Shown: piece after piece, positions 1 through 64,000 of the stretch
Layout of the letters: each line of letters starts with the position of its first letter
Position numbering within the stretch: position 1 is the stretch's first letter
Source: Escherichia phage N2
DNA length: 64,000 bases
Reading direction: 5' to 3' (one strand)
Sequence record: ON645936.1
Notes under the pieces: generated by a model
Databases searched by the model: none
What the model was told of the DNA's origin: nothing
Seen by the model: the letters and a program-made list of their open reading frames with translations, nothing else
Position numbers and translations under genes: made by a program

Positions 1-254
1 AGTCTCAAAAAGAAAAAGTCTCTGCTCTGGTCGAAGGTATGGATTATTCAGATGAATTCTCAAGTAAATTGAGTGCCATCGTAGAAATGGTGAAGAAGTC
101 TAATAAAGATGAAAGCACTATTACTGAGGGTATAAATACTCCTGATACTGAAGCAGCCGGACTGAATTTCGTCACTGAAGCTGTAGAAGATAAAGCTGCA
201 CCTGGTGCAGAAGATATTGTAAGTGTATATGCGAAAGTCGCATCTCGTTTCTAA
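1..254 (+). CDS. Prohead core/scaffold protein gp22, C-terminal end (5' truncated by window edge)
   Basis: Frame open from window edge to stop at 252-254, directly upstream of gp23 as in T4 head gene order; identity by position only. Confidence 0.5.
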   Translation, partial: SQKEKVSALVEGMDYSDEFSSKLSAIVEMVKKSNKDESTITEGINTPDTEAAGLNFVTEAVEDKAAPGAEDIVSVYAKVASRF

Positions 255-272
255 TTTTAAAGGTTAACACAA

Positions 273-1838
273 ATGACTATCAAAACTAAAGCTGAACTTT
301 TGAACAAATGGAAGCCATTACTGGAAGGTGAAGGCCTGCCGGAAATCGCTAATAGCAAGCAGGCTATTATCGCTAAAATCTTCGAAAACCAGGAAAAAGA
401 TTTCGAAGTATCCCCTGAATATAAAGACGAGAAAATCGCTCAGGCATTTGGTTCTTTCTTGACCGAAGCTGAAATTGGTGGTGACCACGGTTATAATGCT
501 ACCAACATCGCTGCAGGTCAGACTTCTGGCGCAGTAACTCAGATTGGCCCAGCTGTTATGGGTATGGTACGTCGTGCCATTCCTAACCTGATTGCTTTCG
601 ATATTTGCGGTGTTCAGCCGATGAACAGCCCGACTGGCCAGGTATTCGCACTGCGTGCAGTATACGGTAAAGACCCGGTCGCTTCTGGTGCTAAAGAAGC
701 ATTCCACCCAATGTATGGTCCAGATGCAATGTTCTCTGGTCAGGGTGCTGCTAAGAAATTCACAGCTCTGGCTGCTAGCACACAAACCGTTGTAGGTGAT
801 ATCTATACTCACTTCTTCCAGGACACTGGTACTGTGTATCTGCAAGCTTCCGCTGTAGTAACAATCGATCCTAGTGCTAGTGATGCAGCTAAATTAGATG
901 CTGAAATTAAGAAACAAATGGAAGCTGGTGCACTGGTAGAAATCGCTGAAGGTATGGCTACTTCTATTGCTGAACTTCAGGAAGGTTTCAATGGTTCTAC
1001 CGATAACCCATGGAATGAAATGGGCTTCCGTATCGATAAACAAGTTATCGAAGCTAAATCTCGCCAGCTGAAAGCTGCTTACTCTATCGAATTAGCACAA
1101 GACCTCCGCGCTGTTCACGGTATGGATGCTGATGCTGAACTGTCTGGCATTCTGGCTACAGAAATTATGCTGGAAATCAACCGTGAAGTTGTTGATTGGA
1201 TTAACTACTCCGCTCAGGTTGGTAAATCTGGTATGACCCTGACTCCAGGTTCTAAAGCTGGTGTATTTGACTTCCAGGATCCGATTGATATTCGTGGTGC
1301 TCGCTGGGCGGGTGAATCCTTTAAAGCTCTGTTGTTCCAGATTGACAAAGAAGCAGTTGAAATTGCTCGTCAGACCGGTCGTGGTGAAGGTAACTTCATT
1401 ATCGCTTCCCGTAACGTAGTTAACGTTCTGGCTTCAGTTGATACCGGCATTTCTTATGCTGCACAAGGTCTGGCTACCGGCTTTAACACTGATACTACCA
1501 AGTCAGTATTTGCTGGTGTTCTGGGTGGTAAATACCGTGTATATATCGACCAGTATGCTAAACAGGATTATTTCACTGTAGGTTATAAAGGTCCGAACGA
1601 AATGGATGCTGGTATTTACTATGCTCCATATGTAGCTCTGACTCCGCTGCGTGGTTCCGATCCGAAGAACTTCCAACCAGTAATGGGATTCAAAACTCGT
1701 TACGGTATCGGTATCAACCCATTTGCAGAATCCGCTGCTCAGGCTCCGGCTTCTCGCATTCAAAGCGGTATGCCTTCTATTCTGAATAGCCTTGGTAAAA
1801 ACGCTTACTTCCGCCGTGTATATGTTAAAGGTATCTAA
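273..1838 (+). CDS. 23: Major capsid protein gp23
   Basis: 521-aa ORF; MTIKTKAELLNKWKPLLEGEG... matches T4 gp23 as I recall it; same length; followed by hairpin terminator. Confidence 0.96.
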   Translation: MTIKTKAELLNKWKPLLEGEGLPEIANSKQAIIAKIFENQEKDFEVSPEYKDEKIAQAFGSFLTEAEIGGDHGYNATNIAAGQTSGAVTQIGPAVMGMVRRAIPNLIAFDICGVQPMNSPTGQVFALRAVYGKDPVASGAKEAFHPMYGPDAMFSGQGAAKKFTALAASTQTVVGDIYTHFFQDTGTVYLQASAVVTIDPSASDAAKLDAEIKKQMEAGALVEIAEGMATSIAELQEGFNGSTDNPWNEMGFRIDKQVIEAKSRQLKAAYSIELAQDLRAVHGMDADAELSGILATEIMLEINREVVDWINYSAQVGKSGMTLTPGSKAGVFDFQDPIDIRGARWAGESFKALLFQIDKEAVEIARQTGRGEGNFIIASRNVVNVLASVDTGISYAAQGLATGFNTDTTKSVFAGVLGGKYRVYIDQYAKQDYFTVGYKGPNEMDAGIYYAPYVALTPLRGSDPKNFQPVMGFKTRYGIGINPFAESAAQAPASRIQSGMPSILNSLGKNAYFRRVYVKGI

Positions 1839-1852
1839 TCTTTGACGATTTA

Positions 1853-1880
1853 AGGGACCTTCGGGTCCCTTTAGTTGTTT
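1853..1880 (+). terminator. Intrinsic terminator after gene 23
   Basis: GGGACC-UUCG-GGUCCC hairpin followed by U-rich tract. Confidence 0.7.
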
Positions 1881-1886
1881 TTATGG

Positions 1887-1894
1887 TATAAATA
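1887..1894 (+). promoter_or_regulatory. Late promoter TATAAATA (gene 24)
   Basis: Exact TATAAATA 28 nt upstream of gp24 ATG. Confidence 0.7.
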
Positions 1895-1921
1895 AATCAT
1901 ATAAACCAAAAGGAAAGCGCA

Positions 1922-3205
1922 ATGGCTAAAATCAACGAACTTCTGCGCGAGTCAACCACAACGAATAGCAACTCAATCGGTCGCCCAAATCTCGTTGCTT
2001 TGACTCGCGCTACCACTAAATTAATATATTCCGACATTGTAGCAACACAAAGAACTAATCAACCTGTTGCTGCTTTTTATGGTATCAAATACCTTAACCC
2101 AGACAATGAATTTACATTTAAAACTGGTGCTACTTACGCTGGCGAAGCTGGGTACGTAGACCGAGAACAAATCACAGAATTAACAGAAGAGTCTAAATTA
2201 ACTCTCAATAAAGGCGATTTATTCAAATATAATAATATCGTTTATAAAGTATTAGAAGATACACCATTTGCTGATATTGAAGAAAGCGATTTAGAATTAG
2301 CTCTTCAGATTGCAATTGTTCTTTTAAAGGTTCGTCTATTTTCTGATGCAGCATCAACAAGCAAATTTGAAAGCTCTGATAGCGAAATTGCGGATGCTAG
2401 ATTCCAGATTAATAAATGGCAAACCGCAGTTAAATCTCGTAAACTTAAAACTGGCATTACAGTTGAATTAGCACAAGATTTAGAAGCAAATGGATTCGAT
2501 GCTCCTAATTTCTTGGAAGATTTGCTTGCAACTGAAATGGCGGATGAAATCAATAAAGATATTCTGCAATCTTTGATTACAGTATCAAAACGCTATAAAG
2601 TTACAGGAATTACTGATACTGGATTCATTGATTTGAGTTATGCATCTGCACCTGAAGCTGGTCGTTCATTATACCGAATGGTGTGTGAAATGGTTTCGCA
2701 TATCCAAAAAGAATCAACTTATACTGCAACGTTCTGTGTTGCTTCAGCTCGTGCCGCTGCGATTCTTGCTGCATCAGGTTGGTTAAAACATAAACCAGAA
2801 GATGATAAATATCTTTCACAAAATGCCTATGGGTTCTTAGCTAATGGTTTACCGCTTTATTGCGATACTAACAGCCCATTAGATTATGTAATCGTTGGCG
2901 TAGTAGAAAATATTGGTGAAAAAGAAATTGTCGGATCAATTTTCTATGCTCCGTATACAGAAGGTCTTGACTTAGATGACCCTGAACATGTAGGTGCATT
3001 TAAAGTTGTAGTTGATCCAGAAAGCTTACAACCATCTATCGGTTTATTGGTTAGATATGCTTTATCTGCAAATCCTTACACTGTAGCAAAAGATGAAAAA
3101 GAAGCAAGAATAATTGATGGTGGAGACATGGATAAAATGGCGGGTCGTTCAGATTTGTCTGTTTTATTAGGTGTTAAATTACCAAAAATTATCGTTGATG
3201 AATAA
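1922..3205 (+). CDS. 24: Head vertex protein gp24 (gp23 paralog)
   Basis: 427 aa, T4 gp24 length and position; TATAAATA late promoter 28 nt upstream; shared motifs with gp23 (ELAQDL, FYAPY). Confidence 0.92.
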   Translation: MAKINELLRESTTTNSNSIGRPNLVALTRATTKLIYSDIVATQRTNQPVAAFYGIKYLNPDNEFTFKTGATYAGEAGYVDREQITELTEESKLTLNKGDLFKYNNIVYKVLEDTPFADIEESDLELALQIAIVLLKVRLFSDAASTSKFESSDSEIADARFQINKWQTAVKSRKLKTGITVELAQDLEANGFDAPNFLEDLLATEMADEINKDILQSLITVSKRYKVTGITDTGFIDLSYASAPEAGRSLYRMVCEMVSHIQKESTYTATFCVASARAAAILAASGWLKHKPEDDKYLSQNAYGFLANGLPLYCDTNSPLDYVIVGVVENIGEKEIVGSIFYAPYTEGLDLDDPEHVGAFKVVVDPESLQPSIGLLVRYALSANPYTVAKDEKEARIIDGGDMDKMAGRSDLSVLLGVKLPKIIVDE

Positions 3206-3207
3206 AA

Positions 3208-3235
3208 CAAAGGGACCAAAAGGTCCCTTTTTATT
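3208..3235. terminator. Bidirectional intrinsic terminator between gene 24 (+) and rnlB (-)
   Basis: AAGGGACC-AAAA-GGUCCCUU hairpin flanked by A/T runs on both sides. Confidence 0.65.
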
Positions 3236-4239
3236 TAACTTACCAATTCAATCCAAGCCGGACGAAGTACATCTTGTACCATTTTAACTAATTCCTTTTT
3301 AATCAAAGAAGGATTATCCGCTTGAGTTAGAGTAATACCTTCACGAGAAGTTTCTTCCAAAATATCTTGAACAGTTAGCCCCATCACCTTTCCAAAATCT
3401 TTTGGACCAATTTCGCCAATTTTAGAAATAACATTATTTACTCGGTTCAGTGTAACGTAGCAAGCTAAAATTCCCAGCAATTTATTATCAGCTTCTGACA
3501 ACTCAACTTTAGCTTTAATAGGCTTATCAGACTTTTTCTTTTCGCTAAATTTAGAGTTCTTGCATTTAATAGCGACACGATTGCCATTAGGCATCCAAGA
3601 AGGATAACAAGGTTTCAATACATATCCTTCAGCAGTAAATACTTCGCCTTTTGCTTCGGCATTCCAAACGCATTTATTTGCATCAACTAATCCAGCATGG
3701 TCTACTGTAAAATTATAATCCTGGACGACAGAATCTAAATCATTTGGCAATTTAATAAGTTCTTCAAATTTACCACGACCCAAAAGTGGAGCCATTTTAA
3801 ATTTGAATGTATTACAGAATGATTCCATCATATAATCATCGACATAAGTCACATCACCACTTTCTGTAGTAACAATAATGTCAAATACATAAAAATCTTT
3901 ATCACCATAATCGACATTCTTCTGAATGCCAGGTCCAGCGAATTCGCCGAAGACTTGATAAGATACAACTGCCGAAGTTTCCATAATATCTTGTACTGCT
4001 TTAATGGAATCAGCGTAATTCTTTAGAATAATTTCATACCCAAAGAAATCTTCAGCAGGAAGAATCGGTCCAGTACGTTTAGCACAAGTTGCTTTATCGC
4101 GTTCAATAATCAGTGAGAAATTTGTGCCATGAATCTTTTCACGAGCTACCCATTCGCCGCCAGTCAATCCTAAACTGTAAAGTTTTTCAATGAACTTAGA
4201 ATTGTAATGATTTTCAAGACTGCTATACTTTTTAAACAT
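3235..4239 (-). CDS. rnlB: RNA ligase 2 (Rnl2)
   Basis: 334 aa; [16 protein letters not shown]... and ligase motif KIHGTN (lysine nucleotidyltransferase motif I) as in T4 Rnl2. Confidence 0.92.
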
Positions 4240-4248
4240 AATTAATCC

Positions 4249-4527
4249 TCAAAATGTAATTTCTAACCAATCACCATCACGCTGATCACTATTGACTTTA
4301 AAGCTAAATCCTTCTTTTCTCAGCCAATCACCAATTTCTTCAGTAATCAATTTATCGCGAGCAGTGCAATAATAACTAAAATATGTTTTACCTTGCTCAG
4401 CTGCTTTATTAGCAAGTTCCGAAAAATCTTTAATAAAACACTCTAGTTTAAACTGTTTACTTTTAAGTGCTTTTTCGCGTAATTGATTAGCGAAAGATTC
4501 ATTTTCATAAAAATCATACTGTTCCAT
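4249..4527 (-). CDS. Hypothetical protein
   Basis: 92-aa ORF tightly packed downstream of rnlB on minus strand; no recognisable motif. Confidence 0.5.
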   Translation of the reverse strand: MEQYDFYENESFANQLREKALKSKQFKLECFIKDFSELANKAAEQGKTYFSYYCTARDKLITEEIGDWLRKEGFSFKVNSDQRDGDWLEITF

Positions 4528-4729
4528 TTTTCACCTTTTTATTAATATGTCTTTTTCTATAGACAACTTTTTCTCGAGTCTCAAATTTATTCTTAGCAGT
4601 CATAGCTCGAGCCCATAATACAGCCACTTCCTTTGCCTGTAAGTTCAATTCACGAGCAATTTCAATGAATGACTTTCCAGACTCATGGAGTGTAAACACC
4701 ACAACCTCAGTTCTCATAATCAATCTCAT
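4514..4729 (-). CDS. Hypothetical protein
   Basis: 71-aa ORF overlapping start of downstream ORF; basic C-terminus; no motif recognised. Confidence 0.45.
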   Translation of the reverse strand: MRLIMRTEVVVFTLHESGKSFIEIARELNLQAKEVAVLWARAMTAKNKFETREKVVYRKRHINKKVKNGTV

Positions 4730-4794
4730 GTTATCGAGTTAATGCCATTATATACAACGTTTTCTGATTGTGTTTTGCGTGCTTTCAAAATGAA

Positions 4795-4815
4795 GAAAGG
4801 GGCCGAAGCCCCTAA
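4795..4815 (-). terminator. Intrinsic terminator after hoc
   Basis: GGGGC-CGAA-GCCCC hairpin with U-run on minus strand. Confidence 0.65.
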
Positions 4816-4817
4816 GA

Positions 4818-5948
4818 TTATGGATAGGTATAGATGATACCAGTTTCTAAAGCAGTTTTATGAATGATGTATCCATTACGCGATTCTTGGACATCAACTT
4901 CTGGATAATCTTTCATCATCTTCTGGAGAGTGTAACGATGCAGGTAGTATTTACTATCTGGATCGTCAGTTTTCCAATCTTTACCTTCTTCAGTCATTTT
5001 TTGGATTTCATCCATAACCCACCAACCGCACCAGATGTAAGCTGAAGTACGATGTGGAAGAGGATGGACATAAGGCAATTCACCTTCTGGTTCTGGAGCA
5101 ACTTTATCAGTTACCTGAACTTGACCTGTTGCTGTAATAGTTTTGCTATCATAATCAGCAGCAGTAACAGTTGCAGTAACTTCAATAGTTTGACTTCCAA
5201 TAGATGAGGTATCAACTGTATATACATTAGTTGACCCTTCTACAGGAGAAGAATCTTTCTTCCACGAGTAAGTAATTTGTGCTTCTTCTGGAGCACCCGT
5301 AACATTAGCCGTAAATGTAGCCGAAGCATCTTTCTGAACGTTAATAGAAGGAGGAGTCAATGTAACCTGTGGATTCATTGTCTTCTTATTAACCGTTAAT
5401 GACACTTCATTAGAAGTAACGCTTAGTGCATCATAATCTGTCGCGGTTACTTGAGCTATACACTTGATTTTTTTAACTCCGCTTGTGGTAGGAGTGTAAT
5501 TGAATGTAGCGCTAGTTGCTTCGTCCACAGGAGAATCATCTACATACCACTGATACGTAGCAGATGCTCCATCAGGTTGAGAAGCTAAGGCAGCAGTAAA
5601 TTGAACTGGGGTTCCGATTACTCCAGCGTCAGGGTTATCAGGAGTTACAGCCAATGTAGTTGACTGAGTTTTATTTTTAACTGTGATAGTTGTTGTCGCT
5701 TCAGCCGTTTCCGGGCCTCCTTCAGAAAGTGTATTTGTTGCAACAACTTTAATTGTTTTTGTTCCAGCAGGTCCTTTTAATACATAATTAAAAGTTGCTT
5801 CAGCTCCATCTTGTGGAACATTATCTACGCTCCAAGCATATGTAATAGGTCCATCTCCAGTTTGACCACTGGGTGTAGCAGTAAACTGCTGAGTCTGATC
5901 TATAACTCCAGTAGGTGTTTTAGGAGTTATATCAACTGTAAAAGTCAT
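4818..5948 (-). CDS. hoc: Highly immunogenic outer capsid protein Hoc (Ig-like domains)
   Basis: 376 aa, T4 Hoc length and position between gene 24 region and inh; repeated Thr/Val-rich Ig-like segments; hairpin terminator downstream. Confidence 0.85.
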   Translation of the reverse strand: MTFTVDITPKTPTGVIDQTQQFTATPSGQTGDGPITYAWSVDNVPQDGAEATFNYVLKGPAGTKTIKVVATNTLSEGGPETAEATTTITVKNKTQSTTLAVTPDNPDAGVIGTPVQFTAALASQPDGASATYQWYVDDSPVDEATSATFNYTPTTSGVKKIKCIAQVTATDYDALSVTSNEVSLTVNKKTMNPQVTLTPPSINVQKDASATFTANVTGAPEEAQITYSWKKDSSPVEGSTNVYTVDTSSIGSQTIEVTATVTAADYDSKTITATGQVQVTDKVAPEPEGELPYVHPLPHRTSAYIWCGWWVMDEIQKMTEEGKDWKTDDPDSKYYLHRYTLQKMMKDYPEVDVQESRNGYIIHKTALETGIIYTYP

Positions 5949-5957
5949 AAGTTATCC

Positions 5958-6638
5958 TTATTTTAATGTTACGAAAGAAGAATTGCGTGTTTCACGAATT
6001 AAAACTGATCCATCACGATTAATGTAATAAATTAAGCTAAATAAAGTTTGGTGTGCTGACGCGTGTTCAAAACTAGTTGGGTGAGATTTCCAATCCGGAG
6101 TTTCAGCTATCCATTGATAAATCCACCAAGGAACAGTGCAGAATCCTGGATTTTTTCCAATCAGCTGAAGATTCGGACTAAAGTTTTCCGGAAGAGTAAA
6201 TACAGACGGCTTTTCAGATTCAATAATCTCAGCTACAGCCTGTTCAAATTTTTCTTCAACAAAAGGAGTATCTTCAATCAAAACATCGGTATTTTCGGGA
6301 ATTTTATCCATTTCTACTACTTCAATTTTAATATCAGATTTAACCGGAGAATCAATCAGAAGTGCTGCTTCTGGATTGACTTCTTCATCGTCATATTTTA
6401 ACCCCTCTGCGGCATCAGCAGCATCAATTAAGTCTTTAATAGATAACCCATCAGTCTCTGGCATAGGTTCACTAGCGAGCTTCTGGAGGGCTTCTTCAAT
6501 ATCAGCAACGATATTATCAAAAGATTTATTCTTTTTGACCTTTATACCAAACTGTTCAGCGTATTCAGCTAATTTAGCTTTAGCTTCTTTGTTATCATCA
6601 AGAGCCTTCAGCTCTGCAATATAATCTTTATCTATCAT
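5958..6638 (-). CDS. inh: Inhibitor of prohead protease Inh
   Basis: 226 aa acidic protein at the T4 inh position between hoc and uvsW. Confidence 0.7.
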   Translation of the reverse strand: MIDKDYIAELKALDDNKEAKAKLAEYAEQFGIKVKKNKSFDNIVADIEEALQKLASEPMPETDGLSIKDLIDAADAAEGLKYDDEEVNPEAALLIDSPVKSDIKIEVVEMDKIPENTDVLIEDTPFVEEKFEQAVAEIIESEKPSVFTLPENFSPNLQLIGKNPGFCTVPWWIYQWIAETPDWKSHPTSFEHASAHQTLFSLIYYINRDGSVLIRETRNSSFVTLK

Positions 6639-6651
6639 AATATTTCCTCAG

Positions 6652-6659
6652 TATAAATA
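6652..6659 (+). promoter_or_regulatory. Late promoter TATAAATA (uvsW)
   Basis: Exact TATAAATA 30 nt upstream of uvsW ATG. Confidence 0.7.
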
Positions 6660-6688
6660 TAGATATATTTATTACATGGTATTTAGAC

Positions 6689-8200
6689 ATGACTGACATT
6701 AAAGTACATTTTTATGATTTTAGTCACGTGAGAATTGATTGTGAAGAAAGTACATTTCATGAACTCCGTGATTTCTTTAGCTTCGAAGCTGACGGGTATC
6801 GGTTTAATCCGAAGTACAGATATGGCAACTGGGATGGACGAATCCGTCTTTTAGATTATAATCGCCTTCTTCCGTTCGGATTAGTCGGGCAAATTAAAAA
6901 GTTCTGTGATAACTTTGGCTATAAAGCCTGGATTGACCCGCAAATTAACGAAAAAGAAGAATTATCAAGAAAAGATTTTGATGAATGGCTTTCTAAATTA
7001 GAAATCTATTCAGGCAATAAAAGAATTGAACCGCATTGGTATCAAAAAGATGCAGTGTTCGAAGGATTAGTTAATCGTCGTAGAATTCTTAATCTTCCAA
7101 CATCCGCAGGTAAATCCTTAATTCAAGCTTTGCTTGCACGTTATTATTTGGAAAATTATGAAGGTAAAATTCTTATCATTGTTCCAACAACTGCTCTGAC
7201 AACTCAGATGGCTGATGACTTTGTTGACTATCGTTTATTCAGTCATGCAATGATAAAGAAAATCGGTGGTGGAGCATCAAAAGATGATAAATATAAAAAT
7301 GATGCACCAGTCGTTGTTGGTACATGGCAAACTGTAGTTAAACAACCAAAAGAATGGTTCTCACAGTTTGGAATGATGATGAATGATGAATGCCATCTTG
7401 CTACAGGAAAAAGTATTTCATCTATCATATCAGGTTTAAATAACTGCATGTTCAAATTTGGTTTGTCTGGTTCATTACGTGATGGCAAAGCCAATATCAT
7501 GCAGTATGTTGGAATGTTTGGTGAAATATTTAAGCCAGTAACGACTTCTAAATTAATGGAAGATGGACAAGTAACTGAGCTAAAAATTAATAGTATTTTT
7601 CTTCGCTATCCCGATGAGTTCACTACTAAATTAAAGGGAAAAACTTACCAAGAAGAAATAAAAATTATTACTGGGCTCAGTAAAAGAAATAAATGGATCG
7701 CTAAATTAGCTATTAAGCTTGCGCAAAAAGATGAAAACGCTTTTGTCATGTTTAAACATGTATCGCATGGTAAAGCTATTTTCGATTTAATTAAAAATGA
7801 ATACGATAAAGTTTATTACGTATCAGGGGAAGTTGATACCGAAACCCGCAACGTAATGAAAACCTTAGCTGAAAATGGTAAAGGAATAATTATAGTAGCG
7901 AGTTATGGTGTATTTTCTACTGGTATTTCAGTTAAAAATCTGCATCATGTTGTTTTAGCGCACGGCGTTAAATCAAAAATCATTGTATTACAAACAATCG
8001 GTCGTGTATTACGTAAGCATGGTTCTAAAACAGTCGCAACAGTCTGGGACCTCATAGATGATTGTGGCGTTAAGCCAAAATCTGCTAATACGAAAAAGAA
8101 ATATGTCCATTTGAACTATCTTTTAAAACACGGCATTGATCGTATTCAGCGCTACGCAGATGAAAAATTTAATTACGTAATGAAAACAGTTAATTTATAA
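6689..8200 (+). CDS. uvsW: UvsW DNA/RNA helicase (SF2)
   Basis: 503 aa; Walker A-like PTSAGKS, DEAD-like MNDECH, helicase C motifs (TIGRVLR); TATAAATA 30 nt upstream. Confidence 0.9.
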   Translation: MTDIKVHFYDFSHVRIDCEESTFHELRDFFSFEADGYRFNPKYRYGNWDGRIRLLDYNRLLPFGLVGQIKKFCDNFGYKAWIDPQINEKEELSRKDFDEWLSKLEIYSGNKRIEPHWYQKDAVFEGLVNRRRILNLPTSAGKSLIQALLARYYLENYEGKILIIVPTTALTTQMADDFVDYRLFSHAMIKKIGGGASKDDKYKNDAPVVVGTWQTVVKQPKEWFSQFGMMMNDECHLATGKSISSIISGLNNCMFKFGLSGSLRDGKANIMQYVGMFGEIFKPVTTSKLMEDGQVTELKINSIFLRYPDEFTTKLKGKTYQEEIKIITGLSKRNKWIAKLAIKLAQKDENAFVMFKHVSHGKAIFDLIKNEYDKVYYVSGEVDTETRNVMKTLAENGKGIIIVASYGVFSTGISVKNLHHVVLAHGVKSKIIVLQTIGRVLRKHGSKTVATVWDLIDDCGVKPKSANTKKKYVHLNYLLKHGIDRIQRYADEKFNYVMKTVNL

Positions 8201-8216
8201 GGGCTTCGGCCCTTTG
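8199..8216 (+). terminator. Hairpin after uvsW
   Basis: AAGGGC-UUCG-GCCCUU hairpin; weak U-tract. Confidence 0.45.
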
Positions 8217-8225
8217 GAGAAAAAG

Positions 8226-8456
8226 ATGTTACTAGGATTTAAACAATTTCTTTATGAAGCTTCTATTGATGAATTTATGGGTAAAATTGCCTCTTGCCAA
8301 ACATTAGAAGGTCTAGAAGAACTTGAAGCTTATTATAAGAAAAGAGTTAAAGAAACTGAATTAAAAGATACTGATGACATCTCTGTCAGAGATGCTTTGG
8401 CAGGAAAAAGAGCTGAATTAGAAGATTCAGACGATGAAGTAGAAGAAAGCTTTTAA
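8226..8456 (+). CDS. UvsW.1 small acidic protein
   Basis: 76 aa from MLLGFKQ... with GGAG RBS; position after uvsW as in T4; start chosen at second ATG of track ORF. Confidence 0.6.
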   Translation: MLLGFKQFLYEASIDEFMGKIASCQTLEGLEELEAYYKKRVKETELKDTDDISVRDALAGKRAELEDSDDEVEESF

Positions 8457-8511
8457 ATTAAAAAAGGCCCAACCAAAAAGGAAGGGCCAAAACTATAGAC
8501 TAAAGGTCACA

Positions 8512-8679
8512 CTATAGCAAAAGTTGAGTTTCATTTAATTGTTCTTCCGAACTTTCTGAAACTGGTAGTTCTTTAATGTAATTATAGCAAGGCCCAGGAT
8601 GTACAGGACCTTTGTCTGTTTCAACAACCAATGCAGAATCGATTGGAGTTTTACAGACAACACAAATCTTATCTGACAT
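8512..8679 (-). CDS. Hypothetical small zinc-ribbon-like protein
   Basis: Track ORF 8512..8742 trimmed to MSDKICVVCK... start with GGAGA RBS; CxxC...C motif; late promoter 26 nt upstream. Confidence 0.5.
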   Translation of the reverse strand: MSDKICVVCKTPIDSALVVETDKGPVHPGPCYNYIKELPVSESSEEQLNETQLLL

Positions 8680-8704
8680 GATTGTCTCCTTTTGAATATA
8701 GTAA

Positions 8705-8712
8705 TATTTATA
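8705..8712 (-). promoter_or_regulatory. Late promoter TATAAATA (minus strand, small Zn-ribbon ORF / uvsY region)
   Basis: Reverse complement of tatttata gives TATAAATA 26 nt upstream of the MSDKICVVCK start. Confidence 0.55.
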
Positions 8713-8802
8713 AACCCATTTTAATCCGCATTTCTTGTACACGGATTAAGCAAGCTTCCATCTCTGCTAATAGTCGAAATACTTCTTTATAATCTGTCAT
8801 AT

Positions 8803-9030
8803 TTACCCCATATCTCTCATATGCATATCAATGCCCATATCTTTAGAATAAAAATATTCATCAAGATATCCGGCAAATTTTCCTTTAATATAAAGGACAT
8901 CTTCACCACATGGGTGGTCGGCCAGGATACGAATATCCTGACGCTTAAGATTATACTTTTTCATTAAGAATTGAATTTCCGTTTCAAATTCTTCTTCATA
9001 ATTAAAAGCATCATCAATGCTATATCTCAT
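8803..9030 (-). CDS. Hypothetical protein
   Basis: 75-aa ORF immediately upstream-adjacent to uvsY on minus strand, stop overlapping uvsY region. Confidence 0.5.
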   Translation of the reverse strand: MRYSIDDAFNYEEEFETEIQFLMKKYNLKRQDIRILADHPCGEDVLYIKGKFAGYLDEYFYSKDMGIDMHMRDMG

Positions 9031-9443
9031 TATTTTCCAGCCTCAAATGCCCGCATGTCTTGAATATGCTTAATAGCAAATCCTCGTGATTTGATAGCAT
9101 CAAGAGCTCCGCTACAGAAATCTAATAAAATTCCCCAATACTGTAATGAAGTATCAACTTTTAAAACATCCTTATCAGCTGATAGAACTGTCTTCATTTC
9201 TGATTTCTCATAACGGTCCATACTAAATTCATCACCATCTCCTCGTCCCGAGTAGTAGTCTAATCTAGCTTTAAGAGCAACTTTTTTCTGTGCGTCAATT
9301 CTAAGCATTTCCTTTTTAATACTTGAATGCTTATTGAGCCATTTACTATATAACATCACATTATTAGCTGCTTCATACTGTAATTTAGTCGAATCTATAA
9401 ACACATCTTTCTTCAATTCTTCTTGAAGATCTTCTAATTTCAT
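9030..9443 (-). CDS. uvsY: Recombination mediator UvsY
   Basis: 137 aa, T4 UvsY length and position; MKLEDLQEELKKD... N-terminus. Confidence 0.88.
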   Translation of the reverse strand: MKLEDLQEELKKDVFIDSTKLQYEAANNVMLYSKWLNKHSSIKKEMLRIDAQKKVALKARLDYYSGRGDGDEFSMDRYEKSEMKTVLSADKDVLKVDTSLQYWGILLDFCSGALDAIKSRGFAIKHIQDMRAFEAGK

Positions 9444-9509
9444 ATTGTTCTCTATTCAATTGTTATTGGATGGACTTAGATTCATTATACCACGTTTACG
9501 CGTGAAGCA

Positions 9510-9908
9510 TTATACTCTATTACTGGAAGCCAGTTGCAGTTTTATCTGCTCAATATCATCAGGGTTATCGATGACTGAAAAGCGTATTTCTACTATCAGA
9601 GTATAATCATCATAAACTGGTATTACATTAACTGCTAATTTATCAATACGCGGCTCATAGTTTCTTACTGCGCTTTCGATGTTACGCTCAACTGTATCAG
9701 CAGTAAGAGGAGTCATATTCTCAAAAAGCTGATCAGATAAATCGCATCCAAATTCTGGGTCAAAAGGTCTCGACCCTTTTCTGGTTGTAATAATTCCTAA
9801 AAGGCTATTTTTAATTGACCTTAATCCAAGAGATCTAGAAACATCTTTGTCCCAATCCATTTTCATTTCTGGGTCAATGTCAGAATAAAGCTTATTAATA
9901 TTTGCCAT
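9510..9908 (-). CDS. 25: Baseplate wedge subunit gp25
   Basis: 132 aa, T4 gp25 length; position before gp26; lysozyme-like baseplate protein family by context. Confidence 0.88.
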   Translation of the reverse strand: MANINKLYSDIDPEMKMDWDKDVSRSLGLRSIKNSLLGIITTRKGSRPFDPEFGCDLSDQLFENMTPLTADTVERNIESAVRNYEPRIDKLAVNVIPVYDDYTLIVEIRFSVIDNPDDIEQIKLQLASSNRV

Positions 9909-10534
9909 TACAATAGCTCAAAGAATTCTTTGAGTCCTCTTATTACATGAGCGTGAGATTTTCCACACTCTGGACACTTAATTGGAACAGCCAAATACAC
10001 AGTAGGCTTTAAAAGCATATCTTTTATAGCTACAATATCTGACTCTGTGATGATAGAATATAAATCTTCCAACTCTTTTTCATTTAAGTCTTCAACTGGA
10101 ATGCTTTCCCCGTTAGCATGAATCGTTTCTATGCATGATACTATCATGTGGGCTATATTTTTATCATCAAAAATTTTAGGGTAATGGAACTTAATTTTAA
10201 TGTCACCCAGTGTATACCAGAGGTCTTCTGGTGCATCTATTTGCGTATGTAATAGATTTATATGGGTTGGTATTTCAGTTCCACAGGTGCACTTCCAGGA
10301 GTTTTCGTGATTAACTTCTCCAAGAGAATGCGCCCATAAATGAATCAGCAGTAGTTCTGATTCTTGGCGGTTTAAATCTTTTGCATTTGTGCAGTCTTTG
10401 ATTAGCTTTTTAACGATCTCTTCTACTGAACCGTTCTTTTTAGCAGTAATAAGTTCTAGATATTCTTTAAGAGTAAATGCGCGACAGTTGATTATTTTAG
10501 AACCAACTCTCACATCAAATTTGTATTCATACAT
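9908..10534 (-). CDS. 26: Baseplate hub subunit gp26
   Basis: 208 aa; divergent from gp51 as in T4; stop/start overlap with gp25. Confidence 0.82.
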
Positions 10535-10559
10535 ATTTAGCTCCTTTATTTATCATATT

Positions 10560-10567
10560 TATAAATA
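10560..10567 (+). promoter_or_regulatory. Late promoter TATAAATA (gene 51 operon)
   Basis: Exact TATAAATA upstream of gp51 RBS AAAAGGAG. Confidence 0.65.
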
Positions 10568-10584
10568 GAATAAAAGGAGCATCT

Positions 10585-11334
10585 ATGGCAAACATTATTC
10601 GTTGTAAATTACCAGATGGTGTTCATCGTTTTAAACCATTTACGGTAGAAGATTATCGAGATTTTTTGTTAGTTCGAAACGATATAGAACATCGGTCACC
10701 ACAAGAACAAAAAGAAATAATTGCTGATTTAATTGCTGATTATTTTGGAGACTATCCGAAGACTTGGCAACCATTTATATTTTTACAGGTATTTGTAGGG
10801 TCAATAGGTAAAACTAAAGTACCGGTCATATTTGTATGTCCAAAATGTAAAAAAGAAAAGACAGTTCCATTTGAAATATATCAAAAAGAATTAAAGGAAC
10901 CTGTTTTTGATGTAGCTAATGTTAAAATTAAATTAAAGTTTCCTTCTAAGTTTTATGAAAATAAAGCAAAGATGATTACTGAAAATATTCATTCTGTTCA
11001 AGTAGATGAAACATGGTATGATTGGAAGGAAATTAGTGAATCAAGTCAAATAGAACTTGTTGATGCCATCGAGATAGAAACATTAGAAAAAATTCTCGAT
11101 GCAATGAATCCTATTAATTTAACATTGCATATGTCCTGCTGTGATAAGTATGTAAAAAAATACACTGATATAGTAGATGTGTTTAAGCTATTAGTTAACC
11201 CAGATGAGATATTTACTTTTTATCAAATTAATCACACACTCGTAAAAAGTAATTATAGCTTAAATTCAATAATGAAAATGATTCCTGCCGAGCGCGGATT
11301 CGTATTAAAACTGATTGAGAAGGATAAACAATAA
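10585..11334 (+). CDS. 51: Baseplate hub assembly catalyst gp51
   Basis: 249 aa, T4 gp51 length; TATAAATA late promoter upstream; ATGA-type coupling to gp27. Confidence 0.85.
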
Positions 11335-12509
11335 TGAGTATGTTGCAACGCCCAGGATATCCAAATCTCAGCGTTAAATTATTTGATAGCTACGACGCTT
11401 GGAGTAATAATAGATTTGTTGAATTAGCTGCTACTATTACCACGTTAACTATGCGGGATTCTCTTTATGGCCGAAATGAAGGAATGCTGCAGTTTTATGA
11501 TTCTAAAAACATCCATACAAAAATGGATGGAAATGAAATAATTCAGATTTCTGTAGCTAATGCAAACGATATTAATAATGTTAAAACAAGAATTTATGGA
11601 TGTAAGCATTTTTCTGTGTCAGTAGATTCAAAGGGTGATAACATCATTGCTATTGAATTGGGAACTATTCATTCCATAGAAAATCTTAAATTTGGTAGAC
11701 CGTTTTTCCCTGATGCAGGTGAATCTATAAAGGAAATGCTTGGCGTCATTTATCAAGACCGTACGCTATTGACTCCAGCGATAAATGCTATAAATGCTTA
11801 TGTTCCTGATATTCCGTGGACTAGTACATTTGAAAACTATTTGTCGTATGTTAGAGAAGTTGCTCTAGCTGTAGGAAGTGACAAATTTGTATTTGTATGG
11901 CAAGACATCATGGGAGTTAACATGATGGACTATGACATGATGATAAATCAAGAACCATATCCAATGATTGTCGGTGAGCCATCTTTAATAGGTCAATTCA
12001 TCCAAGAATTAAAATATCCATTAGCATATGATTTCGTTTGGTTGACTAAATCGAATCCTCACAAACGTGACCCAATGAAAAATGCTACTATCTATGCTCA
12101 TTCATTTTTAGATTCTTCATTGCCAATGATTACTACAGGAAAGGGCGAAAACTCTATTGTAGTGTCAAGGTCAGGTGCTTATTCTGAAATGACTTATAGG
12201 AATGGATATGAAGAAGCTATTCGTCTTCAAACTATGGCGCAATACGATGGCTATGCTAAATGTTCTACTGTCGGTAATTTTAACTTGACACCTGGCGTTA
12301 AAATTATTTTTAATGATAGTAAAAACCAATTTAAAACAGAATTTTACGTTGATGAAGTTATTCACGAATTATCCAATAATAATTCAGTAACTCATCTTTA
12401 TATGTTCACTAATGCAACGAAACTGGAAACAATAGATCCAGTTAAGGTTAAAAATGAATTTAAATCTGATACTACCACTGAAGAAAGTAGTTCTTCCAAT
12501 AAGCAATAA
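11334..12509 (+). CDS. 27: Baseplate hub subunit gp27
   Basis: 391 aa, T4 gp27 length and order 51-27-28-29. Confidence 0.9.
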
Positions 12510-12987
12510 AGAAATTTCTATTCCTAAAATGGGTCTTAAACATTATAACATTTTAAAAGATGTTAAAGGACCCGATGAAAATTTAAAACTTTTGATCGAT
12601 TCTATTTGTCCAAATTTATCACCGGCAGAAGTTGATTTCGTTTCTATTCATTTATTGGAATTTAATGGAAAGATTAAATCTCGTAAAGAAATAGATGGTT
12701 ATACTTATGACATTAATGATGTTTATGTATGCCAAAGATTGGAATTTCAATACCAAGGAAATACATTTTATTTTAGACCTCCTGGAAAATTTGAACAATT
12801 TTTAACGGTGAGCGATATGTTATCCAAATGCTTGCTTAAGGTCAATGATGAAGTTAAAGAAATTAATTTTCTTGAGATGCCAGCATTCGTTTTAAAATGG
12901 GCAAATGACATTTTTACAACTTTAGCAATTCCTGGCCCTAATGGTCCAATAACCGGAATTGGCAATATTATTGGATTATTTGAATGA
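12454..12987 (+). CDS. 28: Baseplate hub distal subunit gp28
   Basis: 177 aa, overlaps gp27 3' end in another frame as in T4. Confidence 0.8.
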
Positions 12988-14756
12988 AAAAGCCACAAGA
13001 AATGCAAACGATGCGTAGAAAAGTTATTTCAGATAATAAACCAACACAGGAAGCGGCTAAATCCGCTTCTAACACTTTATCTGGACTTAACGATATATCT
13101 ACGAAATTGGATGATGCTCAAGCTGCTTCTGAATTAATTGCTCAAACTGTCGAAGAAAAATCGAATGAAATAATTGGAGCAATTGACAACGTAGAAAGCG
13201 CAGTGAGTGATACTACTGCCGGTTCTGAGTTAATTGCTGAAACTGTCGAAATTGGCAATAATATTAATAAAGAAATCGGTGAATCACTCGGGAGCAAATT
13301 AGATAAATTAACAAGTTTACTAGAACAAAAAATTCAGACAGCTGGAATTCAACAGACGGGAACTAGTTTAGCTACGGTTGAAAGCGCTATTCCTGTTAAA
13401 GTTGTTGAGGATGATACAGCTGAATCTGTGGGTCCTTTATTACCGGCTCCTGAAGCAGTTAATAATGATCCTGATGCTGATTTTTTCCCTACCCCTCAGC
13501 CAGTTGAACCTAAACAAGAATCGCCAGAAGAAAAACAGAAAAAAGACGCATTTAACTTAAAATTATCTCAAGCTTTAGATAAATTAACGAAGACTGTTGA
13601 TTTTGGATTTAAGAAATCTATTTCAATTACTGATAAAATATCAAGCATGCTATTTAAGTATACCGTCAGTGCTGCTATTGAAGCTGCTAAAATGACAGCA
13701 ATGATATTGGCTGTTGTTGTCGGAATAGACCTGTTGATGGTTCATTTCAAATATTGGTCAGATAAATTTTCACAGGCTTGGGATTTGTTTAGTTCAAACT
13801 TTACTAAATTCTCTAGCGAAACCGGAACATGGGGTCCTTTATTACAGAGCATCTTTAGTTCTATTGATGAAATTAAAAAATTCTGGGAAGAGGGAGATTG
13901 GGGTGGTTTGACGGTAGCTATTGTAGAAGGGCTTGGAAAGGTTCTTTATAATTTAGGTGAACTTATTCAGCTTGGAATGGCTAAATTATCTGCGGCAATT
14001 CTTCGAGTTATTCCTGGTATGAAGGATACTGCTGATGAAGTAGAAGGAAGAGCACTAGAAAATTTCCAAAATACTACAAATGCTTCTCTTAGCAAAGAAG
14101 ACCAAGAAAAAGTTGCAAATTATCAATATAAAAGAATGAATGGAGACCTTGGTCCGATAGCAAAAGGGTTAGACAAAATTGCGAACTGGAAAACTCGTGC
14201 ATCTAACTGGATTCGTGGTGTTGATAATAAAGAAGCACTAACGACTGATGAAGAGAGAGCAGAGGAAGAAGAAAAATTAAAGCAACTTTCTCCGGAGGAA
14301 GCTAAAATTGCTTTAATGAAAGCTAATGAAGCTCGTGCTGCTATGAATCGTTTTGATCAATATGCCGATTCAGCTGACATGAGTAAAGATTCAACGGTTA
14401 AATCAGTTGAAGCTGCCTATGAAGACCTTAAAAAACGGATGGATGACCCGGATTTAAATAATTCACCGGCAGTTAAAAAAGAACTTGCTGCTAGATTTTC
14501 TAAAATTGATGCTACTTATCAAGAGCTCAAGAAAAATCAGCCTAATGCCAAACCTGAAACTTCTGCTAAATCGCCAGAAGCAAAACAAGTCCAGGTTATT
14601 GAAAAGAACAAAGCACAGCAAGCTCCTGTTCAACAAGCATCTCCTTCGATCAATAATACTAATAATGTTATTAAGAAAAATACTGTCGTTCATAATATGA
14701 CACCCGTAACGAGCACGACTGCTCCTGGTGTATTTGATGCGACTGGAGTTAATTAA
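12984..14756 (+). CDS. 29: Baseplate hub subunit / tail length determinator gp29
   Basis: 590 aa, T4 gp29 length; extended coiled/helical tape-measure-like composition. Confidence 0.9.
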   Translation: MKKPQEMQTMRRKVISDNKPTQEAAKSASNTLSGLNDISTKLDDAQAASELIAQTVEEKSNEIIGAIDNVESAVSDTTAGSELIAETVEIGNNINKEIGESLGSKLDKLTSLLEQKIQTAGIQQTGTSLATVESAIPVKVVEDDTAESVGPLLPAPEAVNNDPDADFFPTPQPVEPKQESPEEKQKKDAFNLKLSQALDKLTKTVDFGFKKSISITDKISSMLFKYTVSAAIEAAKMTAMILAVVVGIDLLMVHFKYWSDKFSQAWDLFSSNFTKFSSETGTWGPLLQSIFSSIDEIKKFWEEGDWGGLTVAIVEGLGKVLYNLGELIQLGMAKLSAAILRVIPGMKDTADEVEGRALENFQNTTNASLSKEDQEKVANYQYKRMNGDLGPIAKGLDKIANWKTRASNWIRGVDNKEALTTDEERAEEEEKLKQLSPEEAKIALMKANEARAAMNRFDQYADSADMSKDSTVKSVEAAYEDLKKRMDDPDLNNSPAVKKELAARFSKIDATYQELKKNQPNAKPETSAKSPEAKQVQVIEKNKAQQAPVQQASPSINNTNNVIKKNTVVHNMTPVTSTTAPGVFDATGVN

Positions 14757-14764
14757 GGAATAAT

Positions 14765-15859
14765 ATGGCAATTGTTAAAGAAATAACTGCTGATTTAATT
14801 AAAAAGTCCGGTGAAAAAATTTCAGCCGGACAGAGTACTAAATCAGAAGTAGGAACTAAAACATACACTGCCCAGTTTCCAACTGGGCGTGCTAGTGGTA
14901 ATGACACTACAGGGGACTTCCAGGTAACAGATCTATATAAGAATGGATTATTATTTACTGCATACAATATGTCATCTAGGGATTCTGGAAGTCTTAGATC
15001 GATGAGATCTAACTACTCTTCTTCATCTTCGAGTATTTTACGTACGGCCAGAAACACTATCAGTAATACAGTATCAAAACTGTCAAATGGATTAATATCA
15101 GATAATAATTCAGGAACAATAAGTAAAGCCCCTGTCGCAAACATTCTTTTACCAAGATCTAAATCTGATGTTGATACATCATCACATAGATTTAATGATG
15201 TTCAAGAAAGTCTTATCAGCAGAGGCGGAGGTACTGCTACTGGTGTGCTAAGTAATATTGCTTCAACTGCAGTATTTGGGGCACTGGAAAGTATAACGCA
15301 AGGTATAATGGCTGATAATAATGAACAGATTTATACGACAGCCAGAAGTATGTATGGCGGTGCTGAGAATAGAACTAAAGTGTTTACATGGGATTTGACG
15401 CCACGTTCAACAGAAGATTTAATGGCTATTATTAATATCTATCAATATTTTAACTATTTTTCTTATGGTGAAACGGGTAAATCTCAATACGCTGCTGAAA
15501 TAAAGGGGTATTTAGATGATTGGTATCGTTCTACTTTAATTGAACCTTTATCTCCGGAAGACGCAGCTAAAAATAAAACGCTATTTGAGAAAATGACATC
15601 GAGTTTAACTAACGTTCTAGTAGTTTCAAACCCGACAATTTGGATGGTGAAAAACTTTGGCGCAACATCTAAGTTTGATGGAAAAACGGAAATATTTGGC
15701 CCATGCCAAATACAGAGCATCAGATTTGATAAAACACCTAATGGTAACTTTAACGGATTAGCTATTGCTCCAAACCTCCCTAGTACATTTACTCTTGAGA
15801 TTACTATGAGAGAAATTATCACGTTAAACCGTGCTTCTTTATATGCGGGGACTTTTTAA
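14765..15859 (+). CDS. 48: Baseplate tail tube cap gp48
   Basis: 364 aa, T4 gp48 length and position. Confidence 0.9.
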   Translation: MAIVKEITADLIKKSGEKISAGQSTKSEVGTKTYTAQFPTGRASGNDTTGDFQVTDLYKNGLLFTAYNMSSRDSGSLRSMRSNYSSSSSSILRTARNTISNTVSKLSNGLISDNNSGTISKAPVANILLPRSKSDVDTSSHRFNDVQESLISRGGGTATGVLSNIASTAVFGALESITQGIMADNNEQIYTTARSMYGGAENRTKVFTWDLTPRSTEDLMAIINIYQYFNYFSYGETGKSQYAAEIKGYLDDWYRSTLIEPLSPEDAAKNKTLFEKMTSSLTNVLVVSNPTIWMVKNFGATSKFDGKTEIFGPCQIQSIRFDKTPNGNFNGLAIAPNLPSTFTLEITMREIITLNRASLYAGTF

Positions 15860-16824
15860 TGTATTCTTTAGAGGAATTTAATAATCAAGCAATAAACGCA
15901 GATTTCCAACGTAATAATATGTTTAGCTGCGTTTTTGCGACAACTCCATCAACTAAAAGCTCTTCGTTGATAAGTTCAATTAGCAACTTTTCTTATAATA
16001 ACTTGGGTCTAAATTCAGATTGGTTAGGATTGACTCAAGGCGATATTAATCAGGGAATTACAACGCTAATTACTGCTGGCACACAAAAACTGATAAGAAA
16101 ATCAGGGGTTAGTAAATATCTTATTGGTGCCATGAGTCAACGTACAGTTCAAAGTTTATTAGGCTCATTTACAGTTGGTACATATTTAATTGACTTCTTT
16201 AACATGGCATATAACTCATCTGGATTGATGATATACTCCGTAAAAATGCCAGAGAATAGATTATCCTATGAAACTGACTGGAACTATAATTCTCCTAATA
16301 TTCGTATAACTGGGAGAGAATTAGACCCTTTGGTTATTTCATTTAGAATGGATTCAGAGTCGTGTAATTATCGTGCAATGCAAGACTGGGTTAACGCTGT
16401 TCAAGACCCAGTAACTGGACTGCGTGCGTTGCCACAAGATGTCGAGGCAGACATTCAGGTTAATCTTCATGCTCGTAATGGATTACCTCATACTGCAGTG
16501 ATGTTCACCGGATGCATTCCAGTGTCAGTGAGCGCTCCTGAGTTATCATATGATGGAGATAACCAAATAACTACATTTGATGTTACTTTTGCGTATAGAG
16601 TCATGCAGGCTGGAGCAGTTGATAGACAAGCTGCGCTTGAGTGGCTTGAATCTGCTGCTATAAATGGCATTCAAAGCGTTCTCGGAAATAGTGGAGGTGT
16701 TACTGGACTATCTAATTCGCTTTCACGACTTAGTAGATTAGGAGGAACTGCGGGAAGCATTTCAAACATTAATACTATGACGGGAATTGTCAATTCGCAA
16801 AGTAAAATATTAGGAGCAATATAA
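15859..16824 (+). CDS. 54: Baseplate tail tube initiator gp54
   Basis: 321 aa; ATGT/TAATG coupling to gp48; hairpin terminator after stop. Confidence 0.9.
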   Translation: MYSLEEFNNQAINADFQRNNMFSCVFATTPSTKSSSLISSISNFSYNNLGLNSDWLGLTQGDINQGITTLITAGTQKLIRKSGVSKYLIGAMSQRTVQSLLGSFTVGTYLIDFFNMAYNSSGLMIYSVKMPENRLSYETDWNYNSPNIRITGRELDPLVISFRMDSESCNYRAMQDWVNAVQDPVTGLRALPQDVEADIQVNLHARNGLPHTAVMFTGCIPVSVSAPELSYDGDNQITTFDVTFAYRVMQAGAVDRQAALEWLESAAINGIQSVLGNSGGVTGLSNSLSRLSRLGGTAGSISNINTMTGIVNSQSKILGAI

Positions 16825-16825
16825 C

Positions 16826-16852
16826 AATGGGGACCTTTCGGTCCCCATATTT
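16826..16852. terminator. Intrinsic terminator after gene 54 (convergent with alt region)
   Basis: GGGGACC-UUUC-GGUCCCC hairpin followed by UAUUUUUAUUU. Confidence 0.7.
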
Positions 16853-17143
16853 TTATTTACGGAATGAAATAAAAGCAGCAACTGAAGCAACTAAACTGTC
16901 TTCAATATAAACTTCAATTTTTACCGGAGCTTCTGACTCAAATTTACCTGTTACTACACCTTGGAAAATGCTTTCAGTCTGCTCTGGCTTTGAAAAATTT
17001 TCAGAAGGAAAAATTCCGAACTTTTTATCTGTTCCAAAAATTTTGATAAATTCATCATAAACTGCTTCATTAAAAGCATTATCAGCAGGAATAACGCCTT
17101 CAACTACAAGTTCTTGACCTAAAAAGCGCAAAGAAGATTTCAT
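16853..17143 (-). CDS. Hypothetical protein (alt-upstream region)
   Basis: 96-aa ORF with GAGGA RBS directly downstream of an early promoter unit. Confidence 0.5.
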   Translation of the reverse strand: MKSSLRFLGQELVVEGVIPADNAFNEAVYDEFIKIFGTDKKFGIFPSENFSKPEQTESIFQGVVTGKFESEAPVKIEVYIEDSLVASVAAFISFRK

Positions 17144-17169
17144 TTTATGTTCCTCATGTTATGTCAGTA

Positions 17170-17210
17170 AATCTACTATAACACAACACGAGGGACTTGT
17201 AAACTACATT
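17170..17210 (-). promoter_or_regulatory. T4-type early promoter (GTTTAC-N18-TATAGT), minus strand
   Basis: rc reads GTTTACAAGTCCCTCGTGTTGTGTTATAGT; overlaps 3' end of Alt-paralog ORF; near-duplicate at ~30857-30897. Confidence 0.6.
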
Positions 17211-17562
17211 TTGAACTTTTTAGTACGCGTAATAGGCATGCGTCGATTTTATACTGTTTCATTGTTTGAAGAGCAGTATCAAAAACCGCATTAATGACAC
17301 CAATTGGATTTCCACCCAAGTTTTTAAGTTTAACTAATGATAGTTTCTCATTAACACCTATCATTACGATATGCATCATTTTATCGCCTGGCTTAACGTT
17401 TTTATTTGTATCACCGCCAGAGGTGTATGTACAAAATCTAAATCCAGGAAGCACGCTTTCTTCGCCGGCTTGAATAGCAAAAATTTGAGGTATTTTATGC
17501 TTAGGATTTAAGTTAACAACCGGCGCCGAAGCGCCGTCAAATAATTCTGTAATAAGTTCCAT
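17176..17562 (-). CDS. Alt N-terminal-domain paralog (putative packaged internal protein)
   Basis: 128 aa; about 60 percent identical to first ~120 aa of adjacent Alt (MELITELFD...NLNPK.KIPQIF...CTYTSGGDTN...GDKMMHIV...QYKIDAC). Confidence 0.6.
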   Translation of the reverse strand: MELITELFDGASAPVVNLNPKHKIPQIFAIQAGEESVLPGFRFCTYTSGGDTNKNVKPGDKMMHIVMIGVNEKLSLVKLKNLGGNPIGVINAVFDTALQTMKQYKIDACLLRVLKSSKCSLQVPRVVL

Positions 17563-17565
17563 GAT

Positions 17566-19662
17566 TTATCCTTGAACGAACTTGTAAGGCATGTTTGTAA
17601 TATCTATGCAAGACGCAATAATTCCGAGAGATGATTCTGCTTTCTGTTTAACATTTGATGAAACAAATGATGCAAAGTCAACTCTGTCTTCTATTTCAAT
17701 ATCACCTGTCATTGCAACTACTTCGCCGGTTTCCATTAGACGGTCACCGTCATAAATTACTGATTCGGTGAGTTCTTCCGTAGTCATAACTTCGGCTTGA
17801 ATGAGTTTTGTATTATTAAATGTTATTCCGTCATTATTAGAAGCATCAGTTATTTTGTTAACTTTGACCATCAATCCGCGCGGTAGAATAACTTCAGCTT
17901 CTGATGCTATTCCGAGACTTCCTGGATATACAACATTAACTTTATGAGCTCCATCAATTGCCCATCCTATTTGAACTTTAACATATTCAGGATTTTCTTT
18001 ATACGCTCTTATTTCGCTTGGATTAATAGTTATTCCTTCTTCATTTTTATCAACCGTTAATTCATTGCGAGCTTCTGGTTCTAAAAGACCGATACCAGCA
18101 TGTGTAATTCCAAAACGTCCAAAAATGATAGGAGTTAAAGAAGTAGATACAAAATTTCTGAAATAGAACACTTTATTTTTAACTAGTGCTTCGTATATAG
18201 GAGCAGTCATACTTTGAGCACGATAAACTGTAATGCCTTCTGGTATACGGTCACCATTTTCAAAGGCTGAATCTAAATTATTTATCGCAGATTCAATTTC
18301 TTTTTCACTCATTACCTCATATCGTTCTGGATTGTAGCGGCCTAAAAGAAGATTATTGATGTCAGTATATCCTGCTCCACAATACTCTCTAATGCCGCGC
18401 TTTTGTGATGGAGTATATTTAGAACCATCACGGGCAATAGTAATATCAATCATTGGACCTGCACCAACTCCAGAAAAACTATAAATCATTCGTTTGAGGA
18501 ATACAGTTTTTGCTGCGTTCCAGGAATTTTTAGTTATTTCTTCCCAGACTTCATCTGACTGTCCTTTGCGGGTTTTATTATGTGTATCAAGCCAATTATC
18601 TTTATATTCTTCAAAGAATTGATTAACAGCTGCTGCGTATTTCTCTAAACATTTTATTGAAGTAGTTGGTTCATTTTTGATCGCATTAAGAATTACATCT
18701 TTAATTTTTTCAGAAACCTCATCAACCTCACTTTTTGAAACGAATTTATAGTAATGGCGAAGTTCATTTGTAGTTCCTTCGGCAATAATTTTTGCTGCCT
18801 TAGTTTTAGAAGCTAATGAATTAATTCCAAGCTTCATTTCTTCTGCTTCGGGAATTAAAGGAGCGGTAGCAGGTTTATTAAAATTGGCTGCGGTAGATTC
18901 ATACTTCTGGAATAATTCGCTTTCAAATCTAGAAGATTCTAATGATTGACTTTGTGCAATTGCTCTACGGGAAATTTTAACTTTAACGATTACAGCTTGG
19001 TCAGAACGTTTATCATTTTCTTGCGCAATAGATGCTGCAATTGCCTCATTTTTAGTTACTTGAGCTCCAGTATCTTTGTTGATATAAACATCGCCGACCT
19101 TCGATTCAACTTTAGTAAAGAGCTCGGTACTAATTTCCGGAACTCCTGGAATGTCTTCTAATGATACATTTTTGCGATGTATAAGAATATATGCATACTT
19201 TTTATCGTAATCCCAGATTTCCTTAAGAAGGACGTATCTGCCACCTGAACGACTACGGATAAGTCTATCAGCAATAACTTGAATTTGTCGAGCTTGACCA
19301 GCAGTTTTAGACTTAAGAATACGAAGCATACAAGCATCAATTTTATACTGGCGCATCGTCTGCATTGCAACAGTAAAAACTGAATTGATATAATTAATTG
19401 GGCTTGGACCGAGACCTTTTAATTTAGCAATTGAACCTTTAGCAGTTAATGTAAAAGGAACAATATGCATCATTTTATCGCCCATCTTTAAATCACGGTT
19501 AGTATCACCTCCAGATGTATAGGTACATAAACGAAAGCCCGGTTGTTCAATTGCATCATCAACATGAACTGAAAAAATTTGTGGTATTTTCTTCTTTGGA
19601 TTTAAGTTTGTAATCGGAAGAGTAGTATCTTCGTCAAATAATTCTGTAATAAGTTCCATCAT
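17566..19662 (-). CDS. alt: ADP-ribosyltransferase Alt
   Basis: 698 aa at T4 alt position; T4 Alt-like N-terminus; C-terminal region with Arg/STS/ExE-type ART elements (YRAQ, STSLT, SEAEV). Confidence 0.88.
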   Translation of the reverse strand: MMELITELFDEDTTLPITNLNPKKKIPQIFSVHVDDAIEQPGFRLCTYTSGGDTNRDLKMGDKMMHIVPFTLTAKGSIAKLKGLGPSPINYINSVFTVAMQTMRQYKIDACMLRILKSKTAGQARQIQVIADRLIRSRSGGRYVLLKEIWDYDKKYAYILIHRKNVSLEDIPGVPEISTELFTKVESKVGDVYINKDTGAQVTKNEAIAASIAQENDKRSDQAVIVKVKISRRAIAQSQSLESSRFESELFQKYESTAANFNKPATAPLIPEAEEMKLGINSLASKTKAAKIIAEGTTNELRHYYKFVSKSEVDEVSEKIKDVILNAIKNEPTTSIKCLEKYAAAVNQFFEEYKDNWLDTHNKTRKGQSDEVWEEITKNSWNAAKTVFLKRMIYSFSGVGAGPMIDITIARDGSKYTPSQKRGIREYCGAGYTDINNLLLGRYNPERYEVMSEKEIESAINNLDSAFENGDRIPEGITVYRAQSMTAPIYEALVKNKVFYFRNFVSTSLTPIIFGRFGITHAGIGLLEPEARNELTVDKNEEGITINPSEIRAYKENPEYVKVQIGWAIDGAHKVNVVYPGSLGIASEAEVILPRGLMVKVNKITDASNNDGITFNNTKLIQAEVMTTEELTESVIYDGDRLMETGEVVAMTGDIEIEDRVDFASFVSSNVKQKAESSLGIIASCIDITNMPYKFVQG

Positions 19663-19711
19663 ATCCTCTCTAGTGTTTATTCTATTTATAAAATTAAAGG
19701 CCTGAAGGCCT

Positions 19712-19900
19712 TTAATAATCTAGTGGTAAGAGAGTACGATATATTTCAAACTTTGGCCCTTTTTCATAGGCATCAAATGTTTCTGTGAATTTATTATAAG
19801 CATATGCATCTACAAATTCGAGAACGATTTGTGATACAGAAGTAGAAACATCTCCACCTTCTTTTTGAGCCACGACAATTGTTTCTAAGTAAGCTTTCAT
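19712..19900 (-). CDS. Hypothetical protein
   Basis: 62-aa ORF, stop overlaps ligase start; hairpin terminator downstream. Confidence 0.45.
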   Translation of the reverse strand: MKAYLETIVVAQKEGGDVSTSVSQIVLEFVDAYAYNKFTETFDAYEKGPKFEIYRTLLPLDY

Positions 19901-21357
19901 AGACCAGTTACCTCATGAAAATCACCAAATACATCCTCGAATGTATTAGCTTTAGTTTTATCTTCACGTAAACGAATCGCAATCGGAAGAAATAATTTAA
20001 CGTAATCAGTGCGGCCATCAGATTTTAACCAACCGTTGCATTCGCACTCTAGAATTTTTCCAATATAATAATTTTGGTTTTCCATAATGCGAGTACGGTC
20101 AAGTTCATGTGATTTTACACCAGCTTTATCTTTTAAGCCTGAACCTGCATTGACTTTAATTTTTCCACACTCTGATTCAAGAATAAATCCACCAGCTTTA
20201 GTAGGGTCTTTACGGTGAGGATAAATTCCTACAATTTTTAAATCAACATCAATTACTTCTTTAAATTTATAGAGATTTTTTGAACGAGCATTTTCCCACA
20301 ATCCATCTGTATTTTTGAGAATAATACCTTCAAGACCTTGGTCAATATACTTTTTATAAATTACCTTAGCTTCATCTAGGTTATTTACTACTTGGTTTTC
20401 AATTAAAATTACTTTATCATATCCTGATGTCATTTGTTCTAGTTTAGAAAAACGTACATCATATTTTAAACGAAACGTCGGAAGACCGTATATTTCTACT
20501 AACGGAACATAATCCCAGACCTGAAACTTCATGCATTTGGCTTCTTTTTCGGAAATGGTTCCTTTTAAGGATTTATTGGCGATTCCATTAGAAGCAGTAC
20601 GAGATTCCGCTACTTCGGCGAATTCTTTAGCTTTGCTAATTTCAGGAGTGTCAAAAAGAAAATCTAGGCCTTCTGGTTCCTTTTCAACTTGCTCATGGTA
20701 TACCAATTCGCCATCGATTAACACGCCTTCTGGATGAATCTGGCGGGCTTCAGCAGTCATTTTGATTAACTCTTCCTTAAGAAGATCTAATCCTAGGTAT
20801 TCATTGCCAGCTCGCGATAAAAGACGAACATCATCTAATTCATCACCTCGGACTTCAGCAAAACACCGAGCTCCATCTGCTTTTAACTGCGCAAAAGCTG
20901 GAAATTTGATATTCTTACTAATGCCTTTTTCATCATAAGAACTTGCAAGCATTTGAGGTTGTTCAGGAATTAAACCTGGCCAAACTTTGTTTGCAATAGA
21001 TACTGAAGCACCGCATTCAAGGTCTCGCATCATAACTCGACGTAGTACTTCAACATCATCCTTTTTACCATCGGTGATATACCCAGTTAATTCCTCAATT
21101 GCTGCATTTCCAGTCAATTTCCGAGTAGCTAACGTAAATTCAATAAAGTCAAGCATATCGGTAATGGTCAGCATTCCAAAACTCTGGGTAGCAATACCAG
21201 GCTTAGGCCATTTCTTGATATAATACTGTAACCCACGAGAATAAGTCAGACGATATACTCGTTTAAGCAATTCATTATCTTTATTCTTTTCAAGAATTGC
21301 TTGCTTCTGCTTAGTTGATCCAATAGATGCTATTTCATTCAGAATTTTAAGAATCAT
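19897..21357 (-). CDS. 30: ATP-dependent DNA ligase gp30
   Basis: 486 aa; MILKILNEIASIGSTKQKQAILEKN... and KADG adenylation motif as in T4 DNA ligase. Confidence 0.95.
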   Translation of the reverse strand: MILKILNEIASIGSTKQKQAILEKNKDNELLKRVYRLTYSRGLQYYIKKWPKPGIATQSFGMLTITDMLDFIEFTLATRKLTGNAAIEELTGYITDGKKDDVEVLRRVMMRDLECGASVSIANKVWPGLIPEQPQMLASSYDEKGISKNIKFPAFAQLKADGARCFAEVRGDELDDVRLLSRAGNEYLGLDLLKEELIKMTAEARQIHPEGVLIDGELVYHEQVEKEPEGLDFLFDTPEISKAKEFAEVAESRTASNGIANKSLKGTISEKEAKCMKFQVWDYVPLVEIYGLPTFRLKYDVRFSKLEQMTSGYDKVILIENQVVNNLDEAKVIYKKYIDQGLEGIILKNTDGLWENARSKNLYKFKEVIDVDLKIVGIYPHRKDPTKAGGFILESECGKIKVNAGSGLKDKAGVKSHELDRTRIMENQNYYIGKILECECNGWLKSDGRTDYVKLFLPIAIRLREDKTKANTFEDVFGDFHEVTGL

Positions 21358-21489
21358 TGCTCATCCTTCAAAGTTTGGTTTACAGCTCTATTATAAATCA
21401 ATTCATCATTAAGCTCAGGCAAAGACTTATGATATGTAGTTCTAACTTTATTTCCTTGCATCCAGTGCTTGACGTAAATGAAACCTTGC

Positions 21490-21621
21490 TCTACACATTT
21501 TTAAAAATTCGTTCGTCTTTTTGAGCTCGGAATTCTGGATTGCATCTAAAAAATTGATTTACGTGACCGTAATCACGTGTAGTATTACCTTCATTTTCAT
21601 AAATAGTGTGAACGACAAACA
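21490..21621 (-). CDS. Hypothetical small protein (about 43 aa, below ORF-track cutoff)
   Basis: Own translation of minus strand: MFVVHTIYENEGNTTRDYGHVNQFF...; start overlaps upstream stop (TAATG); coordinates approximate. Confidence 0.3.
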
Positions 21622-22485
21622 TTAGAATGCTCCTTGGAAAATATTATCACCACTAGTAAATCTATTAAAATACCCTGCATCACCAGGCTTAGTATAACTC
21701 CACGTATGGAATGGATTCATATGATACGGGTGTGTATAATATGGATTATATGGATGTGTATAATATGGATTATACGGATTAAATCCAGGAGTTCTCCAGG
21801 TAGTGTTCCAGCGAAAAGAATCGTTTTTAATCATCTTTTCAATTACATCTTTTATAGCTTTTTCACTATCAAAACTTTCTTTATTTTCCTTTGGTGAAAA
21901 AAGCTTATTCTCTACATCGTTCCATGTATAAACTCGCTGAGCAGTTTTTGGAATACTGTCACGTTCCCCTCGAGCCATCCAATAAACTGGAACATTTAAT
22001 ATTTCACTCGCATGATCGCAGTGGTGAGCGAGATCGTCAATATAACAAATTACGTTATATTTCTCTTTTGCCTTTTTGAACAACTCTTCTTTTGAAGAAT
22101 CATGGCCACACATCAGTACTTCTGAGAAGGCACCAGGAAAAAGAGCATTCAAATTAAATTGACGATTCAGCAGAGCGTCAATAGAATCACCCAGTGCTGT
22201 AACAGCTACAAAATTATAATCTTCTTTTAATTTGTTAATTACACACAGAGCATCTTTATATGGAGACAAGTAACGAATAAAATCCGAACGATTGTATTTT
22301 TCAATTAACTTGACGCCAAGTTCTTCATCACAATTAAAAAGTTTACCAGGAGAAATAAATTTTTCATCTTGGATCATTTTTAAAATATGTTCCAACGGAA
22401 GATTATATTTCTGAGCAAAATAAGGAAGGCCTGATTGCCAGCTTAAGCATACTCCATCAATATCAGTTAAAATAGTAGGCTTCAT
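21622..22485 (-). CDS. HAD-superfamily phosphatase-like protein with C-terminal Pro/Tyr repeats
   Basis: 287 aa; N-terminal ILTDIDGV (DxDx[T/V] HAD motif I); tandem NPYYTHPY repeats near C-terminus. Confidence 0.65.
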   Translation of the reverse strand: MKPTILTDIDGVCLSWQSGLPYFAQKYNLPLEHILKMIQDEKFISPGKLFNCDEELGVKLIEKYNRSDFIRYLSPYKDALCVINKLKEDYNFVAVTALGDSIDALLNRQFNLNALFPGAFSEVLMCGHDSSKEELFKKAKEKYNVICYIDDLAHHCDHASEILNVPVYWMARGERDSIPKTAQRVYTWNDVENKLFSPKENKESFDSEKAIKDVIEKMIKNDSFRWNTTWRTPGFNPYNPYYTHPYNPYYTHPYHMNPFHTWSYTKPGDAGYFNRFTSGDNIFQGAF

Positions 22486-22946
22486 AGAGAGTCTCTTAAT
22501 AGGTTTAACACATCAATAAATTCAGCTTCGGTTAGTATTGTATCATCTTTTGTTAGACCACTAGCCATGCTGTGCTTCAAAACTTTTCCTTTCGAGGCTT
22601 GTAATGCATCACGAAAACCCTTGTTTTGAATCGCTGCTTCAAAATATGCATTTGTGTATAATTCTTTCCACGCCGGAGAGTATCTTGAAAACGGAACTCC
22701 AAGCCAGAAGAGGGTCCCACGGTCCTGAGCTCTAGCATAAGACCTTCCAGCTTGTTGAGCGGCAAGCCCGGATAACCCAAATATACGACGTTGTTGTTCA
22801 ACATTTTTCACCTTGCATCCTTGGAGGAATCCTTCAAGACCTCCAAATTGAATACCATCCATAACGAAAGGCCATTGGGCGAAATTGCTTAATGCACATG
22901 ATGGCCATCTAAAATTGCTTCTTATCTCTAGCTCAGACATTTTCAA
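22482..22946 (-). CDS. NADAR/YbiA-like (DUF1768-type) protein
   Basis: 154 aa; LSNFAQWPFVMDG...EGFLQGCK resembles YbiA FSNFAAWPIKVDG...EHYFQAQK core; no search run. Confidence 0.55.
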   Translation of the reverse strand: MKMSELEIRSNFRWPSCALSNFAQWPFVMDGIQFGGLEGFLQGCKVKNVEQQRRIFGLSGLAAQQAGRSYARAQDRGTLFWLGVPFSRYSPAWKELYTNAYFEAAIQNKGFRDALQASKGKVLKHSMASGLTKDDTILTEAEFIDVLNLLRDSL

Positions 22947-23139
22947 TACTTATAATTTCAACATCAGCCCAATGACCATAGCAAGGAAGACGAAATTCAA
23001 CTGGCCAGTTAGGGTCCTTTTCTAATATAATAGACTTAACTTGCGGTTCTTCGTGTTCATCAGTATACGGACCTTTATACGTTACTTTATATGTGACCTT
23101 AATGTACTGAATTCCAAAAATCTTATTAATTATATTCAT
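22933..23139 (-). CDS. Hypothetical protein
   Basis: 68-aa ORF in tightly packed minus-strand array. Confidence 0.4.
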   Translation of the reverse strand: MNIINKIFGIQYIKVTYKVTYKGPYTDEHEEPQVKSIILEKDPNWPVEFRLPCYGHWADVEIISIENV

Positions 23140-23333
23140 ACTAATTCCTTTAATCCATAGATAGGAGATAATTCATCACCCATACGAAGGTCTTCATTTC
23201 CATCTACCCAAGAAACAATATAAGCCTCTTTTATTTGAATACCACTCCATTTAAATGGAGGTAGAACCTTAGAAATTAATCCAGGTATACCAACTCCCTT
23301 TAATTCAACAGTTTGACCTAAAAAGAATTTCAT
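23136..23333 (-). CDS. Hypothetical protein
   Basis: 65-aa ORF, overlapping stop/start with neighbours. Confidence 0.4.
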   Translation of the reverse strand: MKFFLGQTVELKGVGIPGLISKVLPPFKWSGIQIKEAYIVSWVDGNEDLRMGDELSPIYGLKELV

Positions 23334-23620
23334 TAAAACCTCATCTGAAACCCGTGTGATTTAACATTACCGCCACCAATATCAGAAATGTTAATTTCAC
23401 GCGCAATTGAAGGGTCAATATCAATTTCACGATTGAGTTTAGTGATAGCTAGGGTATCACGGCCATTTACAGTACGGAACTCTAAAGGGCAGACTACATT
23501 AACGTAGTTTTTAATCGATTCACTGGTAGGCTGCAAATGAGCAGGAAGGTCTTTAGGTGCCTTTGAGAAAACCACTTCACAGAAATTTTTGCGGGTATCA
23601 AAATAAGTAGTCATAAACAT
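23333..23620 (-). CDS. Hypothetical protein
   Basis: 95-aa ORF; hairpin terminator upstream of it separates it from next unit. Confidence 0.45.
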   Translation of the reverse strand: MFMTTYFDTRKNFCEVVFSKAPKDLPAHLQPTSESIKNYVNVVCPLEFRTVNGRDTLAITKLNREIDIDPSIAREINISDIGGGNVKSHGFQMRF

Positions 23621-23661
23621 AATATTTTCCTCAATAGGGGGCCGAAGCCCCTCATTTTATT

Positions 23662-24039
23662 TTAAATATCAAATTCGTTAAGAACTACATCAAAGATTGC
23701 TTCAAGATGCTCAGGTTTAGCTCTATTACTCAGAATATGACGAATCCAAGTTTTAACCAGAAGCTTACGATTAACGCCATTCCAGCAAGGATGAGTCCCT
23801 AAATCGCGTTGACGAAAATCATCATCTAATGCGATTTTAAAAGAAGAACCTTCTTTCGTGATTGAAACCGTGATGCCATTTTCAAATCGCATATAAACGT
23901 AGTTAGGAGTCATATACTGTTCAATTTCGCATACTGATCCATTTTGATGTTTCCAAAGGCAGATAGTATCAATAGAACCTGCAATACCATTAGAAACATA
24001 TTTACGTTCAAAGTTGATGTAGTTCATTTTATTCTCCAA
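23662..24039 (-). CDS. Hypothetical protein
   Basis: 125-aa ORF downstream of an early promoter unit. Confidence 0.5.
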   Translation of the reverse strand: MENKMNYINFERKYVSNGIAGSIDTICLWKHQNGSVCEIEQYMTPNYVYMRFENGITVSITKEGSSFKIALDDDFRQRDLGTHPCWNGVNRKLLVKTWIRHILSNRAKPEHLEAIFDVVLNEFDI

Positions 24040-24059
24040 GGTGTTTAATTGCGGTACAG

Positions 24060-24095
24060 GTATATAATATCATATCCTGTACCAAAGTAAACAAT
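24060..24095 (-). promoter_or_regulatory. T4-type early promoter, minus strand
   Basis: rc GTTTAC then ~17 nt then TATTAT/TATATA; 20 nt upstream of ORF 23662..24039 start region. Confidence 0.5.
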
Positions 24096-24427
24096 TATTT
24101 TACTACTTTCCAATGCTGCATGTCAAGTTTACCAACTTTTTTCATCTTCTCAATTAAGCGTTCGGCACGTTGGCGAGCTGTAACATAATGCCATTCGCCT
24201 AATTCATTTTGTTCAATTTTTCCAACGATTACTGTATTCAATTCATAAATCCAACCAGTAAAGAAATTATGAACTTGGATTGCAAAGGTGAAATCTGTTC
24301 CCATACCTTCTGTTGTTTCTACTTCAATAATATCACCTTCAACTGCCATTAAGAACCACATAGTTTCATCATATTTACCATTGAAGCATTTAGTTTTAAC
24401 TGTAGCGTTCAGATTAATCGTTTTCAT
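24095..24427 (-). CDS. Hypothetical protein
   Basis: 110-aa ORF downstream of an early promoter unit. Confidence 0.5.
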   Translation of the reverse strand: MKTINLNATVKTKCFNGKYDETMWFLMAVEGDIIEVETTEGMGTDFTFAIQVHNFFTGWIYELNTVIVGKIEQNELGEWHYVTARQRAERLIEKMKKVGKLDMQHWKVVK

Positions 24428-24449
24428 TTTATTCTCCTTTGTTGGTGTA

Positions 24450-24490
24450 AGATAATACTATCACAAAGGAACCATACTGTAAACAACTTT
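24450..24490 (-). promoter_or_regulatory. T4-type early promoter, minus strand
   Basis: rc GTTTAC-N18-TAGTAT upstream of ORF 24095..24427. Confidence 0.55.
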
Positions 24491-24511
24491 ATGCAATCTT
24501 TGGAAAATAAA

Positions 24512-24537
24512 AAAGGACTCCCGAAGGAGTCCTCAAC
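24512..24537 (-). terminator. Intrinsic terminator, minus strand
   Basis: GGACUCC-UUCG-GGAGUCC hairpin followed by UUUUUUAUUUU on minus strand. Confidence 0.7.
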
Positions 24538-24714
24538 TTATGCTTTCTGCTTACCAAAACGAGAAGCATCATCTCGAAGAACCGCACGTGCTCGGCGCAT
24601 GATCTTCTCAACAGTTTGATTGATACGAGAGTTCGACCCACGCTTGTAGCCAGCGCGTTTAGAATCACCAACTTTCTTTTCAACTGCTTTCTTTGCTTTA
24701 GCTTGTTTTGCCAT
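24538..24714 (-). CDS. Small basic protein
   Basis: Track ORF 24538..24756 trimmed to MAKQAKAKKAV... start; Lys/Arg-rich; hairpin terminator follows. Confidence 0.45.
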   Translation of the reverse strand: MAKQAKAKKAVEKKVGDSKRAGYKRGSNSRINQTVEKIMRRARAVLRDDASRFGKQKA

Positions 24715-24833
24715 TATAAATTCTCTTTTAAATGAAAATGCAGGACTTATTGGCATTGCCTGCGCAAGCCCTCAAGGGGAACATAGGTTTTGAATATTTA
24801 CCGACAGGATAACCATAAACCTCGTCAACATAA

Positions 24834-25082
24834 TTACTTCAGTGTTACCACAAAGTGACGAACTGCTTTTCGTGCAGCAGAAGCCAGAGGCTTAGCATAT
24901 TTAAGTTCATCTTTTTCCTGAAGCTCAGCAGCTAATGCAGTTTGAGCAGGATTCAGATGTTTGAAATAACGCAGGATTTCAAGAGCTTCGGCTTCAACAT
25001 CAATAGATGCGCCATAGTTTTCGTGACCATTATTCCATGCGTTTCGTTGCAGTTCAAGAGCGTGTTGTAATTGTTTAATCAT
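24834..25082 (-). CDS. rIII: Lysis inhibition accessory protein rIII
   Basis: 82 aa, T4 rIII length and position immediately before gene 31. Confidence 0.7.
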   Translation of the reverse strand: MIKQLQHALELQRNAWNNGHENYGASIDVEAEALEILRYFKHLNPAQTALAAELQEKDELKYAKPLASAARKAVRHFVVTLK

Positions 25083-25229
25083 TTAAAAATTCTCGTTAGA
25101 GATTAAAACTCGGTAGTCACGTTCTTCTGAATTTCATCTTCTTTCGACAGATCTCTCAGTTGTAGACTACCACATAGAATTGTTCGGTTAACTTATTATT
25201 CCGACACCCAATTCATATTATTATTTATA

Positions 25230-25565
25230 TCACTTATAAAGACACGGAATAGCTTTATAGTGACAGGTAACAAATTTTTGTTTAATTTCTTTTGGCTGCT
25301 TAAGACCCAGAGCTACAAAAGGATGTGGAACGTTTCGAATTTGACCAACTGGAAGAGAAGTCAAATCACCAACTTCGCAGAAACCTTCAGGAACATCAGG
25401 ACCAACAGAGTGAATTACACACAGTTCAGGAACTTCACCTTGAACACGTTTACCGATAATAAGTCCTGATTCTGTAACTTCTTCATCACCGGCTTGTGCA
25501 GGTTCAGAAACTAAAATAACATATTCACCGACAGCACGAATTGGTAGCTGTTGTACTTCAGACAT
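25230..25565 (-). CDS. 31: Co-chaperonin gp31 (GroES analog)
   Basis: 111 aa, T4 gp31 length; [19 protein letters not shown]... N-terminus. Confidence 0.9.
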
Positions 25566-25622
25566 CGTTTTTCCTTTTTTGTTAACAGATAAATTAATAA
25601 TAACAAATAATTCTTAAAGCAT

Positions 25623-25931
25623 TTATTTACCAATAAATTGGAGCAAATGCTTAACTTTCATACCATTAACAGAAATCAATTTGTCAATAGAAAAACCTCG
25701 CCAAGCGCCAAGTTCAACATCAAATACTGGAATCATATCCGTAGATTCTTTCCGAGTAGATTCAGTCAATTTACCAGTTTGCATGGTTGGCATAAAGTCT
25801 GCATCACGAGTACCTTTCATAGTACGAATAGTACCATCAGACTTTTCAAAAACTACGTTTGAAACACCCATGGACAATTTAGTTTTCAAAATTTCACGAA
25901 TTGCTACTTTCTGTTCAGTTGTCAATTTCAT
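25623..25931 (-). CDS. Hypothetical protein
   Basis: 102-aa ORF after gene 31. Confidence 0.5.
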   Translation of the reverse strand: MKLTTEQKVAIREILKTKLSMGVSNVVFEKSDGTIRTMKGTRDADFMPTMQTGKLTESTRKESTDMIPVFDVELGAWRGFSIDKLISVNGMKVKHLLQFIGK

Positions 25932-26168
25932 TTATTTACCTATTACAGTTTTAATATGGGTTGTTCCACGTTCTTTAAGAGTGGAAAGCAATTTTTGGCA
26001 TTTTTCTAAATCAGATTTCCAACTATACGGTCTATCAATACAAACCCATTCTGACTTATAATACTGCTTCCATTTAGAGAAAAAATATTTCTTATACTCT
26101 ACAGCAAATGAAATGTTCTCGTTAGAATAAGAACTAATTGCTGTGAGTTGTACCAAACGAAATTTCAT
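25932..26168 (-). CDS. Hypothetical protein
   Basis: 78-aa ORF between previous ORF and cd. Confidence 0.45.
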   Translation of the reverse strand: MKFRLVQLTAISSYSNENISFAVEYKKYFFSKWKQYYKSEWVCIDRPYSWKSDLEKCQKLLSTLKERGTTHIKTVIGK

Positions 26169-26749
26169 TATTCACCACAGAATTCGTTGATATTTTCCCA
26201 GTTTAACTTATTCAAGTTTTTCTTAGGAACATTAAACACTTCAATACCTGCATTTCGCAGAATATCATCCCAGCCAGGTTTATTTTTATCGTATGTTTCG
26301 CAATAAACTAGCTTTTTAATACCAGATTGAGCTATCGCTTTTGCGCAATCCGGACATGGAGAAAGTGTTACATACATAGTAGCACCTTCAATTGAAGAAC
26401 CGTTTCGTGCAGCAAACAAAATTGCATTTAGTTCAGCATGAATTTCATTTTTAGACGACCATTCAGAGTGAGCGCTACGATGTTCTTTCGCCAAGACAAA
26501 ACGATCAGTTGAACCAAATGATACGCATTCAGGCTTATGACCTTGAATGATAGTATGTTTAGGCTTATTCAACAACCAACCTTGCTCAGCAGCATAATCA
26601 CAACAGTTCACACCCCCTGCGGGTGAACCATTATATCCGGTAGAAATAATACGTCCATTCTTTTCAATTACTGCTCCTACCTTCCAGGAGCAACATTTTG
26701 ATTCCTGCGATACTAAATATGCAATTTGAAGTACTGTACTCGCTTTCAT
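26168..26749 (-). CDS. cd: dCMP deaminase
   Basis: 193 aa; cytidine/dCMP deaminase zinc motif HAE...PCPDC. Confidence 0.92.
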   Translation of the reverse strand: MKASTVLQIAYLVSQESKCCSWKVGAVIEKNGRIISTGYNGSPAGGVNCCDYAAEQGWLLNKPKHTIIQGHKPECVSFGSTDRFVLAKEHRSAHSEWSSKNEIHAELNAILFAARNGSSIEGATMYVTLSPCPDCAKAIAQSGIKKLVYCETYDKNKPGWDDILRNAGIEVFNVPKKNLNKLNWENINEFCGE

Positions 26750-27084
26750 TTCATAATCACCAGATAAGCAGATTTAGTAGTTTCAACACGATAAATTTCG
26801 TGACGAAGTTTAGTTATACTTTTAATAACAGAACTAATTATATTCTGCCCATCTTTAAAGCGGTTTTTCTTATCAATAAAAACTGCGCCAGTCATCTTTT
26901 TGTGAAGCTCAACTGGATACTTCGTCACAATAATAGCATCATACACAGAAGGATGAATACTATTCACCAGAGTGTCATTCATTAAAGTTATTCTAATGAA
27001 CTGTGCTGTTTCAGAGTCAAGCGCTCTATGATCGCCAGTATCATTTTCAAGACAATTATCAATTATATCAGTTAAATTCATCAT
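26746..27084 (-). CDS. Hypothetical protein
   Basis: 112-aa ORF, stop overlaps cd start. Confidence 0.45.
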   Translation of the reverse strand: MMNLTDIIDNCLENDTGDHRALDSETAQFIRITLMNDTLVNSIHPSVYDAIIVTKYPVELHKKMTGAVFIDKKNRFKDGQNIISSVIKSITKLRHEIYRVETTKSAYLVIMK

Positions 27085-27317
27085 AGTACGCCATACACCC
27101 TTTGTGCTTCAACTAATCCATCAAAATCCAATTTGAGATGTGTTATTTGATCACCATCACCTGGATTCACAATTACTAATACTGAACGAGGAGTTTCGGT
27201 AATAACACGAACCGATGTTTCAGGAAATCGTTCAGAAACCTTATTTACCAATTCCTGTGCAAATAGTTTAACTTTTTCTTGGAATTCTTTAACAGTAATC
27301 GGTTTTTCACTTAGCAT
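27081..27317 (-). CDS. Hypothetical protein
   Basis: 78-aa ORF in coupled array. Confidence 0.45.
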   Translation of the reverse strand: MLSEKPITVKEFQEKVKLFAQELVNKVSERFPETSVRVITETPRSVLVIVNPGDGDQITHLKLDFDGLVEAQRVYGVL

Positions 27318-27838
27318 GTTGATCCCAGCTCCTTACTTTCAACGTTTTTAACTAATTTGACAGAAACTAATTCAGCATCTTGAGTAATCATTACCGGACC
27401 TTCTTCATACTCTTCAAGATATTCTAGAGCTTTCTTTTTAGCTTCTTCCTTCGTATCAGTTTGAGCATAGATATAAAACATACAACCAGTAATACCTACT
27501 ACTTTCCACTTAATTTCTTTATCAGTTTTAATTTCAAATTTACTTACAGAATCATCTTTTTGAACTTCTTCGAAAAAAGAATATTCTAGCATATAAGCAA
27601 TTGAAAACAACGGGCTAACTTTATAGGATTCACCCATTACATCAACAGCTTTATACCAACAATCATCAATTTCGCGTTTAATGCTAATAACATTTTTCGC
27701 AGGATCTATTTTTACTTTAAATGAATTTTCCCCAATAAACTGGGCAATTCGTTTATTAGCCCCGCAAGTTTCATTAAAAATATCTTTATATCCAGCTTTA
27801 AAGCGATAAACCTTATCTTCTTCAAACCATTCGCTCAT
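27311..27838 (-). CDS. Hypothetical protein
   Basis: 175-aa ORF downstream of early promoter unit at ~27860-27900. Confidence 0.5.
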   Translation of the reverse strand: MSEWFEEDKVYRFKAGYKDIFNETCGANKRIAQFIGENSFKVKIDPAKNVISIKREIDDCWYKAVDVMGESYKVSPLFSIAYMLEYSFFEEVQKDDSVSKFEIKTDKEIKWKVVGITGCMFYIYAQTDTKEEAKKKALEYLEEYEEGPVMITQDAELVSVKLVKNVESKELGSTC

Positions 27839-27859
27839 TTCAATTTCCTCATTTGTTTT

Positions 27860-27900
27860 GGTAGAGCTATAATATCACAACTCTACCGTAAAGTAAACTG
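27860..27900 (-). promoter_or_regulatory. T4-type early promoter, minus strand
   Basis: rc GTTTAC then TATTAT-like -10 upstream of ORF 27311..27838. Confidence 0.5.
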
Positions 27901-28176
27901 TTAAATTGCTTTGAATTCTGATGTCTGCGATTCAAAACGAATATCGCCTTTGATAACTAACTCAGCATCAAGACCGAATACGACAATGATATGCGCAGAA
28001 CTTGGATACAGCGTAATGGCAATAGAATCCACCTGGTCTGGAAGCAAAGTGTTCAATACATGAGTCACTTGAGCATGAATTCGAAGCTCAGCTGCGTTAT
28101 CAAGTTTTTCAAACATATTATTAGCGATAATTTGGCTAAACACTACTTCTACGATTTTAGAGTAAGTCGGAAACAT
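27901..28176 (-). CDS. Hypothetical protein
   Basis: 91-aa ORF. Confidence 0.45.
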   Translation of the reverse strand: MFPTYSKIVEVVFSQIIANNMFEKLDNAAELRIHAQVTHVLNTLLPDQVDSIAITLYPSSAHIIVVFGLDAELVIKGDIRFESQTSEFKAI

Positions 28177-28240
28177 ATTTACCTCACATAATTTTCTTCA
28201 AGCCAATCAATAATAGACAAAGTTTCATGGTGCCAAGCCA

Positions 28241-29459
<1,219 letters not shown>

Positions 29460-29463
<4 letters not shown>

Positions 29464-29690
29464 TTATTTTTCTCAACCAATGATTGAATATAATCATGCA
29501 GGTCTTTAGATGCTTTACCCCACTTATTTTGGTATTCATTTTTAAGATTAGCACGTGATTGAGCTAATAAAACATCATTAGTTGGAGGTAAAGATTCTAA
29601 TCGTTGAATCTGACGTCCATAAATCATTGCAGCCATCTCGGATTCATAAATCAATCCTTTGAGATGTTCAAATTGATGCCATGAAATCAT
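29460..29690 (-). CDS. Hypothetical protein
   Basis: 76-aa ORF in coupled array. Confidence 0.4.
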
Positions 29691-29986
29691 TTACATTTAT
29701 CCTCTTTTAGCTCTTGACGATAATAACATATCATAGTTTTTTGGTCATGTACATATCGTTTTACATCATTAAGCCAAATACGAAATTCCTGGGAATCTTC
29801 AAATGGCATACCGACCCAAGCTTTACCATCAATAACTTTAACTTGCCAAGATAGTTTAGCTTCATCATATGACTTTATTTGCACAGGCCAATTAGGATGA
29901 ACTGTTTCTTTCTTTACTTCTAGAGGCTTTGTCGAACAACCAACTAGAAGACCAATAGATAATATTACTGCCGATAGTTTAATCAT
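29687..29986 (-). CDS. Outer-membrane spanin (Rz1-type lipoprotein)
   Basis: 99 aa; signal peptide with lipobox LLVGC; C-terminal Cys; adjacent to i-spanin-like ORF. Confidence 0.65.
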   Translation of the reverse strand: MIKLSAVILSIGLLVGCSTKPLEVKKETVHPNWPVQIKSYDEAKLSWQVKVIDGKAWVGMPFEDSQEFRIWLNDVKRYVHDQKTMICYYRQELKEDKCK

Positions 29987-30336
29987 TTAGAAAGGTCCTG
30001 GATGTCTTCTGCGAACTTGTTGAAGGAGTTGTTGATTTGTTTTTCAACCAATCCTGGCTTATGAGCCACCACATCCGCCTTCTTTGCGTCTTTGCGCAGT
30101 TTTTCATTTTCACGCTCAATAGCAGCAATTGCCTCACGATTTTTATTATTCATCGCATCAATATAATTATACTGAATTCGCAAATTATCTAATGCTAAAG
30201 CGTTTTCATTGGCTGTTTTTGTAATTTCAGTAACCGATGTTTCTAATCTTTCTACCTTATTTTTTAAAATAATAGATGTTCCGCCAAATGCTATTACAAG
30301 TAATAGCAATCCAGCTGTAAAATTACTTACATGCAT
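29983..30336 (-). CDS. Inner-membrane spanin (Rz-type)
   Basis: 117 aa; N-terminal TMD (FTAGLLLLVIAFGGTSIIL) followed by predicted coiled coil. Confidence 0.65.
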   Translation of the reverse strand: MHVSNFTAGLLLLVIAFGGTSIILKNKVERLETSVTEITKTANENALALDNLRIQYNYIDAMNNKNREAIAAIERENEKLRKDAKKADVVAHKPGLVEKQINNSFNKFAEDIQDLSK

Positions 30337-30833
30337 AAAGTTTTAATAACCTCTACAATATCGTCTTGAGAAAGACCGTTAATTAAAATATGATGTTCAG
30401 CCGGAGATTTAGAAATTTTAAAGCATGCCTCAACATCTTCTGCCATATCTGATGCGCTACGATTTGGATTACTAATTCCAAGACGATGTTTTCCCGTCAA
30501 AGGATTAACGATGATGTAGCATTTACAATTATTGATATGAACATTAGGTTGAGTCTGATTAATGAACACATCACAATCATATTTCGCAAGCTGATTTTCT
30601 AAAAAGACTTTCATCTCCTCAACCGCATCAGGAAGCATATCACGGGCTTGCTCAAGACGACGATTTCGATATTCTTTAATGGTCGTTTTCCGCTTGACTT
30701 GCTTAGCTAAATCTTTCTTAAGATCGGTGATATATCCAACTCGACGATTTCCTTTGAATACAGAAATCCCATCTGTAGTATCACCATATGCTTCAACGAC
30801 CATTTCAGTAGTAATAAGCTGTAAATCCATCAT
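30327..30833 (-). CDS. alc: Alc (host transcription unfolding/termination on dC-DNA)
   Basis: 168 aa (T4 Alc 167) directly upstream of rnlA; early promoter unit upstream. Confidence 0.65.
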   Translation of the reverse strand: MMDLQLITTEMVVEAYGDTTDGISVFKGNRRVGYITDLKKDLAKQVKRKTTIKEYRNRRLEQARDMLPDAVEEMKVFLENQLAKYDCDVFINQTQPNVHINNCKCYIIVNPLTGKHRLGISNPNRSASDMAEDVEACFKISKSPAEHHILINGLSQDDIVEVIKTLCM

Positions 30834-30856
30834 AAAGTCCTCATGTTATGTCAGTA

Positions 30857-30894
30857 AAATTACTATAACACAACACGAGGGACTTGTAAACAGC

Positions 30895-30897
<3 letters not shown>
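30857..30897 (-). promoter_or_regulatory. T4-type early promoter (GTTTAC-N18-TATAGT), minus strand, upstream of alc
   Basis: Near-identical copy of the 17170-17210 unit; followed by GAGGA RBS and alc ATG. Confidence 0.6.
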
Positions 30898-32482
<1,585 letters not shown>

Positions 32483-32502
32483 AATAAAATGGGCCTTGCG
32501 GC
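32483..32502 (-). terminator. Hairpin between nrdB and denA
   Basis: GGGCC-GCAA-GGCCC hairpin immediately after nrdB stop. Confidence 0.5.
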
Positions 32503-32509
32503 CCACTCC

Positions 32510-33688
32510 TTAAAAATATTTTTTAAAACTCATCATAACTTTATCATCAACATCATTATCAATCTGTGCTACAAGGTAAGATGACAGTTCTACTTCTTGT
32601 GGTGCAGATTGAACATTATCAGAATTAAGGTATTCACGAATCCAAGGATATGGATGTTTAACCGGAGCATCGGTAATTGGACATGGAAGACCACACTGTT
32701 TCATACGAGATACAGTTAAGTAATCAATAAAGCTCCACATGCTATTTGTATTTAATCCAGGAACATCGCCATCTTTAAATAAATGAACTGCCCAATCTTT
32801 TTCTTGGCGGTTAACTTCCATGAAAATATCAACTGCTTCTTGTTCACACTCTTGAGCAATTTTAACCCATTCATCACCATCAGTACCGGATTGAAGTTGA
32901 CGAATAATATATTGAGTGCCTTTAAGGTGAAGCTGCTCATCACGTGCAATGAACTTCATAATCTTGGCATTACCTTCCATGATTTCCATGTTCTTATGGA
33001 AGTTAAAGGTACATGCAAAAGATACATAAAAACGAATAGCTTCTAAGGCATTAATAACGTGCAAACAGAGGTAAAGAGATTTCATTAGTGCTCGTTTAGC
33101 TTCGGCTTCTTGTTTAATAGCTCGATTTAAACGAAAAACAGCATCAGGAGATTCTTTAGCTAGTTCTGTAAATTCTTTAGCATTTTCCCATTCACGGGTT
33201 TTAGTCAGAACATCATCATAATAGCGACCGATAGATTCAGCACGTTTCATAATAGCTTTATCTAGTACAATCTCATCAAATACCTTCGATGGATCAGTAT
33301 AAAGATTTCGCATGATATGAGTATATGAACGACTGTGAATAGTTTCACTAAAAGTCCATGTAGCAACCCATGTATCAAGGCTTGGGTCTGAAATTAATGA
33401 CATAAGTACAGCAGACGGCGCACGACCTTGAATACTATCAAGTAATGATTGATACTTCAGATTATTAGTAAAAATATTTTGTTGATACTGAGGAAGCTTA
33501 TTAAACTGTGCAGCATCCATCATCAAGTTTACTTCTTCCGGACGCCAGAAAAACGAGAGCGAACGTTCAATAAGTTCTTCAAATACTCGATGCCGTTGAA
33601 TATCATAACGCGCAATACCAAGACCTGAACCAAAAAACATAGGTTCTTTTAAAACATCGACCTGTTTAGTATTAAAAACTGTACTCAT
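32510..33688 (-). CDS. nrdB: Ribonucleotide reductase beta subunit NrdB (uninterrupted)
   Basis: 392-aa contiguous ORF with class Ia R2 diiron ligand regions; no intron gap; hairpin terminator after stop. Confidence 0.94.
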   Translation of the reverse strand: MSTVFNTKQVDVLKEPMFFGSGLGIARYDIQRHRVFEELIERSLSFFWRPEEVNLMMDAAQFNKLPQYQQNIFTNNLKYQSLLDSIQGRAPSAVLMSLISDPSLDTWVATWTFSETIHSRSYTHIMRNLYTDPSKVFDEIVLDKAIMKRAESIGRYYDDVLTKTREWENAKEFTELAKESPDAVFRLNRAIKQEAEAKRALMKSLYLCLHVINALEAIRFYVSFACTFNFHKNMEIMEGNAKIMKFIARDEQLHLKGTQYIIRQLQSGTDGDEWVKIAQECEQEAVDIFMEVNRQEKDWAVHLFKDGDVPGLNTNSMWSFIDYLTVSRMKQCGLPCPITDAPVKHPYPWIREYLNSDNVQSAPQEVELSSYLVAQIDNDVDDKVMMSFKKYF

Positions 33689-35280
33689 TATTTTGTCCTG
33701 TAAACTAAATTTCCACAGTCCCAGATTCTTCTAAGACCATTTGCATAACAATTTTCTACTTCAGTTATTGTATCATCATAATTTTTAAGCTTGTTTTTAA
33801 GCTTATGTTTCATATAGCTTGAGCGGTGAAATACCTCTCCTTTATCGACGTACCAATAACATGGCTCAGAGATATGACTAAATTCCATGACAGAGTCATA
33901 AACATTTGATAATGTACTGCACCATCTTCGATTGCCATAAGATAGACAATTAATTCCTTTTAATAATTTTGAGGCTCCTCCTACAACACAAACCCCTAAT
34001 TTTGAACACATCCTTAAAAGTTCATCACCTGAGCTATATCTAGATTTACCGATAGAAATAATTTGAACTAACTCATTATTGTAATAAAGTCCTTTATACG
34101 TATGAGCTCCTGAGCAAAATCCTTGAAGATGATTCTTATTAATAAATTCTTTTGCCTCATCCTTATTAACAAACCGTGCTTTGCATTTTCGGGCTGGTAT
34201 TCTTTCTGATAATCCTAATTTATGCTTTATAATGGATTTCCAGATCTCTCTTTTTGTATCATCAATCCATTCATTTTCGAAGATGTGAAGTAATTGAATT
34301 CCTTGTGCTTCACACATCTCTGTCTTCATCAAATGATAAGTTTCTTTAATTTTATCTGTTTCCTTTGACCCGCTAGAATGCCAATAAATTCCATCGTATT
34401 CTATAGCCAATTTTTTCTCAGGAATGTAAATATCTAATTCATACGGAGGAATAATTTTTCTAGTTTCTACGCAATCAAATCCTAGATCTAAAATGAATTG
34501 CTCTATAGAACTTTGAGTATAATGAACGTCAATTAGTCCTTTGGATGAAAGAGCTCTATAAGCCGTCATCCGAGAACAATTTGCTAATTGTTGTAGTTCT
34601 TCTATAGAAATTTTGTAATTGATTTTATCTAGTATATCATGATTAATATGACCGTTATTTTTAATAGATTTTCCTATAGATGAATATAACGATGCCTTAT
34701 ATTCTTCAGTCCAATTTAATTTAGTCTTCTTAGATTTTTCGCGAGATTTTCTAGAATGCAGAATATCAACTGATTTACCGTTTTCTATAACTTTTCTCGC
34801 TTCTTTCACACTTTCTAATTGTGAATTATGCGTTACCCCATATCGTTCAATTAAAGTTTTTCTATTTTTATTTCTTGAAATTTTTTGATGAGTTGTTCCA
34901 TATTTTTCTAAAGAATTTTTGTGTTGAAGTTCAGACAAATATTTTTTATATTTTTCTTTTCCGCCAAAATTTGTATCACGGCTTTGAATTCTCTTATCCG
35001 CGAAAAATATCCCTGCGCAGGATTTACTACATGTTGCTGGAAATACACGTTTCTTTGCTGTTTTCAGAGAAATGAAATTTCCACAAACTGCACATTTTAG
35101 ATCGTTAATGTCAATGCCTTCCATAATTTGGAACACATTGAGCTTAAAATCTATTCCATCAGTTAGAAGAGCTTTATCTTCTTCTGTTAGTCTAGATTTA
35201 AGTTTTTCTTCTCCAAATGGAAGAAACTTTCCGTTTTTGTATATATTATCAAACATAGCGTTATTCTTAGTTAACCACAT
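33688..35280 (-). CDS. Multidomain nuclease-like protein at the mobE locus (Zn-finger, YGxTH repeats, HTH-like, Vsr/DUF559-like PD-(D/E)xK motif, unknown C-terminal domain)
   Basis: 530-aa ORF; CAVCGN...CSKSC; EKYGTTHQK/ERYGVTHNS repeats; PYELDIYIPEKKLAIEYDGIYWHS nuclease-like motif; TAATG-coupled to nrdB. Confidence 0.6.
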   Translation of the reverse strand: MWLTKNNAMFDNIYKNGKFLPFGEEKLKSRLTEEDKALLTDGIDFKLNVFQIMEGIDINDLKCAVCGNFISLKTAKKRVFPATCSKSCAGIFFADKRIQSRDTNFGGKEKYKKYLSELQHKNSLEKYGTTHQKISRNKNRKTLIERYGVTHNSQLESVKEARKVIENGKSVDILHSRKSREKSKKTKLNWTEEYKASLYSSIGKSIKNNGHINHDILDKINYKISIEELQQLANCSRMTAYRALSSKGLIDVHYTQSSIEQFILDLGFDCVETRKIIPPYELDIYIPEKKLAIEYDGIYWHSSGSKETDKIKETYHLMKTEMCEAQGIQLLHIFENEWIDDTKREIWKSIIKHKLGLSERIPARKCKARFVNKDEAKEFINKNHLQGFCSGAHTYKGLYYNNELVQIISIGKSRYSSGDELLRMCSKLGVCVVGGASKLLKGINCLSYGNRRWCSTLSNVYDSVMEFSHISEPCYWYVDKGEVFHRSSYMKHKLKNKLKNYDDTITEVENCYANGLRRIWDCGNLVYRTK

Positions 35281-35296
35281 CCTTGTGGTAATTATA

Positions 35297-37561
35297 TCAT
35301 AATTTACAGGATGAACAATCTTCAGCTTTTGGAGTTTCTATTTCGTAATCATCAGTACCGGAACCGTCGCGGGTATTATGATAATAGAAATTTTTTCCGC
35401 CAAAATACCAAAAATACAAAAGGTCATCAATCATTATTGACATTGGAACCTTTCCTTTTGGAAAAATCTGCGGGTCATAATATGTATTCGCTGAAGCTGA
35501 TTGACATACCCATTTCAACATAATAGCTACTTGCGTAAGATAAGGTTTATTACCTTTCTTAGCTAATTTCCACGTATAATCATAGAGGTCTATGTTATGC
35601 TCAATATTGGGCACGACTTGATTAAAGGAACCCTCTTTTGATTCTTTAACAGAGACTGGTCCACGTGGAGGCTCGATACCGTTTGTACTGTTAGAAACTT
35701 GGGAAGATGACTCACATGGCATAAGTGCTGATAATGTGCTATTACGGATGCCAAAGAGCTTAAGGTCTTCCCGCAGCGACGACCAGTCACAAACGTATTT
35801 TGGAGCTGCGATTTGGTCAATCTTTTTATTGTACCAGTCGATAGGTAATTCGCCTCGAGACCAACGAGTGTCTGAATAATATTCGCAAGGTCCTTTTTCT
35901 TTGGCGAGCTTAATGGATGCTTTAATGAGTCCATACTGTAATCTCTCAAATAGTTCATGTGTTAAATCGTTAGCATCTTCATAAGAAGCAAAGTTACTTG
36001 CCAGCCAAGCTGCATAGTTAGTAACACCTACACCGAGGTTACGACGCTTTTTAGCTTTTTCTGCTTCAGGAACTGGATATCCTTGGTAATCCAAAAGATT
36101 ATCAAGAGCACGAACTTGAACTTCTGCCAATTCATTAATTTTATCTTGGTCTTGCCAATCGAAGTTATCTAATACAAATGCGCTAAGGGTACACAATCCA
36201 ATTTCAGCATCAGGACTATTCACATCATTTGTTGGAATAGCAATTTCACAGCACAAGTTACTCTGACGAATAGGTGCCTTTTCACGAATAAACGGAGTAT
36301 AGTTATTCGTATTATCAATGAACTGCACATAAATCCTTGCTGTTCCTGAACGTTCAGTCATGAGCAATTCAAATAGTTCACGGGCTTTAATACGCTTTTT
36401 GCGAATATTAGGGTCTTTTTCTGCGGCTTCATACAATTCACGGAAACGGTCTTGGTCTTTAAAATAAGAATAATAAAGCTCGCCACCCATTTCGTGTGGA
36501 CTGAACAAAGTAATGTAGTCGTTCTTTCCAAAACGTTCCATCATCAAATCATTCAGTTGAACGCCATAATCCATATGACGGATACGGTTTTCTTCTACGC
36601 CTTTGTTATTTTTCAAAACGAGAAGATTTTCAACTTCCAAATGCCAAATAGGATAATAAGCAGTAGCAGCGCCGCCACGAATTCCGCCTTGTGAACATGA
36701 TTTAACAGCAGTCTGAAAATGTTTCCAAAAAGGAATAACGCCAGTATGACGCACTTCACCTGTGCCAATCTTAGAACCTTCGGCACGAATCATACCAACG
36801 TTAATACCAATTCCAGCGCGTTTGGAGATATATTCAACAATTGAAGCAGAAGCCTTATTGATAGACTTCAGCGAATCACCTGCTTCAATAACAACGCATG
36901 AACTAAACTGTCGAGTTGGAGTACGACAACCAGCCATAATAGGAGTTGGCAATGAAATCTGTCGAGTAGATACTGCTTCATAAAAACGGATAACGTGTTT
37001 TAATCTATCAACAGGTTCATCTTGATGCAATGCCATTCCAATAGTCATAAATGCAAACTGTGGAGTTTCATAAATTTGACCAGTGGTTTTATCTTTAACG
37101 AGATATTTTTCTTTTAATTGCATCGCCCCGGAATAAGTAAATTCCATATCCCGCTCGTGCTTAATTTTTGATTCTAAAAATGTAATTTCTTCTGCTGAAT
37201 ATTTTGACAATAATTCAGGGTCATATTTACCTTCATTTACACAGTAAGAAATATGGTCAATAAATGAACGGGGCTCATACTGTCCGTACACGTGTTTACG
37301 AAGAGCAAACATTAAACAGCGTGCAGCTACGTATTGATAATCAGGCTCTTCAACTGAAATAGAATTCGCAGCAGCCTTAATTACAATGGTTTGAATGTCA
37401 TCAGTGGTCATTCCATCACGGAGATATGATTTAATATTTTCATATAATTCATAAGGATCTACTGATGTTCCTTCAGCTGCCCAAGATAAAACTTTAATAA
37501 TTTTTTGTGGGTCAAAGCTCTGAGAAACACCACTACTTTTGATAACATTAATTAATTGCAT
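35297..37561 (-). CDS. nrdA: Ribonucleotide reductase alpha subunit NrdA
   Basis: Track ORF trimmed to MQLINVIKSSG... (755 aa) with GAGGA RBS; ATP-cone plus class I RNR catalytic core. Confidence 0.94.
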   Translation of the reverse strand: MQLINVIKSSGVSQSFDPQKIIKVLSWAAEGTSVDPYELYENIKSYLRDGMTTDDIQTIVIKAAANSISVEEPDYQYVAARCLMFALRKHVYGQYEPRSFIDHISYCVNEGKYDPELLSKYSAEEITFLESKIKHERDMEFTYSGAMQLKEKYLVKDKTTGQIYETPQFAFMTIGMALHQDEPVDRLKHVIRFYEAVSTRQISLPTPIMAGCRTPTRQFSSCVVIEAGDSLKSINKASASIVEYISKRAGIGINVGMIRAEGSKIGTGEVRHTGVIPFWKHFQTAVKSCSQGGIRGGAATAYYPIWHLEVENLLVLKNNKGVEENRIRHMDYGVQLNDLMMERFGKNDYITLFSPHEMGGELYYSYFKDQDRFRELYEAAEKDPNIRKKRIKARELFELLMTERSGTARIYVQFIDNTNNYTPFIREKAPIRQSNLCCEIAIPTNDVNSPDAEIGLCTLSAFVLDNFDWQDQDKINELAEVQVRALDNLLDYQGYPVPEAEKAKKRRNLGVGVTNYAAWLASNFASYEDANDLTHELFERLQYGLIKASIKLAKEKGPCEYYSDTRWSRGELPIDWYNKKIDQIAAPKYVCDWSSLREDLKLFGIRNSTLSALMPCESSSQVSNSTNGIEPPRGPVSVKESKEGSFNQVVPNIEHNIDLYDYTWKLAKKGNKPYLTQVAIMLKWVCQSASANTYYDPQIFPKGKVPMSIMIDDLLYFWYFGGKNFYYHNTRDGSGTDDYEIETPKAEDCSSCKL

Positions 37562-37586
37562 AAGTCCTCTGTAGTAAGTTACCCCA

Positions 37587-37594
37587 TATAAATA
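37587..37594 (+). promoter_or_regulatory. Late promoter TATAAATA driving the free-standing GIY-YIG endonuclease gene
   Basis: Exact TATAAATA 23 nt upstream of ATG, AGGAG RBS between; lies in the divergent gap next to nrdA start. Confidence 0.65.
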
Positions 37595-37616
37595 TAATTT
37601 TATATAGGAGAATATA

Positions 37617-38348
37617 ATGAAATCTGGAATATATGCTATTATAAACACTAAAACTAATAAGCACTATATAGGAAGTGCAATTAATTTTGAAGAACGATGG
37701 AAACGACACTTTAAAGATTTAGATAATGGAAATCATCATTCAATAAAGCTGCAGCGTTCTTATAATAAGCATGGTAAAGATGCTTTCGTATGTAAAATCA
37801 TAGAAGAACTTCCATACGAAAAATCTATCATTATTGAACGTGAAAATTATTGGATGCATGAATATGACTCAAAGGAAAATGGGTATAATATAGCAGACGC
37901 ATCGTTTGGGGATACCTTATCTCATCACCCAAGAAAGCAAGAAATCCTTAATAAAATTTCAAATGCAATTAAAAATAATAATTCAAAATTATCACCAGAA
38001 GAACTTAAGCAAAAACATGGTAGACCTAGAGACATCAAAGGTAAAACTATAGAAGAACACTATGGGTTAGATCGTGCTATAGAAATAAGCAAAAAGTTCC
38101 AAGAAAGAAACGCTGCACTTAATATGAAAGGCATCAATAATCCATATTACGGACAGACGCATACCAATGAAGTTAGAAAACGAATTTCTGACTCACAGAG
38201 AGGTAAAAAGAAACCCCATCTAAGAGTAAGTATAGATGGGGTAGAATATCCAACAATAGCAGAAGCTGTGCGTCAAACCGGAATAAGCAGAAAACTTATA
38301 TCTAAAAGATGCGCTCTAGATTGCTGGGAATCATATTTATACTGCTAA
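37617..38348 (+). CDS. Free-standing GIY-YIG homing endonuclease, I-TevI-like
   Basis: 243 aa; [10 protein letters not shown]...YIGSA...ERWKRHF...SIKLQRS...IIERENYW closely parallels I-TevI catalytic domain; NUMOD3-like [14 protein letters not shown]; C-terminal HTH-like tail. Confidence 0.85.
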
Positions 38349-38582
38349 AGTTCTACATTCGTCATATTGTTTTTCCGTTAAAACAGTAATATCATAATAG
38401 CAATCAGAAGAAGTTTTAACTGTGGAAATTTTATTATCAAAATACTCACGAGTCATTTTATGAGTATAATATTTTTTGCCATAAATGATAATAGGCTGTT
38501 CTGGTCCTGGAACTTCTAACTCGCTTGGATTAGGAAGTGTAAAAAGAACGATACCAGAAGTATCTTTAAATCGTAAAATCAT
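38337..38582 (-). CDS. Hypothetical protein between td and nrdA
   Basis: Track ORF 38337..38594 trimmed to MILRFKD... start with GAGGA RBS; 3' end overlaps the GIY-YIG gene convergently. Confidence 0.4.
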
Positions 38583-38605
38583 ATATCCTCGCAATTAAAT
38601 TAAAA

Positions 38606-38917
38606 TTATACCGCCATTTTTCCTTTCAAGACACCGTGGGACTGATAATCTTTGAGAACGAAATCTTTAGGCCTGAGTTTAAGAATGTATTCCAATTGTT
38701 CTTTAGTAGAAAGATAACGGAATTTATAAGGTAATCCGCCTATTACCAGTTCACAAAGCTCTTTAGATTCACGACGCAAAATTTCTTTACATTGTTCTAC
38801 GTGATTCATATAGATATGAGTATTACCACCAGAAAATATCAAATCTCCTGGAATAAGATTACACATCTTAGCTACAATATGAACTAACGCAGCATATGAT
38901 GCAATATTAAATGGAAG
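38606..38917 (-). CDS. td: Thymidylate synthase, exon 2
   Basis: LPFNIASYA... continues exon 1 ...DVFLG to give conserved TS motif DVFLGLPFNIASYA; 103 codons. Confidence 0.9.
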   Translation of the reverse strand, partial: LPFNIASYAALVHIVAKMCNLIPGDLIFSGGNTHIYMNHVEQCKEILRRESKELCELVIGGLPYKFRYLSTKEQLEYILKLRPKDFVLKDYQSHGVLKGKMAV

Positions 38918-39171
38918 CATTATGTTCAGATAAGGTCGTTAATCTTATCCCGGAATTATATCCAGCTGCATGTCACCATACAGATCAGACTATATCTCCA
39001 TCTTGATGAAGCAAGATGTCTATCGTTTCGAGTCACTTGACCCTACTCCCCAAAGGGATAGTCGTTAGGCATTTAGTTCAAAAGAACATTTAGCACGGGA
39101 TTGTCTACTAGAGAGGTTCCCCGTTTAGATAGATTACAAGTATAAGTCACCTTATACTCAGGCCTCAATTA
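38918..39171 (-). ncRNA. Group I self-splicing intron in td, ORF-less (254 nt)
   Basis: Begins UAAUUGAGGCCUGAGUAUAAGGUGACUUAUAC... and ends ...CUGAACAUAAUG like T4 td intron; splits TS between G183 and L184; short GUUC-UUUU-GAAC hairpin where T4 has I-TevI ORF. Confidence 0.85.
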
Positions 39172-39720
39172 ACCCAAGAACACGTCAACACTTCTTTGAT
39201 ACCACTGCAAATCCAAATAGCCATTACGCACATTAAACTGATAGAACATATGACAAGGCGGTAATGCCATTTGCTTGAGTTCAGCTGGATTCCATGCAGA
39301 AACAACTTGACGTCTATCATTTGGCAGTTTTTTAATACGATCAATAACTTCTACAATTTGGTCTACACCACCAAAATCACGCCACTGTTTTCCATAAATT
39401 GGACCAAGTTCACCACTATGATATCCTAAATCTTTTGCTTGATTTTCGTAATTTTCATCCCAGACTGTTTTGCCTTGAATTAATGAATCGTGTTGAATTA
39501 ATCGTAAATCATTGACATTTGTGCTTCCTGATAAAAACCAAAGTAGCTCAGCAATGCAAGCTTTCCAGGCGAGCTTCTTAGTTGTTACTGCAGGAAAACC
39601 TTTAGTTAAATCCCAGCGTAATTTAGTACCGAACAAAGCAATTGTTCCTGTGCCTGTTCGGTCATCAGTTTCATAGCCATTTTCAAAAATGTCTTTAATT
39701 AAATCTTGGTATTGTTTCAT
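39172..39720 (-). CDS. td: Thymidylate synthase, exon 1
   Basis: 183 codons MKQYQDLIKDIFENGY... with catalytic PPCH; in-frame UAA is first intron codon. Confidence 0.9.
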
Positions 39721-39765
39721 TTAGTACCTTATATAAATTATAATACATTTTATGAAGCTAAATAA

Positions 39766-40128
39766 TCAATACGGTTTAGCATCAAATTTTCTTTCGATTT
39801 CAGGAGTGAAATATAATTCTTTACCACGTTTGGAAAAACGACCAATAATATGATAATTATTCTCATCAAACGTGATATTGCCAATATCCATAGCTTTCAA
39901 CCAAATATCGATATTTCTATCTAGTTTTATATCAAAATTCCAATACGGAGAACTATTACCGAAAATACTGCAAGCGGATTCAGTGCAATAACTGCTGCTA
40001 TAAATCTTGTCTTTGGGAACTACTAATTGATAGACGCCTTTAATAAACTGAGGACCCTGCCATTTTGGTTGTTTCGCGTCTTTTTCTAATAGAATAGGGT
40101 AATAATTAAAGTTCATATTTTCCGCCAC
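39766..40128 (-). CDS. Hypothetical protein inserted between frd and td
   Basis: 120-aa ORF; no recognisable motif; occupies junction where T4 frd and td overlap. Confidence 0.5.
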   Translation of the reverse strand: MAENMNFNYYPILLEKDAKQPKWQGPQFIKGVYQLVVPKDKIYSSSYCTESACSIFGNSSPYWNFDIKLDRNIDIWLKAMDIGNITFDENNYHIIGRFSKRGKELYFTPEIERKFDAKPY

Positions 40129-40136
40129 GCGTTATT

Positions 40137-40963
<827 letters not shown>

Positions 40964-40973
40964 ATTATTTTCC

Positions 40974-41216
40974 TTAAACAGACTTTTTCACAATTTTCCA
41001 ATCAGCTTTAAACTGTTCAACGTCAGAATGGTAAATCCAGAATCCTGCGCTTTCTCCATCCTCATAAAGAGGGCATCCATCGCATTCATCTTCCCATCCC
41101 ATATCACGTAAAAGTTGTTCAGCTTTTTCAACGAGTTCAGAATCTTTACCGATGATATTAAAATACCATTTACCTCTAACTTCTGAATCTTTGATGCTCT
41201 GGCGTTGTAATCTCAT
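40974..41216 (-). CDS. Hypothetical protein
   Basis: 80-aa ORF downstream of early promoter unit at ~41235-41275. Confidence 0.45.
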   Translation of the reverse strand: MRLQRQSIKDSEVRGKWYFNIIGKDSELVEKAEQLLRDMGWEDECDGCPLYEDGESAGFWIYHSDVEQFKADWKIVKKSV

Positions 41217-41234
41217 TTTATTCTCCTTAGTTGA

Positions 41235-41275
41235 TAGGGTAATAGTATCACACTACTACCCTGTTGTAAACTACT
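41235..41275 (-). promoter_or_regulatory. T4-type early promoter, minus strand
   Basis: rc GTTTAC-N18-TACTAT upstream of ORF 40974..41216. Confidence 0.55.
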
Positions 41276-41651
41276 TTTTGAAAGTTTTTCGCAAAAGTTC
41301 AATGATTTCATCTACATTGTTTTCGTCTACAATGCAGTGAATTTTTGTTACGCCAGAAATCTTGTCTTCGACTTCATCTTCTTCAGAAGTCGGTTCTTTA
41401 TACTCACGAAAACAATGAAATTCGTCTTCGCAAATTTCTAAAAGTCTATCTTTGAGATAAAAATGCTTTCCATTTGCACATTCAATGTGTTTTACTGCTT
41501 TGTATCCATTGGCGACTGAAACTTCTTTAACTTCAAACCATCCGCCATTATCTCGAATAGCTTTAACTATTGATGAATTAGAACGTGGACTATAATTAAT
41601 AAATGTATCAATAAGTCTTGGAACAAGTTCATACTTTCTACCAGTATACAT
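41271..41651 (-). CDS. Hypothetical protein
   Basis: 126-aa ORF; hairpin terminator upstream. Confidence 0.45.
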   Translation of the reverse strand: MYTGRKYELVPRLIDTFINYSPRSNSSIVKAIRDNGGWFEVKEVSVANGYKAVKHIECANGKHFYLKDRLLEICEDEFHCFREYKEPTSEEDEVEDKISGVTKIHCIVDENNVDEIIELLRKTFKK

Positions 41652-41695
41652 TGCGTTTTCCTCATTTTAATAGGGGCTTGATAGCCCCTTGATAA

Positions 41696-41923
41696 TTACT
41701 GCTCAATAAATCCTGTGTAAAATTCTACATCTTCAGCATCCATACCGTCACAATATTCATTAACCATAAATTGTTTAAGACGATTTAAAGGACCTTCAAT
41801 AACAACTGAAACATTGCAATTAGGATCATTTAGTGCGCTTATGATACGGAGTTCAGGATAACGATTACAAATAATTTCTTCAATATATTCAAAATCAACA
41901 ACATCAATATCAATTTTAGCCAT
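41696..41923 (-). CDS. Hypothetical protein
   Basis: Track ORF 41696..42052 trimmed to MAKIDIDVV... (75 aa) because 5' part is a promoter/terminator cassette. Confidence 0.45.
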
Positions 41924-41964
41924 GTTATTTTCCTCTTTAATCATCATCAGCAGTATTGCCGATA

Positions 41965-42005
41965 GTTGTATAGTACCACAGTATGCTTTGGTTGTAAACC
42001 GTTTT
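41965..42005 (-). promoter_or_regulatory. T4-type early promoter, minus strand (in ~80-bp terminator-promoter cassette)
   Basis: rc GTTTAC-N18-TACTAT; immediately downstream of gene 32 terminator hairpin; cassette duplicated at ~58291-58370. Confidence 0.55.
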
Positions 42006-42029
42006 GTGAAAAAATTTTTGAAATAAAAA

Positions 42030-42055
42030 AAGGGGACCTCTAGGGTCCCCAATTA
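42030..42055 (-). terminator. Intrinsic terminator after gene 32
   Basis: GGGGACCC-UAGA-GGGUCCCC hairpin followed by U-run, then early promoter. Confidence 0.7.
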
Positions 42056-42072
42056 ATTAGTAATATAATCTA

Positions 42073-42981
42073 TTAAAGGTCATTCAAAAGGTCATCCAGG
42101 TCCGTGTCATCAGCACTAGATGAACTGCCAGAGCTTGAGCTCATAAAATCATCTTCAGTTTTTGTTTTGAAGTCATCAACATTGAATGCATCCAAATCAT
42201 CAGCAACTTTATCAGCTTTCTTAGCGGCAGTTGCTGCGGCACCACCCATAGCAGCAGTTCCCATAACTTGACTGAACTTAGTGCTCAGTTCTTCAAACGA
42301 TTTGAATTTATCTTTAGAAGTCATTTCAGAAAGGTCAACCATTTGTTCGAACAGTTCTTTCTGGAAAGATTCATCATCAATGTTTGGAATCGCAGATTGA
42401 TTCAGGAATTTAGATTCGTCGTAGTTACTAAAACCAGAAACTTGTTTAACTTTCAGTACAAAGTTAGCACCTTCCCACGGACAAGTTACATCAACCGGAG
42501 TTTCACCCATTTCAACATCAACTGCAATCATCGCGTTGATTTTATCCCAGATTTTCTTACCGAAACGGTATTTAAATACTTTACCTTCGTTTTCTGGAGC
42601 AGCTGGGTCTTTTACTACAAGAATGTTAGCCCAGTAAGAAGTTTTACGTTTAACAAGACTGTACTCTTTATTGTCAGTGTTGTACAGATCATTTTTACTG
42701 ATGTACTGACATACTGGACAAGAATCGTAATCACCGTAGGTAGATGAGCATGTTTCGATATACCATTTACCATTTTTCTTGAAACCGTGATTTACAAGAA
42801 GTGCGAATGGTGCTTGTTCATCATTTTTAGACGGAAGAAAACGAATTACTGCTTGACCGTTACCCGCATTATCGAGTTTCAGTTTCCACTCGCCTTTATC
42901 TTCAGAAGAAAAACCACCTTTATTTCCAGCCAGTTTAGCCATTTGCGCAGCGAGTTCAGCAGTAGATTTACGTTTAAACAT
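42073..42981 (-). CDS. 32: Single-stranded DNA-binding protein gp32
   Basis: 302 aa; [17 protein letters not shown]... N-terminus, zinc-binding H/C cluster, acidic Ser/Asp-rich C-terminus. Confidence 0.95.
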
Positions 42982-43075
42982 TTTTATTTCCTTTTTAATT
43001 TAATTAACAGTTGGTGCTATGACGATGTATGACCTCATAGCTGGTCAGTGAGATAATTATAATCTATTTATAATA
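42982..43075 (-). promoter_or_regulatory. Gene 32 leader: late promoter and translational operator/pseudoknot region
   Basis: TATAAATA on minus strand at ~43065-43072; GCUAUGAGGUCAUACAUCGUCAUAGCAC hairpin/pseudoknot-like element then A/U-rich unstructured stretch before AUG. Confidence 0.55.
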
Positions 43076-43080
43076 AGCAA

Positions 43081-43734
43081 TTAATACTTGCAAGATTTCA
43101 CAGTTTCAATGAAAACACTTTTAGCTTTCTGTGAATCAATATTTAAAATTTTTCTATAAGCCTTTAACTTTATAGAATAATTATTCCAGACTAAATTATC
43201 AGTCTGTTCATCATGTTTATCAATTATATTTAAAAACGAATCAAGCAAGATAAACGTCTCAAACGAAATTATATTCGATTGAAGCAGTTTAAAAATATAA
43301 CTTGATTGAACTTTTGGATTATACTCAAAGATTTCTTTAAAAGCAGAAACTTCAACTTTTTTACTAAAATAATAAATGTTGCGAATATCTTCTTCAAACT
43401 TAAATTTAATTTGCTTTAAGCGTCCGATATATTCACGATAAAACACAAGTGCATCAGCGTCAGAGATGTCACCAATCCAAGCATCCTGGTTAGCAACAAG
43501 ATTGCTTATAAAGATTAAAGCAAGTTCCTTTAATTTATATTTTTCTGATAACTTCTGGAAAAAATACTTATCCCTTCGCTTTTGATAAGCGGCATCAGAC
43601 ACCCGCATGCACCAATTATACTTAATTACATCATACTTTCCATTCATATGTTGTTTTATCATTAAGTATAATTTATAAACTGATTTACCATCAATGTATC
43701 TTTCACCACCAGCAGGCATGCGGAGTTTAATCAT
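43081..43734 (-). CDS. 59: Helicase loader gp59
   Basis: 217 aa, T4 gp59 length and N-terminus MIKLRMPAGGERYIDGKS... Confidence 0.92.
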   Translation of the reverse strand: MIKLRMPAGGERYIDGKSVYKLYLMIKQHMNGKYDVIKYNWCMRVSDAAYQKRRDKYFFQKLSEKYKLKELALIFISNLVANQDAWIGDISDADALVFYREYIGRLKQIKFKFEEDIRNIYYFSKKVEVSAFKEIFEYNPKVQSSYIFKLLQSNIISFETFILLDSFLNIIDKHDEQTDNLVWNNYSIKLKAYRKILNIDSQKAKSVFIETVKSCKY

Positions 43735-44069
43735 AGTAGAAAATCTAATGTATTAGTTTTTTCACAACGAACAACAGAAGGACGTAAAAGATTTTCGTCA
43801 ATAGCTTCTGACTGAATTTTTTCAATTATACCCGAAGGAATAAATTTAGCAAATTGAGTTTCAGGAATAGAATTTTCTTCCAAGAATGCTGTTGTAGCTT
43901 CAAGATAACTCATTCCAAACTCTTCTACCATTTTTTCAATAATAAATCCATTTTCTTGACGGTCAAGAAGCTTTGCAATTTCATCCTTTTCTTTCTTAAT
44001 TGAAAGTTCTTTTTCTGAAAGACCGGTCTCATCGACTGGACGAATATCATTTAGAGAAAACTGTGTCAT
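43731..44069 (-). CDS. 33: Late transcription co-activator gp33
   Basis: Track ORF trimmed to MTQFSLNDIRP... (112 aa); position between dsbA and 59. Confidence 0.82.
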   Translation of the reverse strand: MTQFSLNDIRPVDETGLSEKELSIKKEKDEIAKLLDRQENGFIIEKMVEEFGMSYLEATTAFLEENSIPETQFAKFIPSGIIEKIQSEAIDENLLRPSVVRCEKTNTLDFLL

Positions 44070-44316
44070 AAAGTTCAACTACCTCTTCAGTTTCAGCTTC
44101 AAACACATCACGGTTATCTTTATGATACAAAGCTAAAAGACGATTAAACATCTTACCATCAACACCAAGTTCATCTTTAGCACGAATTCGAATATCTTTA
44201 ATCAATTCATTATAACCGGAAATTTTCAGTTTATGATCAGATGCTTCTTTAATAAATTTAGCTAAGTCTTCGCCATGGATAGCTTCATCAAATTCAACCA
44301 TTTCTTTTTTAGCCAT
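44047..44316 (-). CDS. dsbA: dsDNA-binding protein DsbA (late transcription enhancer)
   Basis: 89 aa, T4 DsbA length and position between rnh and 33. Confidence 0.8.
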   Translation of the reverse strand: MAKKEMVEFDEAIHGEDLAKFIKEASDHKLKISGYNELIKDIRIRAKDELGVDGKMFNRLLALYHKDNRDVFEAETEEVVELYDTVFSK

Positions 44317-44324
44317 TATTCACC

Positions 44325-45242
44325 TCAAAATTCATTAATGCTATTAGTTAATTTAGAAAGACCCGCTTTTACAAAATATGAATAAATTTTGCCACGCGGT
44401 GGTAATTTATATGAATTATAGTAATTCACAATGTTTGAAGCAATATTATCAGGAATATAATCAAAATCAATTAGAACTAAATTTTCTTTATATCGATTAT
44501 ATTCAGATTCAGTGAGAAGCACTTTAGCTTGCTCACGGTCATTAGCGATAGCTTCAACAATAGAGGTTTTCATTGAAGGAGTTCGTTCACCTTCAACTCT
44601 GGTAAACCAAAAGTCAGATCGTACTTTAACTGAAGCAACGTTATCCTTTTTATCACCCTTAAGAATTTTAGTCATACAGTCAATTTCAGCAGAACCGCTT
44701 TTAATTTTAACCCATTTCTTATGCATCGGTGACCATTGCTTAACATTTGGATACTTGTGAAGTTGAGTAAAGTCACCATCCGATGAAATGATTAAAATCT
44801 TGTGTCCTTCTAAAGAGAACTTTTTAACAAGAACAGCGATATGGTCATCTGCTTCATACTTATCAATATCCATAACAGTGTATGGCATATAAGCTTTCAA
44901 TTCATCTATAACTTTATGACTGGATTCAAAATAACCTTCCCAGTCCCAAGTAGATTCTTCTCGTGCTTTTCCACGGTTTTTCTTATAGTAATAAGCAAAA
45001 TCACGACGCCAATATCCTGATTTTGCGTTATCGATACACAGTACAATTTTAGTGTATCCAAGAGTTTTTGCTTTTTTGACATTAAACTTAATTGAGTTCA
45101 ATATCAAATGACGAACCATTGATAAATTAATTTTTTCTTTATCTGGAAAGTTTACTAAAGCAGTTGAAAGCGCAATCTGACTAAAGTCAATTAAGCAAAT
45201 TCCTTCTTTGTAATCTTCATCCAGCATCATTTCTAAATCCAT
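44325..45242 (-). CDS. rnh: RNase H / 5'-3' flap exonuclease
   Basis: Track ORF trimmed to MDLEMMLDEDYKEG... (305 aa); FEN-family acidic clusters. Confidence 0.92.
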   Translation of the reverse strand: MDLEMMLDEDYKEGICLIDFSQIALSTALVNFPDKEKINLSMVRHLILNSIKFNVKKAKTLGYTKIVLCIDNAKSGYWRRDFAYYYKKNRGKAREESTWDWEGYFESSHKVIDELKAYMPYTVMDIDKYEADDHIAVLVKKFSLEGHKILIISSDGDFTQLHKYPNVKQWSPMHKKWVKIKSGSAEIDCMTKILKGDKKDNVASVKVRSDFWFTRVEGERTPSMKTSIVEAIANDREQAKVLLTESEYNRYKENLVLIDFDYIPDNIASNIVNYYNSYKLPPRGKIYSYFVKAGLSKLTNSINEF

Positions 45243-45304
45243 ATGAACCTCGTTCAATTAGTGAGATTTCTATTATATACCATCCAAATCTTAAAGTAAA
45301 CAAG

Positions 45305-45312
45305 TATAAATA
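45305..45312 (+). promoter_or_regulatory. Late promoter TATAAATA (gene 34)
   Basis: Exact TATAAATA 35 nt upstream of gp34 ATG. Confidence 0.7.
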
Positions 45313-45346
45313 CTTATTATTGAAAACACAATAGGAGCCCGGGAGA

Positions 45347-48300
45347 ATGGCCGAGATTAAAAGAAAGTTCAGAGCAGAAGACGGTCTGGACGCAGGTGGC
45401 GATAAAATAATCAACGTAGCTTTAGCTGATCGTACCGTAGGAACTGACGGTGTCAACGTTGATTACTTAATTCAAGAAAACACAGTTCAACAATACGATC
45501 CAACTCGTGGATATTTAAAAGATTTTGTAATCATTTATGATAACCGCTTTTGGGCTGCTATAAATGATATTCCAAAACCAGCAGGAGCTTTTAATAGCGT
45601 ACGTTGGAGATCATTACGTACTGATGCTAATTGGACAACTGTTTCATCAGGACCTTATCAATTAAAGTCAGGCGAATCAATTTCAGTTGATACTGCAGCC
45701 GGTAATGACATTACATTTACTTTGCCATCTTCTCCAATTGATGGAGATACTATCGTTCTCCAAGACATTGGAGGAAAACCTGGTGTTAACCAAGTTTTAA
45801 TTACAGCTCCGGTGCAAAGCATTGTAAATTTTAGAGGTCAGCAAGTACGATCAGTACTAATGACTCATCCAAAATCACAGATAGTTTTAATTTTTAGTAA
45901 TCGTCTGTGGCAAATGTACGTTGCTGATTATAGCAGAGAAGCTGCAATTGTAACACCGGCAAGTCTTTATCAGGCGCAATCTAACGATTTTATCGTGCGT
46001 AGATTTACTTCCGCTGCGCCGATTAATATTAAACTTCCGAGATTTGCTAATCATGGCGATATTATTAATTTCGTCGATTTAGATAAACTAAATCCGCTTT
46101 ATCATACAATTGTTACTACATACGATGAAACGACTTCAATACAAGAAGTTGGAACTCATTCCATTGAAGGCCGTACAACAATTGACGGTTTCTTGATGTT
46201 TGATGATAATGAGAAATTGTGGAGATTGTTTGACGGGGATAGTAAAGCACGTTTACGTATTATAACAACTAATTCAAATATTCGTCCAAATGAAGAAGTC
46301 ATGGTATTTGGAGCGAATAACGGAACAACCCAAACAATTGAACTTCAACTTCCAACCGATATTTCCATTGGTGATACTGTTAAAATTTCCATGAATTACA
46401 TGAGAAAAGACCAAACAGTTAAAATCAAAGCTGCCGGTGAAGATAAAATTGCTTCTTCAGTTCAATTGTTGCAATTCCCAAAACGTTCAGAGTATCCGCC
46501 TGAAGCTGAATGGGTGACTGTTCAAGAATTAGTTTTTAACGGCGAAACTAATTATGTTCCAGTTTTAGAGCTTGCTTATATAGAAGATTCTGACGGAAAA
46601 TACTGGGTTGTACAACAAAACGTTCCAACCGTAGAAAGAGTTGATTCTTTAAATGATTCTACTAGAGCAAGATTAGGCGTGATTGCTTTAGCTACACAAG
46701 CTCAAGCTAATGTCGATTTAGAAAATTCTCCACAAAAAGAATTAGCAATTACTCCAGAAACATTAGCTAACCGTACTGCTACAGAAACTCGTAGAGGTAT
46801 CGCAAGAATAGCAACCACTGCTCAAGTGAATCAGAACACTACATTCTCTTTTGCTGATGATATTATCATCACTCCTAAAAAGCTGAATGAAAGAACTGCT
46901 ACAGAAACTCGTAGAGGTGTTGCTGAAATTGCTACGCAACAGGAAACTAATGCAGGTACTGATGATACTACAATCATCACTCCTAAAAAGCTTCAAGCTC
47001 GACAAGGTTCTGAATCATTATCTGGTATTGTAACCTTTGTATCTACCGCAGGAGCTACTCCAGCTTCTAGTCGTGAATTAAATGGTACAAACGTTTATAA
47101 TAAAAACACTAATAATTTAGTTGTTTCGCCTAAAGCTTTGGATCAGTATAAAGCTACTCCAACGCAACAAGGTGCAGTAATTTTAGCAGTTGAAAGTGAA
47201 GTAATTGCTGGACAAAGCCAAGAAGGATGGGCAAATGCGGTTGTAACGCCAGAAACGTTACATAAAAAGACATCAACTGATGCAAGAATTGGTTTAATTG
47301 AAATTGCTACGCAAAGTGAAGTTAATACAGGAACTGATTATACTCGTGCAGTCACTCCTAAAACTTTAAATGACCGTAAAGCAACTGAAAGTTTAAGTGG
47401 TATAGCTGAAATTGCTACACAAGTTGAATTCGACGCAGGCGTCGACGATACTCGTATCTCTACACCATTAAAAATTAAAACCAGATTTAATAGTACTGAT
47501 CGTACTTCTGTTGTTGCTCTATCTGGATTAGTTGAATCAGGAACTCTCTGGGACCATTATACCCTTAATATTCTTGAAGCAAATGAGACACAACGTGGTA
47601 CACTTCGTGTGGCTACGCAAGTTGAAGCTGCTGCAGGAACATTAGATAATGTTTTAATAACTCCTAAAAAGCTTTTAGGTACTAAATCTACTGAAGCACA
47701 GGAAGGTGTTATTAAAGTTGCAACTCAGTCTGAAACTGTAGTTGGAACGTCAGCAAATACTGCTGTATCTCCAAAAAATTTAAAATGGATTGTACAGAGT
47801 GAACCTACTTGGGCAGCTACTACTCTGGTAAGAGGTTTTGTTAAAACTTCATCTGGTTCAATTACATTCGTTGGTAATGATACAGTTGGTTCAACACAGT
47901 CATTAGAATTATACGAGAAAAATAGCTATGCAGTATCACCATATGAATTAAACCGTGTATTAGCAAATTATTTGCCGTTAAAAGCAAAAGCCGTAGATAG
48001 TAATTTACTGGATGGTCTAGATTCATCTCAGTTCATTCGTAGGGATATTGCACAAACGGTTAATGGTTCACTAACCTTAACCCAACAAACGAATCTGAGT
48101 GCCCCTCTTGTATCATCTAGTACTGCTACGTTTGGTGGATCAGTTTCAGCAAATAGTACACTAACCATTTCTAATACTGATGGAACAGCAACTCGTCTGA
48201 TTTTTGAGAAAGGACCTCAAACTGGAACGAACCCGGCTCAAACGATGACAGTCAGCGTGTGGGGGAATCAATTTAGTGGGGAATCAAACACAACACGTTC

Positions 48301-49219
48301 TACCGTATTTGAAGTTAGTGATGAAACATCTTATCACTTTTATTCTCAACGCGATAAAGATGGTAATATAGCATTTAGCATTAATGGTACTGTAATGCCA
48401 ATAAATGTGAATGCTTTAGGTTCTTTGAACGCGAACGGCGTTGCAACATTCGGTAGTTCAGTTACTGCTAATGGCGAATTTATCAGTAAATCGTCGAATG
48501 CTTTTAGAGCAATAAACGGTGATTATGGATTCTTTATTCGTAATGATGCTGCTAACACCTATTTTATGCTTACTGCATCTGGCGATCAGACTGGTGGATT
48601 TAATGGATTACGTCCATTATCAATTAATAATCAATCTGGTCAAGTAACGATTGGTGAAAGCTTAATCATTGCCAAAGGTGCTACTATAACTTCAGGTGGT
48701 TTAACTGTCAACTCGAGAATTCGTTCTCAGGGTACTAAAACCGCTGATTTATACACCCGTGCACCGACATCTGATACTGTAGGATTCTGGTCAATCGATA
48801 TTAACGATTCAGCTACTTATAACCAATTCCCGGGTTATTTTAAAATGGTTGAAAAAACTAATGAAGTGACTGGACTTCCATACTTAGAACGTGGCGAAGA
48901 GGTTAAATCTCCTGGTACATTGACTCAGTTTGGTAACACACTCGATTCGCTTTACCAAGATTGGATTACTTATCCAACGACCCCAGAAGCGCGCACCACT
49001 CGCTGGACACGTACATGGCAGAAAACCAAAAATTCTTGGTCAAGCTTTGTTCAGGTATTTGATGGAGGTAACCCTCCTCAGCCATCTGATATCGGTGCTT
49101 TACCATCTGATAATGCTACAATGGGGAATCTTACTATTCGTGATTTCTTACGAATTGGTAATGTTCGCATTGTTCCTGACCCAGTGAATAAATCTGTTAA
49201 ATTTGAATGGGTTGAATAA
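45347..49219 (+). CDS. 34: Long tail fibre proximal subunit gp34
   Basis: 1290 aa; late promoter 35 nt upstream; internal ...TRRG.A.IAT... sequence repeats. Confidence 0.93.
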   Translation: MAEIKRKFRAEDGLDAGGDKIINVALADRTVGTDGVNVDYLIQENTVQQYDPTRGYLKDFVIIYDNRFWAAINDIPKPAGAFNSVRWRSLRTDANWTTVSSGPYQLKSGESISVDTAAGNDITFTLPSSPIDGDTIVLQDIGGKPGVNQVLITAPVQSIVNFRGQQVRSVLMTHPKSQIVLIFSNRLWQMYVADYSREAAIVTPASLYQAQSNDFIVRRFTSAAPINIKLPRFANHGDIINFVDLDKLNPLYHTIVTTYDETTSIQEVGTHSIEGRTTIDGFLMFDDNEKLWRLFDGDSKARLRIITTNSNIRPNEEVMVFGANNGTTQTIELQLPTDISIGDTVKISMNYMRKDQTVKIKAAGEDKIASSVQLLQFPKRSEYPPEAEWVTVQELVFNGETNYVPVLELAYIEDSDGKYWVVQQNVPTVERVDSLNDSTRARLGVIALATQAQANVDLENSPQKELAITPETLANRTATETRRGIARIATTAQVNQNTTFSFADDIIITPKKLNERTATETRRGVAEIATQQETNAGTDDTTIITPKKLQARQGSESLSGIVTFVSTAGATPASSRELNGTNVYNKNTNNLVVSPKALDQYKATPTQQGAVILAVESEVIAGQSQEGWANAVVTPETLHKKTSTDARIGLIEIATQSEVNTGTDYTRAVTPKTLNDRKATESLSGIAEIATQVEFDAGVDDTRISTPLKIKTRFNSTDRTSVVALSGLVESGTLWDHYTLNILEANETQRGTLRVATQVEAAAGTLDNVLITPKKLLGTKSTEAQEGVIKVATQSETVVGTSANTAVSPKNLKWIVQSEPTWAATTLVRGFVKTSSGSITFVGNDTVGSTQSLELYEKNSYAVSPYELNRVLANYLPLKAKAVDSNLLDGLDSSQFIRRDIAQTVNGSLTLTQQTNLSAPLVSSSTATFGGSVSANSTLTISNTDGTATRLIFEKGPQTGTNPAQTMTVSVWGNQFSGESNTTRSTVFEVSDETSYHFYSQRDKDGNIAFSINGTVMPINVNALGSLNANGVATFGSSVTANGEFISKSSNAFRAINGDYGFFIRNDAANTYFMLTASGDQTGGFNGLRPLSINNQSGQVTIGESLIIAKGATITSGGLTVNSRIRSQGTKTADLYTRAPTSDTVGFWSIDINDSATYNQFPGYFKMVEKTNEVTGLPYLERGEEVKSPGTLTQFGNTLDSLYQDWITYPTTPEARTTRWTRTWQKTKNSWSSFVQVFDGGNPPQPSDIGALPSDNATMGNLTIRDFLRIGNVRIVPDPVNKSVKFEWVE

Positions 49220-49227
49220 GAGGTATT

Positions 49228-50343
49228 ATGGAAAAATTTATGGCAGAGTTTGGACAAGGATATGTCCAAACGCCATTTTTATCGGAAAGCAATTCAGTAA
49301 GATACAAAATAAGCATAGCGGGTTCTTGCCCGCTTTCTACAGCAGGACCATACGTTAAATTTCAGGATAATCCTATCGGAAGTCAAACATTTAGCGCAGG
49401 ACTTCATTTAAGAGTTTTTGACCCTTCTACAGGAGCATTAGTTGATAGTAAGTCATATGCTTTTTCGACTTCAAATGATACTACATCAGCTGCTTTTGTT
49501 AGTTTCATGAATTCTTTTTCAAACAACAGACTTGTTGCTATATTAACCAGCGGAAAGGTTAATTTTCCTCCTGAGGTAGTATCTTGGCTAAGAGCCGCGG
49601 GAACGTCTGCTTTTCCATCTGATTCTATATTGTCAAGATTTGACGTATCATATGCTGCTTTTTACACTTCTTCTAAAAGAGCTATTGCATTAGAGCATGT
49701 TAAACTGAGCAACAGAAAAAGCACAGATGACTATCAAACTATTTTAGATGTGGTGTTTGACAGTTTAGAAGACGTTGGAGCTACCGGCTTTCCAAGAAGA
49801 ACGTATGAAAGCGTTGAGCAATTTATGTCAGCGGTTGGTGGAACTAATAACGAAATTGCGCGATTGCCAACTTCAGCTGCCATAAGTAAATTATCTGATT
49901 ATAATTTAATTCCTGGTGATGTTCTTTATCTTAAAACACAGCTATACGCCGATGCTGATTTACTTGCGCTTGGAACCACAAATATATCTATCCGTTTTTA
50001 TAATGCATCAAATGGATATATTTCTTCAACACAAGCTGAGTTTACCGGGCAAGCTGGGTCTTGGGAATTAAAAGAAGATTATGTAGTTGTTCCAGAAAAC
50101 GCTGTGGGATTTACGATATATGCACAAAGAACTGCACAAGCTGGCCAAGGTGGCATGAGAAATTTAAGCTTTTCTGAAGTATCAAGAAACGGCGGTATTT
50201 CAAAACCTGCTGAATTTGGCGTCAATGGTATTCGTGTTAATTATATCTGTGAATCTGCTTCACCTCCGGATATAATGGTACTTCCTACACAAGCATCGTC
50301 TAAAACTGGTAAAGTGTTTGGGCAAGAATTTAGAGAAGTATAA
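49228..50343 (+). CDS. 35: Long tail fibre hinge connector gp35
   Basis: 371 aa at T4 gp35 position; hairpin terminator after stop. Confidence 0.9.
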   Translation: MEKFMAEFGQGYVQTPFLSESNSVRYKISIAGSCPLSTAGPYVKFQDNPIGSQTFSAGLHLRVFDPSTGALVDSKSYAFSTSNDTTSAAFVSFMNSFSNNRLVAILTSGKVNFPPEVVSWLRAAGTSAFPSDSILSRFDVSYAAFYTSSKRAIALEHVKLSNRKSTDDYQTILDVVFDSLEDVGATGFPRRTYESVEQFMSAVGGTNNEIARLPTSAAISKLSDYNLIPGDVLYLKTQLYADADLLALGTTNISIRFYNASNGYISSTQAEFTGQAGSWELKEDYVVVPENAVGFTIYAQRTAQAGQGGMRNLSFSEVSRNGGISKPAEFGVNGIRVNYICESASPPDIMVLPTQASSKTGKVFGQEFREV

Positions 50344-50344
50344 A

Positions 50345-50372
50345 TTGAGGGAGCCTTCGGGTTCCCTTTTTC
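50345..50372 (+). terminator. Intrinsic terminator after gene 35
   Basis: GGGAGCC-UUCG-GGUUCCC hairpin followed by UUUUUCUUU. Confidence 0.7.
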
Positions 50373-50374
50373 TT

Positions 50375-50382
50375 TATAAATA
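50375..50382 (+). promoter_or_regulatory. Late promoter TATAAATA (gene 36)
   Basis: Exact TATAAATA 24 nt upstream of gp36 ATG, after gp35 terminator. Confidence 0.7.
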
Positions 50383-50405
50383 CTATTAAAATAAAGGGGC
50401 ATACA

Positions 50406-51071
50406 ATGGCTGATTTAAAAGTAGGTTCAACAACTGGAGGCTCTGTCATTTGGCATCAAGGAAATTTTCCATTGAATCCAGCCGGTGACGATGTACTCTA
50501 TAAATCATTTAAAATATATTCAGAATATAATAAACCACAAGCTGCTGATAACGATTTCGTTTCTAAAGCTAATGGTGGTACTTATGCGTCAAAGGTAACA
50601 TTTAACGGCGGCGTGCAAATACCATATGCTATAAACAATACAAACCAAAGCGGTATTTATCCTGGCAATGGTGATGCTGCTACTTTTGATACAGCAAATA
50701 TTGATATTGTTTCATGGTATGGTATTGGTTTTAAATCATCACAGGGTTCAGCAGCCAGAACTGTAGTAATCAATACACGTAATGGTGATATTAGTACAAA
50801 AGGTGTTGTATCCGCTGCAGGTCAAGTAAGAAGTGATATGCCGACGCCAATTGCAGCGAATGACCTTACTAGAAAGGACTATGTTGATGGAGCAATAAAT
50901 ACTGTTACGGCAAATGCGAACTCTAGGGTGTTGCGTTCTGGTGACACTATGATTGGTAATTTAACCGCACCAAACTTTTTCTCGCAGAATCCTGCATCTC
51001 AACCTTCTCACGTTCCACGATTTGACCAAATCGTAATTAAGGATTCTGTTCAAGATTTCGGCTATTATTAA
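50406..51071 (+). CDS. 36: Long tail fibre distal connector gp36
   Basis: 221 aa, T4 gp36 length; TATAAATA 24 nt upstream. Confidence 0.9.
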
Positions 51072-51079
51072 GAGGACTT

Positions 51080-54000
51080 ATGGCTACTTTAAAACAAATA
51101 CAATTTAAAAGAAGCAAAACCGCAGGTGCACGTCCTGCTGCTTCAGTATTAGCCGAAGGTGAATTGGCTATAAACTTAAAAGATAGAACAATTTTTACTA
51201 AAGATGATACAGGAAATATCATTGACTTAAGCATTTCTGCTGGTGGTAATATCAGTGGAAATATCACTCAAACCGGAGATTATACACAGACTGGAAAATT
51301 TAATTTAATTGGTCCGCAAATTGTAGCAAGCGGTGGATATATTGAGTTTAATTATCGTACGACTGGAAGCGGCTCGTGGTCTGGTCAACACGCTGCAAAA
51401 GCTCCAATTTTTGTAGATTTGAGCTCCGCTCTTTCCACATCTGAATATAATCCTATAATTAAACAGCGCTTTAAAGATGGAACTTTTTCTGTTGGTACGT
51501 TAGTAAATGAAGGAAGTTTTAAGATTCATTATATCAATGAATCGGGAACTTCAAAATACTGGACATTTCGTAGAGATGGTGGATTTGTTGTTGATACAGG
51601 AAGTTTGACAGTATCAGATGGTAATATTTCTGCATCAGGCAATATTAACTCGGCAACTGGATTTGTTTCTGCACCACGCGTCAATACAAAAAATATTAAC
51701 TTGAGTTCTAAAACCTTTATCACGAATAATGACGCGGGTTATGACATTGTTTCTTTACCTACCTGGGTTTATAACCCACCGGCCGATGGTTCCGACAATA
51801 CTACAAATGGATTGAACTATTTGCGTAAATTACGTGCATCAAGTGCAGCAAGTATTTTCCATGAAATTGCCGATTGCCGAAAAGGTAAGCCACAAGAAAT
51901 TTCTTGGTGGACAGGCGTAGGCCCGGAATCTTTCCTATGGGCGTTTGATATCTCCGGTCGTATTACTGCAGGTAAATCTATTTCAGTAGGTCTTCCTGAT
52001 AACGGTGCAAATGGACGTTATCCTTTAGATTCTGCCATTTCTATCGGTATTGCAATTGGTGATAATGACACCGGTATTAAATGGGTCCGCGATGGCGTTT
52101 ATGACCTGATGGCTAACGGTATTTCATCCGCTACCATTTTGAACAACGGTATTAATAGTACTAAAAAATTGATGGTTGGTTATAGCCGCGATTCTGGTAC
52201 TACTTGGGATTACCCAAATAACAACCAAGCAATGTTTACTGCGCGTACCGATGTTGATGGTAATAATAACGGCGATGGTCAGACTCATATCGGTTATAAC
52301 AGTAATTCTAAAATGTATCACTATTTCCGTGGCACGGGTCGTATGTCTGTTAGCATGGGCGATGGACTTCTTGTTGAGCCAGGTATTTTAGATATTAAAA
52401 CTGGGTCTAATAGAGTTGCTATTAGAGCAGATGGTACATTTGACTCAACTCAACGTATTTCAATGCGTACGGGCTTGTTTTTAAATGGTGATGATAATAC
52501 CAATGCTTTGTCATTTAAAGCTCCTTCCGGTGTAGATGGTACCAAAACTATTAACTGGGATGCAGGCACTCGTAACGGACAGAATAAAAATACTGTTTCA
52601 ATTAAAGCATGGGGTAATGCCTTTAACTCAGTTCCCGGTATTAGAGAAACTGTATTTGAAGTATATGATTCACAAGGTTATTATTTTTATTCACAACGCC
52701 AGCGCCCAGAAGGTTCTGAAACTGTTGGGCCCGTTGTAACCCAGTTCAATGGACCAGTTAATGCTAACGGCTCTATTAGCACTGCAGGAAATCTTAAAGT
52801 TGATGGTTTAAGCACTTTAAACGGTAATGTTACAATGAAGAACGGCTTGTTTGTCCAAGGTGGTTCTTCTATTACCGGACAAGTAAAAATTGGTGGAACA
52901 GCTGATGCATTAAGAATTTGGAATGCCGAATACGGTGCTATTTTCCGTCGCTCAGAAACAGCATTACATATTATCCCGACTCCTAAAGATGCTGGTGAAA
53001 GTGGTGGAATAAGTAATCTCCGCCCATTAAGTATTAGTCTTAATAATGGTATGGTACAAATGCGTCATTCGGTTACATTAGGCGACGATGGATTAGGCGG
53101 CAATATGGTTACTATTGATAATGATAGTAAACTTGTTGTGATAACTTCTAATACCAGATTAAGCCCTAATTTCCGCATGCAAATAGGCCACTCGTCTTAT
53201 ATTGATGTTGAATGCACTAACTCTGTTCGCCCGGCAGGTGCTGGTTCGTTTGCTTCACAGAATAACGAAAATGTTCGTGCACCGTTCTATATGAATATCG
53301 ACCGTGGTGATAATAGTACTTATATTCCAATTTTGAAGCAACGTTACGTTCAAGGAGATAGTACTTATTCTATTGGCACCTTAATTTCTCAAGGAGACTT
53401 CCGCGTACATTATCACCAGGGCACTAGTACTACCGGAACTGATATAAGTTGGGAATTCCGTCGTACTGGTGACTTCCGCACACCTGGTAAAATTATTGCC
53501 GGTGCTGCTACTCTTGGCACTGATGGCAATATTACGGGTGGTTCTGGTAACTTTGCTAACTTAAACAGTACAATTGAATCACTTAAAACTGATATTGTTT
53601 CAAGTTATCCTATTGGAGCTCCAATTCCATGGCCAACGGATACTCCTCCTGACGGTTACGCTATTATGGAAGGTCAGACTTTTGATAAGTCTGCATATCC
53701 AAAGCTAGCTGTTGCATATCCTAGCGGTGTTATTCCAGATATGCGCGGGCAGACTATCAAGGGTAAACCAAGCGGTCGTGATGTTTTGAGCGCAGAAGCA
53801 GATGGTGTTAAGGCTCATAGCCATAGTGCATCTGCTTCAAATACTGACTTAGGCACTAAAACCACATCAAGCTTTGACTATGGTACGAAGAACACTAATA
53901 GTACTGGTGCTCACACTCACTCTGTAAGTGGTACAACAAGTGCTGCTGGTAACCACGCTCATCACTTAGGTCTACTATTAGTTATCGGCGATGATGCTTT

Positions 54001-54154
54001 GTACGGTTATACAACCATTGGTAACAGTCTACCTAGAACACTTGACTGGCTTGACAAAGAGACAATAAGTTCCCTAACACTAACACAACTGGTAACCATA
54101 CACACACATGGTCTGGTACTACAAGCGGTGCTGGTGACCATTCCCACTCTGTAG
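51080..54154 (+). CDS. 37: Long tail fibre distal subunit gp37, main reading frame (ends prematurely relative to conserved C-terminus)
   Basis: 1024 codons; T4 gp37-like body with HxH boxes ([21 protein letters not shown]); final ~30 codons look out of frame. Confidence 0.88.
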
Positions 54155-54282
54155 GTATTGGTGCTCATACCCACACGGTAGCGATTGGTTCGCATGGTCA
54201 TACTATCACTGTAAATAGTACAGGTAATACAGAAAACACGGTTAAAAACATTGCTTTTAACTATATCGTTCGTTTAGCATAA
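54055..54282 (+). pseudogene. 37: gp37 C-terminal segment in the -1 frame (His-box needle repeat and conserved ...[11 protein letters not shown] terminus)
   Basis: Frame 1 reads ...[70 protein letters not shown] then hairpin terminator; joins main frame only via 1-nt shift near 54046-54070. Confidence 0.75.
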
Positions 54283-54306
54283 GGAGAGGGGCTTCGGCCC
54301 CTTCTA
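54283..54306 (+). terminator. Hairpin after gene 37
   Basis: GGGGC-UUCG-GCCCC hairpin directly after the [10 protein letters not shown] stop. Confidence 0.6.
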
Positions 54307-54309
54307 AAT

Positions 54310-54861
54310 ATGAAAATCTATCATTATTATTTTGACACAAAAGAATTTTACAAAGAAGAAAATTACAAACCGATTAAAGGTCTTGGTCTTCCAGCTCATT
54401 CAACAACTAAAAAGCCTTTAGAACCTAAAGAAGGATACGCAGTTGTATTTGATGAACGTATTCAGGATTGGGTTTATGAAGAAGACCATCGCGGCAAACG
54501 GGCATGGACTTTTAATAAAGAAGAAATTTTTATAAATGACATTGGAAGCCCAGTTGGTATAACTTTTGATGAGCCTGGCGAATTTGATATATGGACTGAT
54601 GATGGTTGGAAAGAAGATGAAACATATAAACGGGTTTTAATTCGTAATAGAAAAATTGAAGAATTATATAAAGAATTCCAAGTATTGAGTAATATGATCG
54701 AAGCTTCAGCTGCAAATAAAAAGGAAAAATTCTATTATCAAAACCTTAAACGGTTCTTTGCTCTTTTAGAAAAGCATGAGCATTTAGGTGGTGAATTCCC
54801 TGCATGGCCTGAAAAAGAACGGAAGCCTTGGTATAAGCGTTTATTCAAGCATTACGTATAA
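54310..54861 (+). CDS. 38: Tail fibre assembly chaperone gp38 (T4 type)
   Basis: 183 aa; MKIYHYYFDTKEFYKEENYKP... matches T4 gp38 as recalled. Confidence 0.92.
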   Translation: MKIYHYYFDTKEFYKEENYKPIKGLGLPAHSTTKKPLEPKEGYAVVFDERIQDWVYEEDHRGKRAWTFNKEEIFINDIGSPVGITFDEPGEFDIWTDDGWKEDETYKRVLIRNRKIEELYKEFQVLSNMIEASAANKKEKFYYQNLKRFFALLEKHEHLGGEFPAWPEKERKPWYKRLFKHYV

Positions 54862-54864
54862 ATA
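54857..54864 (+). promoter_or_regulatory. Late promoter TATAAATA (holin t), inside 3' end of gene 38
   Basis: Exact TATAAATA 19 nt upstream of t ATG with AAAGGAGGG RBS. Confidence 0.7.
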
Positions 54865-54882
54865 TCTTAAAAAGGAGGGTCT

Positions 54883-55539
54883 ATGGCAGCACCTAGAATA
54901 TCATTTTCGCCCTCTGATATTCTATTTGGTGTTCTAGATCGCTTGTTCAAAGATAACGCTACCGGGAAAGTTCTTGCTTCCCGGGTAGCTGTCGTAATTC
55001 TTTTGTTTATAATGGCGATTGTTTGGTATAGGGGAGATAGTTTCTTTGAGTACTATAAGCAATCAAAGTATGAAACATACCGTGAAATTATTGAAAAGGA
55101 AAGAACTGCACGCTTTGAATCTGTCGCCCTGGAACAACTCCAGATAGTTCATATATCATCTGAGGCAGACTTTAGTGCGGTGTATTCTTTCCGCCCTAAA
55201 AACTTAAACTATTTTGTTGATATTATAGCATACGAAGGAAGATTACCTTCAACAATAACTGAAAAATCACTTGGAGGATATCCTGTTGATAAAACTATGG
55301 ATGAATATACAGTTCATTTAAATGGACGTCATTATTATTCCAACTCAAAATTTGCTTTTTTACCAACTAAAAAGCCTACTCCCGAAATAAACTACATGTA
55401 CAGTTGTCCATATTTTAATTTGGATAATATCTATGCTGGAACGATAACCATGTACTGGTATAGAAATGATCATATAAGTAATGACCGCCTTGAATCAATA
55501 TGTGCTCAGGCGGCCAGAATATTAGGAAGGGCTAAATAA
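54883..55539 (+). CDS. t: Holin T
   Basis: 218 aa; single N-terminal TMD (VAVVILLFIMAIVWY) and large periplasmic domain; TATAAATA 19 nt upstream. Confidence 0.92.
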   Translation: MAAPRISFSPSDILFGVLDRLFKDNATGKVLASRVAVVILLFIMAIVWYRGDSFFEYYKQSKYETYREIIEKERTARFESVALEQLQIVHISSEADFSAVYSFRPKNLNYFVDIIAYEGRLPSTITEKSLGGYPVDKTMDEYTVHLNGRHYYSNSKFAFLPTKKPTPEINYMYSCPYFNLDNIYAGTITMYWYRNDHISNDRLESICAQAARILGRAK

Positions 55540-55812
55540 TTATTTGTTCGTATACATCTCTAGATATCGATATACACCCTCAAAACCCTCGTTGAATTCG
55601 TCGATGAGGGTTTTCTTATCTTCTTGGGTTAATTCAGAAACAATTTTACGGAATGAATTCTGATTCAACTTTCTACCTTCATGCGTTACTCCAATCTCAT
55701 TCAGAAATGCAATAAAATTAGCACGATTCTCAACAATATCTTCTCTGGAAAATTTAATCAAAATAGACGCAACAGTAATAATTTCACGAACTGTATCAAT
55801 GTTTTTATTCAT
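55540..55812 (-). CDS. asiA: Anti-sigma70 factor AsiA
   Basis: 90 aa; MNKNIDTVREIITVASILIKFSRED... as in T4 AsiA. Confidence 0.9.
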   Translation of the reverse strand: MNKNIDTVREIITVASILIKFSREDIVENRANFIAFLNEIGVTHEGRKLNQNSFRKIVSELTQEDKKTLIDEFNEGFEGVYRYLEMYTNK

Positions 55813-55823
55813 TAACTATACCA

Positions 55824-55977
55824 CTCAATTAGTTGACTTTATTATAATATCATCAGACGTTTGATTTGTAAACTGGTCTGTGTTATTTTCTTCAAAAATT
55901 TTTTCTACGAATTCCTTGAACGACTCACGTTCCTGAGCTACATTATGCTCGATTACCTTTTCAAGATTATGACTCAT
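55824..55977 (-). CDS. Hypothetical small acidic protein (50 aa, below track cutoff)
   Basis: Own translation MSHNLEKVIEHNVAQERESFKEFVEKIFEENNTDQF...; ATGA overlap with arn stop; coordinates approximate. Confidence 0.35.
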
Positions 55978-56252
55978 TCGAAATAATCTTCAATTTCGTA
56001 ATCATGGACGTAAATCATTATAGTTTTTAATACATCATCAATACTTTTTCCTGGAGCTGGAATTACGTAAAAATATCCTGCTTTTGAGAGGTCTTTATAA
56101 GTTCCAACCAAGAAATCATTATTCTCGAGATGTAGTTCTTCAACTAATTCATTAACAATTGAGTGGTATAAATTTGGTAGAAACTTATATAGCTTTTCTA
56201 GAATATCAATTTTTATTGTATATTGAACTACAGATTGAGAATCAATAATCAT
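55974..56252 (-). CDS. arn: Anti-restriction nuclease protein Arn (acidic DNA mimic)
   Basis: 92 aa, acidic; T4 Arn length and position after asiA. Confidence 0.78.
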   Translation of the reverse strand: MIIDSQSVVQYTIKIDILEKLYKFLPNLYHSIVNELVEELHLENNDFLVGTYKDLSKAGYFYVIPAPGKSIDDVLKTIMIYVHDYEIEDYFE

Positions 56253-56335
56253 AGACCTTCCCCTTATGTTTCTGTTTGCGATTAGATTCTTTAAACGCTT
56301 TCTTCTTATCTTTATGGACAGAAGCTCTATTAAAA

Positions 56336-56554
56336 TTATGTTTTGCGACTAAATTGTTCATAATGCTGAATTACCTCTCTTAAACATTTGCATGTGAATG
56401 AAAACTTTTTAGCTACACCACATTCAAATATATGTTCTCTTAAATCACGTGTATCAGTATATCCCATCTCAACAATAAAATGCCGTATTAGATTTTTATC
56501 TTTATCATTGAGAGAGTTAAAATAATCGGATTTTGAATTAATTTCCCTGGCCAA
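56336..56554 (-). CDS. Hypothetical protein
   Basis: 72-aa ORF. Confidence 0.4.
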   Translation of the reverse strand: MAREINSKSDYFNSLNDKDKNLIRHFIVEMGYTDTRDLREHIFECGVAKKFSFTCKCLREVIQHYEQFSRKT

Positions 56555-56834
56555 ATTGAATCACCTTCAGTTGACGTTTTAGTTCTTTTATCATTTCTTC
56601 GTTCATCGCAATATAAAGATCGCGTAAAGCAGGCTTTAGCATTCCATTTATTGGGGAACTAAATGGACATACATAATCTTTTCCTACGAGCTTTTTAGTG
56701 AATTCCATATTACAGAACTGAAATGCCGGTTCATTGGCATAAATTCCCCAATTGGTTGACATCATTTTATTGGCATATTCCAATGCCTGGATTTGATTCA
56801 TAATTCCATCAATTTGAAACTTTTTAATATTCAT
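56538..56834 (-). CDS. Hypothetical protein
   Basis: 98-aa ORF. Confidence 0.4.
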   Translation of the reverse strand: MNIKKFQIDGIMNQIQALEYANKMMSTNWGIYANEPAFQFCNMEFTKKLVGKDYVCPFSSPINGMLKPALRDLYIAMNEEMIKELKRQLKVIQFGQGN

Positions 56835-57295
56835 TAGTAAAGGTCCTCAGAGTAAAGTTCTTTTTCACTACCACCGCGTTCAATACGTACTTGTCCAGCA
56901 TAAGTTGCAATAATCATTGCTTCTTCACGTGTCCAATAATTACTATATTGGTCAATAAACCCTTGGTCATCATCACAAACTTGTTGAGTAACTAATTGAG
57001 GTTTAACTACATCTAAAACTTCTGCCATATCTTTAGAATAATGACGAGCACCTGGAATAACAAGATTTCGTCCATCTTTTAATTTAAAACGATTGGCGGC
57101 ACAAACAATTCGTCGTTGATACTTTTGGTTTTCATCCCAGTATGCGGTCTGCCAACAGATTTCAGGAACTTCTTTCAGAATATCTTCTTCTGTGCATTTA
57201 TAACCATGTGCTTTAAATTTTTCAGCAAGACTTTCTGGAGTCTCACGAGATAAAGGAACATTCAGCATTTTTAAACGATTGATAAATGGGTTCAT
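56834..57295 (-). CDS. Hypothetical protein
   Basis: 153-aa ORF. Confidence 0.45.
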
Positions 57296-57621
57296 TTAAA
57301 CCATCCTTTAATACGTTGCCACAAAGTTTTCTGTTGAGCTTTGTTAACACCAATTGAGCGAATAACCGGTTGAGATTCCTGGAATTCTTTATAATCAGCA
57401 AGGTAAATTTCGTAAGCTGCATCTGTAAATGAACTTATCGCTGCCATAAAATTATTGCGAATACCTACTGGAGCATCTTTACTTTCACGAATAATCATGT
57501 ATTTACCAGTCTTAATCTTTACGATAGTTCCAAGATAAGCTCCATGGTACCAGATATCCCACCCCTCTTGAGTGGGTTCTGCACAACGACGAAGTTCATT
57601 AACAATTTCTAACTTGTTCAT
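57292..57621 (-). CDS. Hypothetical protein
   Basis: 109-aa ORF, overlaps previous start. Confidence 0.45.
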
Positions 57622-57631
57622 TATTTATTCC

Positions 57632-58267
57632 TCACAGTTCAGATGCTACGGTGATTACTGCTTCAATGTTTTCTGCCGAGCGTTTAATGTCAAGATACAC
57701 ATTACCGTTTTTAGCGATTTTACATGACATTCCGATATCAGTAAATTTCTGAATATGATGTTCCATCATTTTGTATCCAAAAATTCGCATATTTCCATTG
57801 TTGTTAATTTCAAAATTACGAATTCCGTGAGTGCGTTTTTCTAAAATAGCGAGATAGTTACTGCGATAAGTTTCAACTTTTTTGAGAACAAATCCATTTT
57901 CATCTAAAAGTTTTAACATAAGGTCTTTATCTTCTTCCATATCAGAAGTAATTTCGCGAGCTTTACGAGTTGCTCGTTTTTTCAGCAGTTCCGGAGCATT
58001 TTCCTGTGCGTATAAAGTTGCTGCATTTGAAATAATATCCTGAGCTTCACCTGTAATGATTAATCCATCACCAGATTTCTCCACCAGGCCTTTTTTAATC
58101 AATACCCCAATATTACTATTAACTACTGCATTACCTAAATCTGGATGCACCTCACGAACTTCTGCGGCTGTAATGAAATCTTTCTTAGCAATGGTAATTA
58201 AAATCGCAGCAGTTTTTTCATTCAGAACATCGTTAGAAGCTTTGATGATGTAAGTTACTTTAGACAT
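57632..58267 (-). CDS. motA: Middle transcription activator MotA
   Basis: 211 aa; MSKVTYIIKASNDVLNEKTAAILITIAKK... as in T4 MotA; early promoter unit upstream. Confidence 0.9.
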   Translation of the reverse strand: MSKVTYIIKASNDVLNEKTAAILITIAKKDFITAAEVREVHPDLGNAVVNSNIGVLIKKGLVEKSGDGLIITGEAQDIISNAATLYAQENAPELLKKRATRKAREITSDMEEDKDLMLKLLDENGFVLKKVETYRSNYLAILEKRTHGIRNFEINNNGNMRIFGYKMMEHHIQKFTDIGMSCKIAKNGNVYLDIKRSAENIEAVITVASEL

Positions 58268-58299
58268 TTTCTAATCTCCGTAATTCTGTATCAGTAGTT

Positions 58300-58345
58300 G
58301 ATAGTTGTATAGTACCACAGTATGCTTTGGTTGTAAACCGTTTTG
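58300..58345 (-). promoter_or_regulatory. T4-type early promoter, minus strand, upstream of motA
   Basis: rc GTTTAC-N18-TACTAT; near-identical to the 41965-42005 unit. Confidence 0.6.
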
Positions 58346-58367
58346 TGAAAAAAAATTTGAAATAAAA

Positions 58368-58392
58368 AAGGGAGAGCCTCGGCTCTCCCTAA
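58368..58392 (-). terminator. Intrinsic terminator (in cassette upstream of motA promoter)
   Basis: GGGAGAGCC-GAGGCUCUCCC hairpin followed by U-run on minus strand. Confidence 0.65.
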
Positions 58393-58394
58393 AA

Positions 58395-58544
58395 TTACTG
58401 CATGACTGTGATAACTGTCATGATAACACGTTGAATGCCGAACGCAAGAAGACCTCCTGCTACGGCTGGAACAACACCTAAACCCGCCAGTAAAATGCTA
58501 CCAGATACTAATGCCGCGCTCGTAATACCAATGAATGGACTCAT
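58395..58544 (-). CDS. Hypothetical small membrane protein (49 aa, below track cutoff)
   Basis: Own translation MSPFIGITSAALVSGSILLAGLGVVPAVAGG...; ATGA overlap with gene 52 stop; coordinates approximate. Confidence 0.3.
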   Translation of the reverse strand: MSPFIGITSAALVSGSILLAGLGVVPAVAGGLLAFGIQRVIMTVITVMQ

Positions 58545-59869
58545 TTAATTTCCTCTAAATCTTTAGTGTATTCTGTAACTACATCAGTAGTTTTCCAATA
58601 TTCGTTTTCTTCTTTTTTAGCTTTAGCTTCTTCAGCAAGTTTCTTTGCTTCGTCGGAAGTCATATGAAAAATATTCATTCCGACTAGTTTATCAACATAA
58701 GAAGAATACATATCAATTTTAGAAAGTTCTTCGGTCAGTTCTTTACGAGTTTTACCCTGCACAACAATTTCACCTGAAATTACTTTCTTAATGAAATGTG
58801 CCTTGGCAAAGGCTAAACGAAATGCTGATTCAGTTTCTTTGATTTTGTTATCAATTCGTTTTTGGACATAAGTTTTACGAACTTCAACGAAGTCTTTGAT
58901 TAAATCAACTACGTTATCGTAAACTTGCAGCTTTCCTTTCTCATTAATGACTGTAATATTCTGAGAACGACGCTCAATCAACCCGAAGTCTTTCATGATT
59001 TTTGCATGGCGTTCTTCTTCGTTATCACTCAAAGAGTATTCTTTGCGGAATTTAACTTTAAAGCCAAAACCATGCTCACCGCAAGCATCATCCCATGTAA
59101 TGAAGCCTTTATCTTCAAGCGGGTCTAAGATTTTACTCACGTAAGTTTCACGATCGTACTTATATGGAATCTCAGTGATATTCATTTGAGTTCGTGAAGT
59201 AAACTTGTATGTTCCACGAATTTCATATTGACCGTCAATTTCAACGACTTCACCACGAAATTCTGGGAATTCTACCTTCGGTTTAGTTACTTTCTTTCCT
59301 TGAAGAGCTTGTAATACAGCTTTCTTGACAGAAGAAACACTATGAGGAAGAATGTAAGTTGCATAACCAGTTGCAATACCGGAAACACCATTAAGAAGAA
59401 CAGTAGGAATAATAGGCAAATAGAAAGCAGGCGGAATGTGTTCTTTATCTTGATGTACCGGAGCATATTCAGTATCTTTATATACGTTATAGAAATTTTT
59501 ACTTACACGAGCAAAAATATAACGACTCGCCGCTGCTTTTTGAACGGTACGAGAACCAAAGTTTCCTTGACCATCTAACAAAGGAAAGTTATTATTCCAA
59601 GTGTTAGCCATCAAAGCCCCTGCATCTTGTGCAGAGTTTTCGCCATGATGATATCCAAGGTCCGCTACACCGCCTGCAATAGAAGCGAGTTTGTGAAACT
59701 TATCTTTATTTCCTCGTGCCAAATCAAGAGCTCGAGCAATAACAAATCGTTGAACTGGCTTAAATCCATCAATCATATTTGGGATAGCACGATTTTCAAC
59801 CGTGTACATAGCATAAGCCAGTGCTTCATTATCAATGATACTTTTTAAATCGCGATTATTCAGTTGCAT
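58541..59869 (-). CDS. 52: DNA topoisomerase II medium subunit gp52
   Basis: 442 aa; type II topoisomerase A-subunit-like region with active-site Tyr context (AASRYIFARV). Confidence 0.92.
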   Translation of the reverse strand: MQLNNRDLKSIIDNEALAYAMYTVENRAIPNMIDGFKPVQRFVIARALDLARGNKDKFHKLASIAGGVADLGYHHGENSAQDAGALMANTWNNNFPLLDGQGNFGSRTVQKAAASRYIFARVSKNFYNVYKDTEYAPVHQDKEHIPPAFYLPIIPTVLLNGVSGIATGYATYILPHSVSSVKKAVLQALQGKKVTKPKVEFPEFRGEVVEIDGQYEIRGTYKFTSRTQMNITEIPYKYDRETYVSKILDPLEDKGFITWDDACGEHGFGFKVKFRKEYSLSDNEEERHAKIMKDFGLIERRSQNITVINEKGKLQVYDNVVDLIKDFVEVRKTYVQKRIDNKIKETESAFRLAFAKAHFIKKVISGEIVVQGKTRKELTEELSKIDMYSSYVDKLVGMNIFHMTSDEAKKLAEEAKAKKEENEYWKTTDVVTEYTKDLEEIK

Positions 59870-59875
59870 AAATTT

Positions 59876-60014
59876 ACCATACTAGTGAATGTAGTGCCAT
59901 AATAACATCAGAAATGAAAAGCACGACTTGAATTAATCCGAACATTACTCCATAATATAGTGCTACCAATAAAGCAGCAAGGGCTACTGAGTAGCCCAAG
60001 ATTTTCTTAATCAT
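59876..60014 (-). CDS. Hypothetical small membrane protein (about 46 aa)
   Basis: Own translation MIKKILGYSVALAALLVALYYGVMFGL...; hydrophobic; coordinates approximate. Confidence 0.3.
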
Positions 60015-60165
60015 TAGTAGATAACAACACAAATGTTAAATATGCACACATACCCTGAGCTAAAGCTTGTGAAAACACGCTGCTGGCATCAATACAGATA
60101 GTTAAAACACATGCTACTATCCAACAAATAAATGAAATAACTCCTAATAATTTTGCAATATTCAT
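60007..60165 (-). CDS. ac: Small membrane protein, likely acridine-resistance protein Ac
   Basis: Own translation MNIAKLLGVISFICWIVACVLTICIDASS... (~52 aa); size and position between 52 and stp as in T4. Confidence 0.5.
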   Translation of the reverse strand: MNIAKLLGVISFICWIVACVLTICIDASSVFSQALAQGMCAYLTFVLLSTND

Positions 60166-60172
60166 ATTTTCC

Positions 60173-60253
60173 TCACTGGCGTCCGAAGATGCCTTTAGTT
60201 TTAAGATTATTACGATAGAACTGCATCACATGTTCGTTATGGAAATTGCTCAT
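60173..60253 (-). CDS. stp: Stp peptide (26 aa; modulator of host PrrC/EcoprrI system)
   Basis: Own translation [26 protein letters not shown]; TAATG overlap with ndd stop. Confidence 0.8.
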
Positions 60254-60708
60254 TAATATGCCTGCAAAACAAATTTAAAGTTATCAGCCAACATACGGTT
60301 CATTTCTTCAAGCGTTTGATACTCAGAATGATGATTACGAGTAAACGCTAAAGCTAACTGACCCTTTCCAAATCCCGTCGTCAGAGGTTTCATCTTAGAA
60401 GCAGGTAGATAAAATACTGTGTATGCAACATTGTTATTCGCAATAGTACGCGCGAGCTGAGACCGACGCTGGCGAATATGACTTAGAACTGCACTGAATC
60501 CTTGCTTAGAACGCTGATTACCTACATAAAACCGCGCAGATACACACGAACTATCAAATGGACCACCAAATTTGCTCACTAAAAAGTAAAATCCAGGGTT
60601 AGACAAAATGTCTTTATGTGGAGTTCCAAAAACCCATTCACCGCCCTTGATTGTACCAATAACAGTTGCCCCTGCATTATTCAGATCAGTAACAGTCATA
60701 TATTTCAT
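60253..60708 (-). CDS. ndd: Nucleoid disruption protein Ndd
   Basis: Track ORF trimmed to [23 protein letters not shown]... (151 aa) as in T4 Ndd. Confidence 0.85.
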
Positions 60709-60768
60709 TTTAATTTCCTCTAAATTATTTTCTACTCCAAGGCCGCATGAATACATACGGCCGATAAA

Positions 60769-60984
60769 TTAATCGTCGCAGTCGACGCTTAATTCCCAGA
60801 ACTCTTCTACAGTATAAGTTTCAGTATCATTTTCAATACAGAAACGTTCATTGCTGTTATTTGCTAAAGTAGCGTTAACTGTCATTTTCTCGCTAGTGCT
60901 TTTAAGAGGCGAAATACGAATTAACTGATCACCATTATCTAAGCAAAAAATTTCACCAACTTTTACATCTTTAAAGATTTTCAT
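60769..60984 (-). CDS. Hypothetical protein
   Basis: 71-aa ORF after ndd. Confidence 0.45.
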   Translation of the reverse strand: MKIFKDVKVGEIFCLDNGDQLIRISPLKSTSEKMTVNATLANNSNERFCIENDTETYTVEEFWELSVDCDD

Positions 60985-61099
60985 AATTCACCTCAGGGAG
61001 TATAAAATCCAAATGCAGTTGTTGACCATCCCATCCAATACGGAAAATTTGCGCCAATGTAAAACATAAGAATATAAAACCAACCACTCAGCAAATTCA

Positions 61100-61297
61100 T
61101 CATTTTACACCATTCCAAATTGTTTCAACTACAGATTTTAAGCCATTTTGATGAATGTCCATTCCGACAACTGCCATCAAATAGATTCCAACTACAACTG
61201 AACCCAAGGCGAAAATCAGCATGAAAATGAATAAAGCTGGAAAAATATTATCGAAAAACCATTCAATAAATGTAAAGGCACTGCGTTTACGCTTCAT
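61100..61297 (-). CDS. Hypothetical small membrane protein
   Basis: Track ORF trimmed to MKRKRSAF... with GAGGA RBS; two hydrophobic segments. Confidence 0.4.
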   Translation of the reverse strand: MKRKRSAFTFIEWFFDNIFPALFIFMLIFALGSVVVGIYLMAVVGMDIHQNGLKSVVETIWNGVK

Positions 61298-61304
61298 ATT
61301 TTCC

Positions 61305-61418
61305 TCACATAAATCCAAAGTAAGCGTTTAATACATCAATCATTAAAACGATTGGGAATATACTCAAAACTACTAATATTATAACTACATTCCATATAGC
61401 TTTAACAATCTTTTTCAT
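61305..61418 (-). CDS. Hypothetical small membrane protein
   Basis: Track ORF trimmed to MKKIVKAIWNVVIILVVLSIF... with GGAGGA RBS; 5' remainder of track ORF is promoter DNA. Confidence 0.35.
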   Translation of the reverse strand: MKKIVKAIWNVVIILVVLSIFPIVLMIDVLNAYFGFM

Positions 61419-61439
61419 TTTCTGTTCCTCCGTAGTTGA

Positions 61440-61480
61440 TAGAGTAATAATACCACAGAGGAACGGTCTTGTAAACAACT
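61440..61480 (-). promoter_or_regulatory. T4-type early promoter, minus strand
   Basis: rc GTTTAC-N18-TATTAT upstream of small membrane ORF. Confidence 0.5.
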
Positions 61481-61693
61481 TTTTTAAAAATATTCGTAAT
61501 AAATGTGAATACCAATCACTACTGCCGAAACTTGTGCAACCCACCACGCACAAGCAATAAGTACAGAATTAAAAATTTTCATAATAACCTCATCACAAAA
61601 GTAAATGTTAAACAAATTAATGGAATACTAATTAACCAAACGAAACACCACCATAATGAACTCATAGTTCAATCTCAACGATTTTCATTTTAC

Positions 61694-61900
61694 TCAATAA
61701 TCCGCTAAAAGATCGACAATTGCATCACGAAGACACTTATTCGCAATACGTTTAAGAGCAATTTCAGTTTCTGGAGCATTTTGAATAATCATTGAATTCA
61801 ATTCAGCCTCAGCAAACTGAAGTTCTTTAACTAATTCAGCTTTATATTTTCCTTGCCCTTTCTTAGCTTTTGCTCGTTTTAATTCAGCCGTAGTAAACAT
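61694..61900 (-). CDS. Hypothetical protein
   Basis: Track ORF trimmed to MFTTAELKRAKAKKGQ... (68 aa) with GGAGA RBS downstream of early promoter unit. Confidence 0.45.
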   Translation of the reverse strand: MFTTAELKRAKAKKGQGKYKAELVKELQFAEAELNSMIIQNAPETEIALKRIANKCLRDAIVDLLADY

Positions 61901-61924
61901 TTTTATTCTCCAATCCATATCAGT

Positions 61925-61970
61925 TGATAGTTGTATAGTACCACGGTCCTTGTGGTATGTAAACCGTTTT
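61925..61970 (-). promoter_or_regulatory. T4-type early promoter, minus strand
   Basis: rc GTTTAC-N18-TACTAT upstream of ORF 61694..61900. Confidence 0.55.
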
Positions 61971-61980
61971 GTGAAAATTT

Positions 61981-62538
61981 TTAAATAGAAAGATACCATC
62001 CGTTGTAGTTGCTTTTTCTTACAACCTTACGAAGGTCTTCTCTATCACCGATGAACTTCGGAGTGTACTGGATGACACCTGGATGAATTTCTTTAGTGTT
62101 GAATATAATTATACAGTCAGCGACTTGATGATTCAGAATGGGCCCTAGATTTATTCCAGAACCGTATGGATACTCTCCGCTGCATCCGGTTGTTACCGAA
62201 ATCCAACGTGAGTCAGTTTGATGTGTCTTAACTTCTACACGAAGTCCACAGTATCTTGGGTGCGCCAATACATCCCATGCGTACGTATACGGGTCATTAA
62301 CATCCTCTTGGCCTTTGTTAACATACCCGCTCAGCCAATCTGCTACAAAAAACTCTGCATACACAGCGATACGGCATCTTTCGATAACTTCTGCTTTATC
62401 CTGGTTCGGGTTTTGTTTTAAAGAGTATCTTGCTGTATCAGCAATTTTGACCTTCATTTCACTAGTCAAGTCACTGTTCGATAGGGTAAATGTCGGAATC
62501 TGAAATAGTCTCTGTAAACCCGGATTCGTTTTCTGCAT
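61981..62538 (-). CDS. denB: Endonuclease IV (dC-specific endonuclease)
   Basis: 185 aa, T4 DenB length and position between ndd cluster and rIIB. Confidence 0.75.
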   Translation of the reverse strand: MQKTNPGLQRLFQIPTFTLSNSDLTSEMKVKIADTARYSLKQNPNQDKAEVIERCRIAVYAEFFVADWLSGYVNKGQEDVNDPYTYAWDVLAHPRYCGLRVEVKTHQTDSRWISVTTGCSGEYPYGSGINLGPILNHQVADCIIIFNTKEIHPGVIQYTPKFIGDREDLRKVVRKSNYNGWYLSI

Positions 62539-62800
62539 TTAGACTTTCCTTTTTACCACTAAGATAAGCGTTATATACTTTAAGAGTACCATAATAAATT
62601 CGATCATTTTCATTTAAAGACTCACGGTCAAGTTCATCGAGTTTCTTTTTATCCATGACTATAACATCATTGCAGTAAAGAACTCCAAGTTTTTCGTGAC
62701 CAAACTCAAATTTATTACAGTACACAATATTAGCGTGATGATTTCCGTGCAGTTTAATCTCTTTTATGTCGGAATCACCGATATTCATACAATAAATCAT
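62471..62800 (-). CDS. Hypothetical protein
   Basis: 109-aa ORF whose 3' end overlaps denB 5' end by ~68 nt. Confidence 0.4.
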   Translation of the reverse strand: MIYCMNIGDSDIKEIKLHGNHHANIVYCNKFEFGHEKLGVLYCNDVIVMDKKKLDELDRESLNENDRIYYGTLKVYNAYLSGKKESLNAENESGFTETISDSDIYPIEQ

Positions 62801-62838
62801 AATTTTTCCTTAAAACAAAAGGGCCGAAGCCCCTTATT

Positions 62839-63033
62839 TTATTTGAATTGTGCAATTCTTTTCTCTAAACAATCTGCATAAGATTTCATTGAGATGAACT
62901 GCGAAAGTAGTAATTCTTGCTCAACTGCATTAACCGTTGAAAACTTTTCACTTTCTAAAAATTTGCTCAGTGCATTAATTTTGAGCATTAATTGATCGTA
63001 TTCTTCTTTTACTCGTGCCTGATAACCTAACAT
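62839..63033 (-). CDS. Hypothetical protein
   Basis: 64-aa ORF flanked by hairpin terminators. Confidence 0.4.
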   Translation of the reverse strand: MLGYQARVKEEYDQLMLKINALSKFLESEKFSTVNAVEQELLLSQFISMKSYADCLEKRIAQFK

Positions 63034-63044
63034 AATTTTCCTTA

Positions 63045-63065
63045 GTTAAGGGCCGAAGCCCTTAT
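63045..63065 (-). terminator. Intrinsic terminator after rIIB
   Basis: AAGGGC-UUCG-GCCCUU hairpin after rIIB stop. Confidence 0.6.
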
Positions 63066-64000
63066 TTAAATTGTTCAGTAACGTCTTCAACTACTTCATA
63101 TTGGCAGGTACGCATTTTAGCATCGTTGTAATCAATCGGAATTGATACTACATCGCGAGGATGTACTTTAACTTTTACAACTCGGCTGGTTGAACTGCCA
63201 AAGTGACGAATATAAGATTTAGAACACACATGCAGACCACGAGAACAAGTTTGTGTATCATCGTCATTCACACGAGTACGTGGCATTTTAACTACTTTAC
63301 CAGGACTGTTATCAAAGGTATTTGAGTGACAGTCAAAGTAATTGCTGCGAACTACTTTCCAAGCATAGAAGTAGCCGTCTTCTGTAATTTCAATATCGTT
63401 TGCTACCAAGAAATCAAAGAGTCGAGATACCGCCTTTTGGCTCGGGTTTTCTAACAGATTTTCCAAGAACGGAAAATAAAATTCAAAGTTTTCGCCTTTT
63501 TCCATCGAATCGAGAATACGATCAACTAAACCAGACCGCAATTCAATATTTTGATAGAACAAGCTTCCACCTTCAATTCGAACATCACCAGAAATATATT
63601 TTTCAACAGCGCGACGAACGTTAATTTTTTGCGCTGCTTCTTCCAATTTATCTGCAACAAGCAGATTAAGAATTTCTTGGAAGTTTGAATGAGTATTAGG
63701 AGTTGCGTTATAAGTTACGCCATCAACAGTAATTGAAATGAATTTTTTAGATGCATTCCAAATAATGTCAGATTTAGCAACTGGAGCAATAGCTACATCA
63801 CTCTTAACTTCAACTGTAATGTCACCGCTAATGGTAACTTTGGAGCGCTCAACTTCTTCAGCATTTTTCAAAACACGACGGATTGTGTCAACCGATACAC
63901 CTTGCCAATCAGCCAATTCCTGCTGGGTATAATTACCACTTGAATACAGTTTGACAATTTCAGCTTGTTCGTTTTTGGTCAGGCATTTAATATTGTACAT
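63062..64000 (-). CDS. rIIB: rIIB (rapid-lysis/lysis inhibition, membrane-associated)
   Basis: 312 aa; MYNIKCLTKNEQAEIVKLYSSGNYTQQELADW... as in T4 rIIB; start codon is last 3 nt of window. Confidence 0.9.
   Translation of the reverse strand: MYNIKCLTKNEQAEIVKLYSSGNYTQQELADWQGVSVDTIRRVLKNAEEVERSKVTISGDITVEVKSDVAIAPVAKSDIIWNASKKFISITVDGVTYNATPNTHSNFQEILNLLVADKLEEAAQKINVRRAVEKYISGDVRIEGGSLFYQNIELRSGLVDRILDSMEKGENFEFYFPFLENLLENPSQKAVSRLFDFLVANDIEITEDGYFYAWKVVRSNYFDCHSNTFDNSPGKVVKMPRTRVNDDDTQTCSRGLHVCSKSYIRHFGSSTSRVVKVKVHPRDVVSIPIDYNDAKMRTCQYEVVEDVTEQFK

Follow-up and report, generated by a model that had tools for sequence, protein, structure and literature searches.

The nrdA–td region of Escherichia phage N2, which lies within the 64,000-nucleotide stretch of sequence record ON645936.1 analysed here (hereinafter, the window), contains a T4-type group I intron and a free-standing gene for a GIY-YIG homing endonuclease, a paralogue of I-TevI. 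The intron interrupts the thymidylate synthase gene td, lacks an ORF and is structurally intact, whereas the endonuclease gene is located outside of td, on the opposite strand, within an optional cassette. Both elements are found in numerous sequenced phages and are independently distributed, so that their pairing looks coincidental, and we consider it probable that two independent selfish elements have come to adjoin by chance. The combination had been regarded, from the sequence alone, as unusual for td in T-even phages; this assessment is not supported, because each of the two elements is known from numerous deposited genomes and the same combination recurs in CJY920.

The ORF-less td intron

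Exon 1 of td (39172..39720, minus strand; 183 codons, ending in ...TTC TTG GGT), delineated by alignment with the intronless td of Ozark, and exon 2 (38606..38917, minus strand; 103 codons and the stop codon) jointly encode an intact thymidylate synthase of 286 aa. They are separated by an intron of 254 nt (38918..39171, minus strand), which starts with an in-frame TAA stop codon directly after the GGT of exon 1. The intron matches Rfam family RF00028 with a score of 72.6 bits (gathering score 50; E-value 1e-17), the only Rfam match across the entire window. Its nucleotides 1–84 are 100% identical to nucleotides 1–84 of the 1016-nt (T4-type) intron of phage RB3, and nucleotides 97–254 are 96% identical to nucleotides 859–1016 of the latter. 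The sole part of the intron unmatched in RB3 is the 12-nt tip of P6, a GUUC-UUUU-GAAC hairpin (39076..39087, minus strand) at the position of the I-TevI ORF in T4-type introns. The corresponding tip in the GRNsp7 intron is CAGC-AGUA-GCUG, and neither 12-mer was found in the full-length intron beyond chance expectation. Thus, the description of this intron in the sequence-only reading, including its length, the lack of an ORF, the T4-like ends and the P6 hairpin, proved accurate.

Secondary structure analysis is in line with this assignment. The minimum free energy fold yields P2–P6, P7.1, P7.2, P8, P9, P9.1 and P9.2, and compensatory changes are found in 24 of the 69 consensus pairs of the intron alignment; examples are an A-U to U-A replacement in P8 within Tequatroviruses and the P6 stem, which has three different but complementary forms; the P7 strands, GACUAU and AUAGUC, are invariant across the alignment. 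In P1, the exon sequence CUUGGGU pairs with GCCUGAG of the intron, with a U·G pair at the 5′ splice site, and this exon/guide pairing is preserved despite base changes in TB004 and RPN226 (CUUAGGU with GCCUAGG). The 3′ end of the intron is a G, the insertion site is identical to that in RB3, and the exons join in frame. Given that the complete catalytic core is retained along with the short P6 hairpin, the intron should self-splice and td should remain functional. The intron is one of the many endonuclease-less T4-type td introns circulating in Tequatroviruses and is unable to move by itself.

The endonuclease and its cassette

The endonuclease gene (37617..38348, plus strand) is intact and encodes a protein of 243 aa. 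It is divergent from nrdA (35297..37561, minus strand) and convergent with nrdA.2 (38337..38582, minus strand), its stop codon and the 3′ end of nrdA.2 overlapping by 12 nt. The latter gene, the same as nrdA.2 of RB3, encodes an 81-aa protein of the DUF5496 family (Pfam, 1e-52) and separates the endonuclease gene from td; the position between td and nrdA, on the plus strand, had thus been correctly recognized, but not the intervening gene. As had also been noticed, the endonuclease gene is preceded by its own predicted expression signals, namely, a T4 late-promoter-like motif, TATAAATA (37587..37594, plus strand), read from the sequence and conserved also in KP179, and an AGGAG (37606-37610, plus strand) located 6 nt upstream of the ATG.

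The protein contains the GIY-YIG (PF01541; 7e-15) and NUMOD3 (2e-6) domains, whereas the match to the I-TevI DNA-binding domain (I-TevI_DNA-bd, PF20987) is below the threshold (21.4 bits against a cut-off of 27). Searches against the PDB retrieved the structures of both parts of I-TevI, the nuclease domain (1MK0, 1e-39; also available as 1LN0) and the DNA-binding domain (1I3J, 3e-7). Overall, the two enzymes are nearly equal in length (243 vs 245 aa) and 46% identical over 242 aa, but this figure is an average of a closely similar N-terminal part (71%) and a divergent C-terminal part (28%). The GIY, YIG, R27, H31, H40, ERE and N-I-A motifs align with those of I-TevI, the start of the linker is similar, and both proteins have a NUMOD3-type helix followed by a C-terminal helix-turn-helix, as well as a late-promoter-like motif upstream of the gene. 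Unlike I-TevI, the protein contains no zinc-finger cysteines at the aligned positions, as had been predicted together with the I-TevI-like N-terminus and the NUMOD3-like C-terminus. What had been taken for an I-TevI-like gene relocated outside of the intron appears, nevertheless, to encode a distinct enzyme. The two genes are only ~70% identical at the nucleotide level, over the first 340 nt only, and coexist in four phages (see below). Furthermore, the intron-encoded class, represented by I-TevI and the Aeromonas Aes508 td-intron enzyme, remains 42% identical in the C-terminal part and retains the zinc-finger cysteines despite the large phylogenetic distance between its members, whereas the free-standing class shows 35–50% identity within the class and 27–29% to I-TevI. 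Hence, the enzyme appears to belong to a conserved free-standing lineage and, with a DNA-binding half only 28% identical to that of I-TevI, likely recognizes a different target.

Endonuclease genes in the same slot and on the same strand, in the gap between nrdA and td, are found in four genera of the family Straboviridae, Tequatrovirus (8 of ~650 records), Jiaodavirus (18 of ~140), Lazarusvirus (6 of 40) and Tegunavirus; phiR1-RT, for instance, carries the gene and TG1 does not. In RB3, KP185/JD18, TG1 and Konradin, the slot is occupied by nrdA.1, encoding a DUF4326 protein, a gene that the endonuclease replaces in each of the four genera. In the window, the final 18 nt of nrdA.1 remain at 37552-37569, over the start of nrdA, and no nrdA.1 was found elsewhere within the 64 kb. 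The variable unit, which some phages have and others lack and which substitutes for nrdA.1, is a cassette of 787 bp (37570..38356, plus strand): similarity to endonuclease-less phages ends at 37569 and restarts at 38357. The cassette is 90–93% identical in Klebsiella phages, with flanks at 71–77% (in Jiaodavirus, the 93% match spans 37567-38349), and among the eight Tequatroviruses its identity is 99.0%, compared to 96.1% and 89.1% for the two flanks. It is, accordingly, an optional cassette with sharp boundaries, which is sporadic in close relatives and more uniform than its surroundings; the unit thus appears to behave as a mobile one. In this respect, it resembles the T4 Seg endonucleases, such as SegF and SegG, which drive intronless homing and are likewise encoded by free-standing GIY-YIG genes between conserved genes, sporadic in relatives and located in place of small optional ORFs. 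By the same analogy, the expected substrate of the enzyme would be a neighbouring gene in endonuclease-less genomes. Unlike the Seg enzymes, the gene is transcribed against its neighbours, and its product is far more similar in sequence to I-TevI than to any of the Seg families, according to the PHROG and Pfam matches.

An endonuclease gene that is no longer mobile, either inactive or maintained for a different function, for instance regulation through DNA binding, appears highly improbable, even though I-TevI itself also acts as a transcriptional autorepressor. The catalytic motifs are intact, both halves of the gene are under purifying selection (dN/dS 0.04–0.11), near-identical cassettes are sporadically distributed in diverse backgrounds and across genera, and a comparison of the region of the endonuclease promoter with candidate targets yielded no operator-like similarity. 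The papers accessible to the search contain no characterization of this endonuclease with respect to cleavage of the endonuclease-less allele or marker exclusion.

Possible linkage between the intron and the endonuclease

The layout of the locus, in which a gene interrupted by an ORF-less group I intron has a free-standing endonuclease gene beside it, is that of the F-CphI/psbA system of cyanophages, where collaborative homing depends on cutting at the insertion site and on the protection that the intron confers (PMC2988022, PMC2790892). By extension, td of the phage would be protected by its own intron, and repair would transfer the endonuclease gene to the recipient along with the ORF-less intron. 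That I-TevI has no closer known relative than this endonuclease adds to the appeal of such a partnership, which the sequence-only reading had proposed, but the distribution of the two elements speaks against it. The carriers of the endonuclease display every state of td: it is mostly intronless, contains an ORF-less intron in some carriers and an I-TevI-containing intron in others. In particular, td is intronless in Ozark, ECO07P5, three Jiaodaviruses (KP179, KpV477 and Nispero), phiR1-RT and Apostate, and record annotations suggest that the same applies to the remaining Klebsiella carriers. Thus, unlike in the F-CphI/psbA case, most carriers have an unprotected and unremarkable intronless td, which in ECO07P5 retains a near-canonical insertion-site sequence, and no td nucleotide distinguished carriers from non-carriers, the endonuclease-less Tequatroviruses being represented by a small sample of five loci. 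Moreover, the endonuclease coexists with the I-TevI-containing intron in sutha, TB004, LH2 and RPN226, and its DNA-binding half is more dissimilar to that of I-TevI than is the corresponding part of the distant Aeromonas td-intron enzyme. Given that the carriers show all td states and that nearly all ORF-less introns occur without the endonuclease, homing of the collaborative type, with cleavage at the td insertion site, is disfavoured, and we regard it as very unlikely.

A looser association, functionally meaningful even without target overlap, is exemplified by MobE and the nrdB intron of T4, where a free-standing endonuclease is encoded within co-conversion range of an immobile intron, in the same nucleotide-metabolism gene cluster, and inheritance of the intron has been experimentally found to depend on MobE (PMC2790892). 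Transposed to td, a cut made nearby would result in regular trans homing, with co-conversion being the main route by which ORF-less td introns are kept and spread. The distance between the end of the cassette (38356) and the start of the intron (38918) is ~570 bp, well under the ~2-kb limit of co-conversion, and the combination has been seen twice, in the window and in CJY920. Against this stands the rarity of the pairing: ORF-less td introns are present in at least 36 records, only one of which, CJY920, also carries the endonuclease, compared to ~0.4 records expected by chance, so that there is no real enrichment. Among the Tequatrovirus carriers, two of eight possess the ORF-less intron, although the numbers are small and recombination erodes any signal. 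The intron in the window shares 98.2% identity with the intron of 236Ecol005PP, a phage without the endonuclease, but only 96.2% with that of CJY920, and the td 3′ flanks of carriers are heterogeneous, with identity as low as 78%. Further differences set the two systems apart: MobE belongs to the HNH enzymes, a defunct ORF is retained in the nrdB intron (PMC2790892), and the distribution of the pair in the window gives no linkage. Co-conversion as the main route of intron maintenance is, therefore, unlikely. The sequence-only reading had named, as one outcome that would speak against it, a locus content common in characterized T-even phages with a documented target elsewhere; this applies in part, in that the content recurs in sequenced phages, but no target elsewhere has been documented.

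Candidate cut site and possible origin of the nuclease module

If the intron and the endonuclease adjoin by chance, as we favour, the following scenario can be proposed. The endonuclease would be produced late in infection, under a late promoter of its own on the opposite strand from that of early and middle transcripts, and, during mixed infection, would cut endonuclease-less genomes near the nrdA/td locus. Cleavage is tentatively placed in the 3′ half of nrdA.1, a conserved segment that is gone from the genome of the endonuclease itself, and double-strand-break repair would then put the 787-bp cassette in the place of nrdA.1. The endonuclease would not need the intron and would have no linkage to it. 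The intron could nevertheless be passively carried along with the cassette, as in trans homing of the MobE type, being located within the ~2-kb range of co-conversion known for T4 homing (PMC2790892).

The choice of nrdA.1 as the cleavage target is our best guess, reached by elimination: no carrier-specific SNPs were found in td and nrdA. Seg enzymes of T4 are also able to cut the allele of their own genome; if the same applies here, the absence of such SNPs does not strictly exclude td and nrdA as targets. The only same-species pair with and without the endonuclease, Nispero and JD18, respectively, is 98–100% identical in nrdA up to the cassette but only 64–90% identical in td for ~800 nt adjoining the cassette. 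This td-side divergence resembles a tract of gene conversion, as would be compatible with cleavage within or close to td, and may count in favour of collaborative homing.

Finally, the free-standing lineage and I-TevI could stand at either end of an event of intron invasion (or escape), with the 254-nt intron never having been invaded. Domain exchange is suggested by nuclease domains that are 64–74% identical between the two classes, as opposed to dissimilar DNA-binding halves, and the free-standing gene adjoins td in four genera. Furthermore, the 12-nt P6 tips do not represent what is left of the loop bearing I-TevI, whereas the intron of PD112 has the appearance of a simple deletion. Deletion work in the Belfort laboratory reportedly yielded td mini-introns of ~250–270 nt from which the P6 loop had been removed; like these, the intron in the window is without the I-TevI ORF and keeps P1–P9, but it is a natural variant, whose P6 ends in a new hairpin of 12 nt rather than in a simple deletion scar. 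Such an intermediate is, nonetheless, unlikely. Outside of P6, the 254-nt introns are 96–100% identical to, and recombine with, I-TevI-containing introns, as illustrated by the P8/P9 variant common to the intron in the window and the full-length intron of RPN226, and hence are not an old separate lineage. In addition, partly deleted td introns form a graded size series, which fits repeated loss of the ORF. It is more doubtful still that the locus keeps both starting materials of a mobile td intron, that is, a neighbouring endonuclease donating (or receiving) the I-TevI nuclease module and an uninvaded ORF-less intron. A related reading, likewise improbable, has the endonuclease cutting in td and mobilizing the ORF-less intron. 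If the former were true, the origin of I-TevI through a neighbouring free-standing endonuclease invading an intron, along the Bonocora-Shub pathway, could be reconstructed and directly tested in T-even phages.

Layout of the td locus and integrity of the intron

The td gene lies in a T4-like (Tequatrovirus) nucleotide-metabolism cluster on the minus strand, which comprises gene 32, frd, td, nrdA.2 and nrdA. Its two exons (39172-39720 and 38606-38917, both on the minus strand) yield, when spliced in silico, an intact thymidylate synthase of 286 aa and are separated by a 254-nt group I intron (38918-39171, minus strand; Rfam RF00028), whereas the 243-aa endonuclease is encoded on the plus strand (37617-38348). 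The sequence-only reading, which had proposed an ORF-less td intron and a separate endonuclease gene, was thus correct on both elements, as judged from the RF00028 match, the intact spliced td and the match to the GIY-YIG domain. The endonuclease gene does lie between td and nrdA, but not directly so, because nrdA.2 (81 aa, DUF5496) separates it from td.

Other positions in the cluster are also variable or occupied by putative mobile genes. Between frd and td, a 120-aa ORF (39766-40128, minus strand) belongs to PHROG 1928, to which no function is assigned, and has no Pfam match; in related phages, this slot is empty or holds either a similar ORF of ~104-120 aa or an unrelated one of 68 aa. The nrdA-nrdB slot, which in T4 is occupied by mobE, contains a 530-aa ORF (33688-35280, minus strand). 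This ORF matches PHROG 3339 at E 3e-151 ('homing endonuclease') and also PHROG 559 ('HNH endonuclease'), its sole Pfam match being a weak, below-threshold one to PF18741 (restriction-endonuclease-like domain). The nrdA gene is continuous in the window, unlike in RPN226 (positions 1313-2023 of comparison locus L014) and 236Ecol005PP (480-1190 of L015), where an HNH endonuclease gene breaks it into two ORFs.

The intron scores 72.6 bits against RF00028 (gathering score 50), the sole Rfam family within the 64-kb window. Compared with the I-TevI-bearing 1016-nt intron of phage RB3, its nucleotides 1-84 are 100% identical to nucleotides 1-84 and its nucleotides 97-254 are 96% identical to the final 158 nt; the intervening 12 nt are GUUC-UUUU-GAAC. 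It belongs to the T4 td intron family but lacks the ORF. Folding and a search for compensatory changes, the check proposed along with the original claim, recovered the core helices. The single-sequence fold gives P2, P3, P4, P5, P6, P7.1, P7.2, P8, P9, P9.1 and P9.2; P7, which forms a pseudoknot with P3, is beyond the reach of such folding, and both its strands are invariant in the td intron alignment. P1 is present, with exon CUUGGGU paired to intron GCCUGAG, a U.G pair at the 5' splice site and a terminal G. In an alignment of nine td introns, which had been trimmed of their ORF loops and included that of the distant Aeromonas phage Aes508, pairing is kept via two-sided changes in 24 of the 69 consensus pairs; even among Tequatroviruses, one P8 pair alternates between A-U and U-A, the window carrying the U-A form. 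The td intron of the window, therefore, looks functional, and we infer that it is self-splicing.

A free-standing relative of I-TevI in four phage genera

The 243-aa protein contains a GIY-YIG domain (7e-15) and a NUMOD3 motif (2e-6), with a sub-threshold match to the I-TevI DNA-binding domain, and matches the crystal structures of both the nuclease (1e-39) and DNA-binding (3e-7) domains of I-TevI. Its catalytic motifs are intact, dN/dS is 0.04-0.11 in both halves of the gene, and the ATG is preceded by TATAAATA (37587-37594) and AGGAG (37606-37610). In a search for operator-like similarity, modelled on I-TevI autorepression, the promoter region scored no better than shuffles against the segments replaced by the endonuclease unit.

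The gene had been interpreted as an I-TevI-like gene relocated outside the intron. The comparison with I-TevI confirmed the close resemblance of the amino-terminal 100 residues (71% identical) and the absence of all four zinc-finger cysteines, but spoke against relocation: the remainder of the protein is only 28% identical (46% over the full length), the first 340 nt of the gene share 68-70% DNA identity with I-TevI genes, and four phages, sutha, TB004, LH2 and RPN226, have both the endonuclease gene and a complete td intron containing I-TevI. The endonuclease of the window is thus the closest free-standing relative of I-TevI and not I-TevI itself: it is not intron-encoded, and it possesses neither the zinc finger nor the DNA-binding domain of I-TevI. 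Its putative mode of action is like that of the Seg-type free-standing GIY-YIG homing endonucleases.

The arrangement in which nrdA points leftward, the endonuclease gene rightward and td leftward is common to four genera: Tequatrovirus (eight records with the endonuclease), Jiaodavirus (Klebsiella phages; 18 records, 90-93% nucleotide identity), Tegunavirus (two records of one phage, Yersinia phage phiR1-RT) and Lazarusvirus (six records; Acinetobacter phages Apostate, Kimel, Octan and Meroveus). In each genus, the majority of relatives are without the gene; the genomes available number ~650 for Tequatrovirus, ~140 for Jiaodavirus and ~40 for Lazarusvirus. The C-terminal halves of the free-standing proteins are 35-50% identical to each other versus 27-29% to I-TevI, whereas the enzyme from the Aes508 td intron, despite the far greater distance between the phages, shares 42% C-terminal identity with I-TevI and has kept the zinc-finger cysteines. 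Hence, the DNA-binding half follows genomic position, intron versus intergenic, and not phage phylogeny, which argues that the two enzyme classes recognize different sequences.

Intron homing has its textbook model in I-TevI and the td intron, and the I-TevI nuclease domain is used in engineered nucleases. The window endonuclease is a natural, selected and close I-TevI paralogue, in which the nuclease domain is the same but the DNA-binding half is different and has no zinc finger. From the rules that govern its target and linker, one could learn how a GIY-YIG enzyme changes target, as well as the kinship of free-standing and intron-borne forms. In the searchable literature, we found no functional study of the free-standing lineage and no named seg gene at td-nrdA, only genome-announcement-level mentions of 'I-TevI-like' genes, and in deposited genomes both elements are frequent but labelled just generically ('homing endonuclease', 'I-TevI'). 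One of the two points of interest at the locus is this uncharacterized lineage of I-TevI paralogues adjoining td in four phage genera; the other is the variation of the P6 tip among td introns.

The Aes508 td intron (1312-3202 of L021), which encodes the I-TevI-class endonuclease with zinc-finger cysteines, has an insertion site that lies upstream of that in T4 by 21 nt (seven codons), close to the I-TevI cut position.

Cassette mobility and a candidate target

The match between the window and Tequatroviruses without the endonuclease (non-carriers) ends at 37569 and restarts at 38357, delimiting a 787-bp unit. Among the eight Tequatrovirus carriers, this unit has a mean identity of 99.0%, compared to 96.1% for the flanking 800 nt of nrdA and 89.1% for the 560 nt covering nrdA.2 and the td 3' end. 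Similarly, the window is 93% identical to Jiaodaviruses over 37567-38349 versus 71-77% in nrdA and td. The unit thus behaves as a mobile cassette. The copy in the Klebsiella phage KP179 (3250-4282 of L005) is 96-100% identical to that of the window over its first ~360 nt but 85-93% identical thereafter, a step that points to recent intragenic recombination across phage genera. The stretch from nrdA to the cassette is also ~250 bases longer in KP179. The 3' third of td (38606-38760, minus strand) exists as sharply different alleles in the window and in the carriers Ozark (L001) and LH2 (L013), with identity down to 78%, so that the C-terminal protein sequence differs among close relatives; this break may be a recombination boundary near the endonuclease.

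In non-carriers of every genus (RB3, KP185/JD18, TG1 and Konradin), the place of the endonuclease is taken by nrdA.1, which encodes a DUF4326 protein. In the window, nrdA.1 is gone except for its last 18 nt, which overlap the nrdA start. The nrdA.1 block coding for LGCTCKPxPCHGD (GGATGCACNTGYAARCC...TGYCATGGTGAT) is conserved at the DNA level in all four genera. To look for signs of an immune target, we compared carriers with non-carriers for nucleotides specific to the former. Cassette edges aside, none were found among Tequatroviruses in the first 1660 nt of nrdA, nrdA.2 and both td exons, with the exception of a third-codon site (37157) weakly associated with carriage, and none among Jiaodaviruses in td and the first 900 nt of nrdA. 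Because no nucleotide in these parts of nrdA, nrdA.2 and td separates the two groups, the simplest reading, reached by elimination and put forward tentatively, would place the cleavage target within the segment lost by carriers. Two caveats apply. Seg-type enzymes are able to cut the allele of their own genome too. Furthermore, in the only same-species pair, the carrier Nispero (L007) and the non-carrier JD18 (L009), an identity of 98-100% in nrdA extends as far as the cassette, whereas td is 64-90% identical for ~800 nt beside it, and this divergence may be the trace of td-side co-conversion.

ORF-less introns and their association with the endonuclease

A 341-nt query across the intron retrieved, from the phage genome collection, 36 phage records spanning it in one piece. 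To judge from their spans, intron size varies widely: next to the 1016-nt form, there are introns apparently ranging from the low 200s up to ~445 nt. In PD112, whose intron measures 262 nt, the T4-type P6 loop has been deleted exactly (UGUAGGACU|UUGGUUCUACA). In place of such a simple deletion, the 254-nt introns have a 12-nt P6 hairpin that comes in two unrelated forms: GUUC-UUUU-GAAC, shared by the window, CJY920, 236Ecol005PP and HMD-9, and CAGC-AGUA-GCUG, seen in GRNsp7 (L017). When both tips were searched for in the full-length intron as possible deletion scars, matches were at chance level, and neither tip derives from the I-TevI-bearing loop. Outside P6, the 254-nt introns barely differ from ORF-containing introns and form mosaics with them, one P8/P9 variant being common to the window intron and the full-length intron of RPN226. 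Thus, td introns without an endonuclease are common and varied in size, which fits the cycle of gain, decay and loss of homing elements, and the P6-tip variants bear on the assembly or decay of the classic mobile intron. The two tips, GUUCUUUUGAAC and CAGCAGUAGCUG, are each perfectly self-complementary and occupy the same position (39076-39087, minus strand, in the window) in otherwise near-identical introns.

Collaborative homing, in which the intron and the free-standing endonuclease act as partners, had been suggested for this locus. However, each of the three td states is represented among carriers: no intron (Ozark, ECO07P5, those Jiaodaviruses that we read, phiR1-RT and Apostate), an ORF-less intron (the window and CJY920) and an intron containing I-TevI (four phages). 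In ECO07P5, the intronless td has a near-canonical insertion-site sequence. As the scheme needs the intron to protect the endonuclease's own genome, it is unsupported by this distribution. Moreover, the endonuclease is found in one of at least 36 database records with an ORF-less td intron, and the window intron shares 98.2% identity with its counterpart in the non-carrier 236Ecol005PP but 96.2% with that in the carrier CJY920. Passive co-conversion of the intron with the cassette would be possible, because the two are separated by ~570 bp and co-conversion tracts in T4 homing reach ~2 kb; MobE mobilizes a defunct nrdB intron through co-conversion (PMC2790892). As a single locus, it is an ordinary side-by-side placement of two already-deposited elements and not a new kind of system.

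At the end of td exon 1, the 27-nt I-TevI cleavage and spacer stretch (39172-39198, minus strand; CAA AGA AGT GTT GAC GTG TTC TTG GGT) is changed at every synonymous opportunity relative to RB3 (CAA CGA TCA GTA GAT GTT), with a CNNNG motif (CAAAG) retained. The AGA AGT variant of this stretch is present also in phages without the free-standing endonuclease.

Follow-up and report, generated by a model that had tools for sequence, protein, structure and literature searches.

A one-base frame break in the long tail fibre gene 37 of the deposited Escherichia phage N2 sequence

Gene 37 encodes the distal subunit of the long tail fibre, and in the deposited sequence of Escherichia phage N2 (record ON645936.1) its reading frame closes before the conserved C-terminus of the protein, which continues in another frame. 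This arrangement raises the question of whether a base is missing from the phage or from the record, which base that is, and whether the two frames could be joined during expression. We addressed these points by comparing the locus with T4 and with relatives that share its receptor-binding tip.

Reading frames of gene 37 and its surroundings

We analysed the whole 64,000-nt stretch of DNA, hereafter the window, a Tequatrovirus (T4-like) segment reaching from gene 23 to rIIB. Searched by tblastn with T4 proteins, the window holds nearly all T4 genes in order at 90–100% identity, and its best phage matches in GenBank are 94–97% identical over 16–25 kb. The T4 proteins also placed genes 34, 35, 36, 37, 38 and t consecutively at 45347–55539 (tblastn). 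Gene 37 of the window thus occupies the position in the 34-35-36-37-38-t cluster that belongs to the T4-type long tail fibre distal subunit. The gene and its break comprise the following parts.

51080–54154, plus strand: gene 37, long tail fibre distal subunit, as written; 992 native codons, then 32 out-of-frame codons, then TAG
54052–54054, plus strand: TGA, the last stop in the −1 frame and the 5' limit for joining the two frames of gene 37
54055–54282, plus strand: 3' end of gene 37, displaced into the −1 frame; 75 codons and TAA, with four of the seven His-x-His motifs and the conserved C-terminus
54056–54057, plus strand: site of the missing base; A-G-A in relatives (the first AGA Arg codon of ...DRRDNK...), A-A in the window

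The frame break is real in the deposited sequence. As an earlier note, made from the sequence alone, had claimed, the main frame ends at 54154, giving an ORF of 1024 aa that closes with a TAG at 54152–54154. The note's placement of the C-terminus in the −1 frame from about 54055 also holds: the −1 (+2) frame that encodes the conserved gp37 C-terminus is blocked by stops at 54022, 54034, 54043 and 54052 and becomes open only from 54055 up to the TAA at 54280–54282. One inserted base produces a gene 37 ORF of 1067 aa, in which the break falls at codon 993 with 74 codons remaining after it, matching the roughly 75 codons that had been given as the distance to the C-terminus. A T4-type gp37 is a single uninterrupted ORF; that of the window stops at 54154 and leaves its last 75 codons in the −1 frame. 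The note had limited the join to about 54046–54070, and its description of the break is accurate. ORF logic permits a join anywhere in 54055–54151, and it is homology to the intact relatives that pins the site at 54056/54057.

The break is not a chance pattern, because the repaired C-terminus can be aligned with its T4 counterpart from one end to the other and the segment downstream of the break is 100% identical to that of phage sutha. Once repaired, the last 225 residues of gp37 align over their full length with the T4 gp37 structure (PDB 2XGF; domains D10 and D11; E=4.6e-96), in which collar, needle and tip are the equivalent parts. The Collar domain PF07484 was found at residues 846–893 (43.5 bits, against a Pfam cut-off of 24), and seven His-x-His motifs lie at residues 913, 945 and 959 and at residues 1007, 1021, 1030 and 1039. 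T4 gp37 likewise has seven such motifs, three before the tip and four after. The T4 combination of collar, seven-motif needle and conserved C-terminus appears in the window only once the base is restored, and the ORF as written has three of the seven motifs. Identity to T4 gp37 is 98% in the last 53 residues and ~53% over residues 1–933, and the window copy further differs by its interruption through a one-base deletion. Queried with the repaired 225-aa C-terminus, a protein search found E. coli prophage tail fibres and nothing else; these have the collar and needle in common with the window gp37 at no more than 69% identity, carry different tips and do not distinguish R from K at the junction. 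A monomer structure model of such an intertwined trimer would be uninformative for the break.

From these alignments, gene 37 would normally be one continuous 1067-codon ORF whose product is a distal tail-fibre protein of the T4 type carrying a rare tip variant. As in T4 gp37, the repaired chain would pass three His-x-His iron sites on its way to the receptor-binding tip and four more on its return to the collar; it would be folded with gp38 and gp57A. The gene that follows encodes the first of these two proteins.

54283–54309, plus strand: gene 38 initiation region; Shine-Dalgarno GGAG at 54283–54286 and hairpin AGGGGC-TTCG-GCCCCT at 54287–54302, with the ATG at 54310
54310–54861, plus strand: gene 38, T4-type tail-fibre assembly chaperone; 183 aa, intact

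The predicted gp38 is 94.5% identical to T4 gp38 and has an exact copy in a contig described below (L017); it is a T4-type chaperone and not a T2-type adhesin. Where the earlier note saw a terminator after the gene 37 stop, we find instead the split Shine-Dalgarno hairpin of gene 38. In T4 this hairpin brings the distant Shine-Dalgarno sequence near the ATG (PMC3014915). The hairpin at 54287–54302 is not an intrinsic terminator, since no T-run lies 3' of it.

Relatives with the same tip and the identity of the missing base

Between the third and fourth His-x-His motifs, the window sequence differs from the T4 gp37 tip and is longer (HHLGLLLV(N/I)...). This tip type is rare. We found it in four GenBank phages, sutha (PV245934), BYEP01 (OR757453), AV122 (OR352952) and SHBML-50-1 (NC_031085), and in one SRA-derived contig of 4.6 kb (Logan contig SRR26820250_63884, here L017), which was recovered by exact look-up of the window gp38. 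Scans of IMG/VR, JGI and GTDB did not contain the tip type.

Gene 37 is uninterrupted in all five of these relatives. Their protein at the junction is LDWL(D/N)RRDNK, with N in the Logan contig, and extends as LDWL(D/N)RRDNKFPN. The junction DNA is GACAGAAGAGAC in sutha, SHBML-50-1 and AV122, GACAGACGTGAT in BYEP01 and GACAAAGAGAC in the window. Over a shorter context, sutha, SHBML-50-1, AV122 and the Logan contig have CAGAAGAG, BYEP01 has CAGACGTG and the window has CAAAGAG.

Two different insertions restore the frame. An A inserted after 54058 yields ...LDWLDKRDNK..., and a G inserted after 54056 yields ...LDWLDRRDNK..., making the junction exactly identical to that of the four GenBank phages. 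Loss of a single G aligns GACAGAAGAGAC with the window's GACA-AAGAGAC and accounts for the window in one step, while shortening of A4 to A3 needs a G>A change plus a deletion, which makes the A repair less parsimonious. Most parsimoniously, then, the lost base would be the G of the AGA (Arg) codon 993, and the deletion probably did not remove an A from an A4 run. The AAA run is likely the product of the deletion and not its cause. The inferred ancestral context, CAGAAG, contains no homopolymer, and the longest run at the site in the window is A3. The earlier proposal that one extra A in the AAA run would restore a continuous ORF is correct as to the frame, but the more parsimonious loss of G weakens the label of a homopolymer miscall. 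The missing base should be sought as a G, not as an A.

The 226 coding nt that follow the gap (54057–54282) are identical to those of sutha (236 nt compared, into the hairpin), so the displaced segment shows no decay. Against L017, which carries the last 598 gp37 residues in one frame, these 226 nt contain one differing site, private to L017. The full comparison with this contig, the closest relative (53552–54923, 1372 nt), gave five differences. L017 alone carries two of them (54053 and 54176); the other three occur only in the window and comprise the missing G at 54056 and the following pair.

53985–53991, plus strand: two window-private non-synonymous tip substitutions, AAC>ATC (A>T, N>I) at 53985 and GGT>GAT (G>A, G>D) at 53991

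The two substitutions change the VNGG present in all five relatives to VIGD and sit 65–71 nt upstream of the missing base. Three window-private changes within 72 nt of the 1372-nt comparison have p ~0.008 under uniform scatter, calculated for three events placed at random in 1372 nt that are otherwise identical save for the two L017-private differences. This clustering suggests that the tip of the stock was either truly variable or locally mis-assembled, and it may point to genuine mutation or selection acting on the tip. The rarity of the tip type and the two private non-synonymous changes support the earlier view that this region differs from T4 and forms a host-range segment; the rare tip, together with the change from VNGG to VIGD, may help host-range work.

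The frameshifted allele itself was found in no other assembly in the collections searched. The junction with any 3–6-base filler had no match in IMG/VR, JGI metagenome contigs or GTDB genome contigs, and exact-protein look-ups with the 1024-aa truncated gp37 and with gp34 returned no record in the collection searched. The tip joined to the out-of-frame tail, used as query in a word-indexed protein search, gave no candidate; the index evidently misses this tip type. Exact look-up of gp36 led to two further contigs (L015 and L016), one of which has a T2-type fibre and the other of which stops 112 nt before the break, so that neither bears on the junction.

The question of recoding across the break

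Full-length gp37 might be made from the gene as written if the two frames were joined by recoding, either through a −1 ribosomal frameshift near GAC AAA GAG or through transcriptional slippage. Such an event, programmed or tolerated, would lower or regulate fibre production. The frame overlap at 54055–54151 allows a −1 shift in principle, and tRNA-Lys on AAA is slip-prone, as is known from work on dnaX. Programmed −1 frameshifting in dnaX and lambda G/GT likewise involves a pair of overlapping frames, of which the −1 frame encodes the downstream part. However, gene 37 of the window has none of the slippery heptamer, the stimulatory structure and the conservation of those systems. None of the three frames contains an X XXY YYZ heptamer within 54038–54150, where homopolymers of 4 or longer are also absent, and −1 re-pairing of tRNA-Lys from AAA would reach CAA. 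The RNA of the 102 nt downstream is less stable than its shuffles (MFE −17.6 kcal/mol; mean of the shuffles −21.8; z=+1.38), with 189 of 200 shuffles at least as stable.

Additionally, the two-frame arrangement is not conserved, gene 37 being one ORF in five of five same-tip relatives, and a shift 3' of codon 993 would insert out-of-frame residues into conserved sequence. Each fibre takes three full-length chains, for which background frameshifting would supply too little. We consider recoding very improbable. Independent initiation of the C-terminal fragment was also rejected, because the displaced segment (54055–54282) contains no in-frame ATG, GTG or TTG.

The earlier note had offered three explanations: a homopolymer or assembly error, a genuine mutation and slippage-dependent expression. 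The first two are both still in contention, whereas the third finds no heptamer, no stable fold and only intact relatives. The break is best read as an unprogrammed loss of one base from a T4-type gene that has a rare tip but is otherwise ordinary and was functional until recently.

A probable consensus error or a possible genuine deletion

The T4 protein indicates what the break would cost. The T4 gp37 chain runs from the collar D10 (residues 811–881) through the needle to the tip and back, residues 1010–1026 rejoining the collar, and along the needle His-x-His motifs bind seven iron ions (PMC6957217). The broken codon of the window aligns with T4 Y953/R954 and sits between the third and fourth motifs. 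The break removes four of the seven His-x-His iron sites along with the returning strand, the residues equivalent to T4 1010–1026 that go back to the collar domain. The T4 amber phages R954am, G964am and G978am, which are conditional lethals, came from a screen for non-plating on sup− hosts, and the iron-binding histidines of T4 gp37 are required for function (PMC6957217). Given these data and the loss of the motifs and the collar strand, truncation at codon 993 should abolish fibre assembly, as the earlier note had expected of a genuine frameshift, and the allele could hardly be the majority genotype in a propagated phage.

We infer, with moderate confidence, that the base was lost by error in the deposited consensus and is present in the infectious phage. 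The intact gene in five independent same-tip relatives, the undecayed 226 nt and the essential nature of the gene all argue for an error, as does a second private one-base deletion, of the kind made by indel-prone platforms.

21357–21622, minus strand: gene 30.1 (DUF3045); one base lost from T5A6, the window having T5A5 at about 21497–21502

The extra base in the gene 30.1 run is present in all 59 full-length records, sampled from 497 matching phage genomes. This second deletion has its own precedent, however. Phage contingency loci, recently proposed for T2 and T4, involve ±1 frameshifts driven by SSRs of at least 6 bases, and SSRs are reported to be under-represented in tail-fibre genes (bioRxiv 10.1101/2025.10.21.683753). 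The change in gene 30.1 resembles these single-base frameshifts in T-even genes. Its run (T5A6 to T5A5) falls within the contingency-locus definition of at least 6 units, whereas the gene 37 site, with its ancestor CAGAAG, has no SSR and falls outside it. The gene 30.1 deletion could be a genuine slip of this type (bioRxiv 10.1101/2025.10.21.683753) and hence offers weak support for an error in gene 37.

Against a consensus error stand the clean assembly, a private load like that of its peers, the position of the lost base outside a homopolymer and its clustering with the tip substitutions. The window has no ambiguous bases, and its private load of 551 substitutions and 8 gaps does not exceed that of BYEP01, P8 or T4. 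An ORF scan with T4, BYEP01, P8 and sutha found two broken conserved genes in the 64 kb, gene 37 and gene 30.1. With two such genes and a private indel load at or below that of its peers, we rejected the idea of an assembly riddled with indel errors. As the ancestral CAGAAG holds no homopolymer, the change would not be a classic length miscall. An error could have come about if a base was dropped in the A/G-rich stretch, or if a position was mis-polished in a tip-heterogeneous stock, for example one with a mixture of AGA and AAA. Such a mixture polished into a deletion would explain both the break and the clustering.

The same observations bear on a second reading, in which the sequenced DNA had truly lost the base through a very recent null mutation, leaving a gp37 unable to trimerise and particles that lack functional distal half-fibres. 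We regard this as possible but doubtful. The otherwise ordinary quality of the assembly and a lost base outside any homopolymer suit it, and the cluster with two private tip changes (p ~0.008) looks as if the tip were mutating under selection. T-even phages yield frameshift variants at measurable frequency, and the lack of downstream decay is equally compatible with a very recent event and with an artefact. Yet gene 37 is essential, and stops at the equivalent T4 positions block plating on non-suppressing hosts. Genuine frameshifts between T4 sublines have come to light only in non-essential genes, the site is not an SSR of at least 6 of the kind already under-represented in tail-fibre genes, and the allele is in no other assembly searched. 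A null genome could become the consensus only in special cases, such as complementation or phenotypic mixing at high multiplicity, an uncultured or metagenomic source, or a late origin in the DNA preparation.

A one-base deletion in a related fibre gene does have a counterpart in lambda. The C-terminal part of lambda stf is related to T4 gp37, and a gp38/Tfa-type chaperone gene lies next to it. In lambda PaPa, stf is said to be split by a one-base deletion, reportedly described by Hendrix and Duda in 1992. The resulting layout, a fibre gene split by one base with a chaperone gene 3' of it, is that of gene 37 in the window. In contrast to the T4-type long fibres, which are essential, the lambda side fibres are dispensable, and the lambda mutation is genuine, having become fixed in a laboratory strain.

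It is highly unlikely that the deletion is real in a viable lineage, whether through a low-level non-canonical −1 shift at GAC-AAA-G that yielded sufficient full-length gp37 or through a fibre-null genotype kept frequent by complementation in a mixed population. In that event the null would have arisen together with the two neighbouring tip substitutions during rapid diversification of the tip, and the locus, if this were true, would be an on/off adsorption polymorphism in an essential T-even fibre gene.

The biological interest of the break is low; it counts for annotation and for use of the fibre sequence. In annotation, gene 37 is best kept as a single gene, marked either as disrupted or as carrying a suspected one-base error; splitting it into a truncated fibre and an orphan fragment should be avoided. 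Were the deletion genuine, the record would represent a defective genome, making host-range or therapeutic inferences from the fibre gene unsafe.

Two other apparent breaks in the window were rejected. The 503-aa uvsW with a separate uvsW.1 is the annotated layout in phages P8 and BYEP01 as well, and td has an intron. A T-run difference in an intergenic region at ~25575 is common to other phages too.

The receptor-binding tip of gene 37 and its downstream hairpin

The tip of the long tail fibre distal subunit encoded by the window belongs to a rare type, which turned up in four GenBank phages plus a single Logan contig. A pattern scan of IMG/VR, JGI metagenome contigs and GTDB genome contigs did not return this tip type. 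Tail fibres of E. coli prophages share the collar and needle with the window gp37, at no more than 69% identity, but carry other tips. The features of this region are as follows:

53939-54110: rare gp37 tip type, also carried by sequences L001, L002, L013, L014 and L017 (Logan contig SRR26820250_63884)
53985 and 53991: two non-synonymous substitutions in the receptor-binding tip, private to the window
54283-54309: hairpin AGGGGC-UUCG-GCCCCU, located after the stop of gene 37 and before the ATG of gene 38

The tip motif reads VIGD in the window, whereas all five relatives with the same tip have VNGG. The single-base deletion in gene 37 lies 65-71 nt downstream of these two private substitutions, which could reflect altered host range, or a tip that is heterogeneous or mis-assembled. 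The hairpin that follows gene 37 is the 'split Shine-Dalgarno' initiation structure of T4 gene 38; a terminator was rejected because no T-run lies 3' of the hairpin.

A frame break in gene 30.1 and a spurious one in uvsW

Two further genes were analyzed with respect to frame:

21357-21622, minus strand: gene 30.1 (DUF3045), frame-broken by an indel at about 21497-21502
6689-8453: uvsW (503 aa), then a separate uvsW.1 frame

In gene 30.1, a T5A6 run has become T5A5 through the loss of one base, which is present in all 59 full-length records sampled among 497 matching phage genomes. The run reaches the minimum of six repeated bases that has been proposed for phage contingency loci. The 'frameshift' at uvsW is false, arising in T4 comparisons because the T4 RefSeq record fuses uvsW and uvsW.1 into 587 aa while the window has two frames. 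The same two-gene layout is annotated in the related phages P8 and BYEP01.

Gene content relative to T4

When the whole window was compared with T4, the homing-endonuclease genes segD, segE, segG, mobE and I-TevIII had no window counterpart, nor did nrdB.1, nrdA.1 and cd.4. Additionally, frd.2, frd.3 and pseT were unusually divergent (64-83% identity). The td region differs as well:

38357-40132: td gene region, with an intron lacking the I-TevI ORF

In the window td, a deletion at about 39075-39088 has removed the region of the T4 intron ORF. A 243-aa ORF with 46% identity to I-TevI adjoins nrdA on the opposite strand (37617-38348), and an additional 120-aa ORF lies between td and frd (39766-40128).

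Lastly, the window alt gene (17566-19662) shares just 69% identity with T4 Alt. According to its record, T4 carries alt.-2 and alt.-1 as the two parts of an old, partial duplication of alt that a stop interrupts, whereas the window counterpart is unsplit, a single unbroken ORF of 128 aa (17176-17562, minus strand).
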